NCBI GenBank assembly: GCA_016185525.1
Contig: JACPNK010000006.1
Location: 115,440-179,439, forward strand
Reading direction: 5' to 3'
DNA: 64,000 nucleotides
Source: Candidatus Yanofskybacteria bacterium
GTDB lineage: Bacteria > Patescibacteriota > Minisyncoccia > 2-02-FULL-40-12 > IGHO2-12-FULL-4
Part shown: positions 1 through 64,000 of the stretch, piece after piece
Layout of the letters: every line of letters starts with the position of its first letter
Position numbering within the stretch: position 1 is the stretch's first letter
The notes under the pieces: model-generated
Databases searched by the model: none
Told to the model about the DNA's origin: nothing
The model's input: only the letters and a program-made list of their open reading frames with translations
Translations under genes and position numbers: made by a program

Positions 1-402
1 TAGCCCGGGTGACAGGGTAGCTATATCAATAAGCAATGATCTGCGGAAACCTAACATTATCGGTTATGCTGAGGTTGGGATTGTTAAGAAGTCAATAATC
101 TATTGGTTAGGCTTTATCGACGAATTTGAGAGAGATTTAGTGGAAAACATTGGCGCTAAAACTATGGAAGGAGTTTTAGCAGATATGCAATCTGTGTATG
201 GTAGCCATGTTGGGATTCGTGATGTCATAAGTATAATAGAGTTGATTGGGCCCGAAAAAAGTAACTAGCCAGCAATGGCTTTTTTGTTTGTCTTCTGCGA
301 ATGAGGCAGTAACATCAAGGCGACGCCTTGATGTTGTTATGTCAAACTATTGCAATTTTTGTGGGAACAATGTAGGCTCTTTTTTAGTTCTCATTATTTA
401 AT

Positions 403-774
403 TTGGGAGAAAAAATGAAACCAGCTTTGCAGGCGCTTCTTATTGCACCCGACTGTTGTGTGCGGGACCAAATTGTTTGGGGAACCAAAACAGTTACGAT
501 TAGAGAGGGACACAGAGATTATAAGCTGGGCAAGGTTATGCTTTGTTGTCACTTAGAACCTTGGGCTGTAATGGCGGATATCACGGAAGTTCGACATTGT
601 TTGCTCAAAGAAGTAACAAAAGAAGAATGTTTTGATGATGGTTTTTCAAACAGAGTAGAACTTCTTCATGACTTACAAAGATTTTACCCTGATCTGACAG
701 CAAACTCACCTGTAACTGTTATAAAGTGGGCTAATGTAACGGGAACATTGGTACCGAAGCGGAATGCCTGTTGA
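403..774 (+). CDS. ASCH/PUA-like domain protein (hypothetical)
   Basis: 123-aa ORF; GTKTVTIR resembles the ASCH GxKxxExR motif; no other recognisable motif. Confidence 0.4.
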   Translation: MGEKMKPALQALLIAPDCCVRDQIVWGTKTVTIREGHRDYKLGKVMLCCHLEPWAVMADITEVRHCLLKEVTKEECFDDGFSNRVELLHDLQRFYPDLTANSPVTVIKWANVTGTLVPKRNAC

Positions 775-843
775 TAAGTTGTGGCTTTCTAGGAAACTTT
801 TGAGAGCAGAAACTCAAATCGCTAATAAAATGGCGATTTTTTT

Positions 844-945
844 GTGGTCACAATAACCAAAATCAAAAAAGTGGTTATAAACATTGCAGAGTGGTAACAA
901 TGTAGCATATAATGTAGCTATAGTGGTTAATTGTGGATAGAAGTG
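844..945 (+). promoter_or_regulatory. mraZ promoter/operator region with repeated GTGG(T/A)TA boxes
   Basis: GTGG-containing direct repeats at 844, 871, 891, 923 and 933, and TATAAT at 908-913, directly upstream of mraZ; MraZ is known to bind GTGG-type direct repeats in its own promoter. Confidence 0.45.
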
Positions 946-978
946 TTAATAACCAGCCTTAAAAGTTTATAACCCAAA

Positions 979-1413
979 ATGCTTGTCGGTGAATATACAC
1001 ATACAATTGATGCGAAAAAGAGGCTGGCGATACCTTCAAAATTAAGGAAGGAGATTGGGGATAGGGCGGTTTTGACCAGAGGTTTGGACGGCTGTTTATT
1101 TTTGTTCTCTATGAAAGAATGGGAAATTTTTGCAGAGAAGATTGGTCAACTGTCTTTTGTGCAAAGAGATACCAGAGAATTTAAAAGAATATTTTTATCA
1201 GGCGCTTCGGAAGTTGAGACGGACCAGTTGGGCAGAATCTTGATTCCGGACTACTTAAAAAATTATGCCCAGCTTGGAAAAAAAATTGTGATTGCCGGAT
1301 TATTTAACCGTTTGGAAATTTGGGATTTTGAAAAGTGGGAAGCGCACAAGAAAGGGCTTGAAAATCAGGCAGATAAAATTGCCGAGAAGATGGGGGAGAT
1401 GGGGATTATTTAG
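979..1413 (+). CDS. mraZ: transcriptional regulator MraZ
   Basis: 144 aa with tandem MraZ half-domains (DAKKRLAIP... and ...QLGRILIP) at the head of rsmH-ftsL-ftsI. Confidence 0.85.
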   Translation: MLVGEYTHTIDAKKRLAIPSKLRKEIGDRAVLTRGLDGCLFLFSMKEWEIFAEKIGQLSFVQRDTREFKRIFLSGASEVETDQLGRILIPDYLKNYAQLGKKIVIAGLFNRLEIWDFEKWEAHKKGLENQADKIAEKMGEMGII

Positions 1414-1526
1414 AATTTAAAATCCAAAGCTCAAATGACTAATGACAAATCAATGTCAAAATCCAAAATCCAAATTAAATTATTTTTTTGAGCTTTGCCA
1501 TTGGTCATTGAATTGTCATTTGGATT

Positions 1527-2429
1527 TTGTCATTAAGATTTATGGTTCATATCCCTGTTCTTTTAGATGAAGTTCTTGAATATCTTGACCCGAAACCCGG
1601 GCAGAAGTTTATTGACGCTACGATTGACGGCGGCGGGCACAGCGCGGCAATTCTGGGAAAGATTGGACCAAACGGAAAGGTTCTTGGTATTGAGATAACT
1701 CCAGAGCTATTCTCTGCCGCTAAATTAAAAATTGAAAATGAAAAATTAAAAAATTTAGTTGTTGTCAATGACAGTTATGTAAATTTAAAAAAGATAGCTG
1801 AAGAAAATAATTTTACTGGAGCGGATGGAATTTTGTTTGATTTGGGCATGTCGTCCTGGCACTTGGATCAAAGCGGCAGAGGCTTCAGTTTTCAAAAAGA
1901 CGAGATTCTGGATATGAGATTTAATAGCGAGACAGAGTTTTCTGCCTTAGAAATTGTAAATACTTTTTCAGAAAACGACTTAAAACAGATAATCAGCGAA
2001 TATGGCGAAGAAAGGTTTGCCGAGAGCATCGCTAAAAAAATCGTAGAAGCCAGAAAAATAAAAATAATAAAAACAACGCTTGAGTTGGTGGAAATCATTA
2101 AAAATTCAGTGCCGGTCTGGTATACCAACAAAAGAATCAATCCGGCAACCAAAACTTTTCAGGCTCTAAGAATAAGGGTAAACCAAGAATTGGAAAATAT
2201 TGCGAAAGGTTTGGATGGCGCTTTGGAAATATTAAAAAAAGACGGCCGAGCGGCAGTAATTTCTTTCCATGCTTTGGAAGACAGAGTCGTTAAAAATAAA
2301 TTTAAAGATTTTAAAAACAAAGGACTTGTGGAAATTTTAACTAAAAAGGCTGTGGCGCCTGAATATCCGGATGTTAAGTCCAACCCAAGAGCTAGAAGCG
2401 CAAAGTTGAGGGTTTTTAAAAAAATATGA
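1527..2429 (+). CDS. rsmH: 16S rRNA (cytosine1402-N4)-methyltransferase RsmH
   Basis: HIPVLLDEVLEYL and GGGHS SAM-binding motifs; canonical position after mraZ. Confidence 0.9.
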   Translation: MSLRFMVHIPVLLDEVLEYLDPKPGQKFIDATIDGGGHSAAILGKIGPNGKVLGIEITPELFSAAKLKIENEKLKNLVVVNDSYVNLKKIAEENNFTGADGILFDLGMSSWHLDQSGRGFSFQKDEILDMRFNSETEFSALEIVNTFSENDLKQIISEYGEERFAESIAKKIVEARKIKIIKTTLELVEIIKNSVPVWYTNKRINPATKTFQALRIRVNQELENIAKGLDGALEILKKDGRAAVISFHALEDRVVKNKFKDFKNKGLVEILTKKAVAPEYPDVKSNPRARSAKLRVFKKI

Positions 2430-2773
2430 CAAACAGGCAAAAATTGCATATAAAAGAATTGGACGGCGGTTTTGTGTTAAACGGATGTGTTTTGTTGAAC
2501 TTGGCTTTGTTGTCTTTGTTGGCGGTTCTTGTTGTTTGGTATGCTTTTTGGGCTAACTTTTTGGCTTCGCGTCAATACAAAACAAGCCAGTTTGAAATTA
2601 AGCTTTCGGGTATAACCCGTAAAAACAATGAACTGGTCGCCGAAAAATCAGAAGCAGTCAAGTTGAGCTCCCTCTTAATTTTTAGCAGTCAGTCGGGTTT
2701 GATTGAGCAAAAAAATACGGAATACGTTTTTGACAGAAGAGATGTGGCTCAAATTGAAAAATCTTTGCGCTAA
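2426..2773 (+). CDS. ftsL: cell division protein FtsL-like (single-pass membrane)
   Basis: 115 aa with one TM helix followed by a coiled-coil-like region; lies between rsmH and ftsI with start/stop overlaps. Confidence 0.45.
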   Translation: MTNRQKLHIKELDGGFVLNGCVLLNLALLSLLAVLVVWYAFWANFLASRQYKTSQFEIKLSGITRKNNELVAEKSEAVKLSSLLIFSSQSGLIEQKNTEYVFDRRDVAQIEKSLR

Positions 2774-4443
2774 TGTTGTCCCGTTGGAGAGTTAATATTT
2801 TTTTAATATCCATTTTGTTGGCATGGGGCCTGGTTTTTTACAGGCTTTTTTATTTATCGTACTTTCAACACGATGCTTTTATTAAGACGGCCGAGACGCA
2901 GTACCAGAATCAAAAAAGTAATTTGGTAAAAAGAGGAAGTATATATGTCAGCGATTTGAGCAATGGAGAGAAGGAATTGGTTGCAACTCAAAAAACTTAC
3001 GCCTTTATTTACGCTATACCGAAAGAATCAAAAGATCCGGCTTTGTCCGCCCAAAAACTGTCCGAGACGGTTGGTGTTTCCGCTGACCAGGCGCTTAAAC
3101 TGTTTGAAAAAAAAGATGACCCTTTTGAAATTGTTGAACGAAACCCAAGCGAGGCTCAACTGGATGCCGTGAGAAGTTTAAATTTTAAGGAAATAGCTAT
3201 TGGTTATGAAGAAAGAAGAGTTTATCCGAAAGGAAATTTTTTAAGCCAAGTTCTGGGTTTTCTGGGTTTTGAGGGGGATGAAAGGACGGGACAATACGGG
3301 GTGGAGTCTTTTTACAACGACTGGTTGTCGGGCAATGACTCAACCGACTCGTCTTTTTTTGGAAAGAAAAAGAGTCTGACCGCAGGCCGGGGCGATGATA
3401 TTATTCTTACGGTTGATAAAAATATCCAGCTTTTTGCGGAAGAAGAACTGGGCTATTTGATGAAAAAGTGGGATTCGGTTTCAGGTACGATCATAATTCA
3501 AGATCCCAGAGACGGTTCTATTATGGCCATGGCCGGGTCGCCAAGTTTTGATCCAAATAACTATGGCCAATACCGTTTGGAAGATTTTACCAATAAGTCA
3601 GTCCAAGAAATTTTTGAGCCGGGATCTTCTTTCAAGCCTATTACTTTAAGCGGAGCTTTGGATCAAAAAAAAATTACTCCGGAAACAACCTATTTTGATT
3701 CTGGCGAGGTGGATATAGCGGGCTATAAAATAAAAAATTTCAATGAAAAAAGTTTTGGTACGCAGACGATGAGCCAGGTGCTGGAGAAGTCTTTAAACAC
3801 GGGGGCTATGTTTGCTGAAGAAAAATTGGGGGACAAGAACTTTTTGAACTATATAATAAATTTCGGTTTTGGCCAGACATCAGGCATAGACTTGGCGGTT
3901 GAGTCCGCTGGCGACATATCAAACCTTTATTTCGGCAGAAAGATTAACTTTGCCACGGCTTCTTTCGGCCAAGGCATTGCGGTGACTCCGTTGCAGTTGA
4001 TAAATGCCTACTCTGCGTTGGCCAACGGGGGCAGGCTTTACAAGCCGTTCATAGTTAGAGAAAGAACCAAGTCCAGCGGTGAGTCAGTTAAAACTCAACC
4101 CGAACTGGTGGGTACGCCCATTTCTGAAAGAACTTCGTCACAAATCAAAGCCATGCTTGTAAAAGTTGTGGAAAACGGTTTTGATAAGGCTGTGGTGAGG
4201 GGCTATGATGTCGCCGGTAAGACCGGCACGGCCCAGATTGCCTCAAAAACCGGAGGTTACTCTGAAGAGTTTGTTCACGATATTGTCGGTTTTGCGCCGG
4301 CTTTTGATCCCAAGTTTGTGGTTTTGATAAAGTTGGAAAAGCCCAAGGGGATTAAATTTGCTTCTGACAGCCTTTCTCCCTCTTTGGGTAAAATAACCAA
4401 GTTTTTATTAAACTACTTTCAGATTCCTCCAACAAAGCAATGA
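2773..4443 (+). CDS. ftsI: penicillin-binding protein 2/3 (peptidoglycan transpeptidase FtsI)
   Basis: N-terminal TM and dimerisation domain, transpeptidase motifs (SxxK-like, SxN, KTGT = KTGTAQ); dcw context. Confidence 0.85.
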   Translation: MLSRWRVNIFLISILLAWGLVFYRLFYLSYFQHDAFIKTAETQYQNQKSNLVKRGSIYVSDLSNGEKELVATQKTYAFIYAIPKESKDPALSAQKLSETVGVSADQALKLFEKKDDPFEIVERNPSEAQLDAVRSLNFKEIAIGYEERRVYPKGNFLSQVLGFLGFEGDERTGQYGVESFYNDWLSGNDSTDSSFFGKKKSLTAGRGDDIILTVDKNIQLFAEEELGYLMKKWDSVSGTIIIQDPRDGSIMAMAGSPSFDPNNYGQYRLEDFTNKSVQEIFEPGSSFKPITLSGALDQKKITPETTYFDSGEVDIAGYKIKNFNEKSFGTQTMSQVLEKSLNTGAMFAEEKLGDKNFLNYIINFGFGQTSGIDLAVESAGDISNLYFGRKINFATASFGQGIAVTPLQLINAYSALANGGRLYKPFIVRERTKSSGESVKTQPELVGTPISERTSSQIKAMLVKVVENGFDKAVVRGYDVAGKTGTAQIASKTGGYSEEFVHDIVGFAPAFDPKFVVLIKLEKPKGIKFASDSLSPSLGKITKFLLNYFQIPPTKQ

Positions 4444-5738
4444 TGAAATATTTTCTCGCCAAAATTCTTACACTTTTGGCTTGGGCTTACGTTAAGCGTT
4501 ACAAACCGCAAGTTATTGCTATTACCGGCAATGTCGGTAAAACTTCAACCAAGGAGGCGGTTGCTGCTGTTTTGAGGGGGCACAAAAAAATTAGAGTCAG
4601 CGGCGGCAATTTAAACAATGAAATAGGGGTACCGTTGACTATTTTGGGCGACTGGGCGGAGCGCTACTATGACCAAGGCGGAACAACTGTGTTTTGGTTG
4701 AAGGTTCTCCGGAATTCGTTTTTCGGCTTGTTTGCTTATGATAAGAATTATCCGGAAGTTTTGATTATGGAATATGGAGCCGACCGTCCGGGTGATATTG
4801 CTAATTTGGCCAGAAATTTCAAACCGAATCTGGCTGTGGTTACGGCTGTCGGCGAAGTTCCCGTTCATGTTGAGTATTTTTCTGATGCAAGCGAGGTAGC
4901 CGCAGAAAAGTCAAAGTTAGTAGAGTCTCTGGCTGTGGGCGATTTTGCCGTTTTAAATTTTGATGACGAGGCAGTTTTGGGCATGAAACAAAAAACCAAA
5001 GCTAAGGTTTTGACTTTTGGCTTTGGCGAGGGAGCTGATGTTAAGATTTCTAACTTTGATTTTAGGATTGGCATTAATAACGAACCTTTGGGTGTCGGTT
5101 TTAAACTTAACCATGAAGAAAATTTTGTGCCGGTGAGGATAGAAGGAGCTTTAGGCAAGTCGCAGGCTTGGGCGGCCGGGGCAGCTACCGTTGTCGGTTT
5201 GTCTTTTGGGATGAATTTGATTTCAATCAGTCAGGCATTATCAAATTATCGGTCTGCCAACGGAAGGCTGAAAATACTCAAGGGTGTAAAAAATACTTTT
5301 ATCATAGATGACACATATAACTCTTCTCCGGCTTCCAGCCATTTGGCTTTAGAAACTCTAAAGAACCTTCCGGCCCACAGAAAAATTGCAGTTTTGGCGG
5401 ATATGTTGGAGCTGGGCCGTTATTCTGTTTCTGCCCATCAAGAGGTGGGCAACTTTGCGGCAACTTTTGCCGACCTGATTACTACTGTTGGACCGGGCGG
5501 AAAATTGATAGCGGATGCCGCCGGCAATCAAATGCCCAAGGACCGGATAATGTCTTTCGGTACCGCTGTGGAAGCCAAAATTAAGGTTCAAGAAATTTTG
5601 GAGGCAGGCGATTTAATTTTAATCAAAGGTTCGCAGGGAATGAGAATGGAAAGAATTGTTGAAGAAATTATGGCCGAACCGGAAAGAAAAAAAGAACTGC
5701 TTGTCAGGCAAAGCGAAAAATGGTTAGATAAGAAGTAG
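4440..5738 (+). CDS. murF: Mur ligase family, UDP-MurNAc-tripeptide--D-Ala-D-Ala ligase (MurF-like)
   Basis: ITGNVGKTSTKE P-loop of Mur ligases and a C-terminal Mur ligase domain; follows ftsI. Confidence 0.75.
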   Translation: MMKYFLAKILTLLAWAYVKRYKPQVIAITGNVGKTSTKEAVAAVLRGHKKIRVSGGNLNNEIGVPLTILGDWAERYYDQGGTTVFWLKVLRNSFFGLFAYDKNYPEVLIMEYGADRPGDIANLARNFKPNLAVVTAVGEVPVHVEYFSDASEVAAEKSKLVESLAVGDFAVLNFDDEAVLGMKQKTKAKVLTFGFGEGADVKISNFDFRIGINNEPLGVGFKLNHEENFVPVRIEGALGKSQAWAAGAATVVGLSFGMNLISISQALSNYRSANGRLKILKGVKNTFIIDDTYNSSPASSHLALETLKNLPAHRKIAVLADMLELGRYSVSAHQEVGNFAATFADLITTVGPGGKLIADAAGNQMPKDRIMSFGTAVEAKIKVQEILEAGDLILIKGSQGMRMERIVEEIMAEPERKKELLVRQSEKWLDKK

Positions 5739-5767
5739 TTTTTTGAAAGAGTAATAAGGAGAAATAA

Positions 5768-6130
5768 ATGCCGAGAATAGGAGAAAAGTTTGCCTTTGAT
5801 TTAACTTGGCAAGAAAAATTGGGGGTCGAGTCGGTTGCCAACAGAACAAGCTGGGAACACGAACACGAGAGAAAGGGTGACCACTACAACATAAATTGTC
5901 CTTGGTGTGGTAAAAACAATACTTATGTCACCGACGGAGTCGAGATTACTTCTCATCTTTCTCGTGTTTTTGAGAGGCCTTGTCAAATTTGCGGCAAGCT
6001 GATAATTTTTAAAGCCGAAATGGTGATTTTGGTTAAAGCAGTCAGAAAAGGGGACAAGGGTTATGTAAATGATCTTTTTGAAAGATTAAGCAAAAAACAA
6101 TTTGTTCCAGAACCTGCCGATTTGCCGTAA
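5768..6130 (+). CDS. hypothetical zinc-ribbon protein
   Basis: 120 aa with CPWCGK...CQICGK pairs; RBS AAGGAG upstream. Confidence 0.5.
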   Translation: MPRIGEKFAFDLTWQEKLGVESVANRTSWEHEHERKGDHYNINCPWCGKNNTYVTDGVEITSHLSRVFERPCQICGKLIIFKAEMVILVKAVRKGDKGYVNDLFERLSKKQFVPEPADLP

Positions 6131-6143
6131 TTTAATATTTAAC

Positions 6144-6172
6144 CCCATCGCAAAGGGGTTTTATTTTTACGG
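6144..6172 (+). terminator. rho-independent terminator
   Basis: aaccccatcgcaaaggggtt hairpin followed by ttttattttt. Confidence 0.5.
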
Positions 6173-6200
6173 AAAAATGTTAGAATCTAAAAAATAAAAT

Positions 6201-6275
6201 GGCGCCATCGTCTAGCTTGGCCTAGGACACAGGATTCTCATTCCTGGAACTGGGGTTCGAATCCCCATGGCGCTG
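6201..6275 (+). tRNA. tRNA-Glu (anticodon CTC)
   Basis: Cloverleaf with acceptor GGCGCCA/UGGCGCU, D-arm UCGUCUAG...GGACAC and T-arm GGGGUUCGAAUCCCC, all near-identical to bacterial tRNA-Glu; anticodon loop UUCUCAU; no encoded CCA. Confidence 0.85.
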
Positions 6276-6464
6276 CGACTGAACGAAGGTGAAGGAGTAC
6301 TGAGCAGAGCACTGCGAACATGCCCAAGGAGAATGGTCAGAATGAAATGACCAAGGAAGTAAGGGGATACTTTTATCTGCCTGTTTGACTTGACAAATAT
6401 TGCTGCGATGTTAATATGTGGCTAGAACTTTGTAAAACAGATCCTACAGAAAAAGGGTGTCAGA

Positions 6465-6881
6465 ATGAAATTACTCGTTGTGTTCCTGTTATTCTTTTTT
6501 ACTGCATTGTTTTTGTTTGGTGTAGAAAGAGTAGAGTATCTTGATGCGTCTGTGATGACCCCACCAAGGAAAACCTTCGAAACCGTTTTAAGAGCAACGG
6601 GTGGTAATGCTGGTTTAAATGCTGCCATTGGCGGTCTTATTATGGGTATCCCAGGTGCTATTGTTGGAGCAGCTATAACGGAAACCGGGCCATTTATTCA
6701 GGAAAAAAGATTAAAAACTTGTCAAGTTGCAGTTTTGCTTGATGATACCCAGTTATCATTAGAGCTGGATTCTGATTTTAGAAATCGCGAGAAATGTGGC
6801 ACCTTGGAAGAAGGGGATAAGGTAACTATTATTAAGGGTAGTTCCTTTCTGGGAGCTCCTAGATATGAGTTGGCGAGGTAG
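6465..6881 (+). CDS. secreted/lipoprotein-like glycine-zipper protein (hypothetical)
   Basis: Signal peptide and a GGNAGLNAAIGGLIMGIPGAIVGAAI glycine-zipper segment. Confidence 0.5.
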   Translation: MKLLVVFLLFFFTALFLFGVERVEYLDASVMTPPRKTFETVLRATGGNAGLNAAIGGLIMGIPGAIVGAAITETGPFIQEKRLKTCQVAVLLDDTQLSLELDSDFRNREKCGTLEEGDKVTIIKGSSFLGAPRYELAR

Positions 6882-7093
6882 ATTCAAAATGATCACCATG
6901 TCCCAATCGTCTTTTGGGAATAAATTATGTAAATGCCGATTAACAAATCGGCATTTTGATTACTTAAAATCGTGCTAAATTCAAAGAAAGTCGGGTTTTT
7001 AATAAAATACCCGTAGATTTGACCCAACAAAGTTTTTCTCGCCTTCGCTTGGCTCTATTGGCGCCGCCAGTTCAACTTTGTTAAAATTGTTTT

Positions 7094-7456
7094 ATGTTTA
7101 AATTCAGGTTTGCAGCCAACTTGTTGGTAGTTGCGCATTTTTTGTGGGTAGCCCTGTTGATTGGCGGGACGGTTTATGTTTTTTACAACCCATGGTATTT
7201 TTATTGGCATTTGACTATTGTAACAGCGACCTTGCTTTTAAATCTGCTTTTGGGCTACTGCCCGCTGACTTTGTGGGAAGAAAAAGTCAGGAGAAAAATC
7301 AATCCAAATTTTGATCATGACGGTTCATTTCTTGCCACCTATCTGCATAAAATTTCAGGGGTGAAAATTTCTGAAAGGCAGATGTTGGCTATAATTGCCT
7401 GGACAAAGTTTGGGGTTTATGTCGCGTCTATAACGGTTTTTTTGATAAAGAAGTGA
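7094..7456 (+). CDS. DUF2784-like small membrane protein
   Basis: 120 aa with 3-4 TM helices and a CPLT motif. Confidence 0.5.
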   Translation: MFKFRFAANLLVVAHFLWVALLIGGTVYVFYNPWYFYWHLTIVTATLLLNLLLGYCPLTLWEEKVRRKINPNFDHDGSFLATYLHKISGVKISERQMLAIIAWTKFGVYVASITVFLIKK

Positions 7457-7526
7457 TTGCAATAACTTATGCAAGCTCTTAAGTTGCTTTTTGACTTTTT
7501 AGTTGTCTTTTGTTAATATCGCATTT

Positions 7527-7844
7527 ATGTTCGCGGTAATTAAAACCGGGGGGAAGCAGTATAAGGTCGCTGAAGGCGATAAAATTTTGGTTGAGAAGCT
7601 TAATCTAGAAGCGGGCAAGGAGTTTGATTTTGAGGAGGTTTTGCTGGTAACTAATGGTAAGGCAGAAAACGCAAAAATCGGACAGCCTTTGATTGAGGGT
7701 GCCAAAGTGCATGCCAAAGTTTTAGAACAAGGCCGAGCCGACAAAAAAATTGTTTTTAAGTACCACTCAAAGACCCGCTACAAAAAGAAAAAAGGCCATC
7801 GCCAGCCTTTTACTAAAGTAGAGATCTTGAAAATTAACTCTTAA
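7527..7844 (+). CDS. rplU: 50S ribosomal protein L21
   Basis: MFAVIKTGGKQYKV... signature; the track ORF starts 24 nt upstream, and the internal ATG at 7527 fits the L21 N-terminus. Confidence 0.9.
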   Translation: MFAVIKTGGKQYKVAEGDKILVEKLNLEAGKEFDFEEVLLVTNGKAENAKIGQPLIEGAKVHAKVLEQGRADKKIVFKYHSKTRYKKKKGHRQPFTKVEILKINS

Positions 7845-7867
7845 AAAAGACGCCGGGGGCGTCTTTT
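7843..7867. terminator. bidirectional rho-independent terminator
   Basis: aaaagacgccgggggcgtctttt perfect hairpin between convergent rplU and the 7866..8867 gene. Confidence 0.7.
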
Positions 7868-8867
7868 ACATTTTTCTGAAAAATATTTTTTCAATGGCTT
7901 TGGCTATATCCAAATCAAGGACGCTATAGTCTCTGCCTGTTTTTAAAAAGGCTAGGTAAAGTTGTTCTTCTTCAGACAGCAAGTCTTTCGGTCCTAAAAG
8001 TTTTAGCATCCGGTCTTCATTATTCCAGATTGACCACGGATGTCTTTGGGTAAAAAGACCGTCTTTACCGAAAATAAATCTGTAGCTGTAAATCCAATTG
8101 CCAGCATAGCGCTGCATTAGTCTTTTTGCTCTTTGGGCTTCAAGTAATAATTTAGAGTACGCGGTAAATTTATTAAATAACTCGCTGTCTCTAGCAAAGT
8201 TGATGCGGATTGCACTCTGTACCAGCTTGCGGCATTGCGGACAGCTGACGATATGTTTTTTTATTTGTTTCTGGTCGTTGGGAGAAAATATCGGGAAAGT
8301 TCTCCATCCTTTGGCGTCTAAACACATGGGTGTCATAAACCTAGAGTTGTGTTGTAGAAAATGAAGTTGTAAAACCAACTGGCAGTGGGGACAATTTTTA
8401 TGATGTGCTGTAAGCTCCGTCTTTCTGGGCAACAATACTACTTGGTTTTTTCCGATCTCAATTGGGTTAAAGCAGTGCCTGTGGTGTTGCTTTAAGTTGT
8501 TTGTCCACTGGCTTGAGCCGTGTTTTTCACCAAGGCAGGTTCTTTCTTTAATTTCCGATGTTTCTTCTTCGCTTGGTTCCAGATAAAGAATTGGTAATAT
8601 GCGGGGCCAACTTTTGACAAGTCTTTGACAAAACTCGCAAGCGTCCAAATGGACTATTTCTGCGGCCGACAATTTCGGCCAGCATAGTTTGACTAGGTCA
8701 AAGTTAAGACATTGACTTGTTCTCTGGCAAAAATTCTTATACCCAGAATTCACAATTTTTTCTTCCAGGTCTGTTCTCAAGAGGTTGTCTGGTGAGTCAG
8801 GGTTTACACCGGAATCCTTTAACGTTTCCATGTCAAATAATGTTTCCGTGTCCAAGGGAGGCTCCAT
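7866..8867 (-). CDS. hypothetical cysteine-rich protein (multiple CxxC zinc-ribbon pairs)
   Basis: 333 aa with CPHCQ...CPQCRK and CxxxC...CEFC pairs; no family recognised. Confidence 0.5.
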   Translation of the reverse strand: MEPPLDTETLFDMETLKDSGVNPDSPDNLLRTDLEEKIVNSGYKNFCQRTSQCLNFDLVKLCWPKLSAAEIVHLDACEFCQRLVKSWPRILPILYLEPSEEETSEIKERTCLGEKHGSSQWTNNLKQHHRHCFNPIEIGKNQVVLLPRKTELTAHHKNCPHCQLVLQLHFLQHNSRFMTPMCLDAKGWRTFPIFSPNDQKQIKKHIVSCPQCRKLVQSAIRINFARDSELFNKFTAYSKLLLEAQRAKRLMQRYAGNWIYSYRFIFGKDGLFTQRHPWSIWNNEDRMLKLLGPKDLLSEEEQLYLAFLKTGRDYSVLDLDIAKAIEKIFFRKM

Positions 8868-8921
8868 TTATTTTATACTTAAAGAACGGATTTAACTCTA
8901 TTACATTTTAAAGCTCTTGTC

Positions 8922-8955
8922 AACCTTGTTGATTTGACAATCAGGTTGGTTTGAC
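8922..8955 (+). promoter_or_regulatory. sigma70-like promoter for the 8995 gene
   Basis: TTGACA, 17-nt spacer, TATAGT; several inverted ttgtcaa/ttgacaa boxes in a divergent region. Confidence 0.4.
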
Positions 8956-8994
8956 ATATAGTTAAAACTAAAGTTTTTTAAAAAGGAACAGACC

Positions 8995-9531
8995 TTGTCT
9001 ATAGAAAAAAGGAAACAAGCAGAGGAAGTTTTGTTTGATCTTTGTCGTAAATGTTCTGCTACGCCAGTTTTAGAGGTTTTGTTGGATCTCCGGGACCTAC
9101 ACAATTTTTACAAATTACCCGTTTGGCTGGAAGATGAGAATGGCTGTAATGTTTTTTCGGGTATTGTAAAAAATCTGGCTTCAAAGCCCAAGAAGCAAAG
9201 CTTTTCTATCGTTGAGGCAAATTTTTTGGCCAGCATGCTTTTGTGGCCGGAACTGCAAGAATATGCGGACAGTAATTCGCGTCTTGCAATTCTTTACGCT
9301 TTGGAAAACTCGTCTTTTCACGCTATTTTTGCGACACTGGCTCAACATATGGAGTTTCTGAGCAGTGTTTATGTAAGGGAGCCGGCTACCACTCATCGCA
9401 GTGCCGCTTTGGGCAAAGAGCTGGAAATGATCAGGAGGCTTATTCTAAAATGCGGCAGTGGCACAGAAAGTTTGGTGGCTGAAAACAGGCGGAGAGTTGA
9501 AGAAAAAAAGAAGGAAAACAAAGACACTTAA
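8995..9531 (+). CDS. hypothetical protein
   Basis: 178-aa ORF with an upstream promoter-like sequence and a downstream terminator. Confidence 0.5.
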   Translation: MSIEKRKQAEEVLFDLCRKCSATPVLEVLLDLRDLHNFYKLPVWLEDENGCNVFSGIVKNLASKPKKQSFSIVEANFLASMLLWPELQEYADSNSRLAILYALENSSFHAIFATLAQHMEFLSSVYVREPATTHRSAALGKELEMIRRLILKCGSGTESLVAENRRRVEEKKKENKDT

Positions 9532-9548
9532 GTTGAGTGTCTTTTTTT
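9519..9548. terminator. rho-independent terminator between convergent genes
   Basis: agacact..agtgtct hairpin followed by a T-run. Confidence 0.55.
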
Positions 9549-9559
9549 GTTTACCAAAC

Positions 9560-10195
9560 TCATCTTCTGTTTTTGAACGCGTTTTGAAGAGTGATGGAGT
9601 CAACGTATTCCAGATAAGAACCGCTGGACAAACCTTTGGCCAGCCGGCTGGTTTTTATTTCCATCGGTTTCAGTATTTCTTCCAAGTATAAAGCGGTCGT
9701 CTCCCCTTGGGTGTTTGGGTTGGTGGCAAGAATAATCTCTAGTTCCTTGGTTTGTCCGGCTTGCGGTGAGTTCACTGAACCGTTTGTGTTATTTATTTTG
9801 AAATTTTCAACTCGCGACAAAAGTTCTTTTATTCGCAAGCTCCTTGGGAGCAAGCCTTCAACCGGATCTATGGCTCCGCCAAGGATATGGTACAGGCCGC
9901 GGTACAAGCCTGTTTTTTCTATTGAGCCGAGATCTGTAATTTTTTCCACTACGCATATTTTGGCTTGTTCTCTTTTGGGGTCGGAGCAAATTTGACATTT
10001 TGTTTCTTCGCTAAGGTTAAAACAGTCCTGGCACAGGCTGATACCTTCTGCTAAGTCCATAAGATTTTGGGAAAATTGTTTGACTTCTGTTTTCGGCCAG
10101 CTCAAAAGCGCAACGACAATTCTGGTTGCCTGCCTTGGTCCTATGCCTTGCAGTTTGGAAAAATATTCAACAGATTTTTTAAATTTGAGGGACAC
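9560..10195 (-). CDS. recR: recombination protein RecR
   Basis: HhH (KLQGIGPRQATR), C4 zinc finger (CQDC...CQIC), Toprim and C-terminal domains. The track ORF runs to a GTG at 10276 through a palindromic repeat; an internal GTG at 10195 gives the canonical RecR N-terminal length. Confidence 0.8.
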   Translation of the reverse strand: MSLKFKKSVEYFSKLQGIGPRQATRIVVALLSWPKTEVKQFSQNLMDLAEGISLCQDCFNLSEETKCQICSDPKREQAKICVVEKITDLGSIEKTGLYRGLYHILGGAIDPVEGLLPRSLRIKELLSRVENFKINNTNGSVNSPQAGQTKELEIILATNPNTQGETTALYLEEILKPMEIKTSRLAKGLSSGSYLEYVDSITLQNAFKNRR

Positions 10196-10211
10196 AGTAA
10201 AAAAGTAACTA

Positions 10212-10288
10212 CAGATTTGCGTGTATGCCTCTTTTTTGCGTCGGACTGTCGCCGCCGAACTGCAAAAGAGGCACACACGCCAAATCTG
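10212..10288. repeat. palindromic repeat element (family 2), copy 1
   Basis: ~24-bp near-perfect inverted stems enclose a core ttgcgtcggactgtcgccgccgaactgca; a second copy lies at 29548..29629. Confidence 0.8.
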
Positions 10289-10307
10289 TTATAATTTAAG
10301 CCGTTAT

Positions 10308-11669
10308 CTATATATTACGTGCTAAATTTTTAAATGATGTGCTGTCTTCATCAAAAAACAACTCGACAATTCCAGTAGGTCCGTTTCTGTGTTTTTCAAT
10401 CATAATTTCTGCTATGCCCTTTTTTTCTGATTCTTTTTTAATCTTGTCTTCCCGATAGATCAGCAAAACCACGTCGGCGTCTTGTTCAATACTGCCGGAA
10501 GACCTTAAGTCCGATAGTTTTGGCCTTTGATCTGTGCGCATTTCTGAACTTCTTGAAAGTTGGGAAATGGCCAAGATTGGTATGTTTAGCTCTTTGGCAA
10601 GGGCTTTTAAGTTTCTGGAAATTTCGGTGATTTGCTGGACCTCGCTGTCGATTGCCCGAGTCGGACGTATGAGTTGCAGATAGTCAACTACCAGCAAGCC
10701 TAAGCCGTGTTCGGCTTGAAGCCTTCGGGTCATTGCTCTCATCTGCAATATTGTGGGCGAGGGGATGTCTTCAATAAAAATCGGCGCTTGAGCGAGACGG
10801 TCAAGCGCGGCGGCGATCTTTTCAAAGTCGTTGCCGTCGCCTTCCGAGGAAAGTTTGCCGGTTCTCAATTTCCATAAATTGATATTGGCTTCGGAGGCAA
10901 TCAAGCGGTCAACGATTTGTTCTTTGGCCATTTCTATGCTGAATATTCCTACCGGGACTTTTTCATGCAAAGCGACATGTTTTACAATATCGAGAGCCAA
11001 GCTGGTTTTACCTAAGGACGGTCTGGCGGCCAAGACAATAAGGTCTGATTTCTGCAAACCGGCAAGATAGTTATCCAGGTCATAAAATCCGGTTGAGTAG
11101 CCTCTTAACTTTCCGTCGCCTTTGTGCAGGCGGTCCATTCTTTCAAAAGCCTCTTTTATCAGGGGGCCGCCAATATGGGCAAAAGAAGGTAGGCTTGATT
11201 TTTGAGAGATTGAAAAAAGTCTTTGTTCGGCTTGGTCTAAAATGTTTTCTATCTCTTCATCTTCCTGATAACCCAAACCAATTATGTGGTGGGCGGAATC
11301 AATCAGGTCGCGCAGGATTTTTTTTCTTTCCACAATTTTTGCGTAATGGATTATGTGGGAAGCGGTAGGCACGGAGTTGATTAGTGAAGTTAAATAACCG
11401 GCGCCGCCTATAGTTTCCAACTCTCCGGCTTCTTCCAGTTTGTTGGATAAGCTTAAAAGGTCAATCGGCTGTCTTTTGTCAAAAAGTTCTGACATGGCGG
11501 AAAAAACGATCTGGTGGGCTCGGCTGTAGAAATCTTCCGGCCGCAAGAAATCAGCAATTTTATTAATCGCTTCTTTGTCAATCAGAATGGAACCTAACGT
11601 TGACCTTTCGGCTTCTATGTTTTGCGGCGGTAAAGAATCTTTGGGAATCATAGCGCTCCAATTATACAA
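10308..11669 (-). CDS. dnaB: replicative DNA helicase DnaB
   Basis: N-terminal DnaB domain plus RecA-like domain with Walker A GKT (ARPSLGKTSLAL); no intein. Confidence 0.9.
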   Translation of the reverse strand: MYNWSAMIPKDSLPPQNIEAERSTLGSILIDKEAINKIADFLRPEDFYSRAHQIVFSAMSELFDKRQPIDLLSLSNKLEEAGELETIGGAGYLTSLINSVPTASHIIHYAKIVERKKILRDLIDSAHHIIGLGYQEDEEIENILDQAEQRLFSISQKSSLPSFAHIGGPLIKEAFERMDRLHKGDGKLRGYSTGFYDLDNYLAGLQKSDLIVLAARPSLGKTSLALDIVKHVALHEKVPVGIFSIEMAKEQIVDRLIASEANINLWKLRTGKLSSEGDGNDFEKIAAALDRLAQAPIFIEDIPSPTILQMRAMTRRLQAEHGLGLLVVDYLQLIRPTRAIDSEVQQITEISRNLKALAKELNIPILAISQLSRSSEMRTDQRPKLSDLRSSGSIEQDADVVLLIYREDKIKKESEKKGIAEIMIEKHRNGPTGIVELFFDEDSTSFKNLARNI

Positions 11670-11725
11670 AAAAAATTCCCGGCAAGGAACTTTTCGGTTG
11701 ATAAGGTGTGGAAGTCTATTAAAAA

Positions 11726-13117
11726 CTATCTTGGTTTGACCAAGGGTCCATGCTCCGTGTCTTCTATTTGGTAGCCTTTTGAACTTATTTGCCGGCGCAG
11801 GTCGTCGGCTTCGGAGTAGCGCTTGTCTCGTCGCAGTTTCTCGCGCGTATCAATCATATCCAAGATCTCATTCGGGGTCTTTTTTGTTTTTCTGGGGATT
11901 ATGCCCAAAATGTTGTTGAACTCTTCAAAAAGTTTTTTTATTTTTTTGGCTGATTTTTTATCAACTTTATTTTCAGCCAACAATGGATTTAACTCTTTTA
12001 TCATTTTAAAAATAGCGGCAATGGCTTGAGGAGTGTTAAAATCGTCGTCCATAGCTTCCAAGAATTCCTTCCTTGTTTCAAGCAAGATTTCCCCTGCGCC
12101 ACTGAGAAGTTGAACTTCTAAGCGGCGGATATTTGATAATTTGCGCAGAAATTCTTCGATTCTTTGGATACCGGCCCAAGAAGATTTTATCGCTTCTTCG
12201 CGATAATCAATAGGCGAACGGTAGTGAGTGGACAAAACAAGAAAACGCAAAGCCTCTGCGGAATATTTTTTAAGAGTGTCTCTGATGGTTATAAAGTTGC
12301 CAAGAGATTTGGACATTTTCTGGCCGTTGATAGTCAGAAAACCGGTGTGGAGCCAATACTTTACAAAAGGTTTCTTGCCGGAAATTGACTCCATTTGGGC
12401 TATTTCCGCTTCGTGGTGAGGGAAAATTAAATCTCTGGCTCCGCCGTGCAGATCGTACTGCTCCCCGAAATGCTTTTCGGTAATTGCCGTGTCTTCAATG
12501 TGCCAGCCGGGCCGCCCTTCTCCCAGTTCTGTTTTCCATTTTGGTTCTCCCGGTTTTGAAAACTTCCACAAGTTAAAATCGCCCTTGTTCTTTTTATTGA
12601 CGCTTTCGTCTATGCGACTTACGGCATCTTCCGCGCTTTCGGTTGTGCGACCGGAAAGCTTGCCATATTCCGGAAATTTTTTTAAGTCAAAGTAAAAACC
12701 GTCACTAGGAATTTCGTAAGCAAAGCCTTTTTCCTTCAGCCTTTTAACTTGCGATACGATTTGTTTGATATACTTTGTCGCCGGAGCGTATTTATAGACA
12801 CTGGTAATGCCAAGCGATTTTACATCTTGGTAGTAAGCTTTTTCAAATTCTTTAGCCAGAGTCAGCGGTTCTTTGTTTTCCTGTTTGGCTTTCGCGATTA
12901 TTTTATCTTCTATGTCGGTAATGTTCTGCAGGTATTTAACCCTGTAGCCTTTGTATTTGAGGTATTTGGCGATGACGTCAAAAGAAATATAAGTACGCGC
13001 GTGGCCGATATGCGAGTAATCATAAACCGTCGGTCCGCAGACAAACATATTCACCTTTTTGCCTTGGCGCGGCACAAATTCTTCTTTTTGTCTGGTTAGA
13101 GAATTATAGATTTGCAT
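11726..13117 (-). CDS. cysS: cysteinyl-tRNA synthetase
   Basis: HIGH (HIGHARTY) and KMSKS motifs with class I CysRS architecture. Confidence 0.9.
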   Translation of the reverse strand: MQIYNSLTRQKEEFVPRQGKKVNMFVCGPTVYDYSHIGHARTYISFDVIAKYLKYKGYRVKYLQNITDIEDKIIAKAKQENKEPLTLAKEFEKAYYQDVKSLGITSVYKYAPATKYIKQIVSQVKRLKEKGFAYEIPSDGFYFDLKKFPEYGKLSGRTTESAEDAVSRIDESVNKKNKGDFNLWKFSKPGEPKWKTELGEGRPGWHIEDTAITEKHFGEQYDLHGGARDLIFPHHEAEIAQMESISGKKPFVKYWLHTGFLTINGQKMSKSLGNFITIRDTLKKYSAEALRFLVLSTHYRSPIDYREEAIKSSWAGIQRIEEFLRKLSNIRRLEVQLLSGAGEILLETRKEFLEAMDDDFNTPQAIAAIFKMIKELNPLLAENKVDKKSAKKIKKLFEEFNNILGIIPRKTKKTPNEILDMIDTREKLRRDKRYSEADDLRRQISSKGYQIEDTEHGPLVKPR

Positions 13118-13359
13118 GATTTATTATATCTCCTTTAGTTTTTTTTGGAAAACACTATAGCAACCGAGAGTGAATTTAACAGTGTATCTTCCGAACCGCT
13201 CCATTTGTTTGTTTTCCTTCTGTAAGCCACCTTATTTTAATAGACTACAACAGCCTTATTGTCAAGAAGAGATGGGTGAATTCTCACTCTAACCGCATGA
13301 CTAAAAGAGTCAAAGCGATAAGAAGAATTTTTTTCGAGTTCAATATCGGCATCGGGACG

Positions 13360-14280
13360 TCAAATCCACTTTTTCACTTTAAAAATCATCAACATAACAA
13401 AGGTTCCGACACCCATCATGCCGATCAGAATCCAAAAATCCTGCTGGTGGCCCACCAAAGGCATGTTTTCAACGTTCATGCCCCAAATTGAAGCAAAAAG
13501 AGTCAAGGGAAAGACAATGACTGAAAACATAGTTAAAACCTTCATGATGTTGGACATCTTGTTTGAAAGAATGGATGCGTTGGTTTCGTGCAGTACCAGC
13601 AGAGTTTCAGTTTGGCTTTCAATCAGGCTTATGAGCCGGCTGTTGACGGTGTGAAGCTCGTGAAAGTAGGGGGCAATGTCTTCTCCGAAAAACTCTGAAG
13701 GGTTTTCCTTGATCTCCTCCAATATTTTAACATTTGGACCAACGATTCTTTTAAAATCAATGGCTTCTCTGCGGTATAAGGAAATTTCTGAAACCAGCTC
13801 TTCTTGTTTGCCCTTGAATATTTTGTGCTCCAACTCATCAACCTTTTTGATAATGTGGTCAAGCTGGGGGAAAAGAGACCGGAAAAGGTGGGTTAAGATT
13901 TTATATAGAAGAAAGTTGGTATTGCTTTTGAAAAATTCGTCACGGAGGGGTTCTTCAACGGAGAGTTCTTTTACCAGAGTTTCAAGGGCGTCAAAGTCGT
14001 TGTATTGGAAAAAAACCAGTTCGTCTTTTGTGATAATAAAGTCAATCTCACTTGCTTTTACTTCTTTTCCGGAGCGGTCAAACTGTGGGAAGCGGACAAT
14101 CAAAAGAGTGTGGCTTTGGTAGTTTTCAACTTTGGGATGGAAGGTGGGGTGGGCCAGCTCGTCAACGACCAAAGGATGAAAATTATAGTTGCTCTTTAAA
14201 AAATCTATTTCTTTTTCTCTGGGCTTTTTAAATGCCGTCAGAGTAATATTGTTGTGGCTGATTTTTTGCATATACCACAT
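13360..14280 (-). CDS. corA: magnesium/cobalt transporter CorA
   Basis: C-terminal two TM helices with a GMN motif (WGMNVENMP). Confidence 0.85.
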   Translation of the reverse strand: MWYMQKISHNNITLTAFKKPREKEIDFLKSNYNFHPLVVDELAHPTFHPKVENYQSHTLLIVRFPQFDRSGKEVKASEIDFIITKDELVFFQYNDFDALETLVKELSVEEPLRDEFFKSNTNFLLYKILTHLFRSLFPQLDHIIKKVDELEHKIFKGKQEELVSEISLYRREAIDFKRIVGPNVKILEEIKENPSEFFGEDIAPYFHELHTVNSRLISLIESQTETLLVLHETNASILSNKMSNIMKVLTMFSVIVFPLTLFASIWGMNVENMPLVGHQQDFWILIGMMGVGTFVMLMIFKVKKWI

Positions 14281-14331
14281 TGTATCAAAAAAAAGTTAAG
14301 ACAAAAACATGGCCTGTTGTTTTATGAACAG

Positions 14332-14358
14332 TTAGCACTCTTGACACGAGAGTGCTAA
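14332..14358 (+). promoter_or_regulatory. CIRCE operator (HrcA binding site)
   Basis: TTAGCACTC-N9-GAGTGCTAA perfect inverted repeat 20 nt upstream of hrcA. Confidence 0.9.
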
Positions 14359-14377
14359 CTGCTAAAATGGAAACAAT

Positions 14378-15121
14378 ATGACGGACAGGCAGAAACAAAT
14401 TTTAGAGGAGCTGATCAGGGAGTATGTGAAAGGCGCTGAACCCGTCAGCTCTAATTTTTTGGCAGGAAAATGTGCCCGCCTGCCGGACGGGCAGGGTTTT
14501 GACTGCAGTCCAGCGACAATAAGGGCGGAGATGTTAAATTTGGAAAAGGAGGGTTTTCTTGCCCAGCCACACACTTCAGCCGGCCGTATTCCGACCGATA
14601 AGGCCTACAGATATTTTGTTGATTATCTTTTGAAGGAGAAAGAAGAGATTTTGCCGGAGAAAGATCGTAAAGCGATAGACAAAACTATTTCTTCTGCCTC
14701 GCGCGATCCGCATGCTTTAAGTTCCGGTTTGGCCAAGACTATGGCCGGTCTAACTGACGATTTTGTAATTAGCGGCATTCCTGATACGGGGGAGTTTTTC
14801 CGTGTTGGTTTTTCCAATATCTTTGAGTTGCCTGAATTTCAGGAAACAGAAGATGTGCTTGGACTGGGAAATATGTTTGATGAATTTGAAAACTATTTTG
14901 AATCATTTTTTGATAAGATAGAAAGAAATGAACTGCTCGTTTCTATAGGCAGAGAGAATCCGACCGGCGAAGTAAGCAACGAGACGGTAATTATCGCCAG
15001 CTATCCGTTGCCTATGGGTTATGAGGGCATATCGGCTGTAATCGGTCCAATGAGAATGGCTTACGACAGAAATATGGCCTTATTAAAATATGTAGCAAAA
15101 AGGATGAACCAATTAAGATAA
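14378..15121 (+). CDS. hrcA: heat-inducible transcription repressor HrcA (short form)
   Basis: N-terminus matches HrcA (EPVSS, SPATIR, EKEGFLAQPHTSAGRIPT). Confidence 0.85.
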   Translation: MTDRQKQILEELIREYVKGAEPVSSNFLAGKCARLPDGQGFDCSPATIRAEMLNLEKEGFLAQPHTSAGRIPTDKAYRYFVDYLLKEKEEILPEKDRKAIDKTISSASRDPHALSSGLAKTMAGLTDDFVISGIPDTGEFFRVGFSNIFELPEFQETEDVLGLGNMFDEFENYFESFFDKIERNELLVSIGRENPTGEVSNETVIIASYPLPMGYEGISAVIGPMRMAYDRNMALLKYVAKRMNQLR

Positions 15122-15172
15122 CTGTTACAAGTTGTAGGTTATAGGTTTTATGTCTCCCAGAAAATATAAAAA

Positions 15173-15200
15173 ACTTATAACTTATAACTTATAACTTATA
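15173..15200 (+). repeat. perfect heptanucleotide tandem repeat (acttata)x4 abutting the clpC start codon
   Basis: Four exact 7-mers end 3 nt before the ATG at 15204; degenerate inverted copies (aggttat) lie at 15137-15150. Confidence 0.9.
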
Positions 15201-15203
15201 ACA

Positions 15204-17882
15204 ATGTTGTGCGATATTTGCAAAAAAAATCAGGCAACCGGCAGAGTAACGGTCATCAAGAACGGCGCCAGAGAAGTCAAAAACATCTGCCGGCAGTGTT
15301 CGCAAAATTCTTCCGGCTTGGGCGGTTTTAACAGAGGCGGCCGGTCTTCTTCTTACGGCGGCGGTCTCAATGATATTTTTGGGGGTCTTTTGGGTGATAT
15401 ATTCGGACAAGGCGAGGGTCTTGGCGCTCAAGATTTAAATCTGCCGGGTTGGGGCGGGCAGGGACCGTCGGAGGAAAGGATAGACTTTAACGATTATCTT
15501 TCTGACGAAGCCAGTCGGGTTTTGGACAGAGCCGCAAAATTCGCCCAAGACAGTAAAAACCCGGTTGTTGATACCGAGCATCTTTTGCACAGTCTTTTGC
15601 AATCCGAGACCGTTGCTGGTATTTTGAAACAACTTAAAATTGAAACCAGGGACATAGAGAAGGAACTGAAAGAAAACATCGTTTTGGGCAAAGAAAGACC
15701 GGAAGAGCTAGAGTATTCACCGCGCTTAAAAAGGATTTTTGATCTTTCTTTGGATGAGGCCAGGGCACTTAATCATAATTATATCGGTCCGGAACACTTG
15801 GCGCTTGCTTTAGTTAAAGAAGGCGAAGGCGTGGCCAGCCAGGTTTTGAAGAAGTTTGGGTTAGTTGATGCCGGTGTTTTGAGGCAAAAAGTTATTAAAA
15901 AAGTAGGCAGGGGAAACGCGGAGAGCGTAATCAAAATGAACACTCCGACTCTGGACAAATTTTCCAGAGATCTGACCCAGCTTGCCAGAGAGGGCAAGTT
16001 GGATCCGGTTATAGGCAGGTCAAAAGAGATTGAAACAGCCGTGGAAATTTTATCCCGTAGAACAAAAAATAATCCGGTATTAATCGGTGAGCCGGGAGTG
16101 GGTAAAACAGCCATTGTTGAGGGGCTGGCGCAAAGGATTGTCGCCGGCAATGTTCCGGAGTCGTTATTCGGCAAAAGAGTGGTTGAACTGGACTTGGCGG
16201 CTATTTTATCCGGCACCCGTTTCCGAGGCGATATGGAAGAACGGTTAAAAATGATTATTGACGAAATTAAAGACAACAAAGACAAACTGGTTACTTTTAT
16301 TGACGAGATACATCTTTTGGTCGGTATAGGTTCAGGTGGGGAATCAAGCATGGATGCGGCAAATATTTTTAAACCATCTTTGGCTCGTGGCGAACTGCAC
16401 GTTATGGGGGCGACGACTTTGAAAGAGTACAAAAAATATATTGAAAAAGATCAGGCTTTGGAAAGGCGTTTCCAGCCGATTACTGTGCCGGAACCTACGG
16501 TAGAGCAGACAATAGAAATTCTTAGGGGTTTGCGCGACAGATACGAATCGCATCACCGGATTAAAATTTTAGATGAGTCTTTGGTTGCCGCCGCCGAACT
16601 TTCTAACAGGTATATCACTTCCAGATTTTTACCCGATAAGGCTATTGATTTAATGGACCAGGCGGCCGCTCGGGTCAGAATACAATCTACCGTGGAACCG
16701 GATGAAGTCAGGGGAATGGATGAAAAAATCCACTCCTTAAAAAAGGAACTGGAGGCGGTTCAGCGTTCAAAGAAAACCAAAGAATTTGAAGCGATAAAAA
16801 AGGAAATCTCCGATCTTGATAAAAAAAGAGAGAGTTCTTTTGACAAGTGGCAGGAGCAGAAAGCCAGGACAATACCGGAGGTTAACGCTAAGTCAATCGC
16901 AGAAGTGGTATCCAGGCTGACTGGCGTACCGGTCAGCGACTTAACCGAAGAGGAAAGAGAAAAACTTTTAAATCTTGAGAAAAAACTGGGCTCCAGGGTA
17001 ATTGGCCAAGGGGAAGCTATTGAAGCGGTCTCGCAGGCAATAAGGCGTTCCAGAGCGGGTCTAGGCGATCCAAACAGGCCTATTTCCTCATTCCTTTTCT
17101 TGGGGCCGACCGGAGTCGGTAAAACTGAACTTTCCCGTTCTTTGGCTTTTGTCTTGTTTGGCGATCAGGAAGCGATGATCAGACTGGACATGTCCGAATA
17201 TATGGAGAGGCACAACGTTGCTCGGCTGGTAGGCGCGCCTCCGGGGTATGTCGGCTACGAGGAAGGCGGACAACTGACCGAAGCGGTGCGCCGCCGTCCG
17301 CACTCAATAATTCTTTTGGATGAAATTGAAAAAGCACATCCGGATGTTTTTAATATTCTGCTCCAGGTTTTAGAGGATGGCCGTCTGACAGACGGTCAAG
17401 GACGTTTGGTTGATTTTTCAAATACCGTGATAATCGCCACCAGCAATATCGGTTTTGAGCTGATTCAGCACGAATTTGACAAAGAAGAAAAAAAGAGAAT
17501 GCCTTACGAAGAGTTAAGAACAAAAATTAAAGAAGAACTCAAGCATCATTTCAGGCCGGAGTTTCTTAATCGCATAGACGAAATAATTGTTTTCAGAAGT
17601 TTGTCAAAAGAACAGATAGGCCAGATTGTTAAATTACAGCTGGTTTTCCTGAAGGCCAAATTAAACCACTCCGGTTTTGGTTTGGAAGTAAGCCAGCCGG
17701 CTGTTGATGCCATTGTTGAAAAAGGTTACGACCCGCATTTTGGGGCAAGAGAACTAAGGCGGATTATTCAAAGAGAGGTTGAAAATAGGATTTCCGACAT
17801 GATACTTAAAGATAGACCCAAGAAGGGTTCGGTCGTAGATGTGGATTTTAAAAACAAAGAGTTTGTTCTATCATTGAAGTAA
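15204..17882 (+). CDS. clpC: ClpC/ClpB-type double AAA+ chaperone with N-terminal ClpX-like C4 zinc-binding domain
   Basis: N-terminal C-x2-C-x19-C-x2-C, a Gly-rich linker, two Clp_N repeats, two Walker A/B AAA modules, a short middle domain and a VGYEEGG motif. Confidence 0.85.
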   Translation: MLCDICKKNQATGRVTVIKNGAREVKNICRQCSQNSSGLGGFNRGGRSSSYGGGLNDIFGGLLGDIFGQGEGLGAQDLNLPGWGGQGPSEERIDFNDYLSDEASRVLDRAAKFAQDSKNPVVDTEHLLHSLLQSETVAGILKQLKIETRDIEKELKENIVLGKERPEELEYSPRLKRIFDLSLDEARALNHNYIGPEHLALALVKEGEGVASQVLKKFGLVDAGVLRQKVIKKVGRGNAESVIKMNTPTLDKFSRDLTQLAREGKLDPVIGRSKEIETAVEILSRRTKNNPVLIGEPGVGKTAIVEGLAQRIVAGNVPESLFGKRVVELDLAAILSGTRFRGDMEERLKMIIDEIKDNKDKLVTFIDEIHLLVGIGSGGESSMDAANIFKPSLARGELHVMGATTLKEYKKYIEKDQALERRFQPITVPEPTVEQTIEILRGLRDRYESHHRIKILDESLVAAAELSNRYITSRFLPDKAIDLMDQAAARVRIQSTVEPDEVRGMDEKIHSLKKELEAVQRSKKTKEFEAIKKEISDLDKKRESSFDKWQEQKARTIPEVNAKSIAEVVSRLTGVPVSDLTEEEREKLLNLEKKLGSRVIGQGEAIEAVSQAIRRSRAGLGDPNRPISSFLFLGPTGVGKTELSRSLAFVLFGDQEAMIRLDMSEYMERHNVARLVGAPPGYVGYEEGGQLTEAVRRRPHSIILLDEIEKAHPDVFNILLQVLEDGRLTDGQGRLVDFSNTVIIATSNIGFELIQHEFDKEEKKRMPYEELRTKIKEELKHHFRPEFLNRIDEIIVFRSLSKEQIGQIVKLQLVFLKAKLNHSGFGLEVSQPAVDAIVEKGYDPHFGARELRRIIQREVENRISDMILKDRPKKGSVVDVDFKNKEFVLSLK

Positions 17883-17904
17883 GAGTTTCCGTATATAACA
17901 CTTA

Positions 17905-18678
17905 ATGACTAAGAAAATTTTATTGGCCGGAACCACTTGCGCTCTTTCTTTATTTTTTTGGCTTAAGGCAAAACCGTGGATTGCCGATCCTCTGCGTTTT
18001 CAGGAGGTTGATGTCTGGCTTTGGCCGGTAGTTATGCTGATTGCTTACACTGCTTTGCTGGCTTTATCGCTTTTGCTTTTGCCGAAGCTTTATAAACTTC
18101 TTGCCATTTTTTTTAATCTCGCTATTTTTCTGATATTTTTTGGTGTAGATCAGGTTATTTTGGCGGGTGCTGGTTTGGCATTCTTGATTCAGTTATCGGC
18201 TGTCAAGGCGGTGCAAAACGCCGGCGAGAACTCCTTGCGCTTTAAATTTGTTCCAGCTTTAAAATCCGGAATTTCCAGACTGTTGACGAGCGTTTTTATT
18301 CTGATTTCTTTTGCTTACTTTTTAAGTCCCGGTGTTCAGGCTTCGGCGCAAAACAAGGAACTGCCGCAGGGCATAAGAAAAACCATCCAAATTGTGGTCG
18401 GCAACTACATTGGTGAAAATCTTGAAATCCAAAATCCGCGCCTGAAAGCTGAAACCAACAACTATATCATCAGCCAAGTTACAACTTTTTTACAGCCATA
18501 TTTTAAATTTTTGCCGCCCATCTTGGCTTTTGGTTTGTTTTTAATTTTGCAAGGCATAAGTGTAGTTTTTGTCTGGCTGGCGGTTCTGTTGGCTTTTATT
18601 GTTTTTTGGATTCTGAAAATGCGTGGTTTGGTTAAAATTGAAAAAAAACCAATGGAGGCCGAGATCATCAACTTTTAA
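17905..18678 (+). CDS. polytopic membrane protein (hypothetical)
   Basis: 257 aa with ~6 TM helices. Confidence 0.5.
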   Translation: MTKKILLAGTTCALSLFFWLKAKPWIADPLRFQEVDVWLWPVVMLIAYTALLALSLLLLPKLYKLLAIFFNLAIFLIFFGVDQVILAGAGLAFLIQLSAVKAVQNAGENSLRFKFVPALKSGISRLLTSVFILISFAYFLSPGVQASAQNKELPQGIRKTIQIVVGNYIGENLEIQNPRLKAETNNYIISQVTTFLQPYFKFLPPILAFGLFLILQGISVVFVWLAVLLAFIVFWILKMRGLVKIEKKPMEAEIINF

Positions 18679-18693
18679 CAGCCATATTAAATT

Positions 18694-19425
18694 ATGAATA
18701 AGGATTATTATACAATTTTAGGGATTTCATCCGGAGCCAGTCAGGAAGAAGTTCAGCGGGCTTACGAAAATATTGTTTACGACCCAAGCATGAATCATTC
18801 CAGAGAAACGATGATTGAGATTGAGGAAGCATATGCTGTTTTGTCTGAACCGGAGCTTCGTTTGCAATATGACCAGATTTATAAAATTCAGCCCAATTTG
18901 CTTAGAAATTTTGACGGTCTGGATGTTTCAAGGGCGAGCCAAAAATTTACAATGCCTCAACCGGATAAGATGCACAAGAATTTTGTCGGGTCAGACTTGA
19001 ACGGCTTGGAGGAGTCTTTAGCTGAAAATATTTTTGAAACGATACAGAACATTTTTTCTGATGTTGCCAAGTTGTCTGGAGACGGCGGACTAGCCGGATA
19101 TGCGGCAAGCCAAGCCGGAGAAGATATTATGGTTGACTTGCGCTTAAGCCCGAAAGAGGCTCTTGCAGGCGGTTATAAAGCTTTAGAATATAACTGTTAT
19201 ATAGAATGTACCGAGTGTCTTAAGTTTAAGCTGAACAAAGACTTCGAGCTATGCCCAAAGTGTAAAGGTGAAAAAAGGATTAGGGTTTTAAGAAGAGTTG
19301 AGGTCAAAATTCCGTCTAAAGTTAAAACCGGCACCTTGCTGAAAATAAAAGAAGAAGGGAGCTGCGGCCGGTCCGGTCTTTTACGCGGTGATTTGCTGGT
19401 CAAAGTGTTAGTTTCTAAGAAATGA
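18694..19425 (+). CDS. DnaJ-like protein with degenerate J-domain (no HPD) and CxxC zinc finger
   Basis: N-terminal DYYTILGIS...AY J-domain helices but YDPSMN in place of HPD; C-terminal CYIECTEC...CPKC. Confidence 0.6.
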   Translation: MNKDYYTILGISSGASQEEVQRAYENIVYDPSMNHSRETMIEIEEAYAVLSEPELRLQYDQIYKIQPNLLRNFDGLDVSRASQKFTMPQPDKMHKNFVGSDLNGLEESLAENIFETIQNIFSDVAKLSGDGGLAGYAASQAGEDIMVDLRLSPKEALAGGYKALEYNCYIECTECLKFKLNKDFELCPKCKGEKRIRVLRRVEVKIPSKVKTGTLLKIKEEGSCGRSGLLRGDLLVKVLVSKK

Positions 19426-19997
19426 ACAACTTTTTTACAAAGGTTCTTTTGGGATTGAATGATTTTTCCAAAAATTTGATGGGCGGTTTTAGTTTGGAAA
19501 AGTTTAATATGGATGTTCTGGTTGCTTTATTTTTATTGGTGGTAATTTTTCTTGTTGCCTTCAGTCTGGGGAAAACTAAAATTCTACTGGCCATAGTCAG
19601 CACTTACATTGCTTTATTTTTGCTGGCTATCTTTCCGTTTGTTTTTCAGATTGAAAAATTTTTTGGCGATTGGTTCGGCTTGTCGGCTGTTTTTTGGACG
19701 CGCCTGTCCGTCTTTGTTTTGTTTTTCGCTGTTTCACTGGCGATTTTAAACAAGTCCATTTTAAAACCAAGGATGTCAATGCAGGAATCTTCGCCGTTTT
19801 CCATTTTGTTTTTAAGCATTCTTGAGTCAGGCTTTTTGGTCAGCGCACTCATGGCATTCTCGGATTCTGCCAGCCAATCCAAACTCGGCCTTTCACCTTG
19901 GCTTCTGGCTTACTTCGGCACCCCGACTTCCCAATTTATCTGGGCGGTTTTGCCGTTGCTGGCGTTGGTATTTTTGAGAAGAAAGAAGGCGGTGTAA
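19422..19997 (+). CDS. membrane protein (hypothetical)
   Basis: 191 aa with 5 TM helices. Confidence 0.5.
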   Translation: MNNFFTKVLLGLNDFSKNLMGGFSLEKFNMDVLVALFLLVVIFLVAFSLGKTKILLAIVSTYIALFLLAIFPFVFQIEKFFGDWFGLSAVFWTRLSVFVLFFAVSLAILNKSILKPRMSMQESSPFSILFLSILESGFLVSALMAFSDSASQSKLGLSPWLLAYFGTPTSQFIWAVLPLLALVFLRRKKAV

Positions 19998-19998
19998 A

Positions 19999-20580
19999 AT
20001 GAACAAAAAAGTTTACATAATTCATGGGTGGGATGGCAGCCCGAAAGAGCCGATGTTGCAATGGCTCAAGGTTTCGCTGGAAGAAAAAGGCTACGAAGTT
20101 TTTGTTCCGGAAATGCCGGAGCCGGCAGTACCTAAAATTGAAAGTTGGGTCGGTAAGTTAAAAGATGTTGTGATACCTGAAAAGGAAACTATTTTTATCG
20201 GCCACAGTATCGGTTGTCAGGCTGTTTTGCGCTATTTGGAAATGTTGAACGAAAATATAAAAATTGCTGGCTTAGTCTTGATTGCTCCTTGGATGGAACT
20301 GGACAGGCAGACGCTAGAAGAAGAGGGGCAAGAAGTGGTAGAGGTGGCTAAACCGTGGATGGAAACTCCTATTGATTTTCAAAAAGTAAAAGCTCGTGTT
20401 GGAAAGGTTGTGGCAATTTTTTCTGACAATGACCCGTTTGTGCCTCTTAGCCAAAAAGACTTATTTGAAAAAGAGCTTGGCGCGGAAATTATAATTGAAA
20501 ACGACAAAGGACACTTTACGGTAAGCGACGGTGTTGACAACCTGCCATCCGCCTTGAAAGCGGTGACTGAATTGTATTAG
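19999..20580 (+). CDS. serine hydrolase, RBBP9/YdeN family alpha/beta hydrolase
   Basis: VYIIHGW, GHSIG nucleophile elbow and ~190-aa length are typical of PF06821. Confidence 0.7.
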   Translation: MNKKVYIIHGWDGSPKEPMLQWLKVSLEEKGYEVFVPEMPEPAVPKIESWVGKLKDVVIPEKETIFIGHSIGCQAVLRYLEMLNENIKIAGLVLIAPWMELDRQTLEEEGQEVVEVAKPWMETPIDFQKVKARVGKVVAIFSDNDPFVPLSQKDLFEKELGAEIIIENDKGHFTVSDGVDNLPSALKAVTELY

Positions 20581-20587
20581 TCCTACC

Positions 20588-20626
20588 ATCAAGGTTGAAC
20601 CTTGATTTATAAGGCGTCGCCTTGAT
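20588..20626. repeat. two adjacent palindromes of the caagg-N-ccttg family
   Basis: atcaaggttgaaccttgat then aaggcgtcgcctt; further copies at 314..332 and 21165..21182. Confidence 0.8.
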
Positions 20627-20801
20627 ATTTCAATTTGTCGATCCTTATTCACCTTGGCAAAGAGGTACTAACGAAAATACCAACAGGCTTATCCGAATTT
20701 GAAATTAAAAAAGCCGAGATTAGACTTAATTCTCGGCTCAGATAGAGGTTAAACCTCTATCATAAAAGGGGTGGAGTTCTAAAGAAATTTCACAATCTTA
20801 G

Positions 20802-21080
20802 TTAGTCGTACGAGCCGTCATGGAAAGAGTAACCACAACAGAGGCAAAGCGCTATAAAAGCAATTACAGCCTCAGTCTTTTTTCTTCCACACTTCACACA
20901 CTGCCACGCCTGTACTTCTTTATACCGTGCCATCGGACTTCCACAATGATAACTTGTCCAATAATTTTTCTGGCCGAATACTCCCGGATTAGGTTTAAGT
21001 TGTTTCTCACCGATAATCTTCCACTCTGGTTCGTGGTTACGACATTGACCATGTAAACACTCAGAATTGTATTGGTTCAT
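20802..21080 (-). CDS. small cysteine-rich protein with C-terminal TM helix (hypothetical)
   Basis: 92-aa ORF in a ~1-kb mostly non-coding island, flanked by caaggcgtcgccttg palindromes. Confidence 0.45.
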   Translation of the reverse strand: MNQYNSECLHGQCRNHEPEWKIIGEKQLKPNPGVFGQKNYWTSYHCGSPMARYKEVQAWQCVKCGRKKTEAVIAFIALCLCCGYSFHDGSYD

Positions 21081-21515
21081 AGCAATCTCCTTTTTCGGGT
21101 GCTAATTTATATAGTACACAAAAATCAAAATAAAGTCAATCAAACTGCAATGGCTTAAGGTATGTCAAGGCGTCGCCTTGATATTTCAGCTTTTTCCGGT
21201 GTGGGGCTTTTTTATTGCAAAATTATGTCTTGGTGCCGAGCTTGGTTGAGGTTTGGTCACTTTCCGTCGAATATGGCTGAGCAAAGACAAATAAACGAAA
21301 ACTTTAGAAATCAAGGCCGGTAATAAAAAATTGGTGGGATGGTTTCGACCGGTACCAATTTTTTGTCGGCTTGATGATAAAGTTGAGTATTATTTGTTTG
21401 CGAGGTCCATCTCGTAAGGAAAGTGATCAGACCGAAACTTTAAAAATCTACCCTTTATTAACTCTCTCCGCCCCGAACAAATTGCCTTGCAATTTAACGG
21501 GGTAAATATACTCTC

Positions 21516-22088
21516 CTATTTTTTCTCTACACGCTCAACGTAGTTTCCGTTTTGTGTGTTTAGTCTGATAATATCGCCTTCGTTGATGAAGAGGGGGACG
21601 TTGATGATGGCGCCGGTTTCTAGTTTAACTTGCTTGACTCCGCCTTGAGCGGTATCGCCACGGATTGCCGGAGGAGCTTCTATAACTTTAAAATCCATTT
21701 TTACGGGCAATTCAATGTTGATTATTTTTTGATTGAACAAGATGGCCTTTGTTACAGTATTGGCTTTGAGAAATTTTACAGCATCACCGATGAGCTCTTG
21801 GCTTAATTGAAATCTTTTGCCCGGATCATTTTCATGGCAAAACCAGTACTCTTCCCGGTGGTTGTATAGAAATTTTACATTTTGATACTCAATATCGGCT
21901 TCTTCAAAAACGTCAGATTGCTGGAAATTTCTTTCATAAAGTTTGCCGTTGAGCATGTTTTTCATTTTGGTTTGCATAACCGGTCTTCTTTGCTGCATCT
22001 TAAGATGATGCGTTTCAAGCACCGCATAAGGCTGGCCTTCGTAAATAAAAAAGACTCCGGGTTTTAAGTCATTCATGCCTATTGACAT
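21516..22088 (-). CDS. efp: elongation factor P
   Basis: KPG at the N-terminus and three OB-like domains typical of EF-P. Confidence 0.9.
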   Translation of the reverse strand: MSIGMNDLKPGVFFIYEGQPYAVLETHHLKMQQRRPVMQTKMKNMLNGKLYERNFQQSDVFEEADIEYQNVKFLYNHREEYWFCHENDPGKRFQLSQELIGDAVKFLKANTVTKAILFNQKIINIELPVKMDFKVIEAPPAIRGDTAQGGVKQVKLETGAIINVPLFINEGDIIRLNTQNGNYVERVEKK

Positions 22089-22246
22089 AGAGATATTTTA
22101 ACAATTTAAACCGTCTTTTCAACTTGACAAGTTGCTTTTAATCTACCATTATCTTGATGGCGTTTTGAACTTTTATAACTGAACAGGAGGGTAAAGTTGA
22201 AAAAGAATGAGGCTCTGCTTGTCATAGATGTTGACCGAAAAATAAA

Positions 22247-22272
22247 TTAACCCTACACCATGTGGTGTAGGG
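22247..22272. terminator. rho-independent terminator (mur operon end)
   Basis: aaccctacaccatgtggtgtagggtt 12-bp stem with flanking T/A runs. Confidence 0.65.
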
Positions 22273-22278
22273 TTGTTT

Positions 22279-23628
22279 TTAAACAGTTTCTACTTTTGCT
22301 CCGAGGGCGGAAAGTTTTTCAGGCAGTTTTTGGTAGCCTCTTTCCACAATTTCAAAATTTTGAATTATGCTTTCGCCTTCGGCGCAGAGTCCGGCAAGGA
22401 CAAGGCCGACACCATTGCGCAGGTCGGGACTTAACTGGGTTCTGCCTCTAAGCGGCGTCGGACCTTTTACCAGCAGGCCTCGGTTGCCGAGAATCTTGAT
22501 GTCGGCTCCCATATTGTTTAGGGCATTGGCCAAGTTTATCAAACGGCCGTTATACATGTAGTCAATAAATTCCAACTCTCCCTTGCGTTGCGTGGCAAGC
22601 ACAAGAAACAGAGGCAAGGCGTCGGTCGGCAGTCCATACCACGGCTCGGCTTTTATTTCTTTAAGCGCCGGACTGATAGCCGGAGGAAATTCAAAAACTT
22701 TTTTGCCCCAGATTAGCCAATCGTAGCTGTTTGTGCGTTCGGCAAAGTAACTGAAGACTCCCATTTGGTCCAGGTACTTTTTTATCAGTTCAAGCTCTTT
22801 GGGGTAAATGTTTTTAACAATAACGTTGCTTTTGGCAACAGCCGCGGCTACCGCGAAAGTCAGGGCTTCAATATAGTCCGGCTCAATTTTTGCCGCTAGC
22901 GGCCAAGCGGGGTTTTCTCCAAGTTTGCCGGCGTGGACAGTCAACAAGTTGCTTTCCTGTCCTGAAATTTTTGCCCCCATAAGTTCCAAAAGATAGCACA
23001 AAGTCTGTATATGCGGCTCACAAGCGGCATTTTTGATTATCAGGTGGTTGTTTAAGCTGCCAGCGGCAAAAAGAAGAATATTTTCTGTTGCCGTAACTGA
23101 AGTTTCCTTAAGCCACAATTCTTTCACTTCATCACTTTCCTCAAGCCGGTTTCTTTCCAGACAGGTAAAGCCGTCATCGGTATTTTTGATTTTTATTCCT
23201 AATTCTTTGAAAGCATCAAGGTGCGTGTCAATTGGTCTGGGCCCAATTTTACAGCCTCCGGGTTGGGGCAATAAAACCCTATCATATAATCTCAATAACG
23301 GACCGACCAAAAGTATTGAGGCCCGCAGTTTTCTGGCTTCTTCCATCGGAATCCTGATTTCTTTGTCTCCGGGGCCTCCGAGCCGCGTTGAATCGGCTTT
23401 GATTAGCAGAACGCCCGGTTTAGTCCGGTTTATTTCAAGTCCAAGATTTCTAAGCATTTCAATAAAAACCCGCACATCTCTTATGTCCGGTATGTTTGCC
23501 AGTTCCATTGTCTGATCCGGTTCCAAAAGCAGGCTTGCCGCCAAACAAGGCAAAGCGGAATTTTTGTTTCCGCTTACGGCAATTTCTCCCGACAACTCCG
23601 TTTTTCCTGTGATTTTTAGATTACTCAT
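22279..23628 (-). CDS. murA: UDP-N-acetylglucosamine 1-carboxyvinyltransferase MurA
   Basis: 449 aa with GNKNSALP and MurA/EPSP-synthase fold signatures. Confidence 0.9.
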   Translation of the reverse strand: MSNLKITGKTELSGEIAVSGNKNSALPCLAASLLLEPDQTMELANIPDIRDVRVFIEMLRNLGLEINRTKPGVLLIKADSTRLGGPGDKEIRIPMEEARKLRASILLVGPLLRLYDRVLLPQPGGCKIGPRPIDTHLDAFKELGIKIKNTDDGFTCLERNRLEESDEVKELWLKETSVTATENILLFAAGSLNNHLIIKNAACEPHIQTLCYLLELMGAKISGQESNLLTVHAGKLGENPAWPLAAKIEPDYIEALTFAVAAAVAKSNVIVKNIYPKELELIKKYLDQMGVFSYFAERTNSYDWLIWGKKVFEFPPAISPALKEIKAEPWYGLPTDALPLFLVLATQRKGELEFIDYMYNGRLINLANALNNMGADIKILGNRGLLVKGPTPLRGRTQLSPDLRNGVGLVLAGLCAEGESIIQNFEIVERGYQKLPEKLSALGAKVETV

Positions 23629-24653
23629 TTTAAACTCCTTGTTGTCTCCTGTTCAAAACCCAGAAAGAAAATTTCCGGTTCCAGCAGAATTTCAAAAAGC
23701 TCAAAAACTGTTCCATGGACTTTTGCCATCAACGACAAAACATCTGATGCCGTAGCTTTTTTCTCGGGGTTGATTATAAAGTTGGCATGTTTGGTTGAAA
23801 CTTCCGCTCCGCCTATCCGCAGTCCTTTTAGACCGGCAAGCTCAATGATTTGTCCTGCCAAGGCGCAACCTTCCGGATTTTTGAAAACACAGCCGGAGCT
23901 TGGCAAGTCCAGCGGCTGGGACTCTTTTCTCTGCCTTAAAAGTTCTTCGGCGTATTTTTCAATTTCTTCTTTATTGTCGCGCTTGAGGATAACTTCAACC
24001 AGAAATATAACCTCTTTGTGGGATAAAGTCTGGAAAAGAGAAAGGTCGTATCCGAACTGTAAGTCTTTTTGCTTGTAACAGTTTTCCTTCAGCAAGTTAT
24101 CTAGAGGAAAGGGAATAGTCCAAACTTTGGTGACAAAACTGCCAAAAAGCTGGTCTCTTTTGAAGTGGGCGTTGTTGTAAACCGCTCCACCGACTGTGCC
24201 GGGCAAGCCGAGAAAAGGTTCTAGGCCGGTCAGTCCGAGATTCATAGAAAATTTAACAAGCTTTTGCATCGGACATCCGGCGGCAACTTGGATAGTTACC
24301 GGATCACTGCCATGATAAGGAGTTGAGGATAGAATACTGTTAGTATCCAAGCGCAAAACCAGACCCGGCAAACCTTTATCCGAAACAAGCACATTTGACC
24401 CGCCGCCTAATACGGTAAACAGTATTTTTTCGTCGGTGCAGAACTTCAAGACATTTTTCAAAGGCTGTGTGTTTCGGCTGTCCGTGTAGGTCAGAAAAGA
24501 TTCTGCCGGTCCGCCAATTTTGAAATAGGTGTGCTGACTTAATGGTTCATCAAACTTGATATTCGGCGCCAGTTTTAAAAGTTCTTTTTTCTGTTCTTCG
24601 GTAAGCAATTTAAACCTCTTTTTTCCGTTCCGTATTGCGCTTAAAAGTAACAC
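23625..24653 (-). CDS. murB: UDP-N-acetylenolpyruvoylglucosamine reductase MurB
   Basis: FAD-binding domain (YFKIGGPAE) and MurB C-terminal domain; stop/start overlap with murA. Confidence 0.85.
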   Translation of the reverse strand: MLLLSAIRNGKKRFKLLTEEQKKELLKLAPNIKFDEPLSQHTYFKIGGPAESFLTYTDSRNTQPLKNVLKFCTDEKILFTVLGGGSNVLVSDKGLPGLVLRLDTNSILSSTPYHGSDPVTIQVAAGCPMQKLVKFSMNLGLTGLEPFLGLPGTVGGAVYNNAHFKRDQLFGSFVTKVWTIPFPLDNLLKENCYKQKDLQFGYDLSLFQTLSHKEVIFLVEVILKRDNKEEIEKYAEELLRQRKESQPLDLPSSGCVFKNPEGCALAGQIIELAGLKGLRIGGAEVSTKHANFIINPEKKATASDVLSLMAKVHGTVFELFEILLEPEIFFLGFEQETTRSLK

Positions 24654-24710
24654 TAATTAACCGGGTTATCAACCCCGATTAATTATAGATTATGCATTGT
24701 ATAATTTATG

Positions 24711-25469
24711 CTAATCTTTTTTAAAAATCAAAGAGATAAAGAATATAGAGGCACTGACTAGAACTACTAGCGGGCCGGGCGAAAACTTGATGATTGAGGC
24801 GAAGTATATTCCAACAACAGAACTGACTAAACCTATAAAAGCGCTGAAACCGGCATAGTTTGATAAGTTATGACTCAAATTTTTAGAAGCGGCGGCCGGT
24901 ATAATTACAAGAGCGCCCATAAGCAGAGTGCCGACAACTTTAATGCCTAAAGCTACGATCAGAGCGACAATTAACAGAAATATAAAATCTATTCTTTTTG
25001 TTTTAACACCGACTGACTTTGCCAAGTCGTCCGATATGGTGCCAAGCACCAGTTTGTTATAAATCCGGTGAACAACAATAATAGCTGTTAAAGAAAGGGT
25101 GATAGCTGTAAATACATCTAAAGCAGAAGTTTTGGAAATATCTCCGAATAAGGCTTCAAGAAGTTCCGGTTCGGGGGTGATAATCAATCCAATGGCTAAG
25201 CTTAAGGTAAAGAAAATACCGACAAGGGTTTCTGTTGAGAGTTTGGTTTTGTTTTCTATCAGCCAGATGAAAACGATACTGGTAAACAAAGCGGCAAAGG
25301 CGCCCAAGAACGGGTTGAAATGAAAGAGCAGTCCCAAAGCCAAACCGGGCAGGGCAACGTGTGATAAAGCGTCGCCGACCAGGGACATCTTTCTTAGCAC
25401 CATCAGGGAACCTAAATATCCGGAGGCCAGTCCGACAAAAGCGCCGACAATGAGAGAAAAGATAGGCAT
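24711..25469 (-). CDS. znuB: ABC-3 family metal (Zn/Mn) transporter permease
   Basis: 252 aa with 7-8 TM helices and ABC-3 signature; adjacent to the ATPase. Confidence 0.75.
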   Translation of the reverse strand: MPIFSLIVGAFVGLASGYLGSLMVLRKMSLVGDALSHVALPGLALGLLFHFNPFLGAFAALFTSIVFIWLIENKTKLSTETLVGIFFTLSLAIGLIITPEPELLEALFGDISKTSALDVFTAITLSLTAIIVVHRIYNKLVLGTISDDLAKSVGVKTKRIDFIFLLIVALIVALGIKVVGTLLMGALVIIPAAASKNLSHNLSNYAGFSAFIGLVSSVVGIYFASIIKFSPGPLVVLVSASIFFISLIFKKD

Positions 25470-25610
25470 AAAAATTAATCTAATTTCTAATTAACCTAAT
25501 TGACCTAAACAATACCCAACTGCCAAGTTCCAAAAAGGTTTTAGTTGTTGGTCATTGTGGATTTGGGATTTATTTAGAATAATTAGAGCAATTAGAAATT
25601 AGAAATTTCT
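25470..25610. repeat. AT-rich repeated intergenic element (copy 1) with aattaga/ctaatt motifs
   Basis: Shares a 14-nt identical block (aattaacctaatt) and caattagaa motifs with 27270..27402. Confidence 0.7.
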
Positions 25611-26321
25611 TTAATGTTCATGACTATAAAACTTGGCTTCTCCACCGTATAATTTACTTAAACTTGCCGGGTCTAAAACCGTATGCGGTTCGCCGAAGCA
25701 AATCATTTCTTTGTTCAGGCACATTACCTTGTCGGCGTAGTGGTAAACAATATTGAGGTCGTGCGATATTAGGACAAGAGCAAGCTTGTTTTGTGTTTGC
25801 AGTTTGTGCAGGAGATTATAGATTGTTTCCTCGCCTCCGACGTCAATTCCGGAAGTGGGCTCGTCAAAAAGCAAGATGTCCGGCTTATTGATGATTGCCC
25901 AGGCTATCATAACTCTCTGGAACTGACCACCTGACAAAGCGCCCAGTTTTTTACTTAAAACGTGGCGATGCAGATGTTCTTCGTCGCCGGTAATGCCTAC
26001 CGAGTTAAGCGCCTCATTTATCGTTTGCTTTGATTTGGTTTTAAAGCCGAAAAAGTCACCTACGCTTATAGGAAAATGGGCATCAACAAAAAGTTTTTGA
26101 GGCACGTAACCGATTTTTATATTTTTTGCCCACTTAACGTTACCGGAGTAGGGAATAAAGTCCAAAATAGCTCTAAATAAGACCGACTTACCAGAACCAT
26201 TTGGGCCGACAATTGCCACGGCTTCTCCTTTTTTAACTTCAAAACTGATGTCGTGGAAGACATTAAAATCACCAAACGAAACGGAAAGGTTCCCAACTTC
26301 AAGTATTTTATCACTATCCAT
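25611..26321 (-). CDS. znuC: ABC transporter ATP-binding protein (ZnuC-like)
   Basis: Walker A GPNGSGKS, signature LSGGQ, Walker B LLFDEP. Confidence 0.85.
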   Translation of the reverse strand: MDSDKILEVGNLSVSFGDFNVFHDISFEVKKGEAVAIVGPNGSGKSVLFRAILDFIPYSGNVKWAKNIKIGYVPQKLFVDAHFPISVGDFFGFKTKSKQTINEALNSVGITGDEEHLHRHVLSKKLGALSGGQFQRVMIAWAIINKPDILLFDEPTSGIDVGGEETIYNLLHKLQTQNKLALVLISHDLNIVYHYADKVMCLNKEMICFGEPHTVLDPASLSKLYGGEAKFYSHEH

Positions 26322-26339
26322 GTTTATAGTTTATCAAAA

Positions 26340-27269
26340 TTAGACTTTTTCCAAAAGTCTACCGTAACCGTTTATAAACTCTTTGGTGTTTAGCACTTTT
26401 CCTCCTTCAAGCTGGAGTTTTAACAGCTCTAAATAATCCTTAGCGCAAGGCATAATCAAAAGACCGTTTTTTTGATAAATTTTTCCACTTAGAAGTTCTC
26501 CACTTAGAAGTTCAACTTCTAAGTGACTTTTATGAATTTTGCAGTCAATAATTTTTAATATTTTATTTTGCCACTTAAACCATATTCCCGGCCATTTGTG
26601 AAAGGCGCGAAATTGGTTGTAAATTTCTTCGGCTGTTTTGTGCCAGTTTATTTTGCCGTCTTCTTTGGTAATAATTTTAGTGAAGGTGGCTTGCGACTCG
26701 TCTTGCGGTTGAGGTGTGGTTTTTCCACTAAGATATTTCGGTAATAACTTAAGTAATAAGCCAGCACCCTTTTTCACCAGACGCATTTTTAGGTCATAGT
26801 ATTTGTCATCCGGCGCGATTGGTTCTTGTTCCATTCCTAAGACGGGTCCGTGGTCAACTTTTTCGTCCAGCACAAAGACCGTTACGCCGGTCTCTTTTTC
26901 GCCGTTAAGCAGGGCGTACTGGATGGGGGACGGGCCGCGGTATTTCGGTAACAGCGAACCGTGGATATTGAGTAAACCATGTTTCGGTAGGTGCAAAAAC
27001 CGTTCAGGAATAATTTTTCCGTAATCTACAACAATTCCGACTGTGGATTGTTTGGCAATTTCTTCAATGCGAGCCAAAGACGGGTCATCTTTTTTAAAAT
27101 TTTCCGGCTGAAGCACTTCAATATTGTGAGATAGGGCTAACTGCTCGGCGGGTGTTGCCGTTTGGCTGTCCGGCGCGGTTACCACAGCCACAACAGTATA
27201 GTCAGCTTGAATCAGCGCTTCCAATACGGGCGTGGCAAAATCCGAAGTGCCAAAGAAAATAGTTTTCAT
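26340..27269 (-). CDS. fmt: methionyl-tRNA formyltransferase
   Basis: N-terminal formyltransferase domain (IFFGTSDFA, HGSLLPKYRG) and C-terminal domain; downstream of def. Confidence 0.9.
   Translation of the reverse strand: MKTIFFGTSDFATPVLEALIQADYTVVAVVTAPDSQTATPAEQLALSHNIEVLQPENFKKDDPSLARIEEIAKQSTVGIVVDYGKIIPERFLHLPKHGLLNIHGSLLPKYRGPSPIQYALLNGEKETGVTVFVLDEKVDHGPVLGMEQEPIAPDDKYYDLKMRLVKKGAGLLLKLLPKYLSGKTTPQPQDESQATFTKIITKEDGKINWHKTAEEIYNQFRAFHKWPGIWFKWQNKILKIIDCKIHKSHLEVELLSGELLSGKIYQKNGLLIMPCAKDYLELLKLQLEGGKVLNTKEFINGYGRLLEKV
26486..26525. repeat. REP-like palindrome (RAYT-associated family) in-frame inside fmt
   Basis: 25-bp perfect palindrome cacttagaagttcaacttctaagtg plus adjacent half-site direct repeat ccacttagaagtt; encodes LEVELLSGELLSGK. 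Confidence 0.85.
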
Positions 27270-27402
27270 AAATTAACCTAATTATTCTAATTTTTAATTT
27301 TTCTAATCAATTTCTAATATTTAATACTCTCAATTCCCAAAAAATTCTAGAAATTAGATTTTGGTTTGTTGTGGTTTGATTAGGTTAATTAGTGTAATTA
27401 GA
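27270..27402. repeat. AT-rich repeated intergenic element (copy 2)
   Basis: Homologous to 25470..25610, same orientation, between def and fmt. Confidence 0.7.
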
Positions 27403-27864
27403 TCAATTAGAATAATTTTTACTGACTTTTTCTTTTATCAAGACTCCGTTTAAGTGGTCAGTTTCGTGCTGAAGCACTCTTGCCAGGAAACCCCTGGCTT
27501 TTATTTTTATTTTGTTGCCGTTTTCGTCCAGTGCTTTTATTTTTATTTTTTTAGCTCTTGCAACAGATGCAAAATATTCCGGCAGAGAGAGACATCCTTC
27601 TTCCATTTCGGTTTTATCTTTTGAGTATTCGGTAATTTCCGGATTGATGTAAGCATCTGGCACTTTATTTTCTTCCGCCAGTTTTTTATCAATAACAAAA
27701 ATTGCCAAGTTTTGGCCGACTTGATTTGCCGCCAAGCCGACGCCAAGCGACTCAACCATCTGCTTTTTCATATTCGAAATCAACCCTCGTATTTCCGGAG
27801 TTATCTCCTTGACTTCTTTTAGTTTTTGTGATAGTATTTTACTTGGATGTTTTACAATTTGCAT
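27403..27864 (-). CDS. def: peptide deformylase
   Basis: GVGLAANQ, EGCLS and HETDH motifs. Confidence 0.9.
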   Translation of the reverse strand: MQIVKHPSKILSQKLKEVKEITPEIRGLISNMKKQMVESLGVGLAANQVGQNLAIFVIDKKLAEENKVPDAYINPEITEYSKDKTEMEEGCLSLPEYFASVARAKKIKIKALDENGNKIKIKARGFLARVLQHETDHLNGVLIKEKVSKNYSN

Positions 27865-27888
27865 ATCGCATTAGGATGGGAGGTATTT

Positions 27889-28083
27889 ATGGGTTTTTTT
27901 ACTTTATTCCTTTATATTTTGGGCATTGCTTTTATTTTTGGTGTGGGGGGCTTTATTTTTGAAAAAAATCAAGGTTTTACAAATAGAGAGGCAATACAAA
28001 CCTTCTCTGGTGTATTTTGGGCTGCCTTATTTTTGCTTTGTTTTGTGCTACTTGTGTCCTTTCTGTGTTCTTATTTTATTTGA
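27889..28083 (+). CDS. small two-TM membrane protein (hypothetical)
   Basis: GGGAGG RBS 6 nt upstream of the ATG at 27889; the track ORF starts earlier at 27847 and overlaps the def start. Confidence 0.35.
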   Translation: MGFFTLFLYILGIAFIFGVGGFIFEKNQGFTNREAIQTFSGVFWAALFLLCFVLLVSFLCSYFI

Positions 28084-28101
28084 TTTTCCGTTCCTAATTC
28101 A

Positions 28102-29967
28102 CTAAACAACTTCTATTTGCCATCCGCTTGGCACTAAGCGTAACAACTCGTTGCGCCGCGCCCCGTAGTGAGCCGAAGGTTCTACTATGGGGTTTTTTAC
28201 TACTTTTAAAACAATTTCTTGCGTATGTAGTCCTTTTTCTTTTAATCCTGCATTTGGTCCGATAATTTCAATTTCTTTCCCATAATTCTTAATTCCTAAT
28301 TCATGATTCAACCTTTCTCTTACTATTTCCGCCTCTCTTTCCGCTGTTCTCGAATCTTGGTGGCGGAAGATTAATTTAATAAGTTCGGCAAATGGGGGAT
28401 AGCTGAATTCTTTTCTAGCCTCAAGCTCTTCTTCGTAAAAACTTTTAAAGTCTTGGCTTAAAATTGTTTTTACCACTCTTGCGTCGGAATCGTAGCCTTG
28501 GATTAAGGTTTTTTCTGTCATTTGAGACAAAATAAAAACTATTCTTAAGGCTTCTTCTTCTGTTCCAAAATCAACAAAATTTAGTAAAGATTCTAAGTTT
28601 AATATACCAACTAAATCGGCTTTTAGCAAGCGCTGATAGCTCAATATTTTTTGTGTTGTCAGCAGGATTGCCGGTCCCGGATTTTTAAATTGGTCTATAA
28701 TTTTTTCTTCCTCTTTTTGCGGAGTGTCGCTGCTTAAGGCCAGTATTTTTGGCGAAGTTATATTCTGGTCTTTGAAAAACTTTACCAACTTTTCCTCGGC
28801 TTTTTCTATGCCCAAGCCCTTATATTCCAAAACTGATTTGTTGCAGTTGGGGCAGACATTTAATGTTGGCTGTATGTTTTGACAGTGATGACATTTTAAA
28901 ATTGTTTTAGGTTTTAAGTTATAAGTTGTAAGTTTAAAGGCAGTCAGGTTTCGATCGCAGTTTGGACATCGGGGAATATAGCCGCAGTTTTGGCACAGAA
29001 GATACGGGGCATAGCCTTTGCGCGGTACGAATATTATAATTTTGTTTTTTTGCTGTACCGCCGATTTCAGTTGCTCTTTAAGTTCAGCGCTGAAAATTGA
29101 AAAATTGGTATTTTTAATTTCACCGACCATGTTGGCGAATGAGATATCAACTTTTGTTTTTTGGGGCAATGTCTCTTCTCCAAATTCAAAATATGTTTCT
29201 ACTTTCGGCAAAGAATCGTTTATGATTAATTTGGCTCCGTATTCTTTGGCGGTTCGTCTGGCCAAAATGCCGGTATCGTATTTGGGGGTGTAGTCGGAAC
29301 GGTAGGCGATATTTGACTCGGCTTCCACAATTATTTCTTTGAGGTTGTTAAAAGGCAAAAACAAAGCGACTCTGGTGCCGACTATTGTTTTTATTTCTCC
29401 GTTTTTAACTCTTTGCCAAATATCAAAATATTCTTTGGTTGGAGTACTGCTTGAAAGAAAAACGGGATTTTCTTTTTTGTATTTCTCCAAGAAGTGTTCG
29501 GCCATTATTTTTTCGGGAGTTAAAATAAGTTTTTGTCCTTGGTTACTGAGGTCTGGCGAGTATGCCTCTTCTTTGCGTCGGACTTGTCGCCGACGAACTG
29601 CAGAAGAGGCATACTCGCCAGACCTCTTAAGCAAAAATGCCGGTAACATGGCTTTAACGCACAAACCCAGTGGCGCAAAATATTTTACCGAGAGCCACAA
29701 AGCGATATTTAGCTGATGTTGGTTGAGAACAGGCTGTTCTTTTAGAATTTTGCCTATTGGTTTCAGCTCAAAATCAGCCTCTTTTTTAAGCTTGATTTTT
29801 AACTCCGCCAGACTTTTTGAAGCCAACACGACTGCGGTTATCTTTCTTTTTCTTATCTCAACTTCAACCAAAGCGCCTGCTGGTAGCTTTTCTTCATAAA
29901 AATAACTCAAGATCTGGTCCTGATTTCTGGGAATTGCGGTTAGGGGGATAACCTCAAGAATATACAT
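28102..29967 (-). CDS. priA: primosomal protein N' (PriA) with degenerate helicase motifs
   Basis: N-terminal 3'-DNA-binding domain, a Cys-rich zinc-binding insert (CQNCGY, CPNCD, CHHCQ, CPNC) and a C-terminal domain. Walker A reads SSSTPTKE and DEAH reads EAES, so both are degenerate. Carries two in-frame repeat insertions. Confidence 0.75.
   Translation of the reverse strand: MYILEVIPLTAIPRNQDQILSYFYEEKLPAGALVEVEIRKRKITAVVLASKSLAELKIKLKKEADFELKPIGKILKEQPVLNQHQLNIALWLSVKYFAPLGLCVKAMLPAFLLKRSGEYASSAVRRRQVRRKEEAYSPDLSNQGQKLILTPEKIMAEHFLEKYKKENPVFLSSSTPTKEYFDIWQRVKNGEIKTIVGTRVALFLPFNNLKEIIVEAESNIAYRSDYTPKYDTGILARRTAKEYGAKLIINDSLPKVETYFEFGEETLPQKTKVDISFANMVGEIKNTNFSIFSAELKEQLKSAVQQKNKIIIFVPRKGYAPYLLCQNCGYIPRCPNCDRNLTAFKLTTYNLKPKTILKCHHCQNIQPTLNVCPNCNKSVLEYKGLGIEKAEEKLVKFFKDQNITSPKILALSSDTPQKEEEKIIDQFKNPGPAILLTTQKILSYQRLLKADLVGILNLESLLNFVDFGTEEEALRIVFILSQMTEKTLIQGYDSDARVVKTILSQDFKSFYEEELEARKEFSYPPFAELIKLIFRHQDSRTAEREAEIVRERLNHELGIKNYGKEIEIIGPNAGLKEKGLHTQEIVLKVVKNPIVEPSAHYGARRNELLRLVPSGWQIEVV
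28909..28940. repeat. gttttaagttataagtt dispersed repeat (family 3) in-frame in priA
   Basis: 17 of 17 nt identical to 50151..50167; degenerate agttata heptamers; encodes KLTTYNLKPKT. Confidence 0.75.
29548..29629. repeat. palindromic repeat element (family 2), copy 2, in-frame in priA
   Basis: Perfect 24-bp inverted stems (gaggtctggcgagtatgcctcttc / gaagaggcatactcgccagacctc) enclose the same core as 10212..10288. Confidence 0.85.
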
Positions 29968-30008
29968 AAGTTGATGAGGTCATGATAACACAAAAGCCCA
30001 TAGCGGGC

Positions 30009-30668
30009 TTAAGGAAGAGCTTGAAGGGCGGATATTCTCTCTTTTGCCATTCTTGTTAACTCTCTGCTTTTTGGAGGGTTTTCATTTAATACTTTTTTCA
30101 AAAATTCTATATAGCCTTTTTTGTCAGTTGCTGTTACCGCGAAGGAGTCCGCAAGTTTATCTTCTTCAAAGTATATCTTTAAATTTAAGTTTTTAAAAAA
30201 CGGGTTTATGTGGGATAAGGTAAGGGATTTTTTAAGTTTGCTTCTGAAAGAACGTTTTATGTGTCCTATTTCGTGGCAAATTGCATATTCAACATTTTTT
30301 GAGTCCATTTTTTCTAAAAAATCTTTTGATATGAAGATGGAGGATTGAGATTTGTTTAGTGCGGTATGCAGTGTGAATATTGAATAATCTTCCACCTCTT
30401 CCGGTACAAGAAAGGGGGAAACTATAAAATTGTAACCGGAAAATACGTATATTTTTATATTGGGGGACAAGTTGTATTTTTTTGTTATGCCGGTTAAAAA
30501 CTCCCTAATCGGACCGTTTTTAATTTCTCTTATTTTGTGAATTTCTGAACTGGAAATAAAATTTTTTATTGCTGTTTTTGACCCCATTTCTAAGGAAACA
30601 AATACGGACATTTGCATTGCAAGCAAAATCATAAATAAAAAAGCAAGTATCAGCAGCAAAATAATCAT
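30009..30668 (-). CDS. membrane-anchored zinc metalloprotease (HExxH, M48/M56-like)
   Basis: N-terminal TM helix and a HEIGH motif. Confidence 0.55.
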   Translation of the reverse strand: MIILLLILAFLFMILLAMQMSVFVSLEMGSKTAIKNFISSSEIHKIREIKNGPIREFLTGITKKYNLSPNIKIYVFSGYNFIVSPFLVPEEVEDYSIFTLHTALNKSQSSIFISKDFLEKMDSKNVEYAICHEIGHIKRSFRSKLKKSLTLSHINPFFKNLNLKIYFEEDKLADSFAVTATDKKGYIEFLKKVLNENPPKSRELTRMAKERISALQALP

Positions 30669-30739
30669 AGGCTTACCTTTCTTTTTTCAAAGTCCTATCC
30701 TATCTTACAAAGTAGCAAATAATGTGTTAAAGTTCCAAT

Positions 30740-32173
30740 ATGACTAAAGTTAGAAAGCCTGAAATCAGAGTGCGGGTTGCTCCGTCGCCGACGGGGAATT
30801 TGCACATTGGCAATGCTCGTACCGCGCTTTTCAATTGGCTTTTTGCCAAGCACCACACCGGCAAGCTTATCTTGCGTATAGAGGATACTGACTTGGAAAG
30901 GTCAAGTTTGGAATTTGAAAAAAATATTTTAAACGGCCTTGAATGGCTTGGTTTGAAATGGGATGAATTTTACAAACAAAGTGAACGGCTGGACAGATAC
31001 GAAAAACATCTGAAGAAACTTTTAGAAGAAAAAAAAGCTTTTTGGTGTTACCACTCAAAGGAAGAACTGGAAGCGGAAAAGAAAGAACAAACACAAAAAA
31101 AAGAAGCGCCAAGGCATATTTGTGAACACAAATACATGAATCACGAATCAGGAATTATGAATCAAGGAGCGGGGATAATCAGATTAAAAGTGGATGAGAA
31201 CTCCCACAGAACAGTTCGTTTTGAAGATATAATTCGCGGCCATGTTGAATTTGAACAGCGGGTGATAGGGGACTTGAGCTTGGCAAAAGATTTGCGCACC
31301 CCTTTGTATAATTTTGCTGTGGTGGTGGATGACCACGAAATGAAAATTAGCCATGTAATTAGAGGCGAAGACCATATTGCCAACACGCCCAAACAAATTT
31401 TGATTGCCGAAGCTTTGGGAGTGTCTTTGCCGCAGTTTGCGCATCTCCCCCTGATTTTAGGAGAAGACCGTTCCAAACTTTCCAAAAGGCACGGGGCGGT
31501 TAATTTTGACGAGTATATAGGAGCCGGTTACTTGCCGGAGGCCTTAGTTAATTTTTTGAGTTTGCTGGGCTGGAGTTCTAAAGACGGCAGAGAAATTTTG
31601 ACCAAAAATGAAATTATAGAGCAGTTCAGTCTGGAAAAAGTTCACAAATCAGGAGCAATTTTTGACGTTAAAAAACTTAATTGGATTAACTCGCAGTATA
31701 TAAAACAGTTTAATGACGAAGGGTTGACAAGTTTAGTTATGCCTTTTATTGAAAAGTATTTTGGCAAACAAGACAAAGTTTTTGTTTTAAAACTGGCACC
31801 CGTTTTTAGAGAAAGGCTTGAGTATTTGGATCAAGTCAAAGAATTTAAATATTTTTTTGGCGAGCCGGAATACGAAGCGGATATACTGGTATGGAAAAAA
31901 TCAGACAAAGAAAAAACGCACAAAGCTTTGGAGTCTGTGCTTGAGATTTTGAGCAGCAACTTAGAGTGGGAAATTTTTGATGAGAAATATATCCGTTCCG
32001 AACTGGACAAGTTGGCGGAAGAAAAGTTCGGCGGGGACAGGGGAGCGGTCTATTGGCCTTTGCGCGTGGCTTTGACCGGAGAAAAGTTTTCCCCCGATCC
32101 GGTAGAAATTGCCAGAATTATTGGCAAAGAAAAAACTCTTAACCGAATCCAAGTTGCTCTCAAAAAACCTTAA
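30740..32173 (+). CDS. gltX: glutamyl-tRNA synthetase
   Basis: HIGN (class I HIGH) and KLSKR motifs with GluRS architecture. Confidence 0.9.
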   Translation: MTKVRKPEIRVRVAPSPTGNLHIGNARTALFNWLFAKHHTGKLILRIEDTDLERSSLEFEKNILNGLEWLGLKWDEFYKQSERLDRYEKHLKKLLEEKKAFWCYHSKEELEAEKKEQTQKKEAPRHICEHKYMNHESGIMNQGAGIIRLKVDENSHRTVRFEDIIRGHVEFEQRVIGDLSLAKDLRTPLYNFAVVVDDHEMKISHVIRGEDHIANTPKQILIAEALGVSLPQFAHLPLILGEDRSKLSKRHGAVNFDEYIGAGYLPEALVNFLSLLGWSSKDGREILTKNEIIEQFSLEKVHKSGAIFDVKKLNWINSQYIKQFNDEGLTSLVMPFIEKYFGKQDKVFVLKLAPVFRERLEYLDQVKEFKYFFGEPEYEADILVWKKSDKEKTHKALESVLEILSSNLEWEIFDEKYIRSELDKLAEEKFGGDRGAVYWPLRVALTGEKFSPDPVEIARIIGKEKTLNRIQVALKKP

Positions 32174-32176
32174 ACT

Positions 32177-33451
32177 TTGATGAAAAGTTACAGTTTTAAA
32201 ATTTTTCTTTTGTCCTTTTTTCTGCTTTTTGTTTTTTCGTTTGTTTCTGCCGCCGAAGATATCAATCAGAAAATCTTGGATTTAAGGAAACAAGTTGAAG
32301 AGCTGGAAAAAAAGTCCGAAGAATACAGGAGTGTGGTAAATAGCAAGCAGAAAGAAGCCCAGAGCCTTAAAAGGGAAATTGACATTTTGAATAACCAGAT
32401 TTACAAGCTTGAGACGCAGATCAAGATAACTGACAGTAAAATCAATGTCGCGCGATTTACGATTACCGATTTGCGGGATAAGATTTTTGACCGGCAAGAG
32501 ACAATTAACAACAAAAAAGAAGTCATAGCCTCTCTTATCAATCTTTTTTACAAAAAAGACCAGGAAGACATTGTTGACATAGTGGTAAAGAACAAACGTC
32601 TCTCGGACTTCATTGACCAGATTAAACAGGCGGACAACTTAAATAAAAGTTTGCTGGCCACTGTTACTGTTTTGAAAAACGAAAAGGAAGCTTTGGAGGG
32701 TGAAAAAAACGAGTTGGAGGCGCAAAAACAAGAACTGGAAAGTTTGAATGACACCCAGAAAAATAAGCAGAATTCTTTGGACCTAACCAAAGACGGTAAA
32801 GACAGCTTGCTGGTAAGGACGAAGGGCCAAGAAGCGGCCTATCGTGAGTTGTTGGAAGAAACAGAAAGAAAACAAGCAGAATTTTTCGCCGAATTAAAAA
32901 ACTTGGAAACGCAGGCGGTGCAGTCTGGAGCGTTTATCGTGCATGTTACGGCTGACTCGGTCCCGCCTCGGGGCACAAAATTTTTAAAGTGGCCTTATGA
33001 CGACCATGTTCTCACTCAAAGCTATGGCTATACGACTTTTGCGCGGAGCCGGCGCAAACCCTATGGCGGAGACATACACAACGGTATTGACTTGGCTAGC
33101 GGCTGTGGGACGGCCATAAAGGCGGCGGCGGCGGGCGCGGTACTTGCCAGCGGTTTTAACGACGGATTTGGCAACTGGGTGGCTGTCAGGCACGAAAATA
33201 ACATAGTTACTGTTTATGCCCATATGCGAGATCCTTCTGGTCTTGCCAACGGTACGGCGGTTACCGTCAGTTCAATACTTGGTTACGAAGGCAACACGGG
33301 CAGTGTTTTCAGTGTCCGCACCGGTCCATGTGCCGGCTCGCACCTGCATTTGAGCGTTTATAAAGACTTTTTCACCTACATTAACGACAAAAACGGCCAG
33401 CTTTATTTTAACTACTCCAAGGGGGCTTTGAACCCGCTTGACTATTTGTAG
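32177..33451 (+). CDS. M23/LytM peptidase with N-terminal coiled coil (EnvC-like murein hydrolase)
   Basis: Signal/TM, a long coiled coil and a C-terminal HxxxD...HLH LytM domain (HNGIDLA). Confidence 0.75.
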   Translation: MMKSYSFKIFLLSFFLLFVFSFVSAAEDINQKILDLRKQVEELEKKSEEYRSVVNSKQKEAQSLKREIDILNNQIYKLETQIKITDSKINVARFTITDLRDKIFDRQETINNKKEVIASLINLFYKKDQEDIVDIVVKNKRLSDFIDQIKQADNLNKSLLATVTVLKNEKEALEGEKNELEAQKQELESLNDTQKNKQNSLDLTKDGKDSLLVRTKGQEAAYRELLEETERKQAEFFAELKNLETQAVQSGAFIVHVTADSVPPRGTKFLKWPYDDHVLTQSYGYTTFARSRRKPYGGDIHNGIDLASGCGTAIKAAAAGAVLASGFNDGFGNWVAVRHENNIVTVYAHMRDPSGLANGTAVTVSSILGYEGNTGSVFSVRTGPCAGSHLHLSVYKDFFTYINDKNGQLYFNYSKGALNPLDYL

Positions 33452-33500
33452 TTTTTCTGATACTCTTTTTTCAGTTTGATTTTGAAAATGAGGAGAAACT

Positions 33501-33809
33501 ATGTCGAGTTTTGTATTTCGTTGCACGACGAGAGGCAGCCATACTTTTTTGGAGTTTAATACTCCGGTGAAAATATTTGACTCTGTTAGCGGAGCACGCT
33601 TAATTCTGGAGGAATTACTTGACTTTGAGAAACAAAATCCGGACATGCATATTGTTGGTTGGAAACCGGAAACACACATGGCCACAAATACTAGATTTGG
33701 CATTCTCACCCCTGTTTGTTTTGGAATTTGGATTGACCATGAGCCAAGAGAAAAGGAACCTGAAGACTGTGACTTTGATGCTCTTGAAAGGGCACTAGGA
33801 CAAGATTGA
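33501..33809 (+). CDS. hypothetical small protein, paralog A (WIDHE family)
   Basis: 102 aa, ~35% identical to the 34750..35055 product; shared motifs IL..L..FE.QN, WIDHE and ALxQD. Confidence 0.6.
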   Translation: MSSFVFRCTTRGSHTFLEFNTPVKIFDSVSGARLILEELLDFEKQNPDMHIVGWKPETHMATNTRFGILTPVCFGIWIDHEPREKEPEDCDFDALERALGQD

Positions 33810-33833
33810 ACCCGCGTTTCGCGGGTTTTTTTT
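33808..33833 (+). terminator. rho-independent terminator
   Basis: aacccgcgtttcgcgggtt hairpin plus a T-run; near-identical to 35054..35078. Confidence 0.8.
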
Positions 33834-33847
33834 ATTTCTTAAAAATC

Positions 33848-33883
33848 TACTGAGAAGCTACTGAGAAGTTGAACTTATCAGTA
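33848..33883. repeat. REP palindrome with half-site direct repeat, 5' flank of the RAYT gene
   Basis: tactgagaag x2 half-sites, then the 25-bp palindrome tactgagaagttgaacttatcagta. Confidence 0.85.
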
Positions 33884-33905
33884 GAACATGTTAAATTTCT
33901 GAAAT

Positions 33906-34550
33906 ATGCATAAAGAATATTTTACCAATGGGGAATTTTACCATGTGTATAATCGCGGAAACAATAAGCGAAAAATTTTTTTGGATCAAAGAGACTTTAA
34001 AAGATTTTTTCAAAGCATACGGGAATTCAATTCGGAAGAACCGATTGGTAGTATATATCTTAATTCTTTTAAGGACGCCTCGCTTAGAAGTTCAACTTCT
34101 AAGTTAGTTGATTTTGTTTGTTTTTGTTTAAATCCAAATCATTATCATTTTATTCTCAAGCAACTAAAAGAAAGGGGTATTGAAAAGTTTTTACATAGAC
34201 TTGGCACGGGTTATACTAAATATTTTAATGAAAAACATAAATGCAGTGGCTCTCTTTTTCAGGGCAGGTATAAAGCGATACACTTAAACTCTAATGAATA
34301 CCTACTACATCTTAGTGCCTATGTGAATTTAAATTATGAAGTTCACCAACTGAGAAGTTCAACTTATCAGTGTGATTATAAATCTAGTTGGGCAGAATAT
34401 CAAAACAACTTGGTAGAAAGTATATGTAATAAAGACATTGTACTTTCTCAGTTTAGAAACTTTGATAAGTATAGGGAATTTGCAGTTAATGCTATTCAAA
34501 TAAGTAGGACCAAAAAAGATATGGAAAAGTTGTTATTGGAAGAGGTCTGA
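33906..34550 (+). CDS. REP-associated tyrosine transposase (RAYT; IS200-like HuH Y1 transposase, TnpA_REP)
   Basis: YHVYNRGNNKRKIF N-terminus, HuH motif NHYHFIL, GRYKA and Y..N C-terminal tyrosine region are typical of COG1943 RAYTs; the gene is flanked by inverted REPs. Confidence 0.8.
   Translation: MHKEYFTNGEFYHVYNRGNNKRKIFLDQRDFKRFFQSIREFNSEEPIGSIYLNSFKDASLRSSTSKLVDFVCFCLNPNHYHFILKQLKERGIEKFLHRLGTGYTKYFNEKHKCSGSLFQGRYKAIHLNSNEYLLHLSAYVNLNYEVHQLRSSTYQCDYKSSWAEYQNNLVESICNKDIVLSQFRNFDKYREFAVNAIQISRTKKDMEKLLLEEV
34083..34103. repeat. REP palindrome inside the RAYT coding sequence, copy 1 (in-frame)
   Basis: cttagaagttcaacttctaag encoding LRSSTSK. Confidence 0.85.
34350..34370. repeat. REP palindrome inside the RAYT coding sequence, copy 2 (in-frame)
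   Basis: ctgagaagttcaacttatcag encoding LRSSTYQ. Confidence 0.8.
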
Positions 34551-34557
34551 CTCTGAT

Positions 34558-34645
34558 CACTGATAAGTCACTGATAAGTTGAACTTCTCAGTAAAAACTT
34601 CTCAGTAAAAACTTCTCAGTAAACTTCTCAGTAAATTTCTCAGTA
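34558..34645. repeat. REP palindrome plus tandem half-site array, 3' flank of the RAYT gene
   Basis: cactgataagt x2, palindrome cactgataagttgaacttctcagta (inverted relative to the 5' REP), then (aa)aacttctcagta x4 tandem. Confidence 0.9.
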
Positions 34646-34749
34646 AAAGGTTTCGAACTATTACGCGGCAGTGCATCGTGTATTTGACTACTTGCAGGAT
34701 ATCTGCTAGGGTCGATTTGCTTTTTAATAATTAGTGAAAGGATAGAAAA

Positions 34750-35055
34750 ATGTCTCGTACGTCTCACATGTCTCATGTTTTCAAGAAAATACACAAGGGT
34801 GGTCGTTCGTTTTTCATGCTAACTGGCAGTAATAATATGGAGGCAGTAGGCAGGAAAATTTTAGATGTTCTTAGCGAATTTGAAGATCAAAATCTAGGCA
34901 AAAAGATAACAAACTGGAGGGCTAATATAAGGTATGTTACCGATGTGGAACCACCTTTCTTTTCTTGTGCTCTTTGGGTTGACCACGAGTCGTGTTGGTT
35001 AAGAGATAAGCCTCCGTCAACAAGCGAACTTGATAACGCTCTAGACCAAGATTAA
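34750..35055 (+). CDS. hypothetical small protein, paralog B (WVDHE family)
   Basis: 101 aa homologous to 33501..33809; RBS AAAGGA upstream. Confidence 0.6.
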   Translation: MSRTSHMSHVFKKIHKGGRSFFMLTGSNNMEAVGRKILDVLSEFEDQNLGKKITNWRANIRYVTDVEPPFFSCALWVDHESCWLRDKPPSTSELDNALDQD

Positions 35056-35078
35056 ACCCGCATTTTGCGGGTTTTTTT
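35054..35078 (+). terminator. rho-independent terminator
   Basis: aaacccgcattttgcgggttt plus a T-run. Confidence 0.8.
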
Positions 35079-35134
35079 ATTTTTTCTAGACATAAACCGA
35101 GCTTGTCTCGGTTTATGGTCTTTAGAAAACAATA

Positions 35135-35270
35135 ACCCCACCTTAATTTTGCCTTTTATGTTTTTAAAGATAAATTTGGCTTGGAAAATGCTAGAAGCGC
35201 AGAGGCCGAATAGGCCCGAGCGTAAGCGAGTGCGCTTCCGTGGTTTTATGGGCAAAATTAAGGTTGGGGT
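35135..35270 (+). ncRNA. candidate structured RNA or cis-regulatory leader upstream of ndh
   Basis: Long-range closing stem accccaccttaattttgcc / ggcaaaattaaggttggggt (19 bp) encloses nested helices gaagcgca/tgcgcttc and ggccgaataggcc; a separate hairpin lies at 35092..35116. Confidence 0.35.
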
Positions 35271-35299
35271 AAACAAGGTTTTTATGTTAAAATTAAAAC

Positions 35300-36547
35300 A
35301 TGGTCAACATCTTAATTATCGGCGGGGGATTTGGGGGAGTCAGGACTGCTTTGGACTTGAACAAGAAGTTGTCGTCTGAAGAGGCGTCAATTACTCTTGT
35401 TGACAGAAATAACTATCATCTGTTTTTGCCGTCGCTTTACGAAGTGGCATCATCTTTCGGTTTGGATTTAAACAAAGAGGAGATAAGGCTTAAAAAAACT
35501 ATTGCAATTCCTTTTGGCGAGATTTTTGAGGACACAAAAGTCAACTTTGTTCAAGCAGAAATCGTCAGCGTAGATTTGAATAAGAAAGAGGTACGGTCAA
35601 AAGGAGAAAAATTTTTTAGATACGATTATCTGGTTTTAGCTTTAGGGGCGGAGACGGAAACTTTTGGCACGGCTGGAGTCGTAGAATATGCTTACAAGTT
35701 CAAAAGCGTGGAGGAAGCTGTTTTTCTTAATAAAAAAATAAATGAGAAATACAAAGAGGCTGAAAGGGGTCAGCGTCCGCTACCTGTTAGATTTATTGTT
35801 GTCGGCGCGGGCTTTAACGGCATAGAACTTGCCGGAGAACTGGCATGCTGTACCAAAAAAATAGCGGAAGTTTGCAAGCTAAAAAATAAATGTACAGAGA
35901 TTAAGCTGGTTGAAGCGGCGCCCCAAATATTGCCCATGGTTTATGACAAAGAAAGGGCGATGATTCGTAAGAGACTGGAAAGGTTGGGGGTTGAGGTTTT
36001 GGAGAATTCTCCAATTGAACAGGTCGGGCCCGATTTTGTTCAAATTAAGAATGGTCCAAGGCTGAACGCTGATTTTATAATCTGGACCGCCGGTATACGG
36101 GCTTCTTCATTTTTAAAAAATATTTCCGGTTTAAAATTAGATGAAAGAGGAAAAATGACTGTTAACGAATTTATGCAGTCGTCAGACAGGCCGGAAGTTT
36201 TTGGGGTGGGGGACAGCGCTGTGTTTTTGGACCCAGCCACCAAAAAACCGGTTCCAGCGTTGGCTTACGTGGCGGTTGACCAAGGAAAAGTTGTTGCGGA
36301 AAATATCTTAAGAGTTTTAAAAAATAAAAGACCGCAAGAATACAGGCCATTCTATAATGTCTGGATAGCTCCGGTAGGAGGCAAGTTTGCCGTGGCGCGT
36401 TTGGGTAAGAATTTTACCGTTTCAGGGTTCTGGGGCTGGGTTTTGAGAGAACTGGTTGATTTCAGGTATATGTACTCAATCTTGCCGTTTTCAAAAGCTG
36501 TATCGCTAATGTCAGAGAATGTGGCGGTATTTACAAAAAACGACTAA
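35300..36547 (+). CDS. ndh: type II NADH dehydrogenase / FAD-dependent pyridine nucleotide-disulfide oxidoreductase
   Basis: GGGFGG and a second GAGFNG Rossmann motif; NDH-2 length. Confidence 0.75.
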   Translation: MVNILIIGGGFGGVRTALDLNKKLSSEEASITLVDRNNYHLFLPSLYEVASSFGLDLNKEEIRLKKTIAIPFGEIFEDTKVNFVQAEIVSVDLNKKEVRSKGEKFFRYDYLVLALGAETETFGTAGVVEYAYKFKSVEEAVFLNKKINEKYKEAERGQRPLPVRFIVVGAGFNGIELAGELACCTKKIAEVCKLKNKCTEIKLVEAAPQILPMVYDKERAMIRKRLERLGVEVLENSPIEQVGPDFVQIKNGPRLNADFIIWTAGIRASSFLKNISGLKLDERGKMTVNEFMQSSDRPEVFGVGDSAVFLDPATKKPVPALAYVAVDQGKVVAENILRVLKNKRPQEYRPFYNVWIAPVGGKFAVARLGKNFTVSGFWGWVLRELVDFRYMYSILPFSKAVSLMSENVAVFTKND

Positions 36548-36656
36548 TACACACTAAATAGGGGATAGTGTCAAGTAGACATAATCTTGGCACCTGTGGA
36601 TAACTTACTTGACACAACTTTATTAAGGTTGTCAAATAATAATATGGAAGGAGGGG

Positions 36657-37118
36657 ATGCGGGTCTTGAAAAACAATAACTACGGATTTGTAAATTCTAA
36701 ATTTAAAATTTTTTATTTAGTTTTTGTTTTATCAATATTATGTTTCTCTGCTGTTCCGGCCCGGGGCTACCCTATTGACGGCGCTGAAAATGCCGATAGC
36801 TATTCAAATTTTGGTCTTGAACAGGCCCGCAAGGTTAGTGGTTCGGTTAATGAGCTAATCAGATCTCTGCTTGGTCCTAGTTTTTCTTCTCTTACCTCGG
36901 TTGATGTTAACAAGAGTTTTGGTCCTGACCTTAATAAGCTTATACCCGGCGGTACGGGTTTAAGCTTTGATGATTTTATCAATATCAAGAGTTTTTCTAC
37001 TGACGACATATCGGGCAGTATTAAAGCAGTCGCCGTTCTTTTTATAAAGTTGATTGTTACGACTCTGTCAGTTACATCAGAAATTCTTAAACTGGTTTTA
37101 AGCCTGTTAACTCAATGA
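36657..37118 (+). CDS. secreted hypothetical protein
   Basis: Signal peptide and GGAGGG RBS. Confidence 0.5.
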   Translation: MRVLKNNNYGFVNSKFKIFYLVFVLSILCFSAVPARGYPIDGAENADSYSNFGLEQARKVSGSVNELIRSLLGPSFSSLTSVDVNKSFGPDLNKLIPGGTGLSFDDFINIKSFSTDDISGSIKAVAVLFIKLIVTTLSVTSEILKLVLSLLTQ

Positions 37119-37127
37119 TAGCCGAAT

Positions 37128-37177
37128 TATTCGGCTATCATGTCGCACAAGTGTGAATGTGCGACCCATGTTGTGTG
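37128..37177. terminator. tandem hairpins between convergent genes
   Basis: gatagccgaattattcggctatc and gtcgcacaagtgtgaatgtgcgac. Confidence 0.5.
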
Positions 37178-37180
37178 ACG

Positions 37181-37726
37181 TCATTTTCTGTTCTGGTTCC
37201 CCCATTTGAAAGGTTTTTCTCTTTGTGATTTATAAAACATCATTCTGTTTCTGATTTCTTGAAGTTTTTTGTGGTCAAGGCCGTTCATTTCTTTTTTTGT
37301 AAATCCTCTCTGGCCTTTTGTAACATTTAAACCCTCTCTTCTGTTTTTGTTTACTATTTTAACCGCGCAGCTCCATAGTTGGAAGTCAATCCCCTTTTTT
37401 GCGTAGAGTTTATGTCTTTTAAAAAATGGTATAATTTTTTCTACTAGATCTTTCGGATTTTGGACCGAGAATCTAACCTGATTCTGTTTTTTTATTATAA
37501 CGACCGACCCACAGCCAAAAGTTTCTTTGATTAAGTTTAATATGTTAAAATCGTCAGATCTTAAAACAATGGCAAATTCAGTATTCCAGTAAAAATACTC
37601 TCGGAATTTTTTATTGTTCTTATTTTGTTTTTTATCCCTTCTAAATTTAAGAGCAAAACAACCCTCCCCGTCTACAAAGCCAGCTATGTAATTGCCAGGC
37701 AACTTAGCGACTGTATTTTTATCCAT
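37181..37726 (-). CDS. free-standing LAGLIDADG homing endonuclease
   Basis: LAGLIDADG motif (YIAGFVDGEGCF) 12 aa after the internal Met; the track ORF extends to 37792; ~181 aa, the single-motif homodimeric class. Confidence 0.8.
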   Translation of the reverse strand: MDKNTVAKLPGNYIAGFVDGEGCFALKFRRDKKQNKNNKKFREYFYWNTEFAIVLRSDDFNILNLIKETFGCGSVVIIKKQNQVRFSVQNPKDLVEKIIPFFKRHKLYAKKGIDFQLWSCAVKIVNKNRREGLNVTKGQRGFTKKEMNGLDHKKLQEIRNRMMFYKSQREKPFKWGNQNRK

Positions 37727-37824
37727 ATTATAAATTATACTACAATCACATTGCGTCGCACAAAAGTTTAAAACGAAGGTTATCAACAGCAACCAAAAAG
37801 TAAAAAACTCCTTTGGTTAGGAGT

Positions 37825-39519
37825 CTACAATTCGTCAATTAATTTTTTAAATTTTTCTATAATTTCTTTTTTTCTGGGTTTAAGCGTCGGAGTTAAGATT
37901 AAATCTGTTTGGCTGCTTAAAATCGCTATGTTGCCTATTTTCATTAATCCCTTCCCTATCGCCCCGGTTTTGGACTTTAGAGTTTCGTGAAGTTTCGCAA
38001 GACCTTTTTTGTCAGAGGGTCTGTTGTTTAAAAAAATGAGAGCAATTTGATACGGTTTGTTTTTTCCACATATGACAACTTCTGCTTGGGGGTCAACGTC
38101 TCTTATTTTGTCCTTAACTTCTTGCTCCAGTTTCTGGATGCTTTCTCCTGTCACGTACTCCCCTTGTGCCGTTTTGTAGCCTTCGCCGATTCTTCCTGTT
38201 ATAGATATGGTTTTGTTTGAAAAGTTAAACTTTCCAGTGTCTTCAGTATGATAGAGCCGTTCTCGCAACGGTTCTTCCGTGGGCGGATGGGTTTGGTAAA
38301 TTTTTTCTTCAAAATGGTTTTCATTGGCTTTTGGGTTGTTGTAGTAGCCGAGCATGACGGCTTTTCCTGTTACCACGATTTCTTTGCTGAAAGGTTCAAG
38401 AAAAACTTGGTTTGTGTTTCCTATAACCGCACCGTTCAAGAGTAGCGGTCCGGCCGTTTCCGTTTGGCCGTAAATGTCCATTATGTTTAGACCAAGTTTG
38501 CGGAAAAAATTAATCTCGTGGCGGCTTATTTCCGATCCGGCGCTGATTGCGATTCTTGTATGATCTAGGCCGAGCTCTTGTTTAATTTTGTCTTTAAGAA
38601 AATAAATCGGGACTAATCCGGCTAACTTACCGGCAAGTTTTAGTTTTTCTTTGACTCCGGTCTCAATGTTTATCCAAACTTTGGGTACGCCCAAAAAAGC
38701 GGTTGGCCTTACCCTTTTGAGTATTGACGTAAATTTTTCTTTCAGTTTTTCCCTGTCGGTTGAAAATTCGGTAAAGTATACCGTATATCCTCCGATTAAC
38801 TGGCCAAAAAAAGAGGCAATAAGTTCAGAAATGTGTCCCAATGTCATATAAGATAAAACTCTATCTTCGGGACCAATTTGCAAGGCTTTAATTACAGCCT
38901 TGGTTCTGTCTAAGATATTTTCATGCGACAGCATCACTCCCTTTGGTCCGCCGGTGGTGCCGGAAGTGTAGGGCATTATCAGTAGGCGGTTTGGGTTGCG
39001 GACTTTGTCATTGTGGTAAAGCCTTTTAACCCCTTTGTTTTTGCATATCTTTTTTCCCAATGCCAGTAACTGTTCAACTGTTATTGTGGTGTGGCCATTT
39101 TCTTTGTATTCATCTGCCAAACACTCACTGATGAGAGTAATTTTAGGTTGGCAATGGTCTAAGATGGCCTTGACTTTGTCAGGCTCTTTTAAAAGCATGG
39201 GGTGTATCGGCACGGGTACCCCCCCTGCCATAATAATTCCCAGAATAGTGAAAAAAGATTCCGGCAGATTTACCGGTACTATGGCGACAAAGTTTTCTTT
39301 TTCTGATTTTGACGGGTCAACTAAATTTAAGTCTTGCAAAGCGATTGCCGCTGAAAATGCGTGACAGTGCAAGTAATCTTCCCAAGAGTATTTTTCTTTA
39401 GTGCCGTCTTTTTTAAGCAAGACCAAGGCCGGTAACTGATGACCTTTTCTTCTTAATTCTTCTTCCTTTTCAAAGAGAGTAGTAATAATATCTGCCACTT
39501 TCCCGTCCCCTATTTTCAA
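37825..39519 (-). CDS. AMP-dependent synthetase/ligase (long-chain fatty acid--CoA ligase-like)
   Basis: AMP-binding motif YTSGTTGGPKGV and an acyl-activating fold. Confidence 0.8.
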   Translation of the reverse strand: MKIGDGKVADIITTLFEKEEELRRKGHQLPALVLLKKDGTKEKYSWEDYLHCHAFSAAIALQDLNLVDPSKSEKENFVAIVPVNLPESFFTILGIIMAGGVPVPIHPMLLKEPDKVKAILDHCQPKITLISECLADEYKENGHTTITVEQLLALGKKICKNKGVKRLYHNDKVRNPNRLLIMPYTSGTTGGPKGVMLSHENILDRTKAVIKALQIGPEDRVLSYMTLGHISELIASFFGQLIGGYTVYFTEFSTDREKLKEKFTSILKRVRPTAFLGVPKVWINIETGVKEKLKLAGKLAGLVPIYFLKDKIKQELGLDHTRIAISAGSEISRHEINFFRKLGLNIMDIYGQTETAGPLLLNGAVIGNTNQVFLEPFSKEIVVTGKAVMLGYYNNPKANENHFEEKIYQTHPPTEEPLRERLYHTEDTGKFNFSNKTISITGRIGEGYKTAQGEYVTGESIQKLEQEVKDKIRDVDPQAEVVICGKNKPYQIALIFLNNRPSDKKGLAKLHETLKSKTGAIGKGLMKIGNIAILSSQTDLILTPTLKPRKKEIIEKFKKLIDEL

Positions 39520-39599
39520 AGTTCTTTAGTTTGAATACTAAAACCTTTTTTACATTATGTCAATGAAGAAAAAAACTTAAACTGATATATAATACTTTT

Positions 39600-40340
39600 A
39601 TGTTTTATCGGACTCTTGAAGAATTTAAAAACGCTTCCGGCTACACGGTCGGAAGTGTTTGGTATCCGCGGGTTACGGCGATTGTCGGAATGAAAGCCAA
39701 ACCGGGGCTTTATAAGTTTTATGCTGAACAGGAAAGTTTTGAAGCCGGGGAAGCGGTAAAAGCCAAGTCAGCCGAGGAGGGCACTCTTACTCATGATACT
39801 GTCGAGGCAATCCTACGAGGTGAGTCCCCTGTTATCCCAGAAACTATCAAGCCGGTAATTGAAGCTTTTTTTAATTTTTTAAACAGTAATAAAGTGGAAG
39901 CCAAACTTATTGAGGAAAGGCTGATAAGCAACAAATATCGCTATTCCGGCACGATGGACGTTTTGGCGGAAATCAACGGCCGGCTTGGGGTTTTAGACGT
40001 CAAAACCTCTTATTCAATTTTCAGGGATTACGGCATCCAAACCTCGGCTTACGTGGAAGCTCTTAACGAAAGAAAAAATTTGCCGGAACTTACTCGTTGG
40101 ATTTTGCGCCTTGACCAGAGCCAGAAATGCCTGAAATGTCCGGCTGTTTTGCGGACAAAGGGCGGCAATATAAAAGTCAGAGGAGAAAAAAACTTTTGCA
40201 ATCACGAATGGAGCGAGATGATCGGCGAGGCTGAATTGAAGGAACTGCCGCCATACCAAAAAGATTTCAACGCCTTTCTTGCCTGCAAAACTCTCTGGGA
40301 ATGGGAAAATGAGTTTTGGCTAAGCCGGATTAACTATTAA
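39600..40340 (+). CDS. PD-(D/E)XK nuclease superfamily protein (RecB/Cas4-like fold), cysteine-containing C-terminus
   Basis: GTMDVL...LDVKTS matches the D...(D/E)xK core; four C-terminal cysteines (CLKC...C...C). Confidence 0.45.
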   Translation: MFYRTLEEFKNASGYTVGSVWYPRVTAIVGMKAKPGLYKFYAEQESFEAGEAVKAKSAEEGTLTHDTVEAILRGESPVIPETIKPVIEAFFNFLNSNKVEAKLIEERLISNKYRYSGTMDVLAEINGRLGVLDVKTSYSIFRDYGIQTSAYVEALNERKNLPELTRWILRLDQSQKCLKCPAVLRTKGGNIKVRGEKNFCNHEWSEMIGEAELKELPPYQKDFNAFLACKTLWEWENEFWLSRINY

Positions 40341-40383
40341 TGTAAGGCCTACTATAGAGGCTAAGCCTCTATAGTAGGGAAAC

Positions 40384-40770
40384 CTATTTTTTGCAGTTGG
40401 ATGCGAGAGTCAGTCCGGCGGCGAGGGCGGCGGCTTCGGTGGGGAAAGTGATTTTGTTTTTGTCGGATATCTTACTGGCTCCCGCACACCAAGAAAAGTG
40501 ATACTTATTTGAATTTTTTGAAGCTGTTACACTGAAATCTGCTTTGTTAGAATTTGTGGATGCTGTTTGGGAGTTTTTGGTTTGGTCGGAACTTTGGACG
40601 AAAATTTCTCCTAAAGACGCTTCTCTAATTTCAATTCTGGCCCCTCCCCTATTTTTTAGGGCTAAAATTTTTCCGCTTTGAAAAGAAACAACCGTGATTA
40701 AAATTATCACGGCTGACAAAACAATATCAGATTGATGCTCTTTTGTTTTTTCCAGGAGTCTAGACCACAT
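40384..40770 (-). CDS. membrane-anchored hypothetical protein with C-terminal Cys motif
   Basis: 128 aa with an N-terminal TM helix; C-terminal YHFSWC...EAAALAAG...C resembles an Ada-like metal-binding motif. Confidence 0.35.
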   Translation of the reverse strand: MWSRLLEKTKEHQSDIVLSAVIILITVVSFQSGKILALKNRGGARIEIREASLGEIFVQSSDQTKNSQTASTNSNKADFSVTASKNSNKYHFSWCAGASKISDKNKITFPTEAAALAAGLTLASNCKK

Positions 40771-41032
40771 TCACGATTTTGACTAAGCGCCTATTGCCGT
40801 CATATTTTACGAGTTTTTTGGTAATAAACTGGACCTTACCGCTTTTTACGGCGTAAACCGTGTCGTCTTTGCCGATTTTTGCTCCGCTTCCGGCGATAAA
40901 TTTTGTGCCTCTTTGTCTGACAATAATATCGCCGGCTTTGGCAGATTGTCCGCCAGACAATTTTAAGCCCAAATATTTGGGTTGCGAATCTCTGCCTAGT
41001 TTAGTTGTCCCGACAGCTTTTGTATGTGCCAT
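40760..41032 (-). CDS. rpmA: 50S ribosomal protein L27
   Basis: MAHTKAVGTTKLGRDS signature. Confidence 0.9.
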   Translation of the reverse strand: MAHTKAVGTTKLGRDSQPKYLGLKLSGGQSAKAGDIIVRQRGTKFIAGSGAKIGKDDTVYAVKSGKVQFITKKLVKYDGNRRLVKIVNVV

Positions 41033-41239
41033 TTTTGTTAGCGAGCATAGCGAGCTTTACAAAAATGAGCACCCCGCTCAAATTTTGCTTTTGCTATTCT
41101 CGGATAACTTAGTTATAAATTATACGCCATTAGATTACTTGCAGTTTGCGAGTGCCGAATAGGCACAAACCTTAAGGGCGCAGCAAACTGCTGTGAGCTA
41201 TCCAGCAAAATTTGGGCTGGGGTTGCCACGTCTTAAATC

Positions 41240-41692
41240 TTATTCTGCTTCTTTTTTAACTTCAAATTTTAAGTTTGTCTTTATATCGTATCCCAAGTCA
41301 ACTTCTGTTTCATATAATCCTATTTTTTTGATTAATCCGTCTAACGGAATTGATTCGGGTTCAATTGCAAATCCAGCCTTTTTTAGCGCTGAAGAAATCT
41401 CAACAGCGTTAACACCATCATAAAGAGTGCCTTCTTCGTTTGTTACCCTTTCAATTACCAGCATAAAAGACTTAATTTTTTCGGCTAGTTGACCGGTCAA
41501 CTCTTTGTCTTTTTCTATTGCCAAAAGCCTCTTTTGTTTTAAGTCCTCAACGGCTTTCATGGCGGTTTTGTTTGCTAAAACAGCCAGTTTTCTTGGCAAT
41601 AAAAAATTACGGGCATACCCGTCGGCCACATTTTTTACATCTCCAACTTGGGCAACATTTTTTATATTTTGTAAGAAAACTACGCGTGCCAT
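41240..41692 (-). CDS. rplI: 50S ribosomal protein L9
   Basis: GDVKNVADGYARNFLLPRKLA N-domain signature; the internal ATG at 41692 gives 150 aa. Confidence 0.85.
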   Translation of the reverse strand: MARVVFLQNIKNVAQVGDVKNVADGYARNFLLPRKLAVLANKTAMKAVEDLKQKRLLAIEKDKELTGQLAEKIKSFMLVIERVTNEEGTLYDGVNAVEISSALKKAGFAIEPESIPLDGLIKKIGLYETEVDLGYDIKTNLKFEVKKEAE

Positions 41693-41732
41693 ATTAAAAA
41701 AGAGTCTAACAAAATCAGGCTTTGTTGTCAAA

Positions 41733-41765
41733 AAAATACCCGAGGTTTTAATCCTCGGGGTTGTT
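41733..41765 (-). terminator. rho-independent terminator
   Basis: cccgaggattaaaacctcggg plus a T-run on the minus strand. Confidence 0.6.
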
Positions 41766-41778
41766 TTATTAAACTCTT

Positions 41779-42099
41779 TTAACGTGAAGCTGCAAGCATC
41801 GGGCGATAAAATTTTCTTATGTTATAAATCATGCCCTTAATTTTGTTTTTAGAATGAGGGCAGTAAGTCATGTCGCAGAGTTTCTGTTGTTCGTCGTCAG
41901 GGTTAAAAAAGCCTGATATTTTGAATACCCCGTTACTTTTTCCTACAGAGAACCCTTTTACGGAGACGCTGACTATGAGAGGTCCCACAGTTTCTCCGTA
42001 AACTTCAAAGTCGTATCTGTAGCCAGAATCGAATCCTGTCGGTCCAGCGTTTATATAAAGAACTTCATTTTCCGGTATTTCTACTTTTGTTTTTGCCAC
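41779..42099 (-). CDS. hypothetical protein
   Basis: 106-aa ORF with a downstream terminator. Confidence 0.5.
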   Translation of the reverse strand: MAKTKVEIPENEVLYINAGPTGFDSGYRYDFEVYGETVGPLIVSVSVKGFSVGKSNGVFKISGFFNPDDEQQKLCDMTYCPHSKNKIKGMIYNIRKFYRPMLAASR

Positions 42100-42175
42100 T
42101 TTTTTCTCCTTTGCGACTTAACATATAGTAACAAAGTATCATGCAATTGTCAAATGCAAATTTAAATAACAAGAA

Positions 42176-43408
42176 CTACCTGATAATCTCCAAGGCTTTT
42201 TCCAGTTGAGGATCTTTGAGGGGGTCTTTTTCTGTTTCTTCCGCATCTTTTTTGACTTCGTAGTCCGGCTTAATGCCGTTATCGCTGATAGATATTCCGC
42301 TTGGGGTGAACCATTTGGCAATGGTGATTTTAAGTGTTGATTTTTTGTTTCCAGATAAAAACTCTACAAGCTCCTGAACCGAACCCTTGCCAAAAGATGT
42401 TTCGCCCACAATCTTGATTCCTCTATTGTCTCTTAACGCTCCGGCCAGGATTTCAGATGCCGAAGCTGATCCCTTGTTGATGATAATAATCATGGGGTAT
42501 TTTTTAAGCTGTCCATTCTTTGCTGTTTTTAAGATCGTCTCTGTTTTGTCGGCAAATTTTTCGCTGACTACGGTCTGGTTGGGATCTAAGAACCAGCCGG
42601 CAATGTTTACCGCTGAATCCAAAATCCCGCCGGGGTTATTTCTTAGGTCCAGAACTATTTTTTCGGCTTTTGACGCCAAAATTTCTTTAGCCACTCTGGC
42701 AAAGTCTGCGTCAATGTTTCTGTTGAAGGTGAGGAGTTGAATGTGGGCAACATTGTCTTCCAGAAGCTTCCAGTCTATTGTCGGTATTTTTATTTCTTCC
42801 CTGATTAGATTGAATTCTTTCGGATCTTTGTCTCCGTTTCTCTGAACAGTTAGTTTAACGCTTGTTCCCTTTTTTCCTCGGATTTGGGTGACGGCTTCGT
42901 CTATGGTTAAACCGCCGGCATCTTTGTCATTGATTTTTATTATTATGTCCCCTGCCAATATGCCTGCTTTGTAAGCGGGAGTGTCTTTTATGGGCGCAAT
43001 AACGGTCAGAAGATTTTTTCTCATACCTATTTCTATCCCAACCCCGCCGAAAGAGCCGTTAATCTGTTCCTCAAATTTTTTACTTTCTTCCGGTTTAAGG
43101 AAAACGGTGTAAGGGTCGCCCAAAGAGTTTACCATGCCTTCTATGGCGCCATAGACTAAGTTTCTTTTGTCCTGCAGTTTTTCCTGGTCAACAAATTTTT
43201 CCTCAAGTTTGTTAAGGGCCGTCCAAAATAGTCCGAAGTCAATTGATACCGGCTGGCCGAGATCTTTATTGTCTATCTGCGTGATTATTTGGTCTACGGC
43301 GCTGTCATTCTTGAATTTTTCAAACTTTATACCGCCATAAAAACTTCCGCCAAGAAGCAAGACCAGCAGAATCAAAAGAGTTATTTTGTTATTTATTTTC
43401 TGAAGCAT
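42176..43408 (-). CDS. ctpA: carboxyl-terminal processing protease (S41, PDZ-containing)
   Basis: N-terminal TM, PDZ domain, and S41 catalytic Ser/Lys region (GSASASEI...K). Confidence 0.8.
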   Translation of the reverse strand: MLQKINNKITLLILLVLLLGGSFYGGIKFEKFKNDSAVDQIITQIDNKDLGQPVSIDFGLFWTALNKLEEKFVDQEKLQDKRNLVYGAIEGMVNSLGDPYTVFLKPEESKKFEEQINGSFGGVGIEIGMRKNLLTVIAPIKDTPAYKAGILAGDIIIKINDKDAGGLTIDEAVTQIRGKKGTSVKLTVQRNGDKDPKEFNLIREEIKIPTIDWKLLEDNVAHIQLLTFNRNIDADFARVAKEILASKAEKIVLDLRNNPGGILDSAVNIAGWFLDPNQTVVSEKFADKTETILKTAKNGQLKKYPMIIIINKGSASASEILAGALRDNRGIKIVGETSFGKGSVQELVEFLSGNKKSTLKITIAKWFTPSGISISDNGIKPDYEVKKDAEETEKDPLKDPQLEKALEIIR

Positions 43409-44222
43409 AGTTCAGCAGGGTTTGACCGGAACGGTATTTCAGACCGTGTTTTAAGAAATATTTAATGGCGCTTTCTATGTGCCATCTGGCCTCTCTTCTT
43501 ATGAAAACATCCAAAAAATCAAAACCGGCGCGCGATTGTCTTATATGATAATGAAGCATTACTGCGTCCGGCAGATAGGCAACTTTATAACCATTCTCCC
43601 AGAATCTTTTTGCCCAGTCAACGTCTTCAAAATACAACCTGAACCTTTCGTCCATTATGCCCACCTTTTCCAGGGCCTTTCGGGTGGTCATAAGCGCCGA
43701 ACCCATTACCCAGTCAGGTTGGGTTTTAGACTCAAGTTTTAAATTAAAGTCCGCCAACCTTTTTTTTGCAAAAGGCATTTTTCCCAAGAAAGTCCGGCGA
43801 TAGACAATTGTCATTGGACGATAAAATTTGAATTTTGAGTTTTGGGTTTGGCCGTTAAAGTTTAGAAGTTTTGGTCCCAGAAGGCCGATGTCCGGATTTT
43901 TGTCTAAGTGGTTGGACATTTTTTTGACTGAATCGGATGCGATTATTATATCCGGATTGAGTATCAGCACATGTCTGCCTTTGGAATTTTTCAGGCCATA
44001 ATTTACTCCGGCGGCATAACCTACGTTTTTTATGAGCGGCAAATAATTAGTCCAAGGGAATTTTTCTCTCAAAATTTCCCCGGTTTCCGTTTGGGCTTCA
44101 GAGTCAACAACAATCGTTTCAAATTCGTTTATCTGTCCTAAAAGATGCTTTTGGATTGAGTTAAGACAGAGTTTTAAGAGTTCGGGGCTTTTGTGATGGA
44201 CTATTATAATTGAAAGATTCAT
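43389..44222 (-). CDS. family 2 glycosyltransferase
   Basis: LSIIIVHHKS...DSE (DxD-like) GT-A N-terminus. Confidence 0.75.
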   Translation of the reverse strand: MNLSIIIVHHKSPELLKLCLNSIQKHLLGQINEFETIVVDSEAQTETGEILREKFPWTNYLPLIKNVGYAAGVNYGLKNSKGRHVLILNPDIIIASDSVKKMSNHLDKNPDIGLLGPKLLNFNGQTQNSKFKFYRPMTIVYRRTFLGKMPFAKKRLADFNLKLESKTQPDWVMGSALMTTRKALEKVGIMDERFRLYFEDVDWAKRFWENGYKVAYLPDAVMLHYHIRQSRAGFDFLDVFIRREARWHIESAIKYFLKHGLKYRSGQTLLNYASENK

Positions 44223-44226
44223 GGCT

Positions 44227-45267
44227 TTAGTTTTGTTTGAAATAATTCCTAATCAAGTTCCAGTCATTGTTTTTGGGCAAAAGAACATAAGCGTTGTTTT
44301 GAGCGGTTTCATAAAGCAAGTTTTCGGTGGTTATCGTCTTGGTTTGCAGTTTTTCTGCGGAGTTAAAAGTGAGAGCAAGCTGGAGAATGTTTTTTGTGTC
44401 CCAGATATTAAAGTCTGTGGAGATGTTATTTTTCAAACTGTTGGCCAGAGAAGTTATTTTAACCGGATTACTTAAGATTCCCAGACTTAGAGCCTTTTTT
44501 TTGACAGCCAAAATTATTTCTTGCTGTCTCCTTGAGCGGTCAAAGTCGTTTGTGCTGTAGCGCGATCTGGCATAGTAAAGAGCCGTCTGGCCGTCTAGGT
44601 GGTTTTCTCCGGCGGACAGACTAAACTCATAGCCCCACTGCGACTTTTCTTCAAAAGGTTTTTCTAAGACAATATCTATACCGTCCAGAGCATCAACTAT
44701 TTCTTTAAATCCTTGGAAGTCAAAGACTACTATTTTATCAATAAAAATCCCGCTTATTCTTGAAAAGGAATTTTTTGCAAAATTGGTTTTGTCTTTCTTG
44801 GACAGACCTCTTTCGTAAATCTCGTTTGCTTTTCCTTTAAAAAGGCCCGGCAGGTCAATGTAGAGATCTCTGGGTATTGAAGTTAAGGAAGCTTTTTTGC
44901 TTTCGTCACGAAAGCTGAAAAGCATGATGCTGTCGGTCAAAAGTCCCCCGTCCGGGTCATCAACGCCTCTTATGCCAAGAATTAAAACGTTCAATCTTCC
45001 GGCTTCTTCTTCTGGCATCGGAAAATTTTTGTTCAACTCCTCTTGCTGATTAACTTCCTCACCCTTTTTTGAGGTTAAAAGCGCGCTTGCCCTTTTTAAC
45101 CAGGAAGACTGTTTTTCTATGATTATAGTGCTTGATTTGTCAAAAAGTAGCAGTAAACCGAGGAGTAATAATATGATTAAGGCCAAACTCAAACCAAAAC
45201 GTTTTTTGCTTGACGATTTTTCGTTGAAGTCACTTTGTTGAAAACTTGTCTGGTTCATATAAACCAT
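44227..45267 (-). CDS. LytR-CpsA-Psr (LCP) family cell-envelope polymer transferase
   Basis: N-terminal TM; LNVLILGIRGVDD...LTDSIMLF LCP core. Confidence 0.75.
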   Translation of the reverse strand: MVYMNQTSFQQSDFNEKSSSKKRFGLSLALIILLLLGLLLLFDKSSTIIIEKQSSWLKRASALLTSKKGEEVNQQEELNKNFPMPEEEAGRLNVLILGIRGVDDPDGGLLTDSIMLFSFRDESKKASLTSIPRDLYIDLPGLFKGKANEIYERGLSKKDKTNFAKNSFSRISGIFIDKIVVFDFQGFKEIVDALDGIDIVLEKPFEEKSQWGYEFSLSAGENHLDGQTALYYARSRYSTNDFDRSRRQQEIILAVKKKALSLGILSNPVKITSLANSLKNNISTDFNIWDTKNILQLALTFNSAEKLQTKTITTENLLYETAQNNAYVLLPKNNDWNLIRNYFKQN

Positions 45268-46316
45268 TTTGCCATTTGTTCGGGACCAACTTCGGCTTTA
45301 AGCATAATTTCTTTTCTTTTTTTGAACATTTTGGGTGTCAGACTGATTAATTTTGGTATCTCAAGCAAAACAGAAGGTTCAAACAAAACAGCATAACCCA
45401 ACTCCTGAATTTCCCTTCTTAAGATCCGGGGTAAATTTTGTAAAACATTAATCCAGTAATCATTTTTTAATCTGGCTAATCTCTTGTTTCTCCAGTCCAA
45501 TCTTTTTTTGAGGGCGGGTATTTTTTTTCTCTCGCCCGTTCTTTTAAAATAGTCGAGCCAGCTTTTACTCACGCCTTTAGTGGTGGAACGGTCGTGGTAC
45601 ATAATAACGGGCGGGCTATAAATTTGTTTCCAGCCAAACAAACGCATGCGCCAGACTAAGTCAATATCGTCCCCGTACCAAAACATATCATGATCTACGA
45701 TTTCACCTGTAATCACGGAATCTTCAAGAGCTTCTCTGCGGAAAATGGGCGCGGCGCCCTCAACTCCAAAAACCTCCATTTCTTTGTCGTATTGTCCATT
45801 GTCCAATTCCCCATGCCCAAGATTTATAATTTTTCTTGAGCGGAAAATGCCAAATCCTACCGTATCAATGATTTTTTCTTGTAACTCCGGCCGGAATGTT
45901 TGGGTCTGCAGTTTGTTAATGTCGTATTGATAGATTTTAGCTTGCAGAGCTCCTATTCTTTCATCTTTTTCCATGACTACCACAGACTTTTCCACCGTGT
46001 CCGGCGCAAACAGAACGTCAACGGAAAGAGCTATAATATACTTTCCGTACGAATAATCTAAGGCTTTTTCCTGACCGCCCCACATCCCATAATTAATTTT
46101 GTTTTCAATAAAGTTAGTCATTTGCCATTTGCCATTTGCCATTTGCCATTCGCGGATTATTTCTTTTGTTTTGTCTGTTGAGCCGTTGTCAAAAATATTT
46201 ATCTCTAAATTGCTGTAAGTTTGGTTTTTCACGGCATCCAAACAATACTGGATATACTTTTCTCCATTTAAAACCACCAAGTTTATTGTAACCAGTGGAC
46301 TTGACATAAAACACAT
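45255..46316 (-). CDS. family 2 glycosyltransferase carrying an internal heptanucleotide repeat tract
   Basis: GT-A fold (VVLNGEKY, DNGSTD); contains (atttgcc)x4 encoding WQMANGKWQMTN. Confidence 0.75.
   Translation of the reverse strand: MCFMSSPLVTINLVVLNGEKYIQYCLDAVKNQTYSNLEINIFDNGSTDKTKEIIREWQMANGKWQMTNFIENKINYGMWGGQEKALDYSYGKYIIALSVDVLFAPDTVEKSVVVMEKDERIGALQAKIYQYDINKLQTQTFRPELQEKIIDTVGFGIFRSRKIINLGHGELDNGQYDKEMEVFGVEGAAPIFRREALEDSVITGEIVDHDMFWYGDDIDLVWRMRLFGWKQIYSPPVIMYHDRSTTKGVSKSWLDYFKRTGERKKIPALKKRLDWRNKRLARLKNDYWINVLQNLPRILRREIQELGYAVLFEPSVLLEIPKLISLTPKMFKKRKEIMLKAEVGPEQMAKWFI
46120..46154. repeat. perfect heptanucleotide tandem repeat (atttgcc)x4 plus one degenerate unit inside the GT2 CDS
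   Basis: Read directly from the sequence, 46120..46147 perfect and 46148..46154 attcgcg. Confidence 0.95.
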
Positions 46317-46364
46317 TTTATAATAACATATTTTACTAGAACTCTTTAAAATAAGGAAAAAGAA

Positions 46365-46694
46365 ATGTCCAGTATAAAAAGAAATTTGACGGAGGCACAG
46401 TTTTTGGCCTCATTGGCGGAAGCCGGCTCTTGGGTTGGCGGTATTCCGTTTGTTTTTGATCCTAAATCAGAAAGCGTAAGCAGGTTTTTGGAAAGACTTA
46501 GGCTTATGGGACTGTCCGCAAGTCCCGAAGAAGTTACGAAAGCAGTCTCAAAATTCTTTGAAGAAAAAGAAAAATGGGGTATTTCTCTTGTCAGGTTAGA
46601 TAAACTGATTGGCGGCCGATTTGAAGTCGGCTTAAATCCTGACAATATGGCGATAGATTTTTCCGCCTTGACTTCAAAGAGGCGAACTTTTTAA
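46365..46694 (+). CDS. hypothetical small protein
   Basis: AAGGAAAAAG RBS, terminator hairpin immediately downstream (46714..46738); preferred over the antisense ORF 46346..46645. Confidence 0.45.
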   Translation: MSSIKRNLTEAQFLASLAEAGSWVGGIPFVFDPKSESVSRFLERLRLMGLSASPEEVTKAVSKFFEEKEKWGISLVRLDKLIGGRFEVGLNPDNMAIDFSALTSKRRTF

Positions 46695-46704
46695 ATACCG
46701 AACA

Positions 46705-48285
46705 CTAGTAAGCGCCTTCAAATTTTGAAGGCTTTTTTAATGACAAAATTATAGCCGAATTCACGGCAAATATTAAAAATGCCCGTTCGTCAAAAAGCGC
46801 GGCATCGGTTAAAGAATAGAACAAAACCCAAATCGTGTAAAGAACAAAAGAGGCGCTGTAAACTTTATTGAAGATGTTGGTATTGCTCCAAAAAACAGCC
46901 AGCCCGCTTTTTAGTATTAATAAAAGAGTGCCTAAAACGGCCACTAATCCCAAAATTCCAATTTCGGCTGCTATTGTAAGATATAAGTTGTGGGCGGAAG
47001 ATCCGGCTTTGGCATATTCGGTTTCCTGTGACAAAACGACAGGATAGTTGCCTATTCCCACTCCCAACAAAGGTTTTTTGATAATTGAAGCAACCGAAGC
47101 TTTCCATATGGCTATGCGACCATTGTTTGACGTTTCTTCTAGGTCCAGTATTGAGCGTATTCGTTTAGCCAAGATTTCACTGCCGGTTTTTTTAATTTGG
47201 AATTGGTCTGAACCAAAAATTGGATAGGCCACCGAAAAAAGCATTGGGAACAAAACAAAAAACAGAGAAATGTATTTAAGAATATTTTTGTCAGATATAC
47301 TTTTGGAGAGTTTCAGTAAAAAAGGCAGTGTTACTATCGGTCCGAGAACTGCCAACCAGATTCCTCTGGTTCCGCTCAAGATGACCAGTAGAAAAAAAAT
47401 CGGTATTAGAATAACCAGCAAGGAAGCCCTGGTCTTAATCAGTTTTTTGAGTTGGGAAATCTGTCCGGTTTGAAAAACTTTTGTGAGGGAAAAGGCCAGA
47501 AGAGAGGGTATCGCCAGAAGCAAGAATATTGGAAAAGAATGCGAGTCGGGCAGGGTTGAAAAAATCCGCAAAGAAAGCTGGGGGCCGAAATAAGCAAACC
47601 AAGTATTTGCTTCTTGGGCCGTTTGCGACCAGGCAGAACCATAAAATCCCAGCTGGACCGAACCGGCCCAAAAGTCCATGAACTCATAAATTGAAACCAT
47701 GTAGGCGCTGATTAATTGCGCAACCGCAACAACAGCAACGATGACTCCGGAAAGTAAAATGTTTTTGACTAAATTTCTGGTTGTTTCCGGCTTTTTACGG
47801 ACCAAATCGTAAATGACAAAACCAATGAGGCTTAAGTTTGTAAAATATATTATTCTCTTTATCCCGCTGACTAAATCGTCGGCCGCTATCAGAGAGAATA
47901 AAGAAAACACTAAAACGACAAGGGCGAAGAAAGACAGCTGGTATTCCTGAAAATTGATGTTAAACGCCACCTCCCCGGAGAGTTTTTTTATTTGAACCAG
48001 TTTTTTTTCAGCAAAAAACCACTTTAAAAAAATAAGGCCTGAAGCAATCCGCCAGATATTAAAAGAGTCGAAGTATGGCGTTAAAGGAATTGCCACGAAA
48101 ATCGGCACGGATCTGACAAAAAAAGCGGTTGCTGTTTCCAGATCAGCCCACAAAACAAAAAAACCGGTCAAAATGGCAAGACCCAATATCGTATTTCTGG
48201 GAATTACTCCAAAGGCAACCAAAAAAACAACTACGACCTCAATTAAAAAAACTATATTGACGGGTTTTTTCAGCGTATTGAACAT
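46705..48285 (-). CDS. O-antigen ligase/polymerase-like polytopic membrane protein (Wzy_C family)
   Basis: 526 aa with >10 TM helices and a large periplasmic loop, within a glycosyltransferase cluster. Confidence 0.6.
   Translation of the reverse strand: MFNTLKKPVNIVFLIEVVVVFLVAFGVIPRNTILGLAILTGFFVLWADLETATAFFVRSVPIFVAIPLTPYFDSFNIWRIASGLIFLKWFFAEKKLVQIKKLSGEVAFNINFQEYQLSFFALVVLVFSLFSLIAADDLVSGIKRIIYFTNLSLIGFVIYDLVRKKPETTRNLVKNILLSGVIVAVVAVAQLISAYMVSIYEFMDFWAGSVQLGFYGSAWSQTAQEANTWFAYFGPQLSLRIFSTLPDSHSFPIFLLLAIPSLLAFSLTKVFQTGQISQLKKLIKTRASLLVILIPIFFLLVILSGTRGIWLAVLGPIVTLPFLLKLSKSISDKNILKYISLFFVLFPMLFSVAYPIFGSDQFQIKKTGSEILAKRIRSILDLEETSNNGRIAIWKASVASIIKKPLLGVGIGNYPVVLSQETEYAKAGSSAHNLYLTIAAEIGILGLVAVLGTLLLILKSGLAVFWSNTNIFNKVYSASFVLYTIWVLFYSLTDAALFDERAFLIFAVNSAIILSLKKPSKFEGAY
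46714..46738 (+). terminator. rho-independent terminator
   Basis: gccttcaaattttgaaggc plus tttttt; overlaps the 3' codons of the convergent minus-strand gene. Confidence 0.6.
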
Positions 48286-49397
48286 AGTTCTTTGAAGATT
48301 TGTATCAGTTTTTCAGTATGTTTTTCCCAGTTGAATTTTGATGTTATTCGCGGACTGTTCAGAATAACTTCTTCCATTTTCTGTCTGTTGTTTAACGCCC
48401 GTTCTATTGCCGACGCTATCTGCTGCGGGTCGGTCTCGTCTTGGACGAAAAAAGCGCTGCCTTCGTAAATTTCTTTGTTCAAATCGTTATTCTTAACCAG
48501 AGGCGGTGTGCCCAAGGCGAGAGCTTCAAGCGGAGGCAGTCCCATGGCTTCGGAGGTGGAAAGGTAAATAAACAGCTTGGCTCCGGCAATTAAAAATTTC
48601 AAATCTTCATCTTTGTCTATATAATCATAATGCATAACCCGCTGACCGCCTAATCTTTTATTGGTTTCTTGAATAAGACTTTTTAAAATCGGCGGATTGT
48701 ATTTGTCTTGGCCGACCAAAATTAGTTTCAGGTCTGGAAATTTATCCGCAAGTATTTCAAAAGCTTGAATTGTTTCTTTGGCTCTTCTGCGGGGTAAGGC
48801 TTGGCCGACATAGAGTAAATAGGTTCTAAGTTTTAGGTTATAGGTTATAGGCTTATTTGGTTGGTCTATGCCGAGATAATTCACCATTATTCTTTCGGGG
48901 GGGATTTTGAAGAGTTGAGAAATTTCTTTTTTGGCGGATTCAGTGAAAGTTGTGATTTTGGTGGCTCTTTTTGCCGCCCAGTTGCTGAAAAGCAGATAAC
49001 TTATGCGGTACTTCCAGGGATGGGTGCCGAATTTATATTCGTAGTAAACATCGTTGGTTAAAACCACTAAAGACTTACCCAAGAAAAAAAGAGGCAGCAT
49101 AAAACCGGGGAAAAAGGTTGCGTTAATTTTGTCGCGCAGGCAAGCCAAAGGCAAAAGAACGTGAAAGAATATATTATAAGATGGGCGCAGAAAAGGCAGT
49201 TTTAAAACCTTTTTTACGAAGATCGGATTGTTGAGATAGGGGTCGTCCGGGACGAACCCTTTGAAGTATAAGTAAAATTTGAACTCTTTTGCGAGTTCAG
49301 ATTTTTTTGATATCTCTTCCAGTATCTTTGATAAATGTCTGCCTATCCCCCATCTTTTATTTTCCAAATTGTGGCACTCTATGGCAATTTTATACAT
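48270..49397 (-). CDS. family 4 (GT1-fold) glycosyltransferase
   Basis: C-terminal EAMGLPPLEALALGTPPL GT-B signature; the track ORF runs to 49490, and the internal Met at 49397 avoids overlap. Confidence 0.75.
   Translation of the reverse strand: MYKIAIECHNLENKRWGIGRHLSKILEEISKKSELAKEFKFYLYFKGFVPDDPYLNNPIFVKKVLKLPFLRPSYNIFFHVLLPLACLRDKINATFFPGFMLPLFFLGKSLVVLTNDVYYEYKFGTHPWKYRISYLLFSNWAAKRATKITTFTESAKKEISQLFKIPPERIMVNYLGIDQPNKPITYNLKLRTYLLYVGQALPRRRAKETIQAFEILADKFPDLKLILVGQDKYNPPILKSLIQETNKRLGGQRVMHYDYIDKDEDLKFLIAGAKLFIYLSTSEAMGLPPLEALALGTPPLVKNNDLNKEIYEGSAFFVQDETDPQQIASAIERALNNRQKMEEVILNSPRITSKFNWEKHTEKLIQIFKELCSIR
48828..48856. repeat. family 3 repeat (agttttaggttataggttatagg) in-frame in the GT4 gene
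   Basis: Encodes KPITYNLKLRTY. Confidence 0.7.
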
Positions 49398-49440
49398 AAG
49401 TCGTTGTGGAATTAGAGGAGCTATCGCTACATAATTTTGG

Positions 49441-50397
49441 TTATTTTGGAACAATCGCTCCGAATTTATTTTTATAAAAATCCAACACACCTTCTATGAT
49501 GGCATCGGCGGCGGGTGCTTTAGACGGCATAACAAACATTTTAACCAAATTTTTCAAAACGATATAACCTGACCAGAAAATCAAAAAAGGCTTAACTGTC
49601 CAAGGCGCGTTTAAGCTGTTGAATATCAGGGCGTTTCTCGAGTGGTAGCGTAAAACAATAGGCGAACCGAGTTTTTTTGTGGTTGCGGAAACTTTGTGGT
49701 GGACTATGGCTTCCGGGACAATTTTCAGCTCATAGCCGGCTAACTGGGCTCTTATATTTAAATCCGCATCCTCAAAATACAGAAAATAAATTTCGTCAAA
49801 ACCTTTGATTTTTTCCAGCACCTCTTTTTTAACTAGCATAGCCGCGCCGATTACATATTCTTTTGGTTTAAGGTATTTTTCGGCTGGTGGTGTGCTGGAA
49901 TGAGTTAGCTCTGTTTTCAGCCAAGAGATTTTACCAAAGTAAGCTGTTTTCTGGCCTTCTTTGATTGCTGGTCCGATTATGCCGACTGTTGGGTCGGTCT
50001 CTGCTGCGGCGATCAGTTTTTTTAAAACATCCGGCTCAACCACGGTGTCGTTGTTTAAAATAAAAATACAATCGGCTCCTTTTTCTAGGGCATATTTTAT
50101 ACCAACATTGTTTCCGCCGGCGTAGCCCAGGTTGGAGGGGTTTGTTATAAGTTTTAAGTTATAAGTTTTAGGATTAACTTGACTTTCTGTATAACTTTTG
50201 ATATTATTAACTTCAGCTTCGTTTGAAGCGTTGTCCACTACGACAATTCTAAAGTTTGGATAATCTAGTTCTTTTAAAGATTCCAAACACTCCAAGGTGT
50301 CTTGGGAGTTGTTGTATTGGAGAACGATTATGAAAACAGAAGGAGGAAACATGATTGGTGCTGTTTTATTTATTTTTGTTTGCATTATTTTGCTCAA
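49441..50397 (-). CDS. family 2 glycosyltransferase
   Basis: FIIVLQYNNSQDT...VVVDNAS GT-A signature. Confidence 0.75.
   Translation of the reverse strand: MSKIMQTKINKTAPIMFPPSVFIIVLQYNNSQDTLECLESLKELDYPNFRIVVVDNASNEAEVNNIKSYTESQVNPKTYNLKLITNPSNLGYAGGNNVGIKYALEKGADCIFILNNDTVVEPDVLKKLIAAAETDPTVGIIGPAIKEGQKTAYFGKISWLKTELTHSSTPPAEKYLKPKEYVIGAAMLVKKEVLEKIKGFDEIYFLYFEDADLNIRAQLAGYELKIVPEAIVHHKVSATTKKLGSPIVLRYHSRNALIFNSLNAPWTVKPFLIFWSGYIVLKNLVKMFVMPSKAPAADAIIEGVLDFYKNKFGAIVPK
50144..50173. repeat. family 3 repeat (gttataagttttaagttataagttttagg) in-frame in the GT2 gene
   Basis: Encodes NPKTYNLKLITN. Confidence 0.75.
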
Positions 50398-50432
50398 GAT
50401 TCTTTCGATTTTTGAAGACCTATCTTAACTAC

Positions 50433-52901
50433 TTAGTTCTTGTGAAAGACAAAATTCTTTATTTCTTCCTTAAATCTCTGCCGAGAAAATTTCTCGGCAG
50501 AGATTTTTATTTCTTCCGGATGGTAACTTTCATAATTTTCATTCAATCTTCTGACTCCATCAGCTAAAACTGCCGGATGCGGGTCTTCAAAAAACTCGCC
50601 ATTTATGCCCTCTTCAATATACTCCAAAGCCCCGCCTCTTTTCAAAGCTAAAACCGGTTTGCCAAATTGCATGGCCTCAAGAGGTGTTAAGCCAAAGTCT
50701 TCTTCTTGGGGCATAATAAAAGCTTTTGCGCCTTGGTAGTATTTTATCAAATCTTCGTCCGAAACCTCTCCCGCCATTTTTATCATTTTTTTGTTTTCAA
50801 TCATAGACTTCAATTTTTTATACTCCGGCCCACTGCCCACTATCACCAAAGGCAGTTCAAGTTTGTTGAAGGCTCGTATGGCAATATCAATATTTTTGTG
50901 AGGAAACAAGCGAGAGACGATTAAGAAATAATCTTTAAGACTTGAGTCACAGTGCTTCGCACTTTCGCAGAAAGTGCCTGGCTCTTGACAAGACGAGCCG
51001 CTTTGCGCGATGAGAAAATCTCGCTGGGATTTTCGAAGGTCCGAAGAAGTACTGTGATGAAAGTCTTGTGTGGGCGGATAAATTACTATTGAATCGCGGT
51101 TATAGTATTTCTTAATCCTCTGCTGAACATTTTTTGAAATAGCGATAAATTCGTCAACTCTGTCTGCCGCGCTTCTGTCCCAAATCCTCAAAAAATGCTG
51201 AAGTATGCTTATTCTGAAATTTTGCGTTTTTCGTTTTTCGCTTTGCGTTTGGTACTCCTTGTTCCAATCCCACAAAAATCTTGTCGGGCTGTAGCAATAG
51301 CAAATATGCCTGGTTTTGGGTTTTAAAATCAGGCCTTTAGAGAAAGCTATGGAAGAAGATATGACCAGGTCGTATTGACTCAAATCAAAAGACTCGGCCG
51401 CAACAGGCAAGAGGGGCAAAAAAAGTTTGTGGTTTACGAATTTCAGTTTGTAAAGTTTTTGTAAAAAAGAGCTCTTAATCTTTGCTTCCGGCAAGAATTT
51501 GTCGGTAAATTTTTTGTTATAAAAAAAAGTGTAAATCGGCGCTTCCGGGAACATTTCATGCAAAACTTTCAGCACTCTTTCCGCTCCACCCAAACTCAAA
51601 ATCCAATCGTGGACAAGGGCTATTTTTTTGTTTTTTTCTGAATTTGCCGGCATAATTTTGGGTTCAATATTGTTGCTTTGACCAGCTTGTTTCCCCTGAA
51701 ATGTTTTTATAACCAGGTACATGTACAGTAGTGTTATTGGCAAAGATTTGCCTGCAATCATCAGGCTTCTAAGGACTTCTGTATTATTTTTGTGCCAAAA
51801 AAAGTATAAGGTTGGAGAGGCTAAAAGCAGCCATATCGTAAAAATGAAGATTTTTTCTTTTCGACTGACGCTAAGCAAGAAAGTAAGAGCAACTATGGGC
51901 GCAAGAAAAGCCAAGAGGCTCTCCCAGACTTCTTTATAGAAAATAAAGGGGGAAAGCGCCAGAAGCAAGGGGAAATAAAGTTCTGACTTTGAATTGTTAT
52001 TCTTAAATAAGTAAACGATCGGAACGATGCTGGCGATGGAGACCAAAACAATCCCCAGGACTTTATACAGAATGTAATGTTTATCGTAAAAAAGTTCTCC
52101 AACGAAAGCCGGTAGTCCGAAGTTATCAATGTAGTGAACTTGCCAGCCGATACGTTCTTTGTCTGTAAGGAATCCGAATGCCTTTTTGGCGGAAGCAATA
52201 AAGCTGTCTGATGGCGGATCTTTAAAATAAATAAGGTAAAGTATGGTAAACGCGGCAATTCCTAAAAAATAAAATATGGCTTTATAGTTTTTTTTCTTGA
52301 AATAGTAAAAAATTCCAAATATAAAGATAGGTTTTGTTATTATGCTGCTCAACCAACCGAAAACTGAAACTCCGTTTTTTTTAGAAACTACGCCCCAGAA
52401 GAAAATTAAAAAAAACAAACCGGCCAAAGAGTTGTACTGTCCCATTCTCCAATCAGATTGGTAGCTCCAAAAAATCCAGTAAAGTCCGACAGATAAAATT
52501 ATTTGCCAAGCATCTTTTTTTAAAGTTAACCCAATTTTTGTTATAAAAACTAACCCAAAAATTAGAATCGCAGCCTGAAGAAGGATGACATAATAGCGAT
52601 AAAATGTTTCAAAGGAAACCTTCTCTGTTAGAGGACTTGCCAGAATTGGCAGAATCGGCAAGTATTTCCAAGGAAAATAGTCGTTTGTGAACAGAGTTTC
52701 TTGAGCGCTTTGGCCGTAAATAAAATTACCACTTCCAAAATTTTTGCCGGCTTGGTACAAAGATTGGAAGTCCTCACCAATGGCTGCGCATAAGGTATAT
52801 CCAAGGTCCGAACAAGAAAACTGCCAAAACTGGAGAATGCTTAGAAGGTACAGTGTGGAAATTACGGCTATGATTAGAAATATTTTTCTAGAATCGGTCA
52901 T
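50433..52901 (-). CDS. fusion protein with N-terminal polytopic membrane domain and C-terminal GT4 glycosyltransferase, carrying a GC-rich in-frame insertion
   Basis: ~400-aa multi-TM N-terminus; C-terminal GT-B motifs (ALVHDWI...EDFGLTPLEAM); the linker between YPP and KDYFL is ~30 aa longer than expected. Confidence 0.7.
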   Translation of the reverse strand: MTDSRKIFLIIAVISTLYLLSILQFWQFSCSDLGYTLCAAIGEDFQSLYQAGKNFGSGNFIYGQSAQETLFTNDYFPWKYLPILPILASPLTEKVSFETFYRYYVILLQAAILIFGLVFITKIGLTLKKDAWQIILSVGLYWIFWSYQSDWRMGQYNSLAGLFFLIFFWGVVSKKNGVSVFGWLSSIITKPIFIFGIFYYFKKKNYKAIFYFLGIAAFTILYLIYFKDPPSDSFIASAKKAFGFLTDKERIGWQVHYIDNFGLPAFVGELFYDKHYILYKVLGIVLVSIASIVPIVYLFKNNNSKSELYFPLLLALSPFIFYKEVWESLLAFLAPIVALTFLLSVSRKEKIFIFTIWLLLASPTLYFFWHKNNTEVLRSLMIAGKSLPITLLYMYLVIKTFQGKQAGQSNNIEPKIMPANSEKNKKIALVHDWILSLGGAERVLKVLHEMFPEAPIYTFFYNKKFTDKFLPEAKIKSSFLQKLYKLKFVNHKLFLPLLPVAAESFDLSQYDLVISSSIAFSKGLILKPKTRHICYCYSPTRFLWDWNKEYQTQSEKRKTQNFRISILQHFLRIWDRSAADRVDEFIAISKNVQQRIKKYYNRDSIVIYPPTQDFHHSTSSDLRKSQRDFLIAQSGSSCQEPGTFCESAKHCDSSLKDYFLIVSRLFPHKNIDIAIRAFNKLELPLVIVGSGPEYKKLKSMIENKKMIKMAGEVSDEDLIKYYQGAKAFIMPQEEDFGLTPLEAMQFGKPVLALKRGGALEYIEEGINGEFFEDPHPAVLADGVRRLNENYESYHPEEIKISAEKFSRQRFKEEIKNFVFHKN
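50945..51060. repeat. GC-rich in-frame insertion with internal palindromes in the GT4 domain
   Basis: Local GC is clearly higher than the flanks; gcactttcgcagaaagtgc palindrome; encodes HHSTSSDLRKSQRDFLIAQSGSSCQEPGTFCESAKHCDSS. Confidence 0.6.
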
Positions 52902-52915
52902 TTTGAAACCGATAG

Positions 52916-53923
52916 TTATCTTTTGGTCATGATGTTTCTCTTGTAAACATCAAGATTGTTTAACACAACACCGGTGCCTTTTGAGACGCAGAGCAGTGGG
53001 TCGTCAGCTATGCGGCAGACTACGCCGGTGACTTTGGTTACCAAGGTGTCTATGTTTTTTAGCAATGCTCCTCCGCCGGAAATTACGATGCCTTTGTCAA
53101 CGATGTCAGAACATAACTCCGGAGGCGTGTCCTGCAGGACAGTTTTAATGGTCTGGACTATTTCTCTTAACTGTTCTTGCATTGCTTCGGTGATTTCGTT
53201 TGAGCTGATTTCCACGGTTTTCGGATAACCGGAAGTCAAGTCTCTGCCTCTGACATTTATTTTTTCTTCAGCGCTTTGCTTAACAGCGCTGCCTATGGCT
53301 ATTTTAATTAATTCAGCTGTTCTGTCGCCGATTGCCAAGCTGTGCCTCTTTTTTATGTAATCAACTATTGCTTCGTCAATCCTGTTGCCACCCACCCTGG
53401 CAGACGCGGCATTGACTATGCCGCCAAGGCTGATAATCGCCACTTCGGTAGTGCCGCCGCCGATATTTAATATCATGTTGCCGGAGGAGCTGTTTATGGA
53501 GATTTTGGCTCCGATGGCGGCCAAAACAGGTTCTTTAACCAGATAAGCCGCTTTGGCGCCGGCATTGATGGTTGCTTCAATAACCGCCCGTCTTTCGGTA
53601 GAGGTAATGCCTGCCGGCACCGAGATTAAAACTTCAGGCTTAACTAAGCCTATCTTGCCGACTGCTTTTTTAATGAAGTATCTCAACATGGCTTCAGTGA
53701 CCCTGTAGTCGGCAATAACCCCGTCTTTTAGGGGTCTGGAGACGACGATACTGTCGGGGGCCCGGCCTATCATTTCCTTGGCTTCGTTGCCTACAGCAAT
53801 GATTTTGTTGTCAAGAACTGAAATAGAAACAACTGACGGTTCGTTTACAATGATGCCCTTTTTGGGCAAAAAAACCAGTGTGTTGGTTGTGCCCAAATCA
53901 ATACCGATTTTCTTTACAAACAT
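52916..53923 (-). CDS. mreB: rod shape-determining protein MreB
   Basis: IGIDLGTTNT actin-fold phosphate-1 motif and MreB length. Confidence 0.9.
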   Translation of the reverse strand: MFVKKIGIDLGTTNTLVFLPKKGIIVNEPSVVSISVLDNKIIAVGNEAKEMIGRAPDSIVVSRPLKDGVIADYRVTEAMLRYFIKKAVGKIGLVKPEVLISVPAGITSTERRAVIEATINAGAKAAYLVKEPVLAAIGAKISINSSSGNMILNIGGGTTEVAIISLGGIVNAASARVGGNRIDEAIVDYIKKRHSLAIGDRTAELIKIAIGSAVKQSAEEKINVRGRDLTSGYPKTVEISSNEITEAMQEQLREIVQTIKTVLQDTPPELCSDIVDKGIVISGGGALLKNIDTLVTKVTGVVCRIADDPLLCVSKGTGVVLNNLDVYKRNIMTKR

Positions 53924-53997
53924 ACAAGTCAGCCTATATATTATTTAGCCTTTAAACAATCTTTACAAAGATAGTTTTTTAGTTCATAATAGGTTAA

Positions 53998-54834
53998 ATG
54001 ACACGAAAAACCAGAAAACTTATTTTTTATCTCTCTGTACTTGTCTTTCTTTTGATGGGCACACTGATTCTTTCCTTTGCTTTTGGTTTTAGATATGACT
54101 TTCAAAATAACAGATTGATCAAGACGGGTTCCATAGTTATAAAAACAAATGTGTCTGCTAAAATCTATGTTGACGACAAGCTTGAGGGCGAAACCTCTTT
54201 TTTCAGCGGCACTTTCTCAAAAAAGAACCTTCTGCCCGGCAAATACAGTTTAAAGATACAAAAAAACGGCTACCAAACTTGGCAGAAGTCCGTAATGGTG
54301 GAAGAAGGCCTCATTTCTTACTTCGGGAATGTGTTTCTGCCGTTAAACGAACCGAAAGAAGAAACTCTTGCTTCCAGGGAAATTCTGGACGAGTATTTGG
54401 AGTCTTTAAAATTAAAAGTAGAGGTTCCCGCTATTTTCGATTTACCCGAAAAAGGGGTAGTTGGTTTTTCTGTTTTTTCCGGCGAGTCGGCCGTTGTTTG
54501 GGCAACCAACCATGAGATTTGGATTTTGTGGAGTAGAAATACGGACTACCAGCCAATAAGAAAAGCCGGTGAAAAAGAACTGGTTACCAGACTTTCCGGA
54601 AATATTAAAAGTGTTTATTGGCACAAAAGCGGGGGTTATGTGTTTCTTCGTCTTGGGACCAAGTTTATAATGCTGGAAACGGATGTGCGTGGCGGGGTCA
54701 ACACATACACCCTCTATGACAATCTGGGGGTTAAAGATATTGTCTGGTACGACTCCGGTCTTGATAAAATTTTCAAATACCAAAACAGCAACCTGCCTAC
54801 CGGTCAGGCAGGCTTGTTTGCCGTTGATTTGTAA
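53998..54834 (+). CDS. PEGA domain-containing membrane protein
   Basis: N-terminal TM; KIYVDDKLEGET...PGKYSLKIQKNGY PEGA motif. Confidence 0.6.
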   Translation: MTRKTRKLIFYLSVLVFLLMGTLILSFAFGFRYDFQNNRLIKTGSIVIKTNVSAKIYVDDKLEGETSFFSGTFSKKNLLPGKYSLKIQKNGYQTWQKSVMVEEGLISYFGNVFLPLNEPKEETLASREILDEYLESLKLKVEVPAIFDLPEKGVVGFSVFSGESAVVWATNHEIWILWSRNTDYQPIRKAGEKELVTRLSGNIKSVYWHKSGGYVFLRLGTKFIMLETDVRGGVNTYTLYDNLGVKDIVWYDSGLDKIFKYQNSNLPTGQAGLFAVDL

Positions 54835-54846
54835 AGATTTGTTTAT

Positions 54847-55020
54847 ACTATCGTTTCGCCCAATGTGGCGTCGTCAAGACAATGACTCGCCAAGCCTAGC
54901 ATTGTCTTGACTCTTTAAAACCTAGCGGTTTTAATATTTCCACCTTGGGGGAACACCCAGTTCCCCCATCGCCCCCTCTGCTCCGCAGTGGGCTCACTAT
55001 CGTTTCGCCCACTGCGGAGC
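54847..55020. repeat. duplicated rpsI 3'-end fragment bracketing a hairpin-rich GC-rich segment
   Basis: actatcgtttcgccca(a/c)tg at 54847..54870 and 54996..55020; internal hairpins gtcaagacaatg/cattgtcttgac, gggggaac/gttccccc and gctccgcagtgggc/gcccactgcggagc. Confidence 0.7.
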
Positions 55021-55506
55021 TTTTCTGGCTTTCTTTAAGCCGTATTTGCGTCTCTCTTTTTCTCTGGGGTCTCTTGTCAGGTAACCTGACTTTTTGAGTT
55101 TCTTGGCAAAATTGGCGTCAAACAAAACCAACGCTCTTGATAAGCCGTGGCGTATAGCTTCCGCTTGTCCTCTGATTCCGCCGCCGGAGACTTTGACGGT
55201 GGCTTTGAAACGATTTACTGATTTGAGCTTTTTAAGCGGCGAGTCCGCTAAATTTTTTAATTCTTCGTTCCCTTGAAAATAGGATAAGTAATCTTTACCG
55301 TTCACCGTGATTAGAGCGTTGTCTTCCCCGCTGTTTTCGTCGCTGGCCTTTTTTGTATAAATCCTAACCCTGGCAGTCGCGTTTTTCCTCCGGCCGACAG
55401 TTGCGTAATATTTTTCTTCAGTTTTCACAGCCTCTTCTTTTACCGGTTCTGTTTTTTCCGGAGCCGGTTTTGCTTTTTTTGTTGTTTTTGTTTTTGTTGC
55501 AGCCAT
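54997..55506 (-). CDS. rpsI: 30S ribosomal protein S9 (with Lys-rich N-terminal extension)
   Basis: C-terminal ...[17 protein letters not shown]. Confidence 0.9.
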
Positions 55507-55841
55507 TAGTTTATGATAAGATTTTTAATTATCTTGCTTCGCATTTTGTTTTTTGGCAACATTCTGTAGACTGCTGATTTGAAAACTTTTGCTGGATTCT
55601 TGTAAAATTCTTCTCCCAGTTTTCTGGTTTTCATGCCTCCCGGAAAACCCGAATAATGAAAATATTTTTTTTGCGCTTCTTTTTTGCCGGAAAAGGATAG
55701 TTGTTTTATATTTTCTATAACAACTTTTTCTTCTGGGGCAATGTTGGGTTCGAAATCGGCTTTATTTTTGCCTCTCAAAAGCACGGCAACTTCAGTTGCT
55801 AAACGCCCGAATATTTTATTTGCCGCGTCAAGCTTTTGCAT
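55506..55841 (-). CDS. rplM: 50S ribosomal protein L13 (short)
   Basis: Position upstream of rpsI and L13-like N-terminus. Confidence 0.75.
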
Positions 55842-55849
55842 GATAAGTG

Positions 55850-56200
55850 TTATTTTATAAACTCTATAATAGCCATAGGCGAACCGTCGCTTTTGCGGGG
55901 AGCCAGTTTGGTTATTTTGGTGTAACCTCCTCCTCTGGACTGGTATCTGGGTCCCAAGATTTCCAGGATTTTTTTAGCCGTTTTTTTGTTTGTAAGCGAT
56001 ACCAACTGTCTAAGTTTTGACAAGCCTTTTTGTTTGCCTTTTGTGATCAACTTTTCAACGACAGGCCTCAAGCTTTTCGCTTTGGTTTCAGTTGTAACTA
56101 TTCTCTCACGCTGAATTAGAGACTCGGCGAGTCCTTGGATGAGGGCAGATCTTTGTTTTTTGGTTCTGCCGAAAATTTTACCTTTTTTTCTATGCTTCAT
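55850..56200 (-). CDS. rplQ: 50S ribosomal protein L17
   Basis: MKHRKKGKIFGRTKKQRSALIQGL signature. Confidence 0.9.
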   Translation of the reverse strand: MKHRKKGKIFGRTKKQRSALIQGLAESLIQRERIVTTETKAKSLRPVVEKLITKGKQKGLSKLRQLVSLTNKKTAKKILEILGPRYQSRGGGYTKITKLAPRKSDGSPMAIIEFIK

Positions 56201-56203
56201 GGC

Positions 56204-56974
56204 CTATTTTTTCTTTTTGGTTTTTGACGATTTTTTCTTGCTGTTTTCGCTGTCCTCGGTTTCCTGACCGCTGATATTTTCTTCGGATTCTTCTCCCAGC
56301 GCTTGTTTTACGACTGAAAGCTGTTCCAGTAAAATATTCACGGATCTAATAAGAGCGTTTTTGGGGTTAATAGTACCATCGGTTTCTATTTCAAGCAGTA
56401 TCTTGTTGTAGTCGGTTCTCTGGCCTACTCTGATATTTTCTACAGTAAAATTAACATTTCTTACCGGGGAAAATATTGCGTCAATAGCGAGAGTCCCGAC
56501 TGAAATTTTTTCTTTTTGTCTTTGTTCCACCGGCACATATCCGATTCCCCTTTCTACCGTGAATTCTATTTCTAGCTCCGATTTTTTGTCTGTCAAAGTC
56601 GCTATGTGTTGGTTTTTGTTCGTTATCTCAATACTGCTGTCGGTTTTTATGTCTTTTGCGGTAACCTCTCTTTCTCCGCCGGCTTTTAGTTGTAGAGTAA
56701 CAGGTTCGTCTGAAAATGATTTTAGGCGTATTTTTTTAACGTTCATTAAAATCTCAATCACATTTTCCATAACCCCGTCAATCGTTGAAAATTCATGGCT
56801 GACTCCTTTGATTTTTACCGTTGTAATGGCGGAGCCTTCTATGGACGAAAGCAGGGTTCTTCTGAGAGCGTTTCCCAGAGTCACGCCATAGCCCGGATAA
56901 AGAGGTGAAATTTCAAACAAAGCCTGGTGGCCGTCTTCTTTTATAGCTATTATTTTTTCTGGCAGCTGTATCAT
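56204..56974 (-). CDS. rpoA: DNA-directed RNA polymerase subunit alpha lacking the C-terminal (alpha-CTD) domain
   Basis: NTD motifs (GYGVTLGNALRR); ends in an acidic/lysine tail with no HhH alpha-CTD. Confidence 0.85.
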   Translation of the reverse strand: MIQLPEKIIAIKEDGHQALFEISPLYPGYGVTLGNALRRTLLSSIEGSAITTVKIKGVSHEFSTIDGVMENVIEILMNVKKIRLKSFSDEPVTLQLKAGGEREVTAKDIKTDSSIEITNKNQHIATLTDKKSELEIEFTVERGIGYVPVEQRQKEKISVGTLAIDAIFSPVRNVNFTVENIRVGQRTDYNKILLEIETDGTINPKNALIRSVNILLEQLSVVKQALGEESEENISGQETEDSENSKKKSSKTKKKK

Positions 56975-57045
56975 ATTTTTTAGTCTTTAGCATCATTTTA
57001 CAGTGATTAGCTGTAAAATCATCAGCTAGAAAACTATGTTAAATT

Positions 57046-57681
57046 TTATCTTGAATAAAATTCAATTATAGACTGGATGTCGCTTAACTCCAATCCGCTG
57101 TCGCTGATTTCTGGTAATTTTTCAATCGTGGCGATTAGATTGCTTTTGTCCACATTTATCCAAATTGGACTTTCATGCTTTGGCAGCCAATCTTGAACTA
57201 AAGAAGAAAAATACTTTGTTTTCTTGCTGCCTTCTCTGATGCTAATTTTGTCTCCTTTCTCCACTTTGTAGGACGGTATGTTATTTTTTGAACCATTTAC
57301 GGTTATGTGCCCGTGGCTTACGAGCTGTCTGGCTTGATCTCGCGACTGAGCCAAACCTATTTTATAAACAACATTGTCTAAGCGCTGTTCCAGTCTTCTT
57401 ACCAGCAGATTGCTGGTTTCTTTTTTTGACTGAATAGCTTCTTTTACATACGTTTTAAATTGCTTTTCAAGAAGTCTGTAAGTGTGTTTTATCTTTTGTT
57501 TTGAATTCAGTTGTGAGCCGTATTCAGACAGTTTTCTGAATTTAGATTTACCATGCATTCCGGGCGGGTAAGGTTTTTTGACCATGGCAGATTTGGGCGA
57601 AAGAGAACGCTCTCCTTTCAAAAAGAGTTTTACTCCGATTCTTCTTTCTATTTTTTCTCTTGGTCCAGTGTAGCGTGCCAT
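57046..57681 (-). CDS. rpsD: 30S ribosomal protein S4
   Basis: MARYTGPREKIERR N-terminus and S4 domain; the internal ATG at 57681 fits better than the track start at 57759. Confidence 0.9.
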   Translation of the reverse strand: MARYTGPREKIERRIGVKLFLKGERSLSPKSAMVKKPYPPGMHGKSKFRKLSEYGSQLNSKQKIKHTYRLLEKQFKTYVKEAIQSKKETSNLLVRRLEQRLDNVVYKIGLAQSRDQARQLVSHGHITVNGSKNNIPSYKVEKGDKISIREGSKKTKYFSSLVQDWLPKHESPIWINVDKSNLIATIEKLPEISDSGLELSDIQSIIEFYSR

Positions 57682-57789
57682 GCTAGATTTTCTCAACGAA
57701 GCAAGCAATTTTGATTGCGCCGCTGAGTTGTTAGAATATCTTGAACTTGTTACCGGCAATTTTTCACTTTGTTCAAATTGCCGACAAGC

Positions 57790-58233
57790 TTATACTCTCC
57801 TTGGTTTTGGCGGCCTTACTCCGTTGTGCGGGAGCGGTGTGTTGTCAACCAAGGCATTTATATTCAAACCGGTACCTGCTAATCCGCGTATTGCCGCTTC
57901 TCTCCCCGGGCCTATGCCTCTGACAGCTATTGAAATTTCAGAAAGTCCGTATTTTTTGGCTTTTTCAAGGACGTCCCTTGCAACCTGTGTGGCGGCGTAA
58001 GGCGTTGACTTTCTGGCTCCTTTAAAACCCAAAGAACCGGCGGATGACCAAGCAATTACTTCTCCTTTAGTATCGGCGATGGAGACAATTGTATTGTTAT
58101 AAGATGAAAAAATAGAAGCTATGCCTTTAAGAACTTGTCTTTTTTGGCTTTTTTTAACCGCCAAATCGGCTGACTTTTGGTCAGCAGTTTCCTTGACAGC
58201 TTCTGCTTTTGTAATTATTCGTTTTTTTCCCAT
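57790..58233 (-). CDS. rpsK: 30S ribosomal protein S11
   Basis: S11 signature (GIASIFSSYNNTIVSIAD). Confidence 0.9.
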   Translation of the reverse strand: MGKKRIITKAEAVKETADQKSADLAVKKSQKRQVLKGIASIFSSYNNTIVSIADTKGEVIAWSSAGSLGFKGARKSTPYAATQVARDVLEKAKKYGLSEISIAVRGIGPGREAAIRGLAGTGLNINALVDNTPLPHNGVRPPKPRRV

Positions 58234-58277
58234 GTTTTAAATTTTTTGTGATTGCGGGTAATTTCGGGCTTGGGACG

Positions 58278-58664
58278 CTAAGTTTTCTCCGCTGACGACT
58301 TTCTTCCGGAGCCCATAGTTTTTCTTACGTTGCCTCTGGTTGTTCTGGAATTTGTTTTTGTCCGTCCATGAATCGGCAGTCTTCTGGCATGGCGCGTGCC
58401 GTGCCAAGAGCCTATCTCTTTTAGTCTTTGAATATTTCTGGCGACATCTCTTTTGAGTTCCCCGCCGACCTTGAAGTTTTTATCAATAATATTCTGAATT
58501 TTGTTTATTTCTTCGGCGGTCAGATCCTTGCTTTTTTTGTCCGGAGATATGCCTGCTGATTTTAAGACCAATTTGCTTGAAAAGTGACCTATGCCAAAAA
58601 CGTAAGTTAATGCTATTTCTATTCTTTTATTGTCCGGTATGACTATACCTGAAATTCTGGCCAT
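58278..58664 (-). CDS. rpsM: 30S ribosomal protein S13
   Basis: MARISGIVIPDNKR signature. Confidence 0.9.
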   Translation of the reverse strand: MARISGIVIPDNKRIEIALTYVFGIGHFSSKLVLKSAGISPDKKSKDLTAEEINKIQNIIDKNFKVGGELKRDVARNIQRLKEIGSWHGTRHARRLPIHGRTKTNSRTTRGNVRKTMGSGRKSSAEKT

Positions 58665-58665
58665 A

Positions 58666-58779
58666 TTATCCTTGCCTTTGTTTGTGCTTCTTTGTTTTGC
58701 AGATGCAATAAATTACACCGCTTCTTTTAACGATTTTACAATTTCTGCACATCTTTTTTACTGAAGCCCTGACTTTCAT
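58666..58779 (-). CDS. rpmJ: 50S ribosomal protein L36 (not in the ORF track)
   Basis: Manual translation of the minus strand gives [37 protein letters not shown]; its ATG overlaps the infA stop by 1 nt. Confidence 0.9.
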
Positions 58780-59036
58780 TAATTTCTAAAAATTATTCTT
58801 CCTCTATCATCGGTTTCACTGCTCAACTCTACGGTTACTCTGTCGCCCAGCATGACTTTTATGTAGTTTAAACGCATTTTACCGGATAGGTAAGCCAAAA
58901 TTTCCCGGTTGTCGCTAAGCCTAACCTTAAACGTGGTATCGGGTAATGCTTCAACTACAACACCCTCTTTTTTCAGTTTTTTATCTTTTTCTGACAAAGA
59001 AAAATTAACGAGCCTTAGCTCTTTAGCTATTGCCAA
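58779..59036 (-). CDS. infA: translation initiation factor IF-1
   Basis: S1-like OB fold with [21 protein letters not shown] motif. Confidence 0.85.
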
Positions 59037-59092
59037 GAGATTTGCGAATCTTAGCAGATTGGGTATCGAAAGTCAACCGGCTGGGACAGGTT

Positions 59093-60952
59093 TCAGTAGG
59101 ACAGTTTTAATTGAATGTTATTTTTGTTTTTTGGAATACTACGGACCCAGAAAGGAGATAAAACCACTTTGCCTGATTCTACTTCGGATATGCCCATTAA
59201 GTATTCCTGGATTTTGTTTTTTTTCATGCCCAGCATTTCTTTTATCATTTTTTCTTCATCAATTTTTACCGCAATTTCGCCTTTTGCCGATATTTTCAAA
59301 GACAGTGTTTTTTTGTCCAAATCAAGCTTGGGTTCGGAGTAAGTTTTTTCCAGCGTATTTTCCAACAGCAAATACCGTCCGTTTTTGTTTGAAGAGGCGT
59401 CTATAAGACCCGTGATATCAGCTTCCTGAAAGCCAATTGTTTTTGCTTCAGCAATAGCGACAACGGCAAAACCCTCGGCTGCATTATCTATTTCCGCTGT
59501 GGATTTAAGAGAAACAACCTGATTGATTACCGGTTCTGCGATTTTGAGGCCGTTGGTTTTTGCTTTTAAATTTTCCAGAGACTTAGCCAGGGCTTCTTTG
59601 GTAACTTGATCTTTTGCGTCGTTAAAATCTTTTTCAGTGACCACTTTGGTTAAGCCGACTATGCCACCGGTCATCGGTTTGCTGGATTCAGCGTGGAAGC
59701 CATCAAATTTAGGAGTACCCTTGAAACCAGGAATCGTGAATTGGTCGGCGTTTATATTGTATTCTTGGCCGGGCTTATCAGCTATGACTTCTACGGTAAT
59801 AGTTCCGGGCACTGATTTGCCATTAACCAGTTTGGCGCCGGGTACGGTGATCGGTCTTGGCGTTCTGAATACCAGGCCCTTTGAAGACTCAAATCGGGTG
59901 GTTGCCACCAAAGCTTGTGGTTCGGAGTTAATGTTGTTAAATACCGTGATCTCACCTCTGGCCTTTCGGGCAACTTCTTTTTCACCTGTGGCAATAAAAT
60001 CTTTGGAAACTTCGGCACTGTAAGATAAAAGTTGGCCGACTATTTTTTTAGCGGCAAAGTCTGTCTGCGGGTAATTGCTAGAGATGGATACAGTGGTATC
60101 AAAGTCTATTTTTTCTTTTTGGGGTTGTATGATAATTTTGGCGCTGCCAAGGAATAAGAACAAAACAACGAAAAGCATGATAACCCCGGAAAGTATAAAA
60201 ATTAAACCAGTTCTCTTGTGAAGTTTTTCTTTTTTTATGGGGTTGATGTTGTCCCAGAAATTTTTGACGGATTTGATTCTTCCGTCCCTGGCGTTTTGGT
60301 CCCTTTTTAACCAAATGCTTTCCAGATTGTCTAAACTTTCCGAGGGCAAGTCTTTTCTTATGTGCGGGTTTGTTGAAGTTCGGCCGTCTCTTTTTATTTT
60401 AATTGGATTCTGCTCGCTTGGCTTGCGGATGTCAGACATTTTATAAGATTTGTACTTAGCCATGGCCAAATCGGCAAGACTGTCATCTTCCTTTTCCTCA
60501 ATCAAGTCTTCGCTGGGGTATTCGCCGGTGTCTGCGTCCGGGTGGTAGTCTTTTTCTTCCGAATCATCTTCTTCTATTAAACCGGCGTTTTCCTGATTCT
60601 CTATCTCTTCAATTTTAGGCAGTTCCGGAGAGATATCTGGGAGCAAGTCTTCCTCGGCGTTGTTTTCTGTGTCTTTTTCTTGATCTTGATCGTCGTCTTG
60701 GTCAACCAGAAGACGGAATCCGTATTTGGGGGCAAAGCTTTTGGCTGATTCATCTGCAGTCATGAGGGTGATCTTTTTTTGTGACGATTGCATCTCTGCG
60801 GCTAAGCTTGCAAAGTGGTTTTCGTTTCTGGTAATCTTGCTGTTTTTGGGTAAAATAAAAATCACCTCTTCAGCTTCGGTTTTCTTAAACTCGTTAAAAA
60901 TATCCTCAAAGCTGTCGTTTTTGAGAATATTTATAATTTTGGTTGAACCCAT
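59093..60952 (-). CDS. large single-pass membrane protein with acidic N-terminal region (hypothetical)
   Basis: Track ORF runs to 61042; the internal ATG at 60952 is preceded by a TATATAAT-like box and avoids overlap with the upstream gene. Confidence 0.5.
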   Translation of the reverse strand: MGSTKIINILKNDSFEDIFNEFKKTEAEEVIFILPKNSKITRNENHFASLAAEMQSSQKKITLMTADESAKSFAPKYGFRLLVDQDDDQDQEKDTENNAEEDLLPDISPELPKIEEIENQENAGLIEEDDSEEKDYHPDADTGEYPSEDLIEEKEDDSLADLAMAKYKSYKMSDIRKPSEQNPIKIKRDGRTSTNPHIRKDLPSESLDNLESIWLKRDQNARDGRIKSVKNFWDNINPIKKEKLHKRTGLIFILSGVIMLFVVLFLFLGSAKIIIQPQKEKIDFDTTVSISSNYPQTDFAAKKIVGQLLSYSAEVSKDFIATGEKEVARKARGEITVFNNINSEPQALVATTRFESSKGLVFRTPRPITVPGAKLVNGKSVPGTITVEVIADKPGQEYNINADQFTIPGFKGTPKFDGFHAESSKPMTGGIVGLTKVVTEKDFNDAKDQVTKEALAKSLENLKAKTNGLKIAEPVINQVVSLKSTAEIDNAAEGFAVVAIAEAKTIGFQEADITGLIDASSNKNGRYLLLENTLEKTYSEPKLDLDKKTLSLKISAKGEIAVKIDEEKMIKEMLGMKKNKIQEYLMGISEVESGKVVLSPFWVRSIPKNKNNIQLKLSY

Positions 60953-60985
60953 AGGACTATTATATAGTGTTTTGGAGAAAATAAA

Positions 60986-61016
60986 AAAACAACTGTCAAC
61001 AGACAGTTGTTTTGCT
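60986..61016 (-). terminator. rho-independent terminator
   Basis: aacaactgtc/gacagttgtt hairpin plus a T-run on the minus strand. Confidence 0.6.
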
Positions 61017-61017
61017 T

Positions 61018-61272
61018 TTAAGCTTCGCATACCTTTACGCATTCATAGCCGTCAAATGCGTATGCGGTGCAAGTTGGGACGATAAAGTCGATTTCATTCC
61101 CGTTGTCTAGCATCACAATTTTTTTAGCCGTTAAGAGGTGTGGGCCGGAGTTTCTTTCCGCTACGTATAGATCCCCTATCTGGATTTTTCCTTCATCCAT
61201 CTTGAGCTTAATACCCTCAATGTCGATAGTTTCTCCTCTCCGGAGAGCGTTCAATGTTTGGTACCCTCTCAT
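61018..61272 (-). CDS. hypothetical small protein (84 aa)
   Basis: Tightly packed three-gene operon with its own promoter and terminator. Confidence 0.5.
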   Translation of the reverse strand: MRGYQTLNALRRGETIDIEGIKLKMDEGKIQIGDLYVAERNSGPHLLTAKKIVMLDNGNEIDFIVPTCTAYAFDGYECVKVCEA

Positions 61273-61289
61273 TTTAAATTTCCTCCTTT

Positions 61290-61679
61290 CTACTTTTTAA
61301 AGTTGGCCAATTCGGTCAGAACTTCTTGCAGACTTTTTTCGTCGTCTTCTTTTGTGCGATAAATTCTTTTTGCCAGTTCAAAGAGTTGAAAGCTGGGTTC
61401 ATCCAGTAACACCGAACCTTGATGATGTTTGACGATAAACAGTTCAACAACAGTCATCAAGGCGGTTAGTTTTCTCTTGTCTACTTCTTCAACTTCTTCG
61501 ACTTCGTCCTTAAAAGCAAAGCCCCAATCTTCGGTAAGGCCTAAATTTCCCAAATCTAAATAATACCCGTTACTAACTTGCATTTTAACTTCAAAAATCA
61601 TACCTTTTTCAACTTTTTTTGGAGCTATTCTTTGCCTCAGTCTTGTTGTAAAAAGTTCTTTTAGCACCCTAACTCTCAT
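61290..61679 (-). CDS. hypothetical protein (129 aa, acidic central segment)
   Basis: 4-nt overlap with the upstream gene. Confidence 0.5.
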   Translation of the reverse strand: MRVRVLKELFTTRLRQRIAPKKVEKGMIFEVKMQVSNGYYLDLGNLGLTEDWGFAFKDEVEEVEEVDKRKLTALMTVVELFIVKHHQGSVLLDEPSFQLFELAKRIYRTKEDDEKSLQEVLTELANFKK

Positions 61680-61882
61680 TTTTGTTCTTTTCCTTTCCTT
61701 TCTTGTCGCCGTTCTTGGCAGACTTTTGTGTCGGCGCAGGTTTGTCCGCAGCCATCCACATAACCGACTCTCTGATCAACTGGGGTGCTGAATAACACCG
61801 GCGGTTCGGCTTTTTCCGAACACAAAACGCATATTTCAAAACCATCCGGAGTCACGTTTTTAGTTCCCTTTGGAATTAGCAT
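61676..61882 (-). CDS. hypothetical small Cys-containing protein (68 aa)
   Basis: CxxC...CxxxC...C pattern; first gene of the small operon. Confidence 0.45.
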   Translation of the reverse strand: MLIPKGTKNVTPDGFEICVLCSEKAEPPVLFSTPVDQRVGYVDGCGQTCADTKVCQERRQERKGKEQK

Positions 61883-61924
61883 TGTTAAAGTCCTTTTTCT
61901 TACAAGTCTTTACTTTTGACATAT

Positions 61925-61955
61925 TAACATTAACCCCGCTTCTAGTCAAGGTTGA
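61925..61955 (-). promoter_or_regulatory. sigma70-like promoter of the small-protein operon
   Basis: Minus strand reads TTGACT, 17-nt spacer, TAATAT; contains a caaggttgaac repeat fragment. Confidence 0.4.
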
Positions 61956-62020
61956 ACTTGTCTAAATTAAAAGACCCTTTTTGGGTCGTAAAATTTATGC
62001 TTCTTTATTTTGTTTTATTC

Positions 62021-62230
62021 TTATTCTGTGGACTGACTCAGCCATATGTCTTGGATATCGTTTTCAGAAAAAGAATGACTTTCTGGGACGACTATTTGTT
62101 CGCAGTTGACTACTGTAAGCCCACGAACAATAGTCCCATTTTTTAAGTACACATCAACGATTTGATATCCCATTCCTGTTTCTGGCAATCCAGCCAGTTT
62201 GTCAACCCACTTTTGGCTTAAGAAAAGCAT
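62021..62230 (-). CDS. hypothetical small protein (69 aa)
   Basis: ORF between alaS and the small operon with a downstream gaccc/gggtc terminator; overlaps the antisense ORF 61952..62146, so the coding strand is ambiguous. Confidence 0.35.
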   Translation of the reverse strand: MLFLSQKWVDKLAGLPETGMGYQIVDVYLKNGTIVRGLTVVNCEQIVVPESHSFSENDIQDIWLSQSTE

Positions 62231-62293
62231 CGCTCACTCCTTTTTAAGAACCGTTCTTATTATAAAAAAACTCTTGATTTTGTCAAACAATAA

Positions 62294-63997
62294 CTATTGC
62301 TCTAAAACTATTGCTCTAATTCTTCTAATCCCTGCCCCGATGGCTTCTTCTTTTTTGATTGAGAATTTGCCGATTTCGCCGGTGTGCGAAACGTGCGGGC
62401 CGCCGCAGAGTTCTTTTGAAAAATCGCCGACAGAGTAGACATTAACTTTTGGTGGATATTTTAACTTGAAAAAACTTAAGGCGCCGGTTTTGAGAGCTTC
62501 TTCATAAGGCATTTCTTCTTTGGTTACCGGTAAGTCCTTTTTTATAACCTCATTTACTAAATCCTCCACTTTTTTAATTTCTTCATTTGTTAGTTTTCTT
62601 GGAAAAGTAAAATCAAAACGCAATCTTTCGGCTGTAATATCTGAACCTACCTGTTTAACTTCATTTCCCAAAATTTTTCTTAACGCGGTGTGCAAGAGGT
62701 GCGTGGCGGTGTGCAGGCGGGTCGCCTTTTTTAATTCTTGTTCGTTTCCCGCTCTCAACTTCCCGGTGTCTAAAAGCAAACCATGTCCGCCGAATTTTTT
62801 TTCCGCTCCGGCGCGAGATAGTTCTTGATGCTTTTTAAATTCTTCGTCAAATTTTTCGCGGGTTAATTTTTCCGATTTTTTTTCTCCCAGTTCTTTTATA
62901 ATTTCATAAGGCAGGCCGTAACTTTCGTAAAGTTTGAAAGCGGATTGAGCATCAATTTTGTCCAATTTCTGAAGTTCTTTTAAGCCATGACTCAAAGTTT
63001 TCTCAAACTTTTCTTTTTCGGAGTCAAAGATGTTGATTATTAAGCCAGCATTAAGGTTTGGATAATGCTGGCCGTAAATTTCAGCAATTTTGGCAAAGAT
63101 GTCATGCATTAGTGTTAAATCTGCTTTGGCAATAAAATTGTGGGTGATAATCCGCCGCATTAACCGGCGCAAAATATAACCCTGTTCTTTATTTGACGGC
63201 TGTACTTCATCGCTTATCAAAAAAGCTATGGCTCGGCTGTGGTCGGCAATAACTCTTTTAACTTTTTCTTCAAGCTCAAGCGGGGCAAGTTTTAAAATCG
63301 GTTCAAGCAAATCCGTTTCAAAAATATTTTTTTTGTTTTGAATGACTGTGGACAGACGGTCTAGACCCATGCCTGTGTCTACTCCGGAAGTTTTTAATTT
63401 TTCTAACTTTCCGTCAGGGTGGCAGTAGTATTCGTTGAAAACTAAATTCCAGACTTCTACTCCGTTTACAAAAATCTCGCTTGTCGGGCCGCATGGGCCT
63501 TCGTTGCCTGTCGGACCCCAAAAGTTGTCTTCTCGTCCCATTTTTTTTATTTCAATTCCCGGCGCGACTGATTTCCATATTTTTTCCGATTCCTCGTCGG
63601 CCGGTATATCTTTCTCTCCTTCAAACACCGAAACATAGTCAATTTCTAGTTTCAATTCTTTGGTTAAAAATTCGTAAGCGTATTCTATCGCTTCTTTTTT
63701 CCAATATCCGCCAAAAGAAAAGTTTCCTAACATCTCAAAAAAAGTAAGATGGCTTTTATCGCCGACCTCGTCAATATCGGAAGTTCTCATTGCTTTTTGG
63801 ATTGAGGCAGTATTAAGAGAACCAAAGTCTTTCATAGCGTCGGCTTGGCCGGTGTAATAGGGCTTGAATTGCTGCATGCCGGCAGTAGTAAAAAGTACCG
63901 AGGGGTCGTCGGGCAAAAGTGAAGAAGAGGGCACTATTTTGTGTCCCCTTTTTTCAAAAAAATCTAAGAACTTATGACGAATTTCTTGATGGGTCAT
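62294..63997 (-). CDS. alaS: alanyl-tRNA synthetase, compact form (catalytic, tRNA-recognition and editing domains; no C-Ala domain)
   Basis: N-terminus FTTAGMQQFKP, editing-domain HxxxH (HTATHLLH) and CGGPHV motifs; 567 aa. Confidence 0.85.
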   Translation of the reverse strand: MTHQEIRHKFLDFFEKRGHKIVPSSSLLPDDPSVLFTTAGMQQFKPYYTGQADAMKDFGSLNTASIQKAMRTSDIDEVGDKSHLTFFEMLGNFSFGGYWKKEAIEYAYEFLTKELKLEIDYVSVFEGEKDIPADEESEKIWKSVAPGIEIKKMGREDNFWGPTGNEGPCGPTSEIFVNGVEVWNLVFNEYYCHPDGKLEKLKTSGVDTGMGLDRLSTVIQNKKNIFETDLLEPILKLAPLELEEKVKRVIADHSRAIAFLISDEVQPSNKEQGYILRRLMRRIITHNFIAKADLTLMHDIFAKIAEIYGQHYPNLNAGLIINIFDSEKEKFEKTLSHGLKELQKLDKIDAQSAFKLYESYGLPYEIIKELGEKKSEKLTREKFDEEFKKHQELSRAGAEKKFGGHGLLLDTGKLRAGNEQELKKATRLHTATHLLHTALRKILGNEVKQVGSDITAERLRFDFTFPRKLTNEEIKKVEDLVNEVIKKDLPVTKEEMPYEEALKTGALSFFKLKYPPKVNVYSVGDFSKELCGGPHVSHTGEIGKFSIKKEEAIGAGIRRIRAIVLEQ

Positions 63998-64000
63998 CTT

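Follow-up and report, generated by a model that had tools for sequence, protein, structure and literature searches.

Two related hairpins in the window

Immediately upstream of recR, the genome of a Candidatus Yanofskybacteria bacterium carries a palindrome with a counterpart inside priA. This raises the question of what kind of element forms these hairpins (a chance structure, an encoded peptide, a structured RNA or a DNA repeat) and at which level the pairing of their arms is maintained. The window, i.e., the whole stretch of 64,000 nt that was analysed, has a G+C content of 40.5%. It had been predicted from the sequence to hold one copy near recR and one in priA, and both were recovered. 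The intergenic copy occupies 10211..10289 in the spacer between dnaB and recR (minus strand; covariance model R1, 92.1 bits, E 1.2e-21), and the genic copy occupies 29548..29626 (minus strand; R1, 101.2 bits, E 4.1e-24), in frame in codons 114-140 of priA (28102..29967, minus strand). Neither blastn-short nor a covariance-model search of the window revealed a third copy. The two copies have 61 nt in common at 90% identity (blastn E 6e-14), and the number of chance occurrences expected in the window for the 30-nt core pattern is 0.00.

Read on the minus strand, the intergenic copy consists of a 5' arm (10264-10289), a core GCAGTTCGGCGGCGACAGTCCGACGCAA (10236-10263) with the 7-nt apical loop CGACAGT, and a 3' arm (10211-10235). 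Of the 26 positions in its stem, 24 are Watson-Crick pairs, one is a G.T pair and one a bulged G. The respective parts of the priA copy are a 5' arm (29602-29626), a core GCAGTTCGTCGGCGACAAGTCCGACGCAA (29573-29601) with the 8-nt apical loop CGACAAGT, and a 3' arm (29548-29572). Its stem was predicted to be perfect over 24 bp; it is indeed perfect but spans 25 bp around a 29-nt loop. The original prediction also described outer arms that differ between the copies while each copy remains self-complementary. The pairing is kept, but the arms are homologous (cAGaTtTGGCGtG vs. gAGgTcTGGCGaG) and differ by compensated substitutions. Folding of each copy, which had been proposed as a check, yields energies far below those of shuffled sequences, both as RNA (z -6.9 to -11.8) and as DNA (z -7.1 to -12.2).

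The spacer copy lies 15 nt upstream of the start of recR (9560..10195, minus strand; 211 aa, GTG start at 10195, deposited as MBI2676961.1) and 18 nt downstream of the stop of dnaB (10308..11669, minus strand; Pfam DnaB and DnaB_C are found on the orthologous gene in locus L040). The GTG-initiated N-terminal extension of RecR that had been predicted exists as an ORF, since a frame of 238 aa (9560-10276) is present through the copy. Still, we consider it an artefact, because the element is stop-free and the deposited RecR of 211 aa starts at GTG 10195, which places the element upstream of recR and not within it. A search of the protein collection gave no match to the 238-aa form. The predicted in-frame translation of the priA copy, on the other hand, holds, with residues 114-140 reading KRSGEYASSAVRRRQVRRKEEAYSPDL.

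Family membership and range

Both hairpins are members of a previously undescribed family of ~80-base palindromic repeats in Candidatus Yanofskybacteria, which are tiny bacteria of groundwater. We built a search pattern from the positions common to the priA-site copies and, subsequently, the covariance model R1. Pattern scans and covariance model together yielded 21 distinct copies, all of them in Ca. Yanofskybacteria/Paceibacterota assemblies. The search for the core beyond the window, as had been suggested, thus located it elsewhere in the same lineage, namely at 12 true loci in species-representative genomes, which derive from 4 Yanofskybacteria/Paceibacterota MAGs, and at 11 loci in JGI metagenomes. 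MAG JACOZX01 holds at least 6 copies. The same scan of species-representative genomes returned three chance matches in GC-rich genomes, while viral contigs scanned for the core gave 0 matches. Applying R1 to 308 kb of locus DNA added one copy. All genomes are MAGs or metagenome contigs, and the copy counts per genome are minimum values. Since the pattern that collected most copies demands the core, the selection of copies itself accounts for part of the core invariance among the 21 copies. Only the sets at priA and recR are free of this bias, in the case of priA because the copies were found by protein homology.

At Rfam 15 gathering scores, the window matches tRNA only, and for two loci searched at E up to 10, only sub-threshold miRNA-hairpin noise falls on the element. 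In literature full text, 'palindromic element' was not found together with Candidate Phyla Radiation (CPR), and 'miniature inverted-repeat' is absent from the top CPR papers among the matches listed.

One copy could suggest that the hairpins are chance structures or assembly artefacts at inverted repeats: in L039, the core is reverse-complemented beside an N gap that follows right after the element, as is typical of palindrome misassembly. We set this core aside. Against such an origin of the family, the same elements recur at orthologous sites in independent NCBI, ENA, JGI and Logan assemblies, and the element is shorter than a sequencing read. The zero chance expectation and the fold z-scores, which reach -12, speak against chance. 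We therefore regard this explanation as scarcely credible.

Anatomy and covariation of the hairpin

Copies are read on the strand that carries GCAGTTCG, i.e., the minus strand in the window. An element is 80 or 81 nt long and has an asymmetric core of 28-29 nt between arms that form a stem of 15-26 bp. The stem is copy-specific in sequence, with GCGAGTATGCCTCTTTT as the consensus common to all arms. It is composed of a main helix of 15-17 bp (consensus GCGAGTATGCCTCTTTT / AAAAGAGGCATACTCGC) and a copy-specific outer helix of 4-9 bp. About half of the copies show a purine-rich 3x3 internal loop (GAA/GAA and variants) between the two helices; the remaining copies have continuous pairing or a bulge in its place. 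The core starts with unpaired GCAGTT, followed by a 6-bp inner helix CGNNGG/CCNNCG with the apical loop, and ends with unpaired CAA. The NN positions of the inner helix either covary (TC/GA, AG/CT) or are purine-purine oppositions (GC/GA, AC/GG), and the apical loop is CGACAGT (7 nt) or CGAC-N-AGT (8 nt). Conservation is highest at the centre and lowest at the termini, where the outermost 4-9 bp differ between copies.

We quantified covariation on an almost gapless alignment of 20 distinct copies (A3). Here, 85% of the cells are paired and 21/31 pairs change on both sides, which bears out the predicted combination of a conserved core with copy-specific, self-complementary arms. The number of compensated cells is 89, where shuffles give 25 +/- 4 and slid controls give 16-37, and the slid controls are far below the observed values in the covariation test. 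None of the 500 shuffles reaches the observed percentage of paired cells, covariation score, number of compensated cells or number of pairs with two-sided change. The observed value for further pair types is reached by 49/500 shuffles.

A templated insertion, in which the arms would be copied from the target site, had been offered as another source of the preserved pairing. It is not supported, since all arms have the consensus GCGAGTATGCCTCTTTT in common, and we rejected it. The partial arm at the priA site of L006, which we considered as a pre-existing target, was rejected as such since it is a remnant.

Placement in genes and spacers

Intergenic copies (13/21) lie in very short spacers, which they usually fill almost completely, with 0-25 nt to the flanking genes. 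The genic copies (8/21) are all in frame within long ORFs and belong to four unrelated genes. These are priA (window, L002 and L009 in sense, L005 in antisense orientation), a UvrD/AddB-like helicase gene (L029 and L030, between the motifs GLEFDYVF and RRLFYVALTRA), the IleRS gene (L026, antisense, just before WTTTPWTLP) and a GT4-type glycosyltransferase gene (L025). Within IleRS, the copy is an insertion in a variable loop; in eight homologs, this loop contains another insert or 5-15 residues of other sequence. Genic copies are read in three of the six frames, resulting in the unrelated peptides SSAVRRRQVRRKEE, LLQFVGDKSDAKK and SFLRGTSRPRTAKEA.

The family is depleted of stop codons well beyond its genic members. 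Computed without correction for the ancestry that the copies share, which makes the size of the effect uncertain, 17/21 copies (12/13 of the intergenic ones) are stop-free in all six frames over the central 66 nt, compared to a mean of 2.4 open frames in composition-matched shuffles. Under the same proviso, the 19-nt arm segments contain 7 stop/anti-stop trinucleotides, while shuffled segments contain 63 +/- 6 (minimum 42 in 2000). TA steps occur in R-TA-Y context only. The arms vary at many positions and yet still avoid stops.

Placement is also reflected in element length. The 8-nt apical loop is present in 8/8 genic but only 2/13 intergenic copies, or, counted by independent site, in 4/4 genic vs. 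2/10 intergenic sites (Fisher p about 0.015). Within the GC/GA core subtype, the only genic copy (L030) is also the only long one. With six-frame stop avoidance and a genic length form, the element appears adapted to coding DNA.

With regard to transcription, about 10 independent sites are co-oriented and 4 opposed, again without correction for shared ancestry. GC skew gave no usable replication direction for testing the orientation relative to the fork.

The copy within priA

The priA copy encodes 27 residues that are predicted to make up a linker joining the 3'-DNA-binding domain of PriA to its helicase core. When aligned with 4nl4, query residues 11-121 correspond to chain positions 27-126 and residues 144-558 to positions 261-676. 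That is, PriA of this clade is without about 110 residues of canonical PriA (winged helix and Walker A), exactly at the element. The 27 residues are predicted to be disordered (pLDDT about 31, below 50 for residues 116-142; model mean 81). As judged from the predicted structure, the insertion point is a permissive junction.

In PriA orthologs of 69-76% identity, the corresponding position is occupied by a related segment. The comparison of orthologs had been named as a check, and those at or below 50% identity are without the segment and have a longer unrelated one instead. Both this absence and the presence of the core elsewhere are in line with the element family that had been proposed.

At the DNA level, the site differs between relatives. 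L002 and L009 carry the same element in the same orientation, and L005 carries it with the core reverse-complemented. L006, L010 and L012 have a different palindrome (AAGGTCSGACCTT), with a remnant of the 5' arm retained in L006, and there is no hairpin in L011. Among the four priA orthologs that carry the element, 24-28 of the 29 core positions are identical (83-97%), compared to 40-59% for fourfold sites and 12-23/25 positions for the arms.

The window copy and that of L005 have a derived closing pair in common (TCTGCAG/CAAAGAAG), while their cores are opposite; the flip thus happened in place. Several compensated pairs differ between these two copies and alter encoded residues on both arms. 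The inner helix is TC/GA in the window and L005 vs. AG/CT in L002 and L009. The family provides a clean natural case in which a pairing constraint on the nucleic acid overrides the constraint on the protein inside a gene, with the flip rewriting the peptide.

These observations bear on the idea that the 27-residue peptide is selected as a protein-level module, with the DNA palindrome as a by-product. In favour of such a module, the priA segment is in frame and basic or Arg-rich in both orientations, and related PriA orthologs retain a segment at that site. Yet the flip alters the peptide while the DNA is kept, compensated changes replace residues encoded by either arm, and the PriA peptide is predicted to be disordered. 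Moreover, the element is read in three frames in different genes, so that the peptides are unrelated, and 13/21 copies are intergenic. We consider a peptide module highly improbable, and both this reading and that of an artefact are effectively excluded.

Pairing at the DNA or RNA level

The original prediction left open whether the preserved pairing points to a hairpin in DNA or in RNA. Respective evidence comes from the composition of the stems. The 416 arm positions of the 21 copies comprise 402 Watson-Crick pairs, 3 G.T, 2 A.C, 3 other mismatches and 6 bulges, i.e., G.U is not in excess over A.C. Such scarcity of wobble pairs is unusual for RNA helices and is expected if the arms are copied from one another.

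Several features of the family fit a structured RNA. Such an RNA could act in cis on host mRNAs, e.g., in their processing (RNase III cleavage included), stabilisation or attenuation, or the element could be a gene for a small RNA. Covariation is strong, internal and apical loops are conserved, and the purine-rich GAA/GAA loops are confined to one strand. Furthermore, the core-sense strand folds slightly better in 16/21 copies, which together with the purine-rich loops is a weak hint at one functional strand, about 10/14 independent sites are co-oriented with transcription, and intergenic copies nearly fill the spacers between co-directional genes. This has to be weighed against the 3/416 G.U positions, which are not above A.C, and against four antisense sites, including those in the IleRS gene and in the flipped priA ortholog. 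Rfam gave no match, whether gathering scores were applied or E was allowed to reach 10. Around the recR copy (9900-10600), we found neither an intrinsic terminator-like site or tail nor a promoter, and a perfect helix of 25 bp in essential coding sequence is an odd place for a regulator. We rate an RNA element as quite unlikely.

Given the near-absence of wobble, the occurrence of both orientations and the flipped core in one priA ortholog, selection at the RNA level is not favoured; a hairpin constraint at the DNA level fits better. The predicted selection for hairpin structure is retained in this narrower form.

The dnaB-recR spacer

The spacer between dnaB and recR has kept a hairpin across RecR orthologs of 71-93% identity. 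L013, L034 and L039 carry the family element there, as does the window. The copies of L013 and L034 differ by one compensated change (T-A to C-G), and the window copy shows one uncompensated G.T. In the more distant L040 and L042, the spacer has homologous arms with different cores, and similar arms around other cores are found at other loci. Judged from these sequences, there may be a wider superfamily that is defined by the arms and in which the centres can be exchanged. Relatives retrieved via RecR showed the same element or different-core hairpins and no empty site. Orthologous copies have the same core subtype, whereas different subtypes coexist in a single genome, which implies that gene conversion is not homogenising the family.

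Persistence at orthologous sites is what a host-useful structural signal in DNA would show, i.e., a hairpin (single-stranded or cruciform) that is bound by a cellular protein and kept by purifying selection everywhere, genes included. Examples would be signals for replication restart, primosome loading, supercoiling or nucleoid organisation. Beside the retention across RecR orthologs, this reading is favoured by core conservation far above neutral at orthologous positions, where both stems also show compensated changes. An orientation-independent function fits the flip as well as the Watson-Crick-only stems, and several copies are located within or next to genes of replication and repair (priA, dnaB-recR, UvrD-like helicase). 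However, the copies are few and scattered, with IleRS, the glycosyltransferase and a spacer of an ABC transporter among their sites, and relatives have different cores at the dnaB-recR spacer. In priA, L006, L010, L012 and L011 have another palindrome or no hairpin, so the priA site does not need the family element. Six-frame stop avoidance suits survival after random insertion and would not be needed by a placed signal, and we know of no protein partner of the hairpin. A host signal thus seems unlikely to us.

Mobility and Y1 transposase genes

Among the 21 copies, we saw no target-site duplication, direct repeat or common flanking motif, and no near-identical pair of copies at different loci. 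The copies look old and vertically inherited. Comparisons with element-free sites involve genomes at 65-75% protein identity, which are too distant to define element ends. This applies to the ABC-transporter spacer, which is 3 nt in L002 where L006 carries a copy. The glycosyltransferase of the window is without the element of L025, and its respective loop holds another repeat. For IleRS, no DNA-level empty site is available since the best ortholog is only 64% identical.

The window encodes a RAYT-like Y1 transposase at 33906-34550 (Y1_Tnp PF01797, E 2.6e-6, above the Pfam cut-off). Its best NCBIfam match is the model of REP-associated tyrosine transposases, below the cut-off of that model, and solved structures gave no match at E up to 1. 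Y1 homologs in L017 and L037 are located about 750 nt from family copies. The palindrome that flanks the window Y1 gene belongs to another family (family 1, CTACTGAGAAGTTSAACTTATCAGTAG), and the genes of L017 and L037 are flanked by ATCCAAGG...CCTTGGAT, which is not the family core either. A tblastn search of 328 kb of loci found no Y1 gene flanked by the family core and no other Y1 genes. As its flanking palindrome is a different one, the RAYT-like gene is a candidate partner only. We also pursued a tie via 8-mers common to family 1 and discarded it, as these occur in the 3' flank of the two window copies only.

Comparison with known repeat systems

We compared the family with described classes of repeats. 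It is most like the Rickettsia palindromic elements (RPE), to which it has no sequence relation, and also resembles REP/REPIN elements, but it is a member of none of the systems compared. The RPE that Ogata et al. described in 2000 reportedly place peptides in permissive, surface-like regions, have intergenic copies too and have no transposase of their own. The likeness lies in palindromic repeats of a small gene-dense genome that occur in frame in unrelated housekeeping genes, which are not destroyed by them, here priA and the genes of a UvrD-like helicase, IleRS and a glycosyltransferase. The present family differs by its length (about 80 bp vs. about 100-150 bp), far fewer copies (2 in 64 kb and at least 6 in one MAG) and the use of three frames and both orientations, whereas RPE use one conserved peptide frame. 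Its centre is conserved and asymmetric while the arms covary freely, and its 80/81-nt dimorphism tracks intergenic vs. genic position. The distinction from RPE is made by host phylum (CPR / Patescibacteria) and Rfam, not by the RPE consensus. In-frame palindromic insertions as in Rickettsia housekeeping genes are covered by a review of MITEs (PMC10969869).

With REP/REPIN elements, the family has in common that the repeats form hairpins, persist vertically and show covarying stems in genomes with RAYT-like Y1 genes. REP/REPIN elements are recognised as single-stranded DNA hairpins. At L035:5901-5964, a short palindrome of RAYT type sits atop a long copy-specific hairpin, as in the layout of the family. 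In contrast to REP/REPIN, the family is not extragenic (8/21 copies are genic) and is low in copy number (2 per 64 kb), its arms do not qualify as REP palindromes, and the RAYT-like genes are flanked by other palindromes than the family core, whereas RAYT genes of REP systems have inverted copies of the respective repeat on both sides. REP elements are also marked by a conserved GTAG beside an imperfect palindrome of 20-40 nt. Here, the copies at the recR site alone have GTAG after the 3' arm (CTGTAGTTAC), and it is absent from the other flanks.

MITEs are defined by conserved terminal inverted repeats that match a parent IS and by target-site duplications. Bacterial MITEs are small, non-coding, multi-copy elements with stable stem-loops and are occasionally fused in frame to ORFs (PMC10969869). 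The family is likewise short (<500 bp), non-coding and multi-copy and forms stable hairpins, as do, e.g., Correia, ERIC, Chunjie and QMITE. However, its termini are the most variable and its centre the most conserved part, i.e., the reverse of a classical MITE. We saw no parent IS in the window or the loci, and the family is GC-rich in an AT-rich genome, while MITEs are typically AT-rich.

IS200/IS605-derived elements have distinct left and right subterminal hairpins and insert 3' of a fixed tetra- or pentanucleotide, whereas a single hairpin spans the whole element here and a common flanking motif is missing. Integron attC sites combine conserved R''/R' ends (RYYYAAC / GTTRRRY) and a variable centre with adjoining cassettes and an integrase. 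The family, in contrast, has a conserved centre and variable ends, the aligned copies show no GTTRRRY ends, and its neighbours are housekeeping genes. It also differs from intrinsic terminators, since T runs, where present, are in the outer helix or 6 nt away and since copies are genic as well.

Finally, quasipalindrome correction proceeds by Ripley-type template switching, and plastid hairpin inversions are known as loop flips between inverted repeats. Such a process accounts for Watson-Crick arms that diverge between copies, for rare wobble and for loop flipping. Being a mutational process, it leaves the conserved asymmetric core, the GAA/GAA loops and the dispersal unexplained.

Origin and maintenance

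Considering these comparisons, we think it probable that the hairpins are lineage-specific palindromic DNA repeats of ~80 bp, similar to Rickettsia RPE or to REPINs, with their pairing kept at the DNA level. The element would have spread as selfish DNA, and it would survive in gene-dense genomes by being translatable in any frame and by landing in permissive protein loops. The constraint would act on the DNA hairpin, either single-stranded or as a cruciform, rather than on RNA. Complementarity could be restored if one arm serves as intrastrand template for the other, in the manner of quasipalindrome correction, and the same templating would also explain the core flip. The conserved core may serve as a cis site that is read by a protein acting on the hairpin; the leading candidate reader would be a transposase of the Y1/HUH class (RAYT-like) such as the one encoded at 33906-34550.

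The selfish part of this account is weakened by the fact that we observed neither transposition nor a duplicated target nor a clean empty site. In addition, purifying selection on the core together with compensated change is expected of a host-useful structured element and not of a decaying selfish relic. For these reasons, we keep the host-useful DNA signal and the structured RNA as rivals. A variant that we put forward tentatively, as possible though doubtful, is an ancient, vertically inherited hairpin replicator or signal instead of decaying selfish DNA. Its asymmetric core would be under purifying selection at the nucleic-acid level, in both orientations and within essential genes too. 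The element would be either a REPIN-like partner of an HUH/Y1 enzyme or the site of a host protein that binds hairpins, and its six-frame translatability and 3n form would have evolved. If this were true, six-frame translatability and 3n length would let a hairpin live in coding sequence where intergenic space is near zero.

The presence of RAYT-like Y1 transposases in the same genomes makes the maintenance of the hairpin testable in vitro. CPR / Patescibacteria genomes are regarded as highly streamlined, and short repeats colonise even essential coding sequences there. The repeats also affect annotation and assembly: they create false N-terminal extensions (RecR is given as 245 aa at one locus) and yield lineage-specific disordered inserts, and one scaffold breaks at the palindrome. 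Apart from the family studied here, at least two further repeat families are present in the window.

Y1 transposase gene and its palindromes

The window encodes a RAYT-like Y1/HUH transposase of 214 aa (33906-34550, plus strand; Pfam Y1_Tnp, E 2.6e-6), for which the top NCBIfam match is the REP-associated tyrosine transposase, with a score under the cut-off. On both sides, the gene is accompanied by inverted copies of the palindrome CTACTGAGAAGTT[G/C]AACTTATCAGTAG (33849-33886, 34559-34596), i.e., a different palindrome from the ~80-base palindromic element, after which ACTTCTCAGTAAA is repeated in tandem about 5 times (region 33849-34650). Two extra copies lie in frame within the gene itself (34081-34104, 34349-34372), while others are found at 12100-12125 and 26499-26529 of the window. 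This is probably the 'first palindromic family' of the original prediction.

Homologous Y1 genes, with 41% identity to that of the window, were identified in two loci from related genomes (L017:6960-7724, L037:4500-5250). Both carry on their flanks a genome-specific palindrome, ATCCAAGG(AGGCT / GCAGC)CCTTGGAT, one copy of which is again in frame within the gene, at an equivalent position. In another related locus (L035:5901-5964), CCAAGGGGACCCCTTGG is found at the tip of a long hairpin that is specific to this copy. The window's Y1 gene and its flanking palindromes look like a REP-RAYT system, here in a CPR genome.

Related and additional hairpins

In two relatives, the dnaB-recR spacer holds a hairpin (L040:2910-3000, L042:1670-1775) with arms homologous to the palindromic element family (GCGGTATTATCTCTTC.., GCGAGCAACCCTCTCT..); the respective cores are longer and quite unlike that of the palindromic element. 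Since the L042 hairpin is stop-free, RecR is called there at 245 aa (protein record P0125). A further hairpin family (L006:8452-8529, L025:2502-2584) shows arms of 15-18 bp (..AATCAGCCA[T/C]AC..) and a nested hairpin core of 47-48 nt (CCCACT[T/C]GAAAA.TCCCGAGCGA.GAGTCG.GGGTCGA.AGTGGG). The spacer between ABC transporter ATPase and permease is filled in the window by an imperfect 41-nt inverted repeat with 78% complementarity (25479-25603); in L006, this spacer is occupied by a member of the palindromic element family, and in the related locus L002 it is 3 nt long.

Within one scaffold (L039:805-896), the palindromic element is followed at once by the reverse complement of its core and then by an N run. 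Most likely, this is a misassembly due to the palindrome; the same arrangement could conceivably also arise if the sample holds mixed reads of both core orientations (flip and flop).

PriA and its insertion site

From the clade's PriA (window 28102-29967), about 110 residues of the canonical protein are missing, namely the winged-helix domain and the helicase Walker A segment. Distant Parcubacteria orthologs show a degenerate segment without GKT, and the window's protein reads EAES at the Walker B position. This PriA may not be an active ATPase.

In other Yanofskybacteria, the priA site that carries the palindromic element in the window is taken by the short palindrome AAGGTC[C/G]GACCTT, single or paired (L006:10384-10396, L010:410-422, L012:561-597, L022:7796-7808), which is translated as RSDLES..KRSDL. 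It is found at other places besides priA too, with no copy in the window.

Short repeats and other ORFs

CPxC / HCxxC motifs recur in a cysteine-rich ORF of 333 aa (7866-8867), for which there is no significant match in Pfam or NCBIfam, and likewise none is found for the adjoining 178-aa ORF (8995-9531). A free-standing LAGLIDADG endonuclease ORF (37181-37792, minus strand; Pfam E 3.8e-21) lies immediately downstream of a 564-aa gene (37825-39519).

A third repeat family of the window is the 7-nt unit AACYTAW in runs of 4-5 (15171-15208, 28898-28939, 48821-48856, 50142-50177), one run being intergenic and three in frame in genes. The latter encode TTYNLKPKT in priA, ITYNLKLRT in a glycosyltransferase, where the same loop holds the palindromic element in L025, and KTYNLKLIT in a second glycosyltransferase. 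TTYNLQPTTY is present in a Yanofskybacteria IleRS (P0241).

Follow-up and report, generated by a model that had tools for sequence, protein, structure and literature searches.

An 82-nucleotide palindrome of inverted heptamer arrays fills the hrcA–clpC spacer of a CIRCE/HrcA operon in a Yanofskybacteria bacterium

The hrcA–clpC junction and its palindrome

We analysed a 64,000-nt stretch of DNA from Candidatus Yanofskybacteria bacterium (the window), in which a perfect heptamer array lies directly in front of clpC. The features at this locus, all on the plus strand, are the following.

14332–14358, plus strand: CIRCE operator for HrcA, a perfect TTAGCACTC-N9-GAGTGCTAA that overlaps the operon promoter
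14341–14368, plus strand: sigma-70-type promoter, TTGACA-16-TAAAAT with extended TG, 11 of 12 matches
14378–15121, plus strand: hrcA, the heat-shock repressor gene (Pfam HrcA, E 6.5e-14), with its stop codon TAA at 15119–15121
15122–15203, plus strand: the complete 82-nt hrcA–clpC spacer, an AT-rich imperfect palindrome (hairpin element)
15124–15151, plus strand: 5' arm, four degenerate heptamers GTTACAA GTTGTAG GTTATAG GTTTTAT
15152–15174, plus strand: purine/A-rich loop region GTCTCCCAGAAAATATAAAAAAC, including a degenerate fifth unit AAAAAAC
15175–15202, plus strand: 3' arm, (TTATAAC)x4, called by TRF; in the phase used by an earlier sequence-only reading this is (acttata)x4 at 15173–15200
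15204–17882, plus strand: clpC, encoding a ClpC-type AAA+ unfoldase with an extra N-terminal CxxC...CxxC segment

The CIRCE operator at 14332–14358 has 0 mismatches, against 0.02 expected, and the TTGACA-16-TAAAAT promoter likely drives an hrcA–clpC–dnaJ-like operon. The gene order hrcA, clpC, a gene for 257 amino acids and a dnaJ-like gene is kept in relatives, and a scan from the operon promoter to clpC outside the hrcA coding sequence revealed no other promoter-like or terminator-like site. The CIRCE and promoter before hrcA, the kept synteny and the scan-negative spacer together show that the array is internal to a heat-shock operon and separates the repressor gene from its first target gene. 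Of the relatives, L145 has hrcA overlapping clpC and L089 has the two genes 5 nt apart, which suggests that co-transcription and translational coupling are the norm in this family. The spacer is not itself the CIRCE operator, as the perfect CIRCE sits 5' of hrcA. Matches to the CtsR operator (A/GGTCAAANANA/GGTCAAA heptad direct repeat), which serves clpC regulation in Firmicutes, occurred at chance level in the window, and none fell in 15100–15210.

The clpC product contains the Pfam domains Clp_N, AAA, AAA_lid_9, AAA_2 and ClpB_D2-small. Its homologues at 75–95% identity come from Yanofskybacteria or Parcubacteria and are named ClpC in Candidatus Yanofskybacteria. The N-terminus M-L-C-D-I-C is common to relatives and an in-frame TAA occurs at 15192–15194, 9 nt 5' of the ATG; both identify ATG 15204 as the true clpC start. 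The spacer also holds an upstream open reading frame of 14 codons (ATG 15150 to TAA 15194). A leader peptide was rejected because this frame has 9 codons and is shifted in the sister species and is absent from the relative L147, and thus is not conserved.

TRF calls AACTTAT x4.4 at 15172–15202 with 100% matches, in agreement with the sequence-only reading, whose phase was correct. Positions 15168–15206 read AAAAAAC TTATAAC TTATAAC TTATAAC TTATAAC A ATG, and the periodicity stops at 15202, 1 nt 5' of the ATG, leaving a perfect short tandem tract that adjoins the start codon. Any (TTATAAC)n array has a TAA in all three forward frames within 21 nt. That reading had also assigned the array to the ribosome-binding region. 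The position is right, but its relevance is moot, since a Shine-Dalgarno (SD) match of 4 nt or better precedes just 17 of the 62 ORF starts in the window. The clpC start has no SD and is preceded by a forward heptamer array, within the range of 2–6 units, that ends a few nucleotides upstream. At least 10 genes carry a -10-like box (TGnTAAAAT-like) that lies within 10 nt of the ATG and ends about 7 nt before it, which suggests leaderless first cistrons.

Degenerate inverted copies of the heptamer had been noticed upstream of the array. They are present and more extensive than described, amounting to the four units of the 5' arm. The element thus runs from four degenerate units through a purine-rich loop and a single degenerate unit to the four perfect ones, and the (TTATAAC)x4 array is the 3' arm of an 82-nt palindrome that fills the hrcA–clpC spacer of the CIRCE/HrcA operon. 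As an inverted repeat the arms span 31 nt and are 81% complementary in DNA; complementarity is higher in RNA, where G residues of the 5' arm form G-U pairs with the 3' arm. The predicted RNA fold has an energy of -27 kcal/mol and a z score of -4.37 against dinucleotide shuffles, and the spacer folded alone reaches z -6.4. In the prediction the heptamer array is the 3' side of a long hairpin with a stem of 23–27 bp. The outermost pair of the three-species consensus is G15124:C15202, so that 2 nt separate the stem from the hrcA stop and 1 nt separates it from the clpC AUG. Because the 3' arm has one good unit more than the 5' arm, the predicted ensemble contains two nearly isoenergetic registers one heptamer apart (-22.0 and -23.7 kcal/mol). 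Most of the clpC array is double-stranded in the predicted hairpin (P(unpaired) about 0.09), and the last 8 nt before the AUG have a P(unpaired) of about 0.65. An Rfam scan of the window returned one tRNA above the gathering threshold and no RNA family for the spacer, which gave sub-threshold matches to generic miRNA-precursor hairpins. When fold stability was compared between strands, in order to tell selection on RNA from selection on DNA, the sense RNA was the stabler in 7 of 12 spacers, and the sense strand was not favoured across all.

Conservation of the spacer and of the unit number

A sister species is represented by three assemblies (L082, L088 and L138) with 91% identity in ClpC and about 80% in HrcA. 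The spacer is identical to that of L088 at 75 of 82 positions (91.5%), the differences being six substitutions and one 1-nt indel, at a distance where only 44% (hrcA) and 56% (clpC) of four-fold degenerate sites are identical, these sites being near saturation. The corA–hrcA spacer provides a control. There the 46-nt block of CIRCE and promoter matches the sister species at every position (100% identity), and outside this block identity falls to random level, with an 83-nt indel and no usable alignment. Given the saturated four-fold sites and this control, the hrcA–clpC spacer behaves as a functional cis element.

Conservation is distributed over the whole element. The loop differs from the sister species by three substitutions and one indel (about 87% identity). 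L082, L088 and L138 have the four array units unaltered, and close by only A15201, in the last unit, is replaced by G. Of the three substitutions that L088 has in the arms, two preserve base pairing. The more distant L147 (ClpC 79%) has the same architecture with GCTATAA/TTATAGC units, which corresponds to two compensatory U-A to C-G double changes in a comparison of three homologous sequences, two of them nearly identical. The conservation of the loop and of the exact units exceeds what pairing or RNase III would need, and this hints at a sequence-specific partner.

Strong hairpins are predicted at this spacer in L083, L084, L146 and L147 (z -3.6 to -8.3). Related AAGTTATAA-type units, 8–9 nt long, occur in the spacers of L084, L146 and L093. 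The spacers of L091 and L092 have hairpins made of other unit sequences, the L083 hairpin is of unrelated sequence, L144 has a 41-nt spacer without a hairpin and L090 lacks an array. A ClpC search of genome contigs retrieved only relatives of about 50% identity, with no heptamer arrays at their loci. By this comparison of sequences, the hairpin element is old and constrained where present, yet dispensable in the clade.

The sequence-only reading had proposed that unit number tunes clpC initiation by altering spacing. Four units are present in all five assemblies compared (the window, Logan L001, ENA L082, JGI L088 and JGI L138, representing two species), and no tract-length difference was found among these five in an assembly-level comparison. 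A hypermutable tract would change, and the identity of both unit sequence and unit number across near-saturated synonymous divergence makes the array look constrained. SD sequences are largely missing from this genome, which leaves no distance between SD and ATG that unit number could change. The proposal thus did not hold, and from these alignments we infer that the unit number is fixed at four and that the array is not a counting device.

Heptamer words and period-7 arrays elsewhere in the window

Copies of the heptamer word occur in coding regions, and short-unit arrays fill other spacers of the window.

1414–1541, plus strand: inverted-array spacer, CAAATGA/CAAAATC units and their complements, z -4.0; the in-frame ATG of the next gene is at 1542
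25470–25610, minus strand: inverted-array spacer, TTCTAAT/ATTAGAA-type units, between genes for an ABC ATPase and an ABC-3 permease
27270–27420, minus strand: inverted-array spacer, CTAATT/AATTAG units, between def and fmt
28904–28939, minus strand: priA array, sense TTTAAAC TTACAAC TTATAAC TTAAAAC CTAAAAC, encoding ...FKLTTYNLKPK...
48819–48856, minus strand: in-frame array in a GT4 glycosyltransferase gene, KPITYNLKLRTY (TRF and translation)
50141–50170, minus strand: in-frame array in a GT2 glycosyltransferase gene, encoding PKTYNLKLITN

The 17-mer GTTTTAAGTTATAAGTT occurs with 0 mismatches at both 28911 and 50151, as the sequence-only reading had stated. Further copies are present as well: with up to 3 mismatches the family has 14 hits in the window against 0.93 expected, a number reached by 0 of 100 shuffles, and the hits fall into five main loci, namely both arms of the clpC spacer, priA, the GT4 gene and the GT2 gene. 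All three coding copies were confirmed by translation to lie in frame and to encode T-Y-N-L-K; their shared frame is forced, since the other two sense frames contain TAA. The claim that all copies share one plus-strand orientation proved wrong. On the plus strand the clpC array is the reverse complement of the 17-mer family, and the upstream arm and the coding copies read GTTNTAR; what is common is the gene-sense polarity, in which every family copy is AACTTAT-like.

The priA array lies in the Cys-rich loop of PriA and corresponds to an exact gap of 7 amino acids (21 nt, three units) in 5 of 7 close orthologues, the sister species included. By this alignment it is a lineage-specific 21-nt in-frame addition. 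L143, another species, has a related AACTTnn array at the same PriA loop, and a second priA array arose in place through substitutions with no change in length. A gltX array is kept in the sister species, but not beyond what its amino acids explain. A covariance model of the whole clpC hairpin found no second copy in the 64-kb window or in the relatives' loci, and its weak hits (E about 0.5) were the GT2 array and the L084 hairpin. As far as these searches tell, it is the heptamer word that is dispersed and not the hairpin element. The 17-mer family had been taken to mark a short mobile or recombinogenic sequence tolerated inside proteins. Tolerance is borne out by the priA copy; mobility is not, given the lack of any sign of transposition and of a second whole hairpin in the window, and the second priA array formed in place. 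Local slippage or homogenisation of heptamers fits these sequences better than a mobile element.

Period 7 is over-represented in general. The window contains 11 period-7 arrays of at least 3 units, against a mean of 0.58 in dinucleotide shuffles (maximum 2 in 40), and 9 of the 11 lie inside genes. Per 10 kb the window has 1.7 arrays, the sister species 1.0 and other close relatives 0–1.3, as compared with 0.06 in 325 kb of distant control loci. The excess is about 20-fold over shuffles and about 30-fold over the distant loci, and it is lineage-wide.

The spacers at 1414–1541, 25470–25610 and 27270–27420 are all co-directional and are filled with inverted short-unit arrays from stop to start. 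The stem at 25470–25610 takes in nt 2–140 of 141 (z -6.2); at this ABC junction the sister species has a spacer of 3 nt, and the 172-nt hairpin of L084 is unrelated. The 5' arm at 27270–27420 extends into the end of def; in the sister species this spacer is 23 nt long and unrelated, and the C-terminus of Def is shorter. The two sister-species spacers of 3 nt and 23 nt indicate that both arrays are lineage-specific gains or losses.

The window also carries a RAYT-like Y1 transposase ORF (33906–34550), which scores 28 bits, below the NCBIfam cutoff of 80. It is flanked by CTTCTCAGTA-type hairpins with tandemly multiplied arms, in the same style as the clpC element. No GTTATAA arrays were found in its flanks, whose repeat family is different and not dispersed, and a RAYT link to the clpC hairpin was rejected for this reason. 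All Logan contigs with a Y1 transposase-like ORF have the same context and all break at the array.

Possible roles of the hairpin and its relation to known systems

We lean towards the hrcA–clpC hairpin being an intercistronic RNA element with a post-transcriptional role. The spacer would be transcribed within the polycistronic mRNA and fold into a 23–27-bp A-U/G-U hairpin, whose base would set the hrcA stop beside the SD-less clpC start. The hairpin would then act post-transcriptionally. One form of this reading, which we hold tentatively and by analogy, is that it provides a long double-stranded target of the RNase III type, or a stability barrier, with the outcome that the repressor segment and the clpC–dnaJ segment would get different fates. 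In a second form, which rests on the modelled fold and which we regard as improbable, clpC initiation would be gated or bridged, the registers freeing or burying the last 8 nt before the AUG. Some other RNA-level role of the hairpin is given a slim chance. The 7-nt periodicity would be a trace of the origin of the arms, by lineage-wide slippage or homogenisation of heptamers.

Two known systems bear on an RNase III-type target. The (ATCTTTC)n tract in the 5'-UTR of hmw1A/hmw2A of Haemophilus influenzae forms a hairpin that is processed by RNase III (PMC12721329). As at clpC, a heptamer array supplies one side of a long hairpin that precedes a start codon, and control is post-transcriptional, as it would be at clpC. 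The hmw tract, in contrast, has at least 11 units, is phase-variable and pairs with a non-repeat G-rich arm, whereas clpC has four fixed units, an inverted-array partner, an intercistronic position and a putative RNase III cleavage. In the Bacillus subtilis dnaK operon, the hrcA part of the transcript is reported to be removed by cleavage and to decay more quickly (Homuth 1999, cited in PMC3446304). The likeness lies in an HrcA/CIRCE operon (hrcA-grpE-dnaK) whose repressor cistron is split post-transcriptionally from the chaperone cistrons, as would happen here; the downstream gene here is clpC, and the likeness rests on operon layout.

An RNA-level role competes with a selfish or neutral palindromic insertion of the REP, BIME or MITE kind, functionless in the stop–start gap and perhaps made or moved by a Y1 (RAYT-like) transposase. 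We consider this unlikely. The REP, BIME and ERIC palindromes of proteobacteria, with their RAYT (Y1) transposases, occupy intergenic gaps of operons, form transcribed hairpins and vary by presence and absence. The clpC palindrome likewise lies in an operon gap and is present or absent among relatives at the hrcA–clpC junction; two other array hairpins of the window stand where the sister species has its 3-nt and 23-nt spacers, the ABC junction of L084 has its unrelated hairpin, and a RAYT-like gene flanked by hairpins of similar style is at hand. An insertion without function sits poorly with a spacer that has stayed 91.5% identical while synonymous sites saturated and neighbouring non-functional intergenic DNA became unalignable, and with the compensatory pairs in the stem. 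Unlike REPs and REPINs, the element has no dispersed identical hairpin copies in the 64-kb window by covariance model, the whole hairpin being single-copy there and in the relatives' loci. A GTAG foot is not conserved (the sister species reads GCAG), the arms are internally tandem-repetitive, neither a shared terminal motif nor a target duplication turned up, and the local transposase gene is flanked by another, non-dispersed repeat family.

A second and more doubtful alternative is that the TTATAAC units are iterated binding sites in RNA or DNA, for a single-strand-binding protein such as S1 or a cold-shock protein, or for a DNA-binding regulator in the manner of ToxR. The exact conservation of unit sequence, unit number and much of the loop, beyond the needs of pairing, favours such a binder, as does precedent. 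ToxR acts at TTTTGAT heptads, and the ctxAB heptad repeats are reported to recruit a regulator. TAACTGA repeats, found in marine Beggiatoaceae, some Cyanobacteria and Bacteroidetes, form one abundant family of 169 sets with no predicted structure and have been proposed to bind a post-transcriptional regulator (MacGregor 2015, PMC4679880). The resemblance to the clpC array is close: both have 2–6 forward heptamers, the commonest TAACTGA class ends 1 nt before the start, usually without an SD, both have stops in three forward frames, and occasional copies occur in ORFs at tolerant positions. The unit here is TAACTTA, one base off, and the window contains no TAACTGA arrays. The clpC array also differs in pairing with an inverted degenerate array as part of a hairpin that is single-copy in 64 kb, in a genome that carries many different heptamers. 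Against a heptad binder, the 7-nt spacing is not conserved, as the homologous spacers of L084 and L146 have units of 8–9 nt, the array is mostly double-stranded in the predicted hairpin, and three coding regions carry the same words on their sense strand, where nothing points to regulation. The analysis yielded no candidate binder; the spacer has no CtsR box and CIRCE is elsewhere.

Three other explanations survive less well. A phase-variable simple sequence repeat (SSR), whose slippage would alter the unit number and tune ClpC translation, is suggested by a perfect four-unit tract adjoining a start codon and by the heptamer tracts that act in this way at hmw in H. influenzae (PMC12721329); it is highly improbable, with four units in five assemblies of two species across saturated synonymous divergence, no SD whose spacing could shift, and clpC being a housekeeping stress gene, not a surface antigen. 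We give equally little credit to the idea that hrcA is followed by an intrinsic terminator or attenuator and clpC has a promoter of its own, although a strong hairpin does begin right after the stop codon: downstream of the AT-rich stem comes CAAUGUUG (tail CAAUG) and no U tract, the scan found neither terminator nor promoter in the spacer, and relatives have the two genes overlapping or separated by 5 nt. Canonical terminators, GC-rich and with a U tract, are used elsewhere in the window, which marks the AT-rich spacer stem as a different device. An RNA thermometer (ROSE/fourU-like) that exposes the clpC start upon heat-shock melting would suit a heat-shock operon with an A-U/G-U-rich stem reaching the start codon, but its chance is almost negligible, because modelling between 10 and 65 °C keeps the arms paired throughout (P(unpaired) at most 0.18), with no melting in the physiological range and flat accessibility of the last 8 nt.

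To return to the intercistronic RNA element, the clpC hairpin may belong to a lineage-wide set of stop-hairpin-start spacers. That it is one of a class in this CPR lineage that bridges re-initiation is a rather slim prospect. Inverted short-unit palindromes would colonise the 0–5-nt junctions of translationally coupled, SD-less operons, and would be tolerated and later conserved since their folding re-juxtaposes the upstream stop and the downstream start. Terminating ribosomes would then re-initiate across an insert of 80–140 nt, a bacterial case of structure-bridged re-initiation or shunting. Heptamer-biased slippage or conversion would grow the arrays and would also write 21-nt in-frame additions into protein loops.

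An excess of heptamer SSRs has been described in other bacteria and attributed to polymerase slippage (PMC4692102, citing Mrazek 2007); examples are the cyanobacterial STRR, Xanthomonas GGGAATC and Nostoc GGGGA(T/C)T repeats. Period 7 is over-represented there too, the arrays are mostly of about 4 units, some form inverted stem-loop pairs, and arrays turn over quickly between related species. Those repeats are G-rich, G4-prone and mostly intergenic, whereas the arrays here are AT-rich, lie mostly in genes (9 of 11) and are hosted by a CPR bacterium with a compact genome. Start-proximal heptamer arrays, a 5'-UTR heptamer hairpin, REP-like palindromes and heptamer SSR excess were thus already known. 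New is their combination, in which inverted heptamer arrays make up a conserved intercistronic hairpin of fixed length in an HrcA operon of a CPR bacterium.

CPR bacteria have small, packed genomes with few SD sequences and many apparently leaderless genes, and control within their operons is scarcely known. A strongly conserved structured element, built of tandem heptamers and lying between the heat-shock repressor gene and its main target gene, offers a testable handle on post-transcriptional control in an uncultured lineage, and it links heptamer SSR excess, start-proximal heptamer arrays and REP-like hairpins, which have hitherto been described apart. For annotation, a perfect SSR beside a start codon is not automatically a phase-variation locus. 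Essential proteins, PriA among them, can also gain short segments from heptamer arrays or have them rewritten.

Heptamer arrays and insertions within coding sequences

The window's strongest candidate for a truly phase-variable surface-polysaccharide gene is a family-2 glycosyltransferase (GT2) ORF that has a perfect in-frame heptamer array inside it.

46114-46150, minus strand: perfect (GCAAATG)x4.6 array within GT2 ORF 45255-46316

This array encodes EWQMANGKWQM, and gain or loss of one unit would shift the reading frame. It has CAAATGACTAA in common with the intergenic array at 1432-1450.

PriA was compared in an alignment (A1) of the window protein (gene 28102-29967) with the orthologues P0124, P0126, P0128, P0131 and P0138. 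A nearly invariant His is replaced by the heptamer array in the window (VHK to AFK), and a 9-residue insertion, VVKNPIVEP, is peculiar to the window protein. Close to the C-terminus, and separate from the heptamer-coded loop, the orthologues have further in-frame insertions that are lineage-specific (PAFAKSYGEA, PASAKSYGEA and YPIPSPSGSYGTS). A spacer separates priA from def in the window; in the sister species (L140) there is a 22-nt overlap between them.

27865-28101: priA/def spacer, 237 nt

At the clpC locus, the encoded protein begins with an extension ahead of Clp_N.

15204-15500: ClpC N-terminal extension, residues 1 to ~95

The extension contains a CxxC...CxxC pattern (MLCDICKK...NICRQC) and a Gly-rich linker, and by its sequence looks like a zinc-ribbon adaptor domain. 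It is also kept in the CPR relatives represented by loci L002-L004.

Gene starts and other elements of the window

An extended -10 box resembling TGnTAAAAT ends about 7 nt upstream of the ATG in at least ten window genes.

7094, 21516-22088, 30740, 33906, 35300 and 39600: examples of starts with the box

Shine-Dalgarno motifs are uncommon at the gene starts of the window. Together, the close spacing of the -10 boxes and the rarity of these motifs suggest that leaderless or very-short-leader mRNAs are widespread in this Yanofskybacteria genome. Three other elements were noted.

33906-34550, plus strand (in region 33847-34648): 214-aa ORF, distant IS200-like Y1 transposase by NCBIfam match
37181-37792, minus strand: LAGLIDADG homing endonuclease ORF (Pfam E 3.8e-21)
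21079-21105: second, degenerate CIRCE-like site with 3 mismatches

The top NCBIfam match of the first ORF, 'REP-associated tyrosine transposase', scores 28 bits and falls short of the 80-bit cutoff. Hairpins of the form ACTGAnAAG-TTGAA-CTTnTCAGTA with tandemly multiplied arms border this ORF on both sides (two left and one right arm upstream; two left and five right downstream). Its context is identical in all Logan contigs that contain it, and all of these stop within the downstream array, 61 nt past the stop codon. The LAGLIDADG ORF adjoins a 564-aa ORF (37825-39519) and may represent an intron- or intein-associated element. The CIRCE-like site lies in a 935-nt stretch without a long ORF (20581-21515).

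Repeat words and spacer hairpins among relatives

Repeat words appear to be common to different loci and species. The 16-mer TGTGGATTTGGGATTT, made of GGGATTT heptamers, is present at 25556-25573 within the window's ABC-junction hairpin and again in the hrcA–clpC hairpin of a relative (L083 6405-6425), which is otherwise unrelated in sequence. Inverted arrays of differing units occupy the hrcA–clpC spacers of two further relatives, CAAAAGT-type in L091 (982-1073) and TAATTAG-type in L092 (1743-1829), the latter similar to the window arrays at 25470-25610 and 27270-27420. In a Yanofskybacteria genome of 76% identity, the entire spacer between the ABC ATPase and permease genes is covered by a 172-nt hairpin (L084 16092-16263; z -5.7), which is GC-richer than that of the window and unrelated to it. 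Stop-to-start gaps filled by long hairpins seem to be common in the clade.

Follow-up and report, generated by a model that had tools for sequence, protein, structure and literature searches.

The 64-kb window (the whole stretch of DNA analysed) contains one gene for a RAYT-like Y1 (HUH) tyrosine transposase (33906..34550, plus strand, 214 aa) and a family of short palindromes lying within and around this gene and inside the housekeeping genes fmt and cysS. A scan with the family pattern CTNAGAAGTTSAACTTMTNAG found 6 sites in the window against 0.05 expected, a number that 0 of 100 shuffles reached. The proposal of the first-pass annotation that in-frame palindromes inside intact genes form one family associated with the RAYT-like gene is borne out. 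The palindrome cores are 21–27 bp long with arms of 10–13 nt, a short stem-loop like that of REPs (20–40 bp), and their hairpins have computed folding energies of -6.7 to -10.4 kcal/mol. The core also occurs in relatives and in unrelated phyla, as revealed by a pattern scan of GTDB representatives, and an Rfam gathering scan of the whole window returned one tRNA and no other known RNA family.

The transposase gene and its four palindromes

The RAYT-like protein matches Pfam Y1_Tnp with 28.0 bits (cut-off 23). Its score against the NCBIfam model REP_Tyr_transpos is 28.2 bits, and because this lies below the cut-off of 80, the protein appears to be a distant relative of the canonical equivalog. 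The HUH motif is H79-Y-H81 and the catalytic tyrosine Y139. N78, H79 and H81 are invariant among 119 homologs, and so is Y139, which is placed in a predicted helix (residues 130–141), as in the Y1 class. With the AlphaFold2 model (pLDDT 82) as query, the best PDB match in Foldseek (E 1.8e-5, probability 1.00, TM 0.46/0.58) was 4er8_A, in which the E. coli RAYT is complexed with a REP hairpin; the TnpA proteins of IS608 and ISDra2 came next. This assigns the model to the TnpA_REP / IS200 TnpA fold. No match was obtained when the RAYT alignment was run against the PDB as a sequence profile. The transposase clade comprises at least about 1,000 clusters at 50% identity, and the gene order gltX–M23 peptidase–RAYT–Pyr_redox_2 is common to the window and a relative whose RAYT is 60% identical.

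Four of the six window copies belong to this gene. Upstream of it, the half-site CTACTGAGAAG (33847..33857) is directly repeated before an intergenic palindrome, CTACTGAGAAGTT-g-AACTTATCAGTAG (33858..33884), which has B1/B2 arms and a G.A mismatch. Internal site 1, CTTAGAAGTT-c-AACTTCTAAG (34083..34103, plus strand), is a perfect A/A palindrome read as LRSSTSK (residues 60–66) in the loop preceding the HUH beta-strand. Internal site 2, ACTGAGAAGTT-c-AACTTATCAGT (34349..34371, plus strand), has B1/B2 arms, and its positions 34350–34370 read LRSSTYQ (residues 149–155) in the loop after the catalytic-Tyr helix; both in-ORF copies are as the first-pass annotation had described them. In the AlphaFold model these copies encode 7-aa loops predicted to be flexible, and the only internal segments with pLDDT below 50 are residues 59–62 and 149–156. 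Behind the gene, a direct repeat of the half-site CACTGATAAGT (34558..34568) leads into the downstream palindrome CACTGATAAGTT-g-AACTTCTCAGTA (34569..34593), which begins 19 nt past the stop codon and is of the site-2 type in inverted orientation. It is followed at 34596..34645 by a tandem array of four half-sites of the right arm (AACTTCTCAGTA three times and AATTTCTCAGTA once), with a period of 12–14 nt. The two flanking palindromes and the three stretches of half-sites, together with a copy in cysS (12102–12122), come in addition to those on the first-pass list.

The same arrangement is widespread in relatives. Palindromes flank the gene on both sides in the window, with mutually inverted arm asymmetry, and in most of 63 homologous loci, about 50 of which carry the same locus-specific palindrome at up to four fixed positions: upstream at -38..-58, site 1 at +168..+197, site 2 at +431..+494, and downstream at about -2..+10 nt from the stop codon, where the copy is often extended into a long locus-specific stem. 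This CPR (Parcubacteria) clade therefore possesses a transposase cassette with a fixed four-palindrome architecture. Some homologs have one internal site or none, and the internal copies are therefore not indispensable. Nor are internal palindromes general to Y1 transposases: they are absent from three distant plasmid homologs, and in a comparison of representative clusters, restricted by regex anchors to 40 usable proteins, the trait fades outside about the 50 nearest. The loop orientation varies freely among the four sites; no fixed orientation rule as for strand-specific IS ends was found, and the variation fits a symmetric double-stranded site as well as a strand-specific hairpin.

The upstream copy coincides with a putative promoter. 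Its centre, TTGAAC (33869–33874), resembles a -35 hexamer, and a -10-like TAAATT preceded by TGt (33892..33897, plus strand) follows 17 nt after it and 8 nt before the ATG. The pattern CCAAG-TGn-TAnnnT stands exactly 3 nt after the palindrome in 27 of 44 loci and in 0 of 35 downstream copies, and in 32 of the 44 loci the ATG follows 6–8 nt behind the end of the -10 box, a spacing that points to a leaderless mRNA. A generic consensus promoter scan did not flag the window promoter, and it is the family-wide pattern on which we base the assignment: one copy of the cassette appears to span the -35 element and spacer of the gene's own promoter and to abut an extended -10 box 6–8 nt before the ATG, and TTGAAC/TAAATT would be the window's version of it.

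This position bears on two other explanations. In one, an RNA hairpin in the mRNA would be the functional unit, acting in stability, RNase III processing or translational pausing with the DNA palindrome merely as its template; yet the upstream copy, of the same sequence as the others, lies in the -35/spacer region of a leaderless promoter, outside the mRNA. Transcription does cover sites 1 and 2 and the downstream copy, and the last, right after the stop codon and often with a long stem, recalls the 3' stabiliser role known for REPs. However, copies occur in either orientation relative to transcription, and the single mismatches (4 G.T, 4 A.C, 3 other) do not favour G.U wobble on the sense strand, a support for an RNA role that we had looked for in this small sample (n = 11). 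We regard the RNA reading as improbable. A role as duplex operators for some other dimeric DNA-binding protein, with the fmt and cysS copies as its regulon or by-products, would suit the symmetric arms, orientation-independent loops and promoter position, and auxiliary operators inside coding sequence likewise resemble classical ones. However, no conserved regulator gene accompanies the cassette, whose neighbours are gltX, M23 peptidase and Pyr_redox_2 or vary by locus; the Y1 transposase is the only constant partner, and its nearest structural relative was crystallised with just such a hairpin. This possibility seems to us slimmer still than the RNA reading.

Constraint on the palindromes within and between loci

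Within the coding sequence, the palindromes could in principle be a by-product of codons for a functional protein motif, L-[GR]-x-S-x-S-K. The peptide does recur at both sites in most homologs: of the 119 proteins, 89 have a palindrome-compatible 7-mer at site 1 and 99 have one at site 2 (background 0.22%); 72 proteins have both, and the two peptides are nearly identical in 70 of these. However, shuffling synonymous codons destroys the pairing, leaving 4.74 of 11 pairs against 8.47 observed, and the covarying amino acids correspond to codons that are reverse complements of each other (R-S, G-S, S-T, S-A, G-T, H-V and D-V). At site 2, compensatory changes affect 11 of 11 pairs, with 127 double-change cells against 43.7 ± 8.4 in shuffles (0 of 500 reached 127) and a covariation score of 0.445 against 0.07–0.16 for slid controls. 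The peptides are moreover predicted to be disordered, and the same DNA is present outside coding sequence in the flanks and is read in a different frame within fmt and cysS. Synonymous shuffling and covariation lead us to reject the protein-motif explanation, to which we give hardly any weight. From the covariation and the synonymous-codon test it is clear that the nucleic acid, and not the peptide, is under constraint.

The internal sites are also long maintained. Most homologs of 50–77% identity have them at the same two places, homologs without a palindrome have a segment of equal length there, and the sites covary in a compensatory way, which gives no support to lineage-specific insertion of the segments of about 7 aa in the RAYT. 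Because two in-frame copies stand at fixed positions across a large CPR group, the RAYT-internal palindromes appear to be long-maintained DNA structures instead of fresh insertions.

The sequence itself changes from locus to locus in concert. In their variable apical part, copies from one locus are 98.3% identical and copies from different loci 46.5%; the 38 loci compared have 21 variants among them. Protein and palindrome similarity correlate weakly (Mantel r 0.28), and the same palindrome variant recurs in RAYTs that are just 54–57% identical; tight co-specificity of protein and site therefore lacks support, and close coevolution of the two was set aside. Homogenisation is also not genome-wide, since in the MAG JACPNJ01 the RAYT cassette, cysS and a Mur ligase gene hold three different apical variants.

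Weak coupling and different variants within one genome would also fit a view of the palindromes as self-maintaining structural DNA, kept perfect by template switching and spread by short-tract gene conversion, with the transposase as a historical passenger inactive on them. Template switching reportedly yields compensatory double changes and loop inversions (work ascribed to Ripley and Lovett), and such quasi-palindrome correction resembles what is seen here in its one-step compensatory changes and its loop inversions at fixed sites. However, as a general mutational process it accounts for the complementarity of the arms and not for the 98% identity among four sites 200–300 bp apart, and 20-bp tracts are poor substrates for homologous recombination. 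It also leaves unexplained the strict association with the transposase: in the 791 kb of related loci, cassettes contain about 155 of some 175 palindromes, and none were found in shuffles. We consider this explanation rather unlikely, if the least so of the rivals discussed here.

Copies inside fmt, cysS and other genes

The fmt gene for methionyl-tRNA formyltransferase (26340..27269, minus strand) is an intact ORF of 309 aa with both Pfam domains (Formyl_trans_N, E 7e-34; Formyl_trans_C, residues 200–302, E 7e-24), which disposes of the concern that a nearby frameshift disrupts it. The palindrome, CACTTAGAAGTT-c-AACTTCTAAGTG (26501..26525), is a perfect A/A copy of 12+1+12 layout whose 12-nt arms are 100% complementary (ssDNA hairpin -10.3 kcal/mol, z -4.7), and a half-site at 26486..26497 directly repeats its left arm with a 15-bp period; a perfect 25-bp palindrome with a half-site, both translated in frame, had thus been described correctly. 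Within the C-terminal beta-barrel domain it occupies a variable loop, where the minus strand reads HLEVELLS(G), in context ...KSHLEVELLSGELLSGKIY..., within the predicted peptide HLEVELLSGELLSGK. The loop is hypervariable, and the nearest Fmt ortholog is only 5 aa shorter, a difference equal to the 15-bp half-site duplication and its product ELLSG; the segment of about 14 aa can therefore not be read as a clean insertion. In an ortholog of 74% identity (locus L116), this loop is occupied by another perfect palindrome of different sequence, CTGCTTGGAAACT-g-AGTTTCCAAGCAG. In another locus (L070) that locus's own RAYT palindrome sits in a different turn of fmt, as a clean insertion of about 8 aa into a tight turn, and fmt has no palindrome in a relative without RAYT across 16 kb of syntenic DNA (one 16-kb contig).

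The cysS gene for cysteinyl-tRNA synthetase (11726..13117, minus strand), likewise intact, carries a palindrome at 12098..12126 with B1/A arms and one mismatch, read in frame as RLEVQLLSG in the variable linker before the DDDFNT helix. An ortholog of 79% identity (locus L117) has ACTTGGGAG...CTCCCAAGT at identical codons, with two compensatory pair changes. Elsewhere, dispersed copies are hosted by atpD and by genes for a Mur ligase, SpoU, PMT_2 and ApbE; the 64-kb window has no orthologs of murC, atpD and spoU. The 791 kb of related loci contain about 15–18 dispersed copies, or about one per 45–50 kb, and ORFs of at least 100 aa contain 11 of the 13 that match strictly. Dispersed copies are mostly in frame and in variable loops or linkers of housekeeping genes.

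The choice of frame is not free. Three of the six reading frames of the palindrome lack stop codons, the others having TAG or TGA, and the three intragenic hosts in the window use just those three. In internal copies with a 1-nt loop this nucleotide is c or t (TCA/TTA) and never g or a (TGA/TAA), whereas flanking copies use g and a as well. Selection against stop-containing frames and orientations is therefore visible. The first-pass annotation had offered strong selection for frame or recent activity as the cause of the in-frame copies; the former stands as selection against stop frames, and recent insertion is not supported for the RAYT-internal sites, whose positions are conserved.

Recent, frame-preserving insertion of an active REP into fmt and the RAYT gene, as the first-pass annotation proposed, has several observations on its side: the fmt copy is perfect and identical to RAYT site 1 (both A/A), the half-site duplication makes Fmt 5 aa longer than its nearest ortholog, the tight turn in L070 gained its palindrome cleanly, and stop-free frames only are used. 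Against it stand the conserved positions and equal-length palindrome-free segments in the RAYT, the different palindrome at identical codons of cysS, and the fact that neither the fmt loop nor the cysS linker has a clean gain of 7–8 aa over orthologs without a palindrome. We hold recent insertion to be unlikely, a shade more so than self-maintaining structural DNA, and consider with moderate confidence, on sequence grounds, that the fmt palindrome is probably a dispersed member of a low-copy hairpin-palindrome family belonging to the RAYT-like Y1 (HUH) gene, which is itself probably single-copy and vertically inherited.

A model for the family and its relation to known systems

In the model that we favour for this hairpin-palindrome family, the palindromes are putative cognate ssDNA hairpin sites of the transposase, and the promoter-embedded copy is a candidate operator for autoregulation. 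The copies would be kept alike by copy-replacement at existing sites, in which the sequence changes and the length does not; this may be the work of the transposase, by cleavage and rejoining, or of short-tract conversion to which template switching inside the palindrome contributes. Where genes are so densely packed, purifying selection would leave only stop-free, in-frame copies in tolerant loops, and the half-site arrays may be scars of slippage or abortive joining. This mechanism is inferred. More tentatively, we entertain as a possibility that the clade represents a domesticated Y1 transposase which holds its hairpin in its own promoter, twice in its ORF and at its 3' end, and which both autoregulates and re-templates all copies. 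The structure of the DNA would then dictate parts of the enzyme and of Fmt, CysS, AtpD and MurC, in a self-referential REP/RAYT system fitted to near-zero intergenic space.

The closest known systems are the REP/RAYT (TnpA_REP) systems of Proteobacteria, such as E. coli yafM and those of Stenotrophomonas and Pseudomonas (Nunvar 2010, PMC2817692; Ton-Hoang 2012, PMC3333891; Messing 2012, PMC3479197). They share with the cassette a Y1 HUH transposase flanked on both sides by its palindrome (in the cassette putatively the cognate one), palindromicity kept by compensatory change, and the fold, 4er8 being the best structural match; their single-copy, vertically inherited and syntenic locus probably has a parallel in the cassette, of which the 64 kb contain one copy. 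Unlike the published systems, the cassette has two further copies at fixed in-frame positions in the ORF and one fused to the promoter, and its NCBIfam score is far below the cut-off. The palindromes also differ from REPs, which are extragenic and number tens to hundreds per genome: 4 of the 6 window copies are inside ORFs, 6 copies in 64 kb, four of them in the cassette, and the 15–18 or so dispersed copies in 791 kb extrapolate to at most a few tens per Mb, and there is no general GTAG (or CGTC) end tag, CTAC...GTAG delimiting only the upstream window copy whereas the other window copies and other loci have CA...TG or CAA...TTG ends. REPINs (Bertels and Rainey 2011, PMC3116915) are similar in being non-autonomous palindromic elements that persist and diverge with a single-copy RAYT, but they are extragenic inverted REP doublets that number tens to hundreds; the window copies are singlets accompanied by direct repeats of half-sites, and one doublet was found, in locus L013. 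IS200/IS605 elements (IS608 and ISDra2 TnpA, the next-best folds) also combine a Y1 transposase with subterminal ssDNA hairpins at both ends, yet they are multi-copy and mobile, with left and right hairpins that differ and lie outside the ORF, in contrast to the one copy in the window, at a syntenic locus and with identical hairpins at four places.

Palindromes inside genes have precedents. REPs inside ORFs, including tRNA synthetase genes, are listed by Di Nocera et al. 2013 (PMC3733652), so that the first-pass view of intragenic REPs as unusual was too strong; the same paper cites the Rickettsia palindromic elements (RPEs; Ogata 2000), and it reports different REPs at about the same site in orthologs (recB of Xanthomonas). 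In-frame palindromic repeats in tolerant loops of housekeeping genes, tRNA synthetases included, are common to these cases and ours, where the hosts fmt, cysS and RAYT are intact and conserved. The published intragenic REPs, however, are a minority of extragenic high-copy families, whereas here the copies lie inside genes as a rule, with the transposase gene itself among the hosts. RPEs are roughly 100–150 bp long, and we know of no transposase dedicated to them; the elements described here are shorter, 21–40 bp, and tied to a Y1 transposase cassette. A search of the open-access literature found no description of REP copies inside a RAYT ORF, of promoter fusion, of RAYT/REP in CPR or of CPR-wide spread. 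Intragenic REPs are thus already known, and the conserved copies within the transposase, the promoter fusion and the CPR-wide spread are undescribed in that literature.

To our knowledge, current RAYT/REP models all rest on extragenic, high-copy proteobacterial REPs. For the function of RAYTs and the matching between REP and RAYT, this clade offers a compact natural test system with four identical sites at known positions, of which one is in the promoter and two allow synonymous recoding. Over long divergence, the essential genes of gene-dense CPR genomes retain palindromic DNA, and this shapes loops of Fmt, CysS and other proteins, and this persistence bears on annotation, on alignment-based phylogeny of CPR marker genes and on the interpretation of lineage-specific insertions.

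The RAYT protein and its palindrome family

The window comes from a MAG named Candidatus Yanofskybacteria (CPR/Patescibacteria). The RAYT gene (33906..34550) encodes a 214-aa protein that matches Pfam Y1_Tnp, and its HUH histidines (H79 and H81) and tyrosine (Y139) are invariant in 119 homologs. The top structural match of its AlphaFold model (pLDDT 82.4, pTM 0.83) was 4er8_A, the E. coli REP-associated tyrosine transposase with bound REP hairpin, followed by IS608 and ISDra2 TnpA. This likeness is one of predicted fold, and the protein is distant from the canonical family, scoring 28 bits against the NCBIfam REP_Tyr_transpos cut-off of 80. Its clade comprises 1,043 clusters at 50% identity (E ≤ 1e-30). 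Among internal segments, only the two palindrome-encoded peptides are modelled with pLDDT below 50.

The first-pass annotation had reported two palindromes reading LRSSTSK and LRSSTYQ inside this ORF, and we confirmed both, at 34083-34103 (site 1, arm type A/A) and 34350-34370 (site 2, B1/B2 with a G.A mismatch). Its palindrome with half-site direct repeat in fmt was also found, as CACTTAGAAGTT-c-AACTTCTAAGTG (26501-26525, A/A) and a direct repeat of its left arm (26486-26497). Further to these sites, we found an in-frame copy in cysS (12102-12122, a B1/A hybrid read RLEVQLLSG), two copies close beside the RAYT ORF (upstream, 33858-33884; downstream, 34569-34593; both B1/B2 with a G.A mismatch) and half-site arrays, which adjoin three of the six palindromes. 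The three arm variants are A (CTTAGAAGTT), B1 (CTGAGAAGTT) and B2 (CTGATAAGTT), and the family pattern occurs at 6 sites in the whole window versus 0.05 expected. Three of the six reading frames of the palindrome are stop-free, and the intragenic copies occupy exactly those three.

Other palindromes were also present. A second small family, ATAGAGGYT-a-ARCCTCTAT, has two intergenic sites (20742-20760 and 40354-40372; 0.04 expected in the window), the latter extending to perfect 15-nt arms at 40348-40378. On the minus strand, an ORF for an 838-aa GT4 glycosyltransferase (50436..52949) contains, in frame and close to its 3' end, a 35-bp perfect palindrome (50472-50506, 17-nt arms) that has no sequence relation to the RAYT family and no second copy in all fetched DNA. 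Further intergenic palindromes, perfect or nearly so and with loops of 1-4 nt, occur at 311-335, 14329-14361, 22249-22274 and 37115-37141; some may be terminators. The sole Rfam match of the window is a tRNA gene at 6201-6275. In Chloroflexota/Ardenticatenales MAGs, the core AGAAGTTSAACTTCT, shared with the window family, forms tandem, alternating REP/BIME-like arrays (loci L004, L005, L008, L014, L015, L020, L023, L025, L027 and L031), and the fetched 8 kb around them contained no homolog of the CPR transposase.

A four-site cassette constrained at the nucleic-acid level

We compared 80 homologous RAYT loci from metagenomes, 63 of which had recognisable anchor motifs. About 50 of these 63 carry a locus-specific palindrome at internal positions, mostly with arms of 10-18 nt and a loop of 1-5 nt and perfect in most. 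One palindrome is repeated at up to four fixed places per locus: upstream (starting 38-58 nt 5' of the ATG), site 1 (+168..+197), site 2 (+431..+494) and downstream (about -2..+10 nt from the stop codon), the last frequently nested in a longer locus-specific stem. Copies inside a locus are nearly identical, the apical variable part agreeing at 98.3% within loci versus 46.5% between them (21 variants in 38 loci).

The proteins carry the same signature. Homologs 58-77% identical bear L-[GR]-x-S-x-S-K-like peptides at site 1 as well as at site 2. Any one protein has matching peptides at its two sites, and their residue covariation follows reverse-complement codon pairing (R/S, G/S, S/T, S/A, G/T, H/V and D/V). 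In an independent set of 119 proteins, 89 had a palindrome-compatible 7-mer at site 1 and 99 had one at site 2 (background 0.22%); of the 72 with both, 70 had nearly identical peptides. Where an internal copy has a 1-nt loop, that nucleotide is always c or t (TCA/TTA) and never the g or a that would create TGA or TAA; flanking copies use all of these. Some homologs lack the palindrome at one or both sites, and three distant Y1 homologs have none. Palindrome-less homologs hold a segment of equal length at that position (e.g. LNGQFFK or PSGTFYK). Contrary to the earlier reading, the RAYT-internal copies, fixed in position in ~50/63 loci, are conserved architecture rather than insertions.

When the site-2 region of 63 loci was aligned without selection, 79.8% of cells paired, with compensatory changes at 11/11 pairs. 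Double-change cells numbered 127 versus 43.7±8.4 after shuffling (reached in 0/500), and the covariation score was 0.445, compared with 0.07-0.16 in slid controls. When synonymous codons were randomised, pairing fell from 8.47 to 4.74 of 11 (1000 trials, maximum 5.42). The constraint on the palindromes thus acts at the nucleic-acid level. A role as sense-strand RNA structure is disfavoured, since the upstream copy lies outside the transcript and G.U bias is absent (n = 11).

Copies in fmt, cysS and other host genes

As the first-pass annotation claimed, the fmt segment reads through: the 309-aa ORF (26340..27269, minus strand) is intact with Formyl_trans_N and Formyl_trans_C domains, and palindrome plus half-site are translated in frame as HLEVELLSGELLSGK. 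The C-terminal-domain loop in which they lie is hypervariable, and a clean ~14-aa insertion was not seen. At this loop the nearest ortholog (78% identity) falls short of the window Fmt by 5 aa, the length of the half-site duplication, and other orthologs by 2 aa; a solved Fmt structure likewise has 5 aa fewer in this region. The fmt DNA of two close orthologs has no palindrome; in a third, L116 (74% identical), the same loop carries, in a matching frame type, another perfect palindrome (CTGCTTGGAAACT-g-AGTTTCCAAGCAG); and the fmt of L070, adjoining a RAYT, has that locus's palindrome in another turn as a clean ~8-aa insertion. Separately, at Fmt residues about 33-40 (~27150-27170), the window protein and its closest orthologs are without 7 aa of an N-domain loop, which in other Fmt proteins has the sequence PDxPxGRxxxLTPSPVK; in E. 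coli Fmt this loop touches the initiator tRNA.

At exactly the codons of the window site, a cysS ortholog (79% identity) carries ACTTGGGAG-ctcaa-CTCCCAAGT, in which two pairs have changed in compensatory fashion; another (64%) has ACTTAGGAGTT-c-AACTCCTAAGT shifted 7 nt and in the other frame, and three further CysS orthologs have palindrome-compatible peptides; CysS length does not differ from that of palindrome-less orthologs. Hosts elsewhere encode AtpD, a Mur ligase, a SpoU methylase, a PMT_2 glycosyltransferase and ApbE. The Mur ligase gene of Yanofskybacteria MAG JACPNJ01 (L013, 743-791) holds a REPIN-like 49-bp inverted doublet of the window-type palindrome with 23-nt arms, translated in frame as THLEVELLKLRSSTSKW; the RAYT cassette (L119) and cysS (L118) of this MAG have two other apical variants. 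Across 791 kb, RAYT cassettes account for ~155 palindromes of this type; ~15-18 others are dispersed, most of them within long ORFs, and shuffled sequence gave 0. At orthologous sites in host genes the palindromes persist while changing in compensatory fashion, and they are limited to stop-free frames in flexible loops.

The window and a relative with a 60%-identical RAYT share the order gltX-M23 peptidase-RAYT-Pyr_redox_2. In a single case, a relative without RAYT in 16 kb of the corresponding neighbourhood has an fmt without palindrome. In the window, 6.6 kb of this conserved neighbourhood separate the cassette from fmt; in two unrelated metagenomic loci (L050 and L070) the distance is <1 kb.

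Intragenic frame-preserving REPs had been called unusual, but in-frame intragenic REPs and RPEs, tRNA synthetase genes included, and intragenic REPs at shared sites in orthologs are established (PMC3733652), so this headline is not new in kind. RAYT genes flanked by their own REPs, and REP evolution by compensatory change, are likewise established (PMC2817692). In the literature searched, we found no account of cognate copies at conserved, in-frame places within the transposase ORF, a promoter-embedded cognate copy, a low-copy, mainly intragenic lifestyle, or spread over a large CPR clade.

Promoter overlap and a model for the cassette

A -10-like hexamer was present in the spacer in 44/44 loci, ending 6-8 nt before the ATG in 32. 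In 27/44 it lies exactly 3 nt past the CCAAG end of the upstream palindrome (CCAAG-TGn-TAnnnT), the palindrome's outer arm supplying the TG of an extended -10; downstream copies had this pattern in 0/35. Judged from this spacing across loci, the upstream palindrome spans the -35/spacer of a predicted promoter for a leaderless mRNA, and this promoter fusion puts it where an operator would lie. The palindrome centre in the window, in g orientation, reads TTGAAC, followed 17 nt on by TAAATT after TGt, with the ATG 8 nt further. A generic promoter scan did not list this site, and the window promoter is therefore proposed from the family-wide pattern. A strong intrinsic terminator (33808-33828; GAACCCGCG-ttt-CGCGGGTTT then a T-run) lies ~20-30 nt 5' of the RAYT half-site and upstream palindrome and separates the cassette from the M23 peptidase transcript.

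Against a simple model of transposase sites stand the free loop orientation, the different cassette and dispersed-copy variants within one MAG, the weak protein-palindrome coupling (r 0.28) and the homologs without one or both internal sites. We nevertheless infer that the palindromes are hairpin sites of the transposase and that the promoter copy may confer autoregulation. Half-site arrays would be scars of slippage or abortive joining. Copy-replacement at existing sites, by transposase-mediated cleavage and joining or by short-tract conversion aided by template switching, would keep the copies identical, altering their sequence but not their length.
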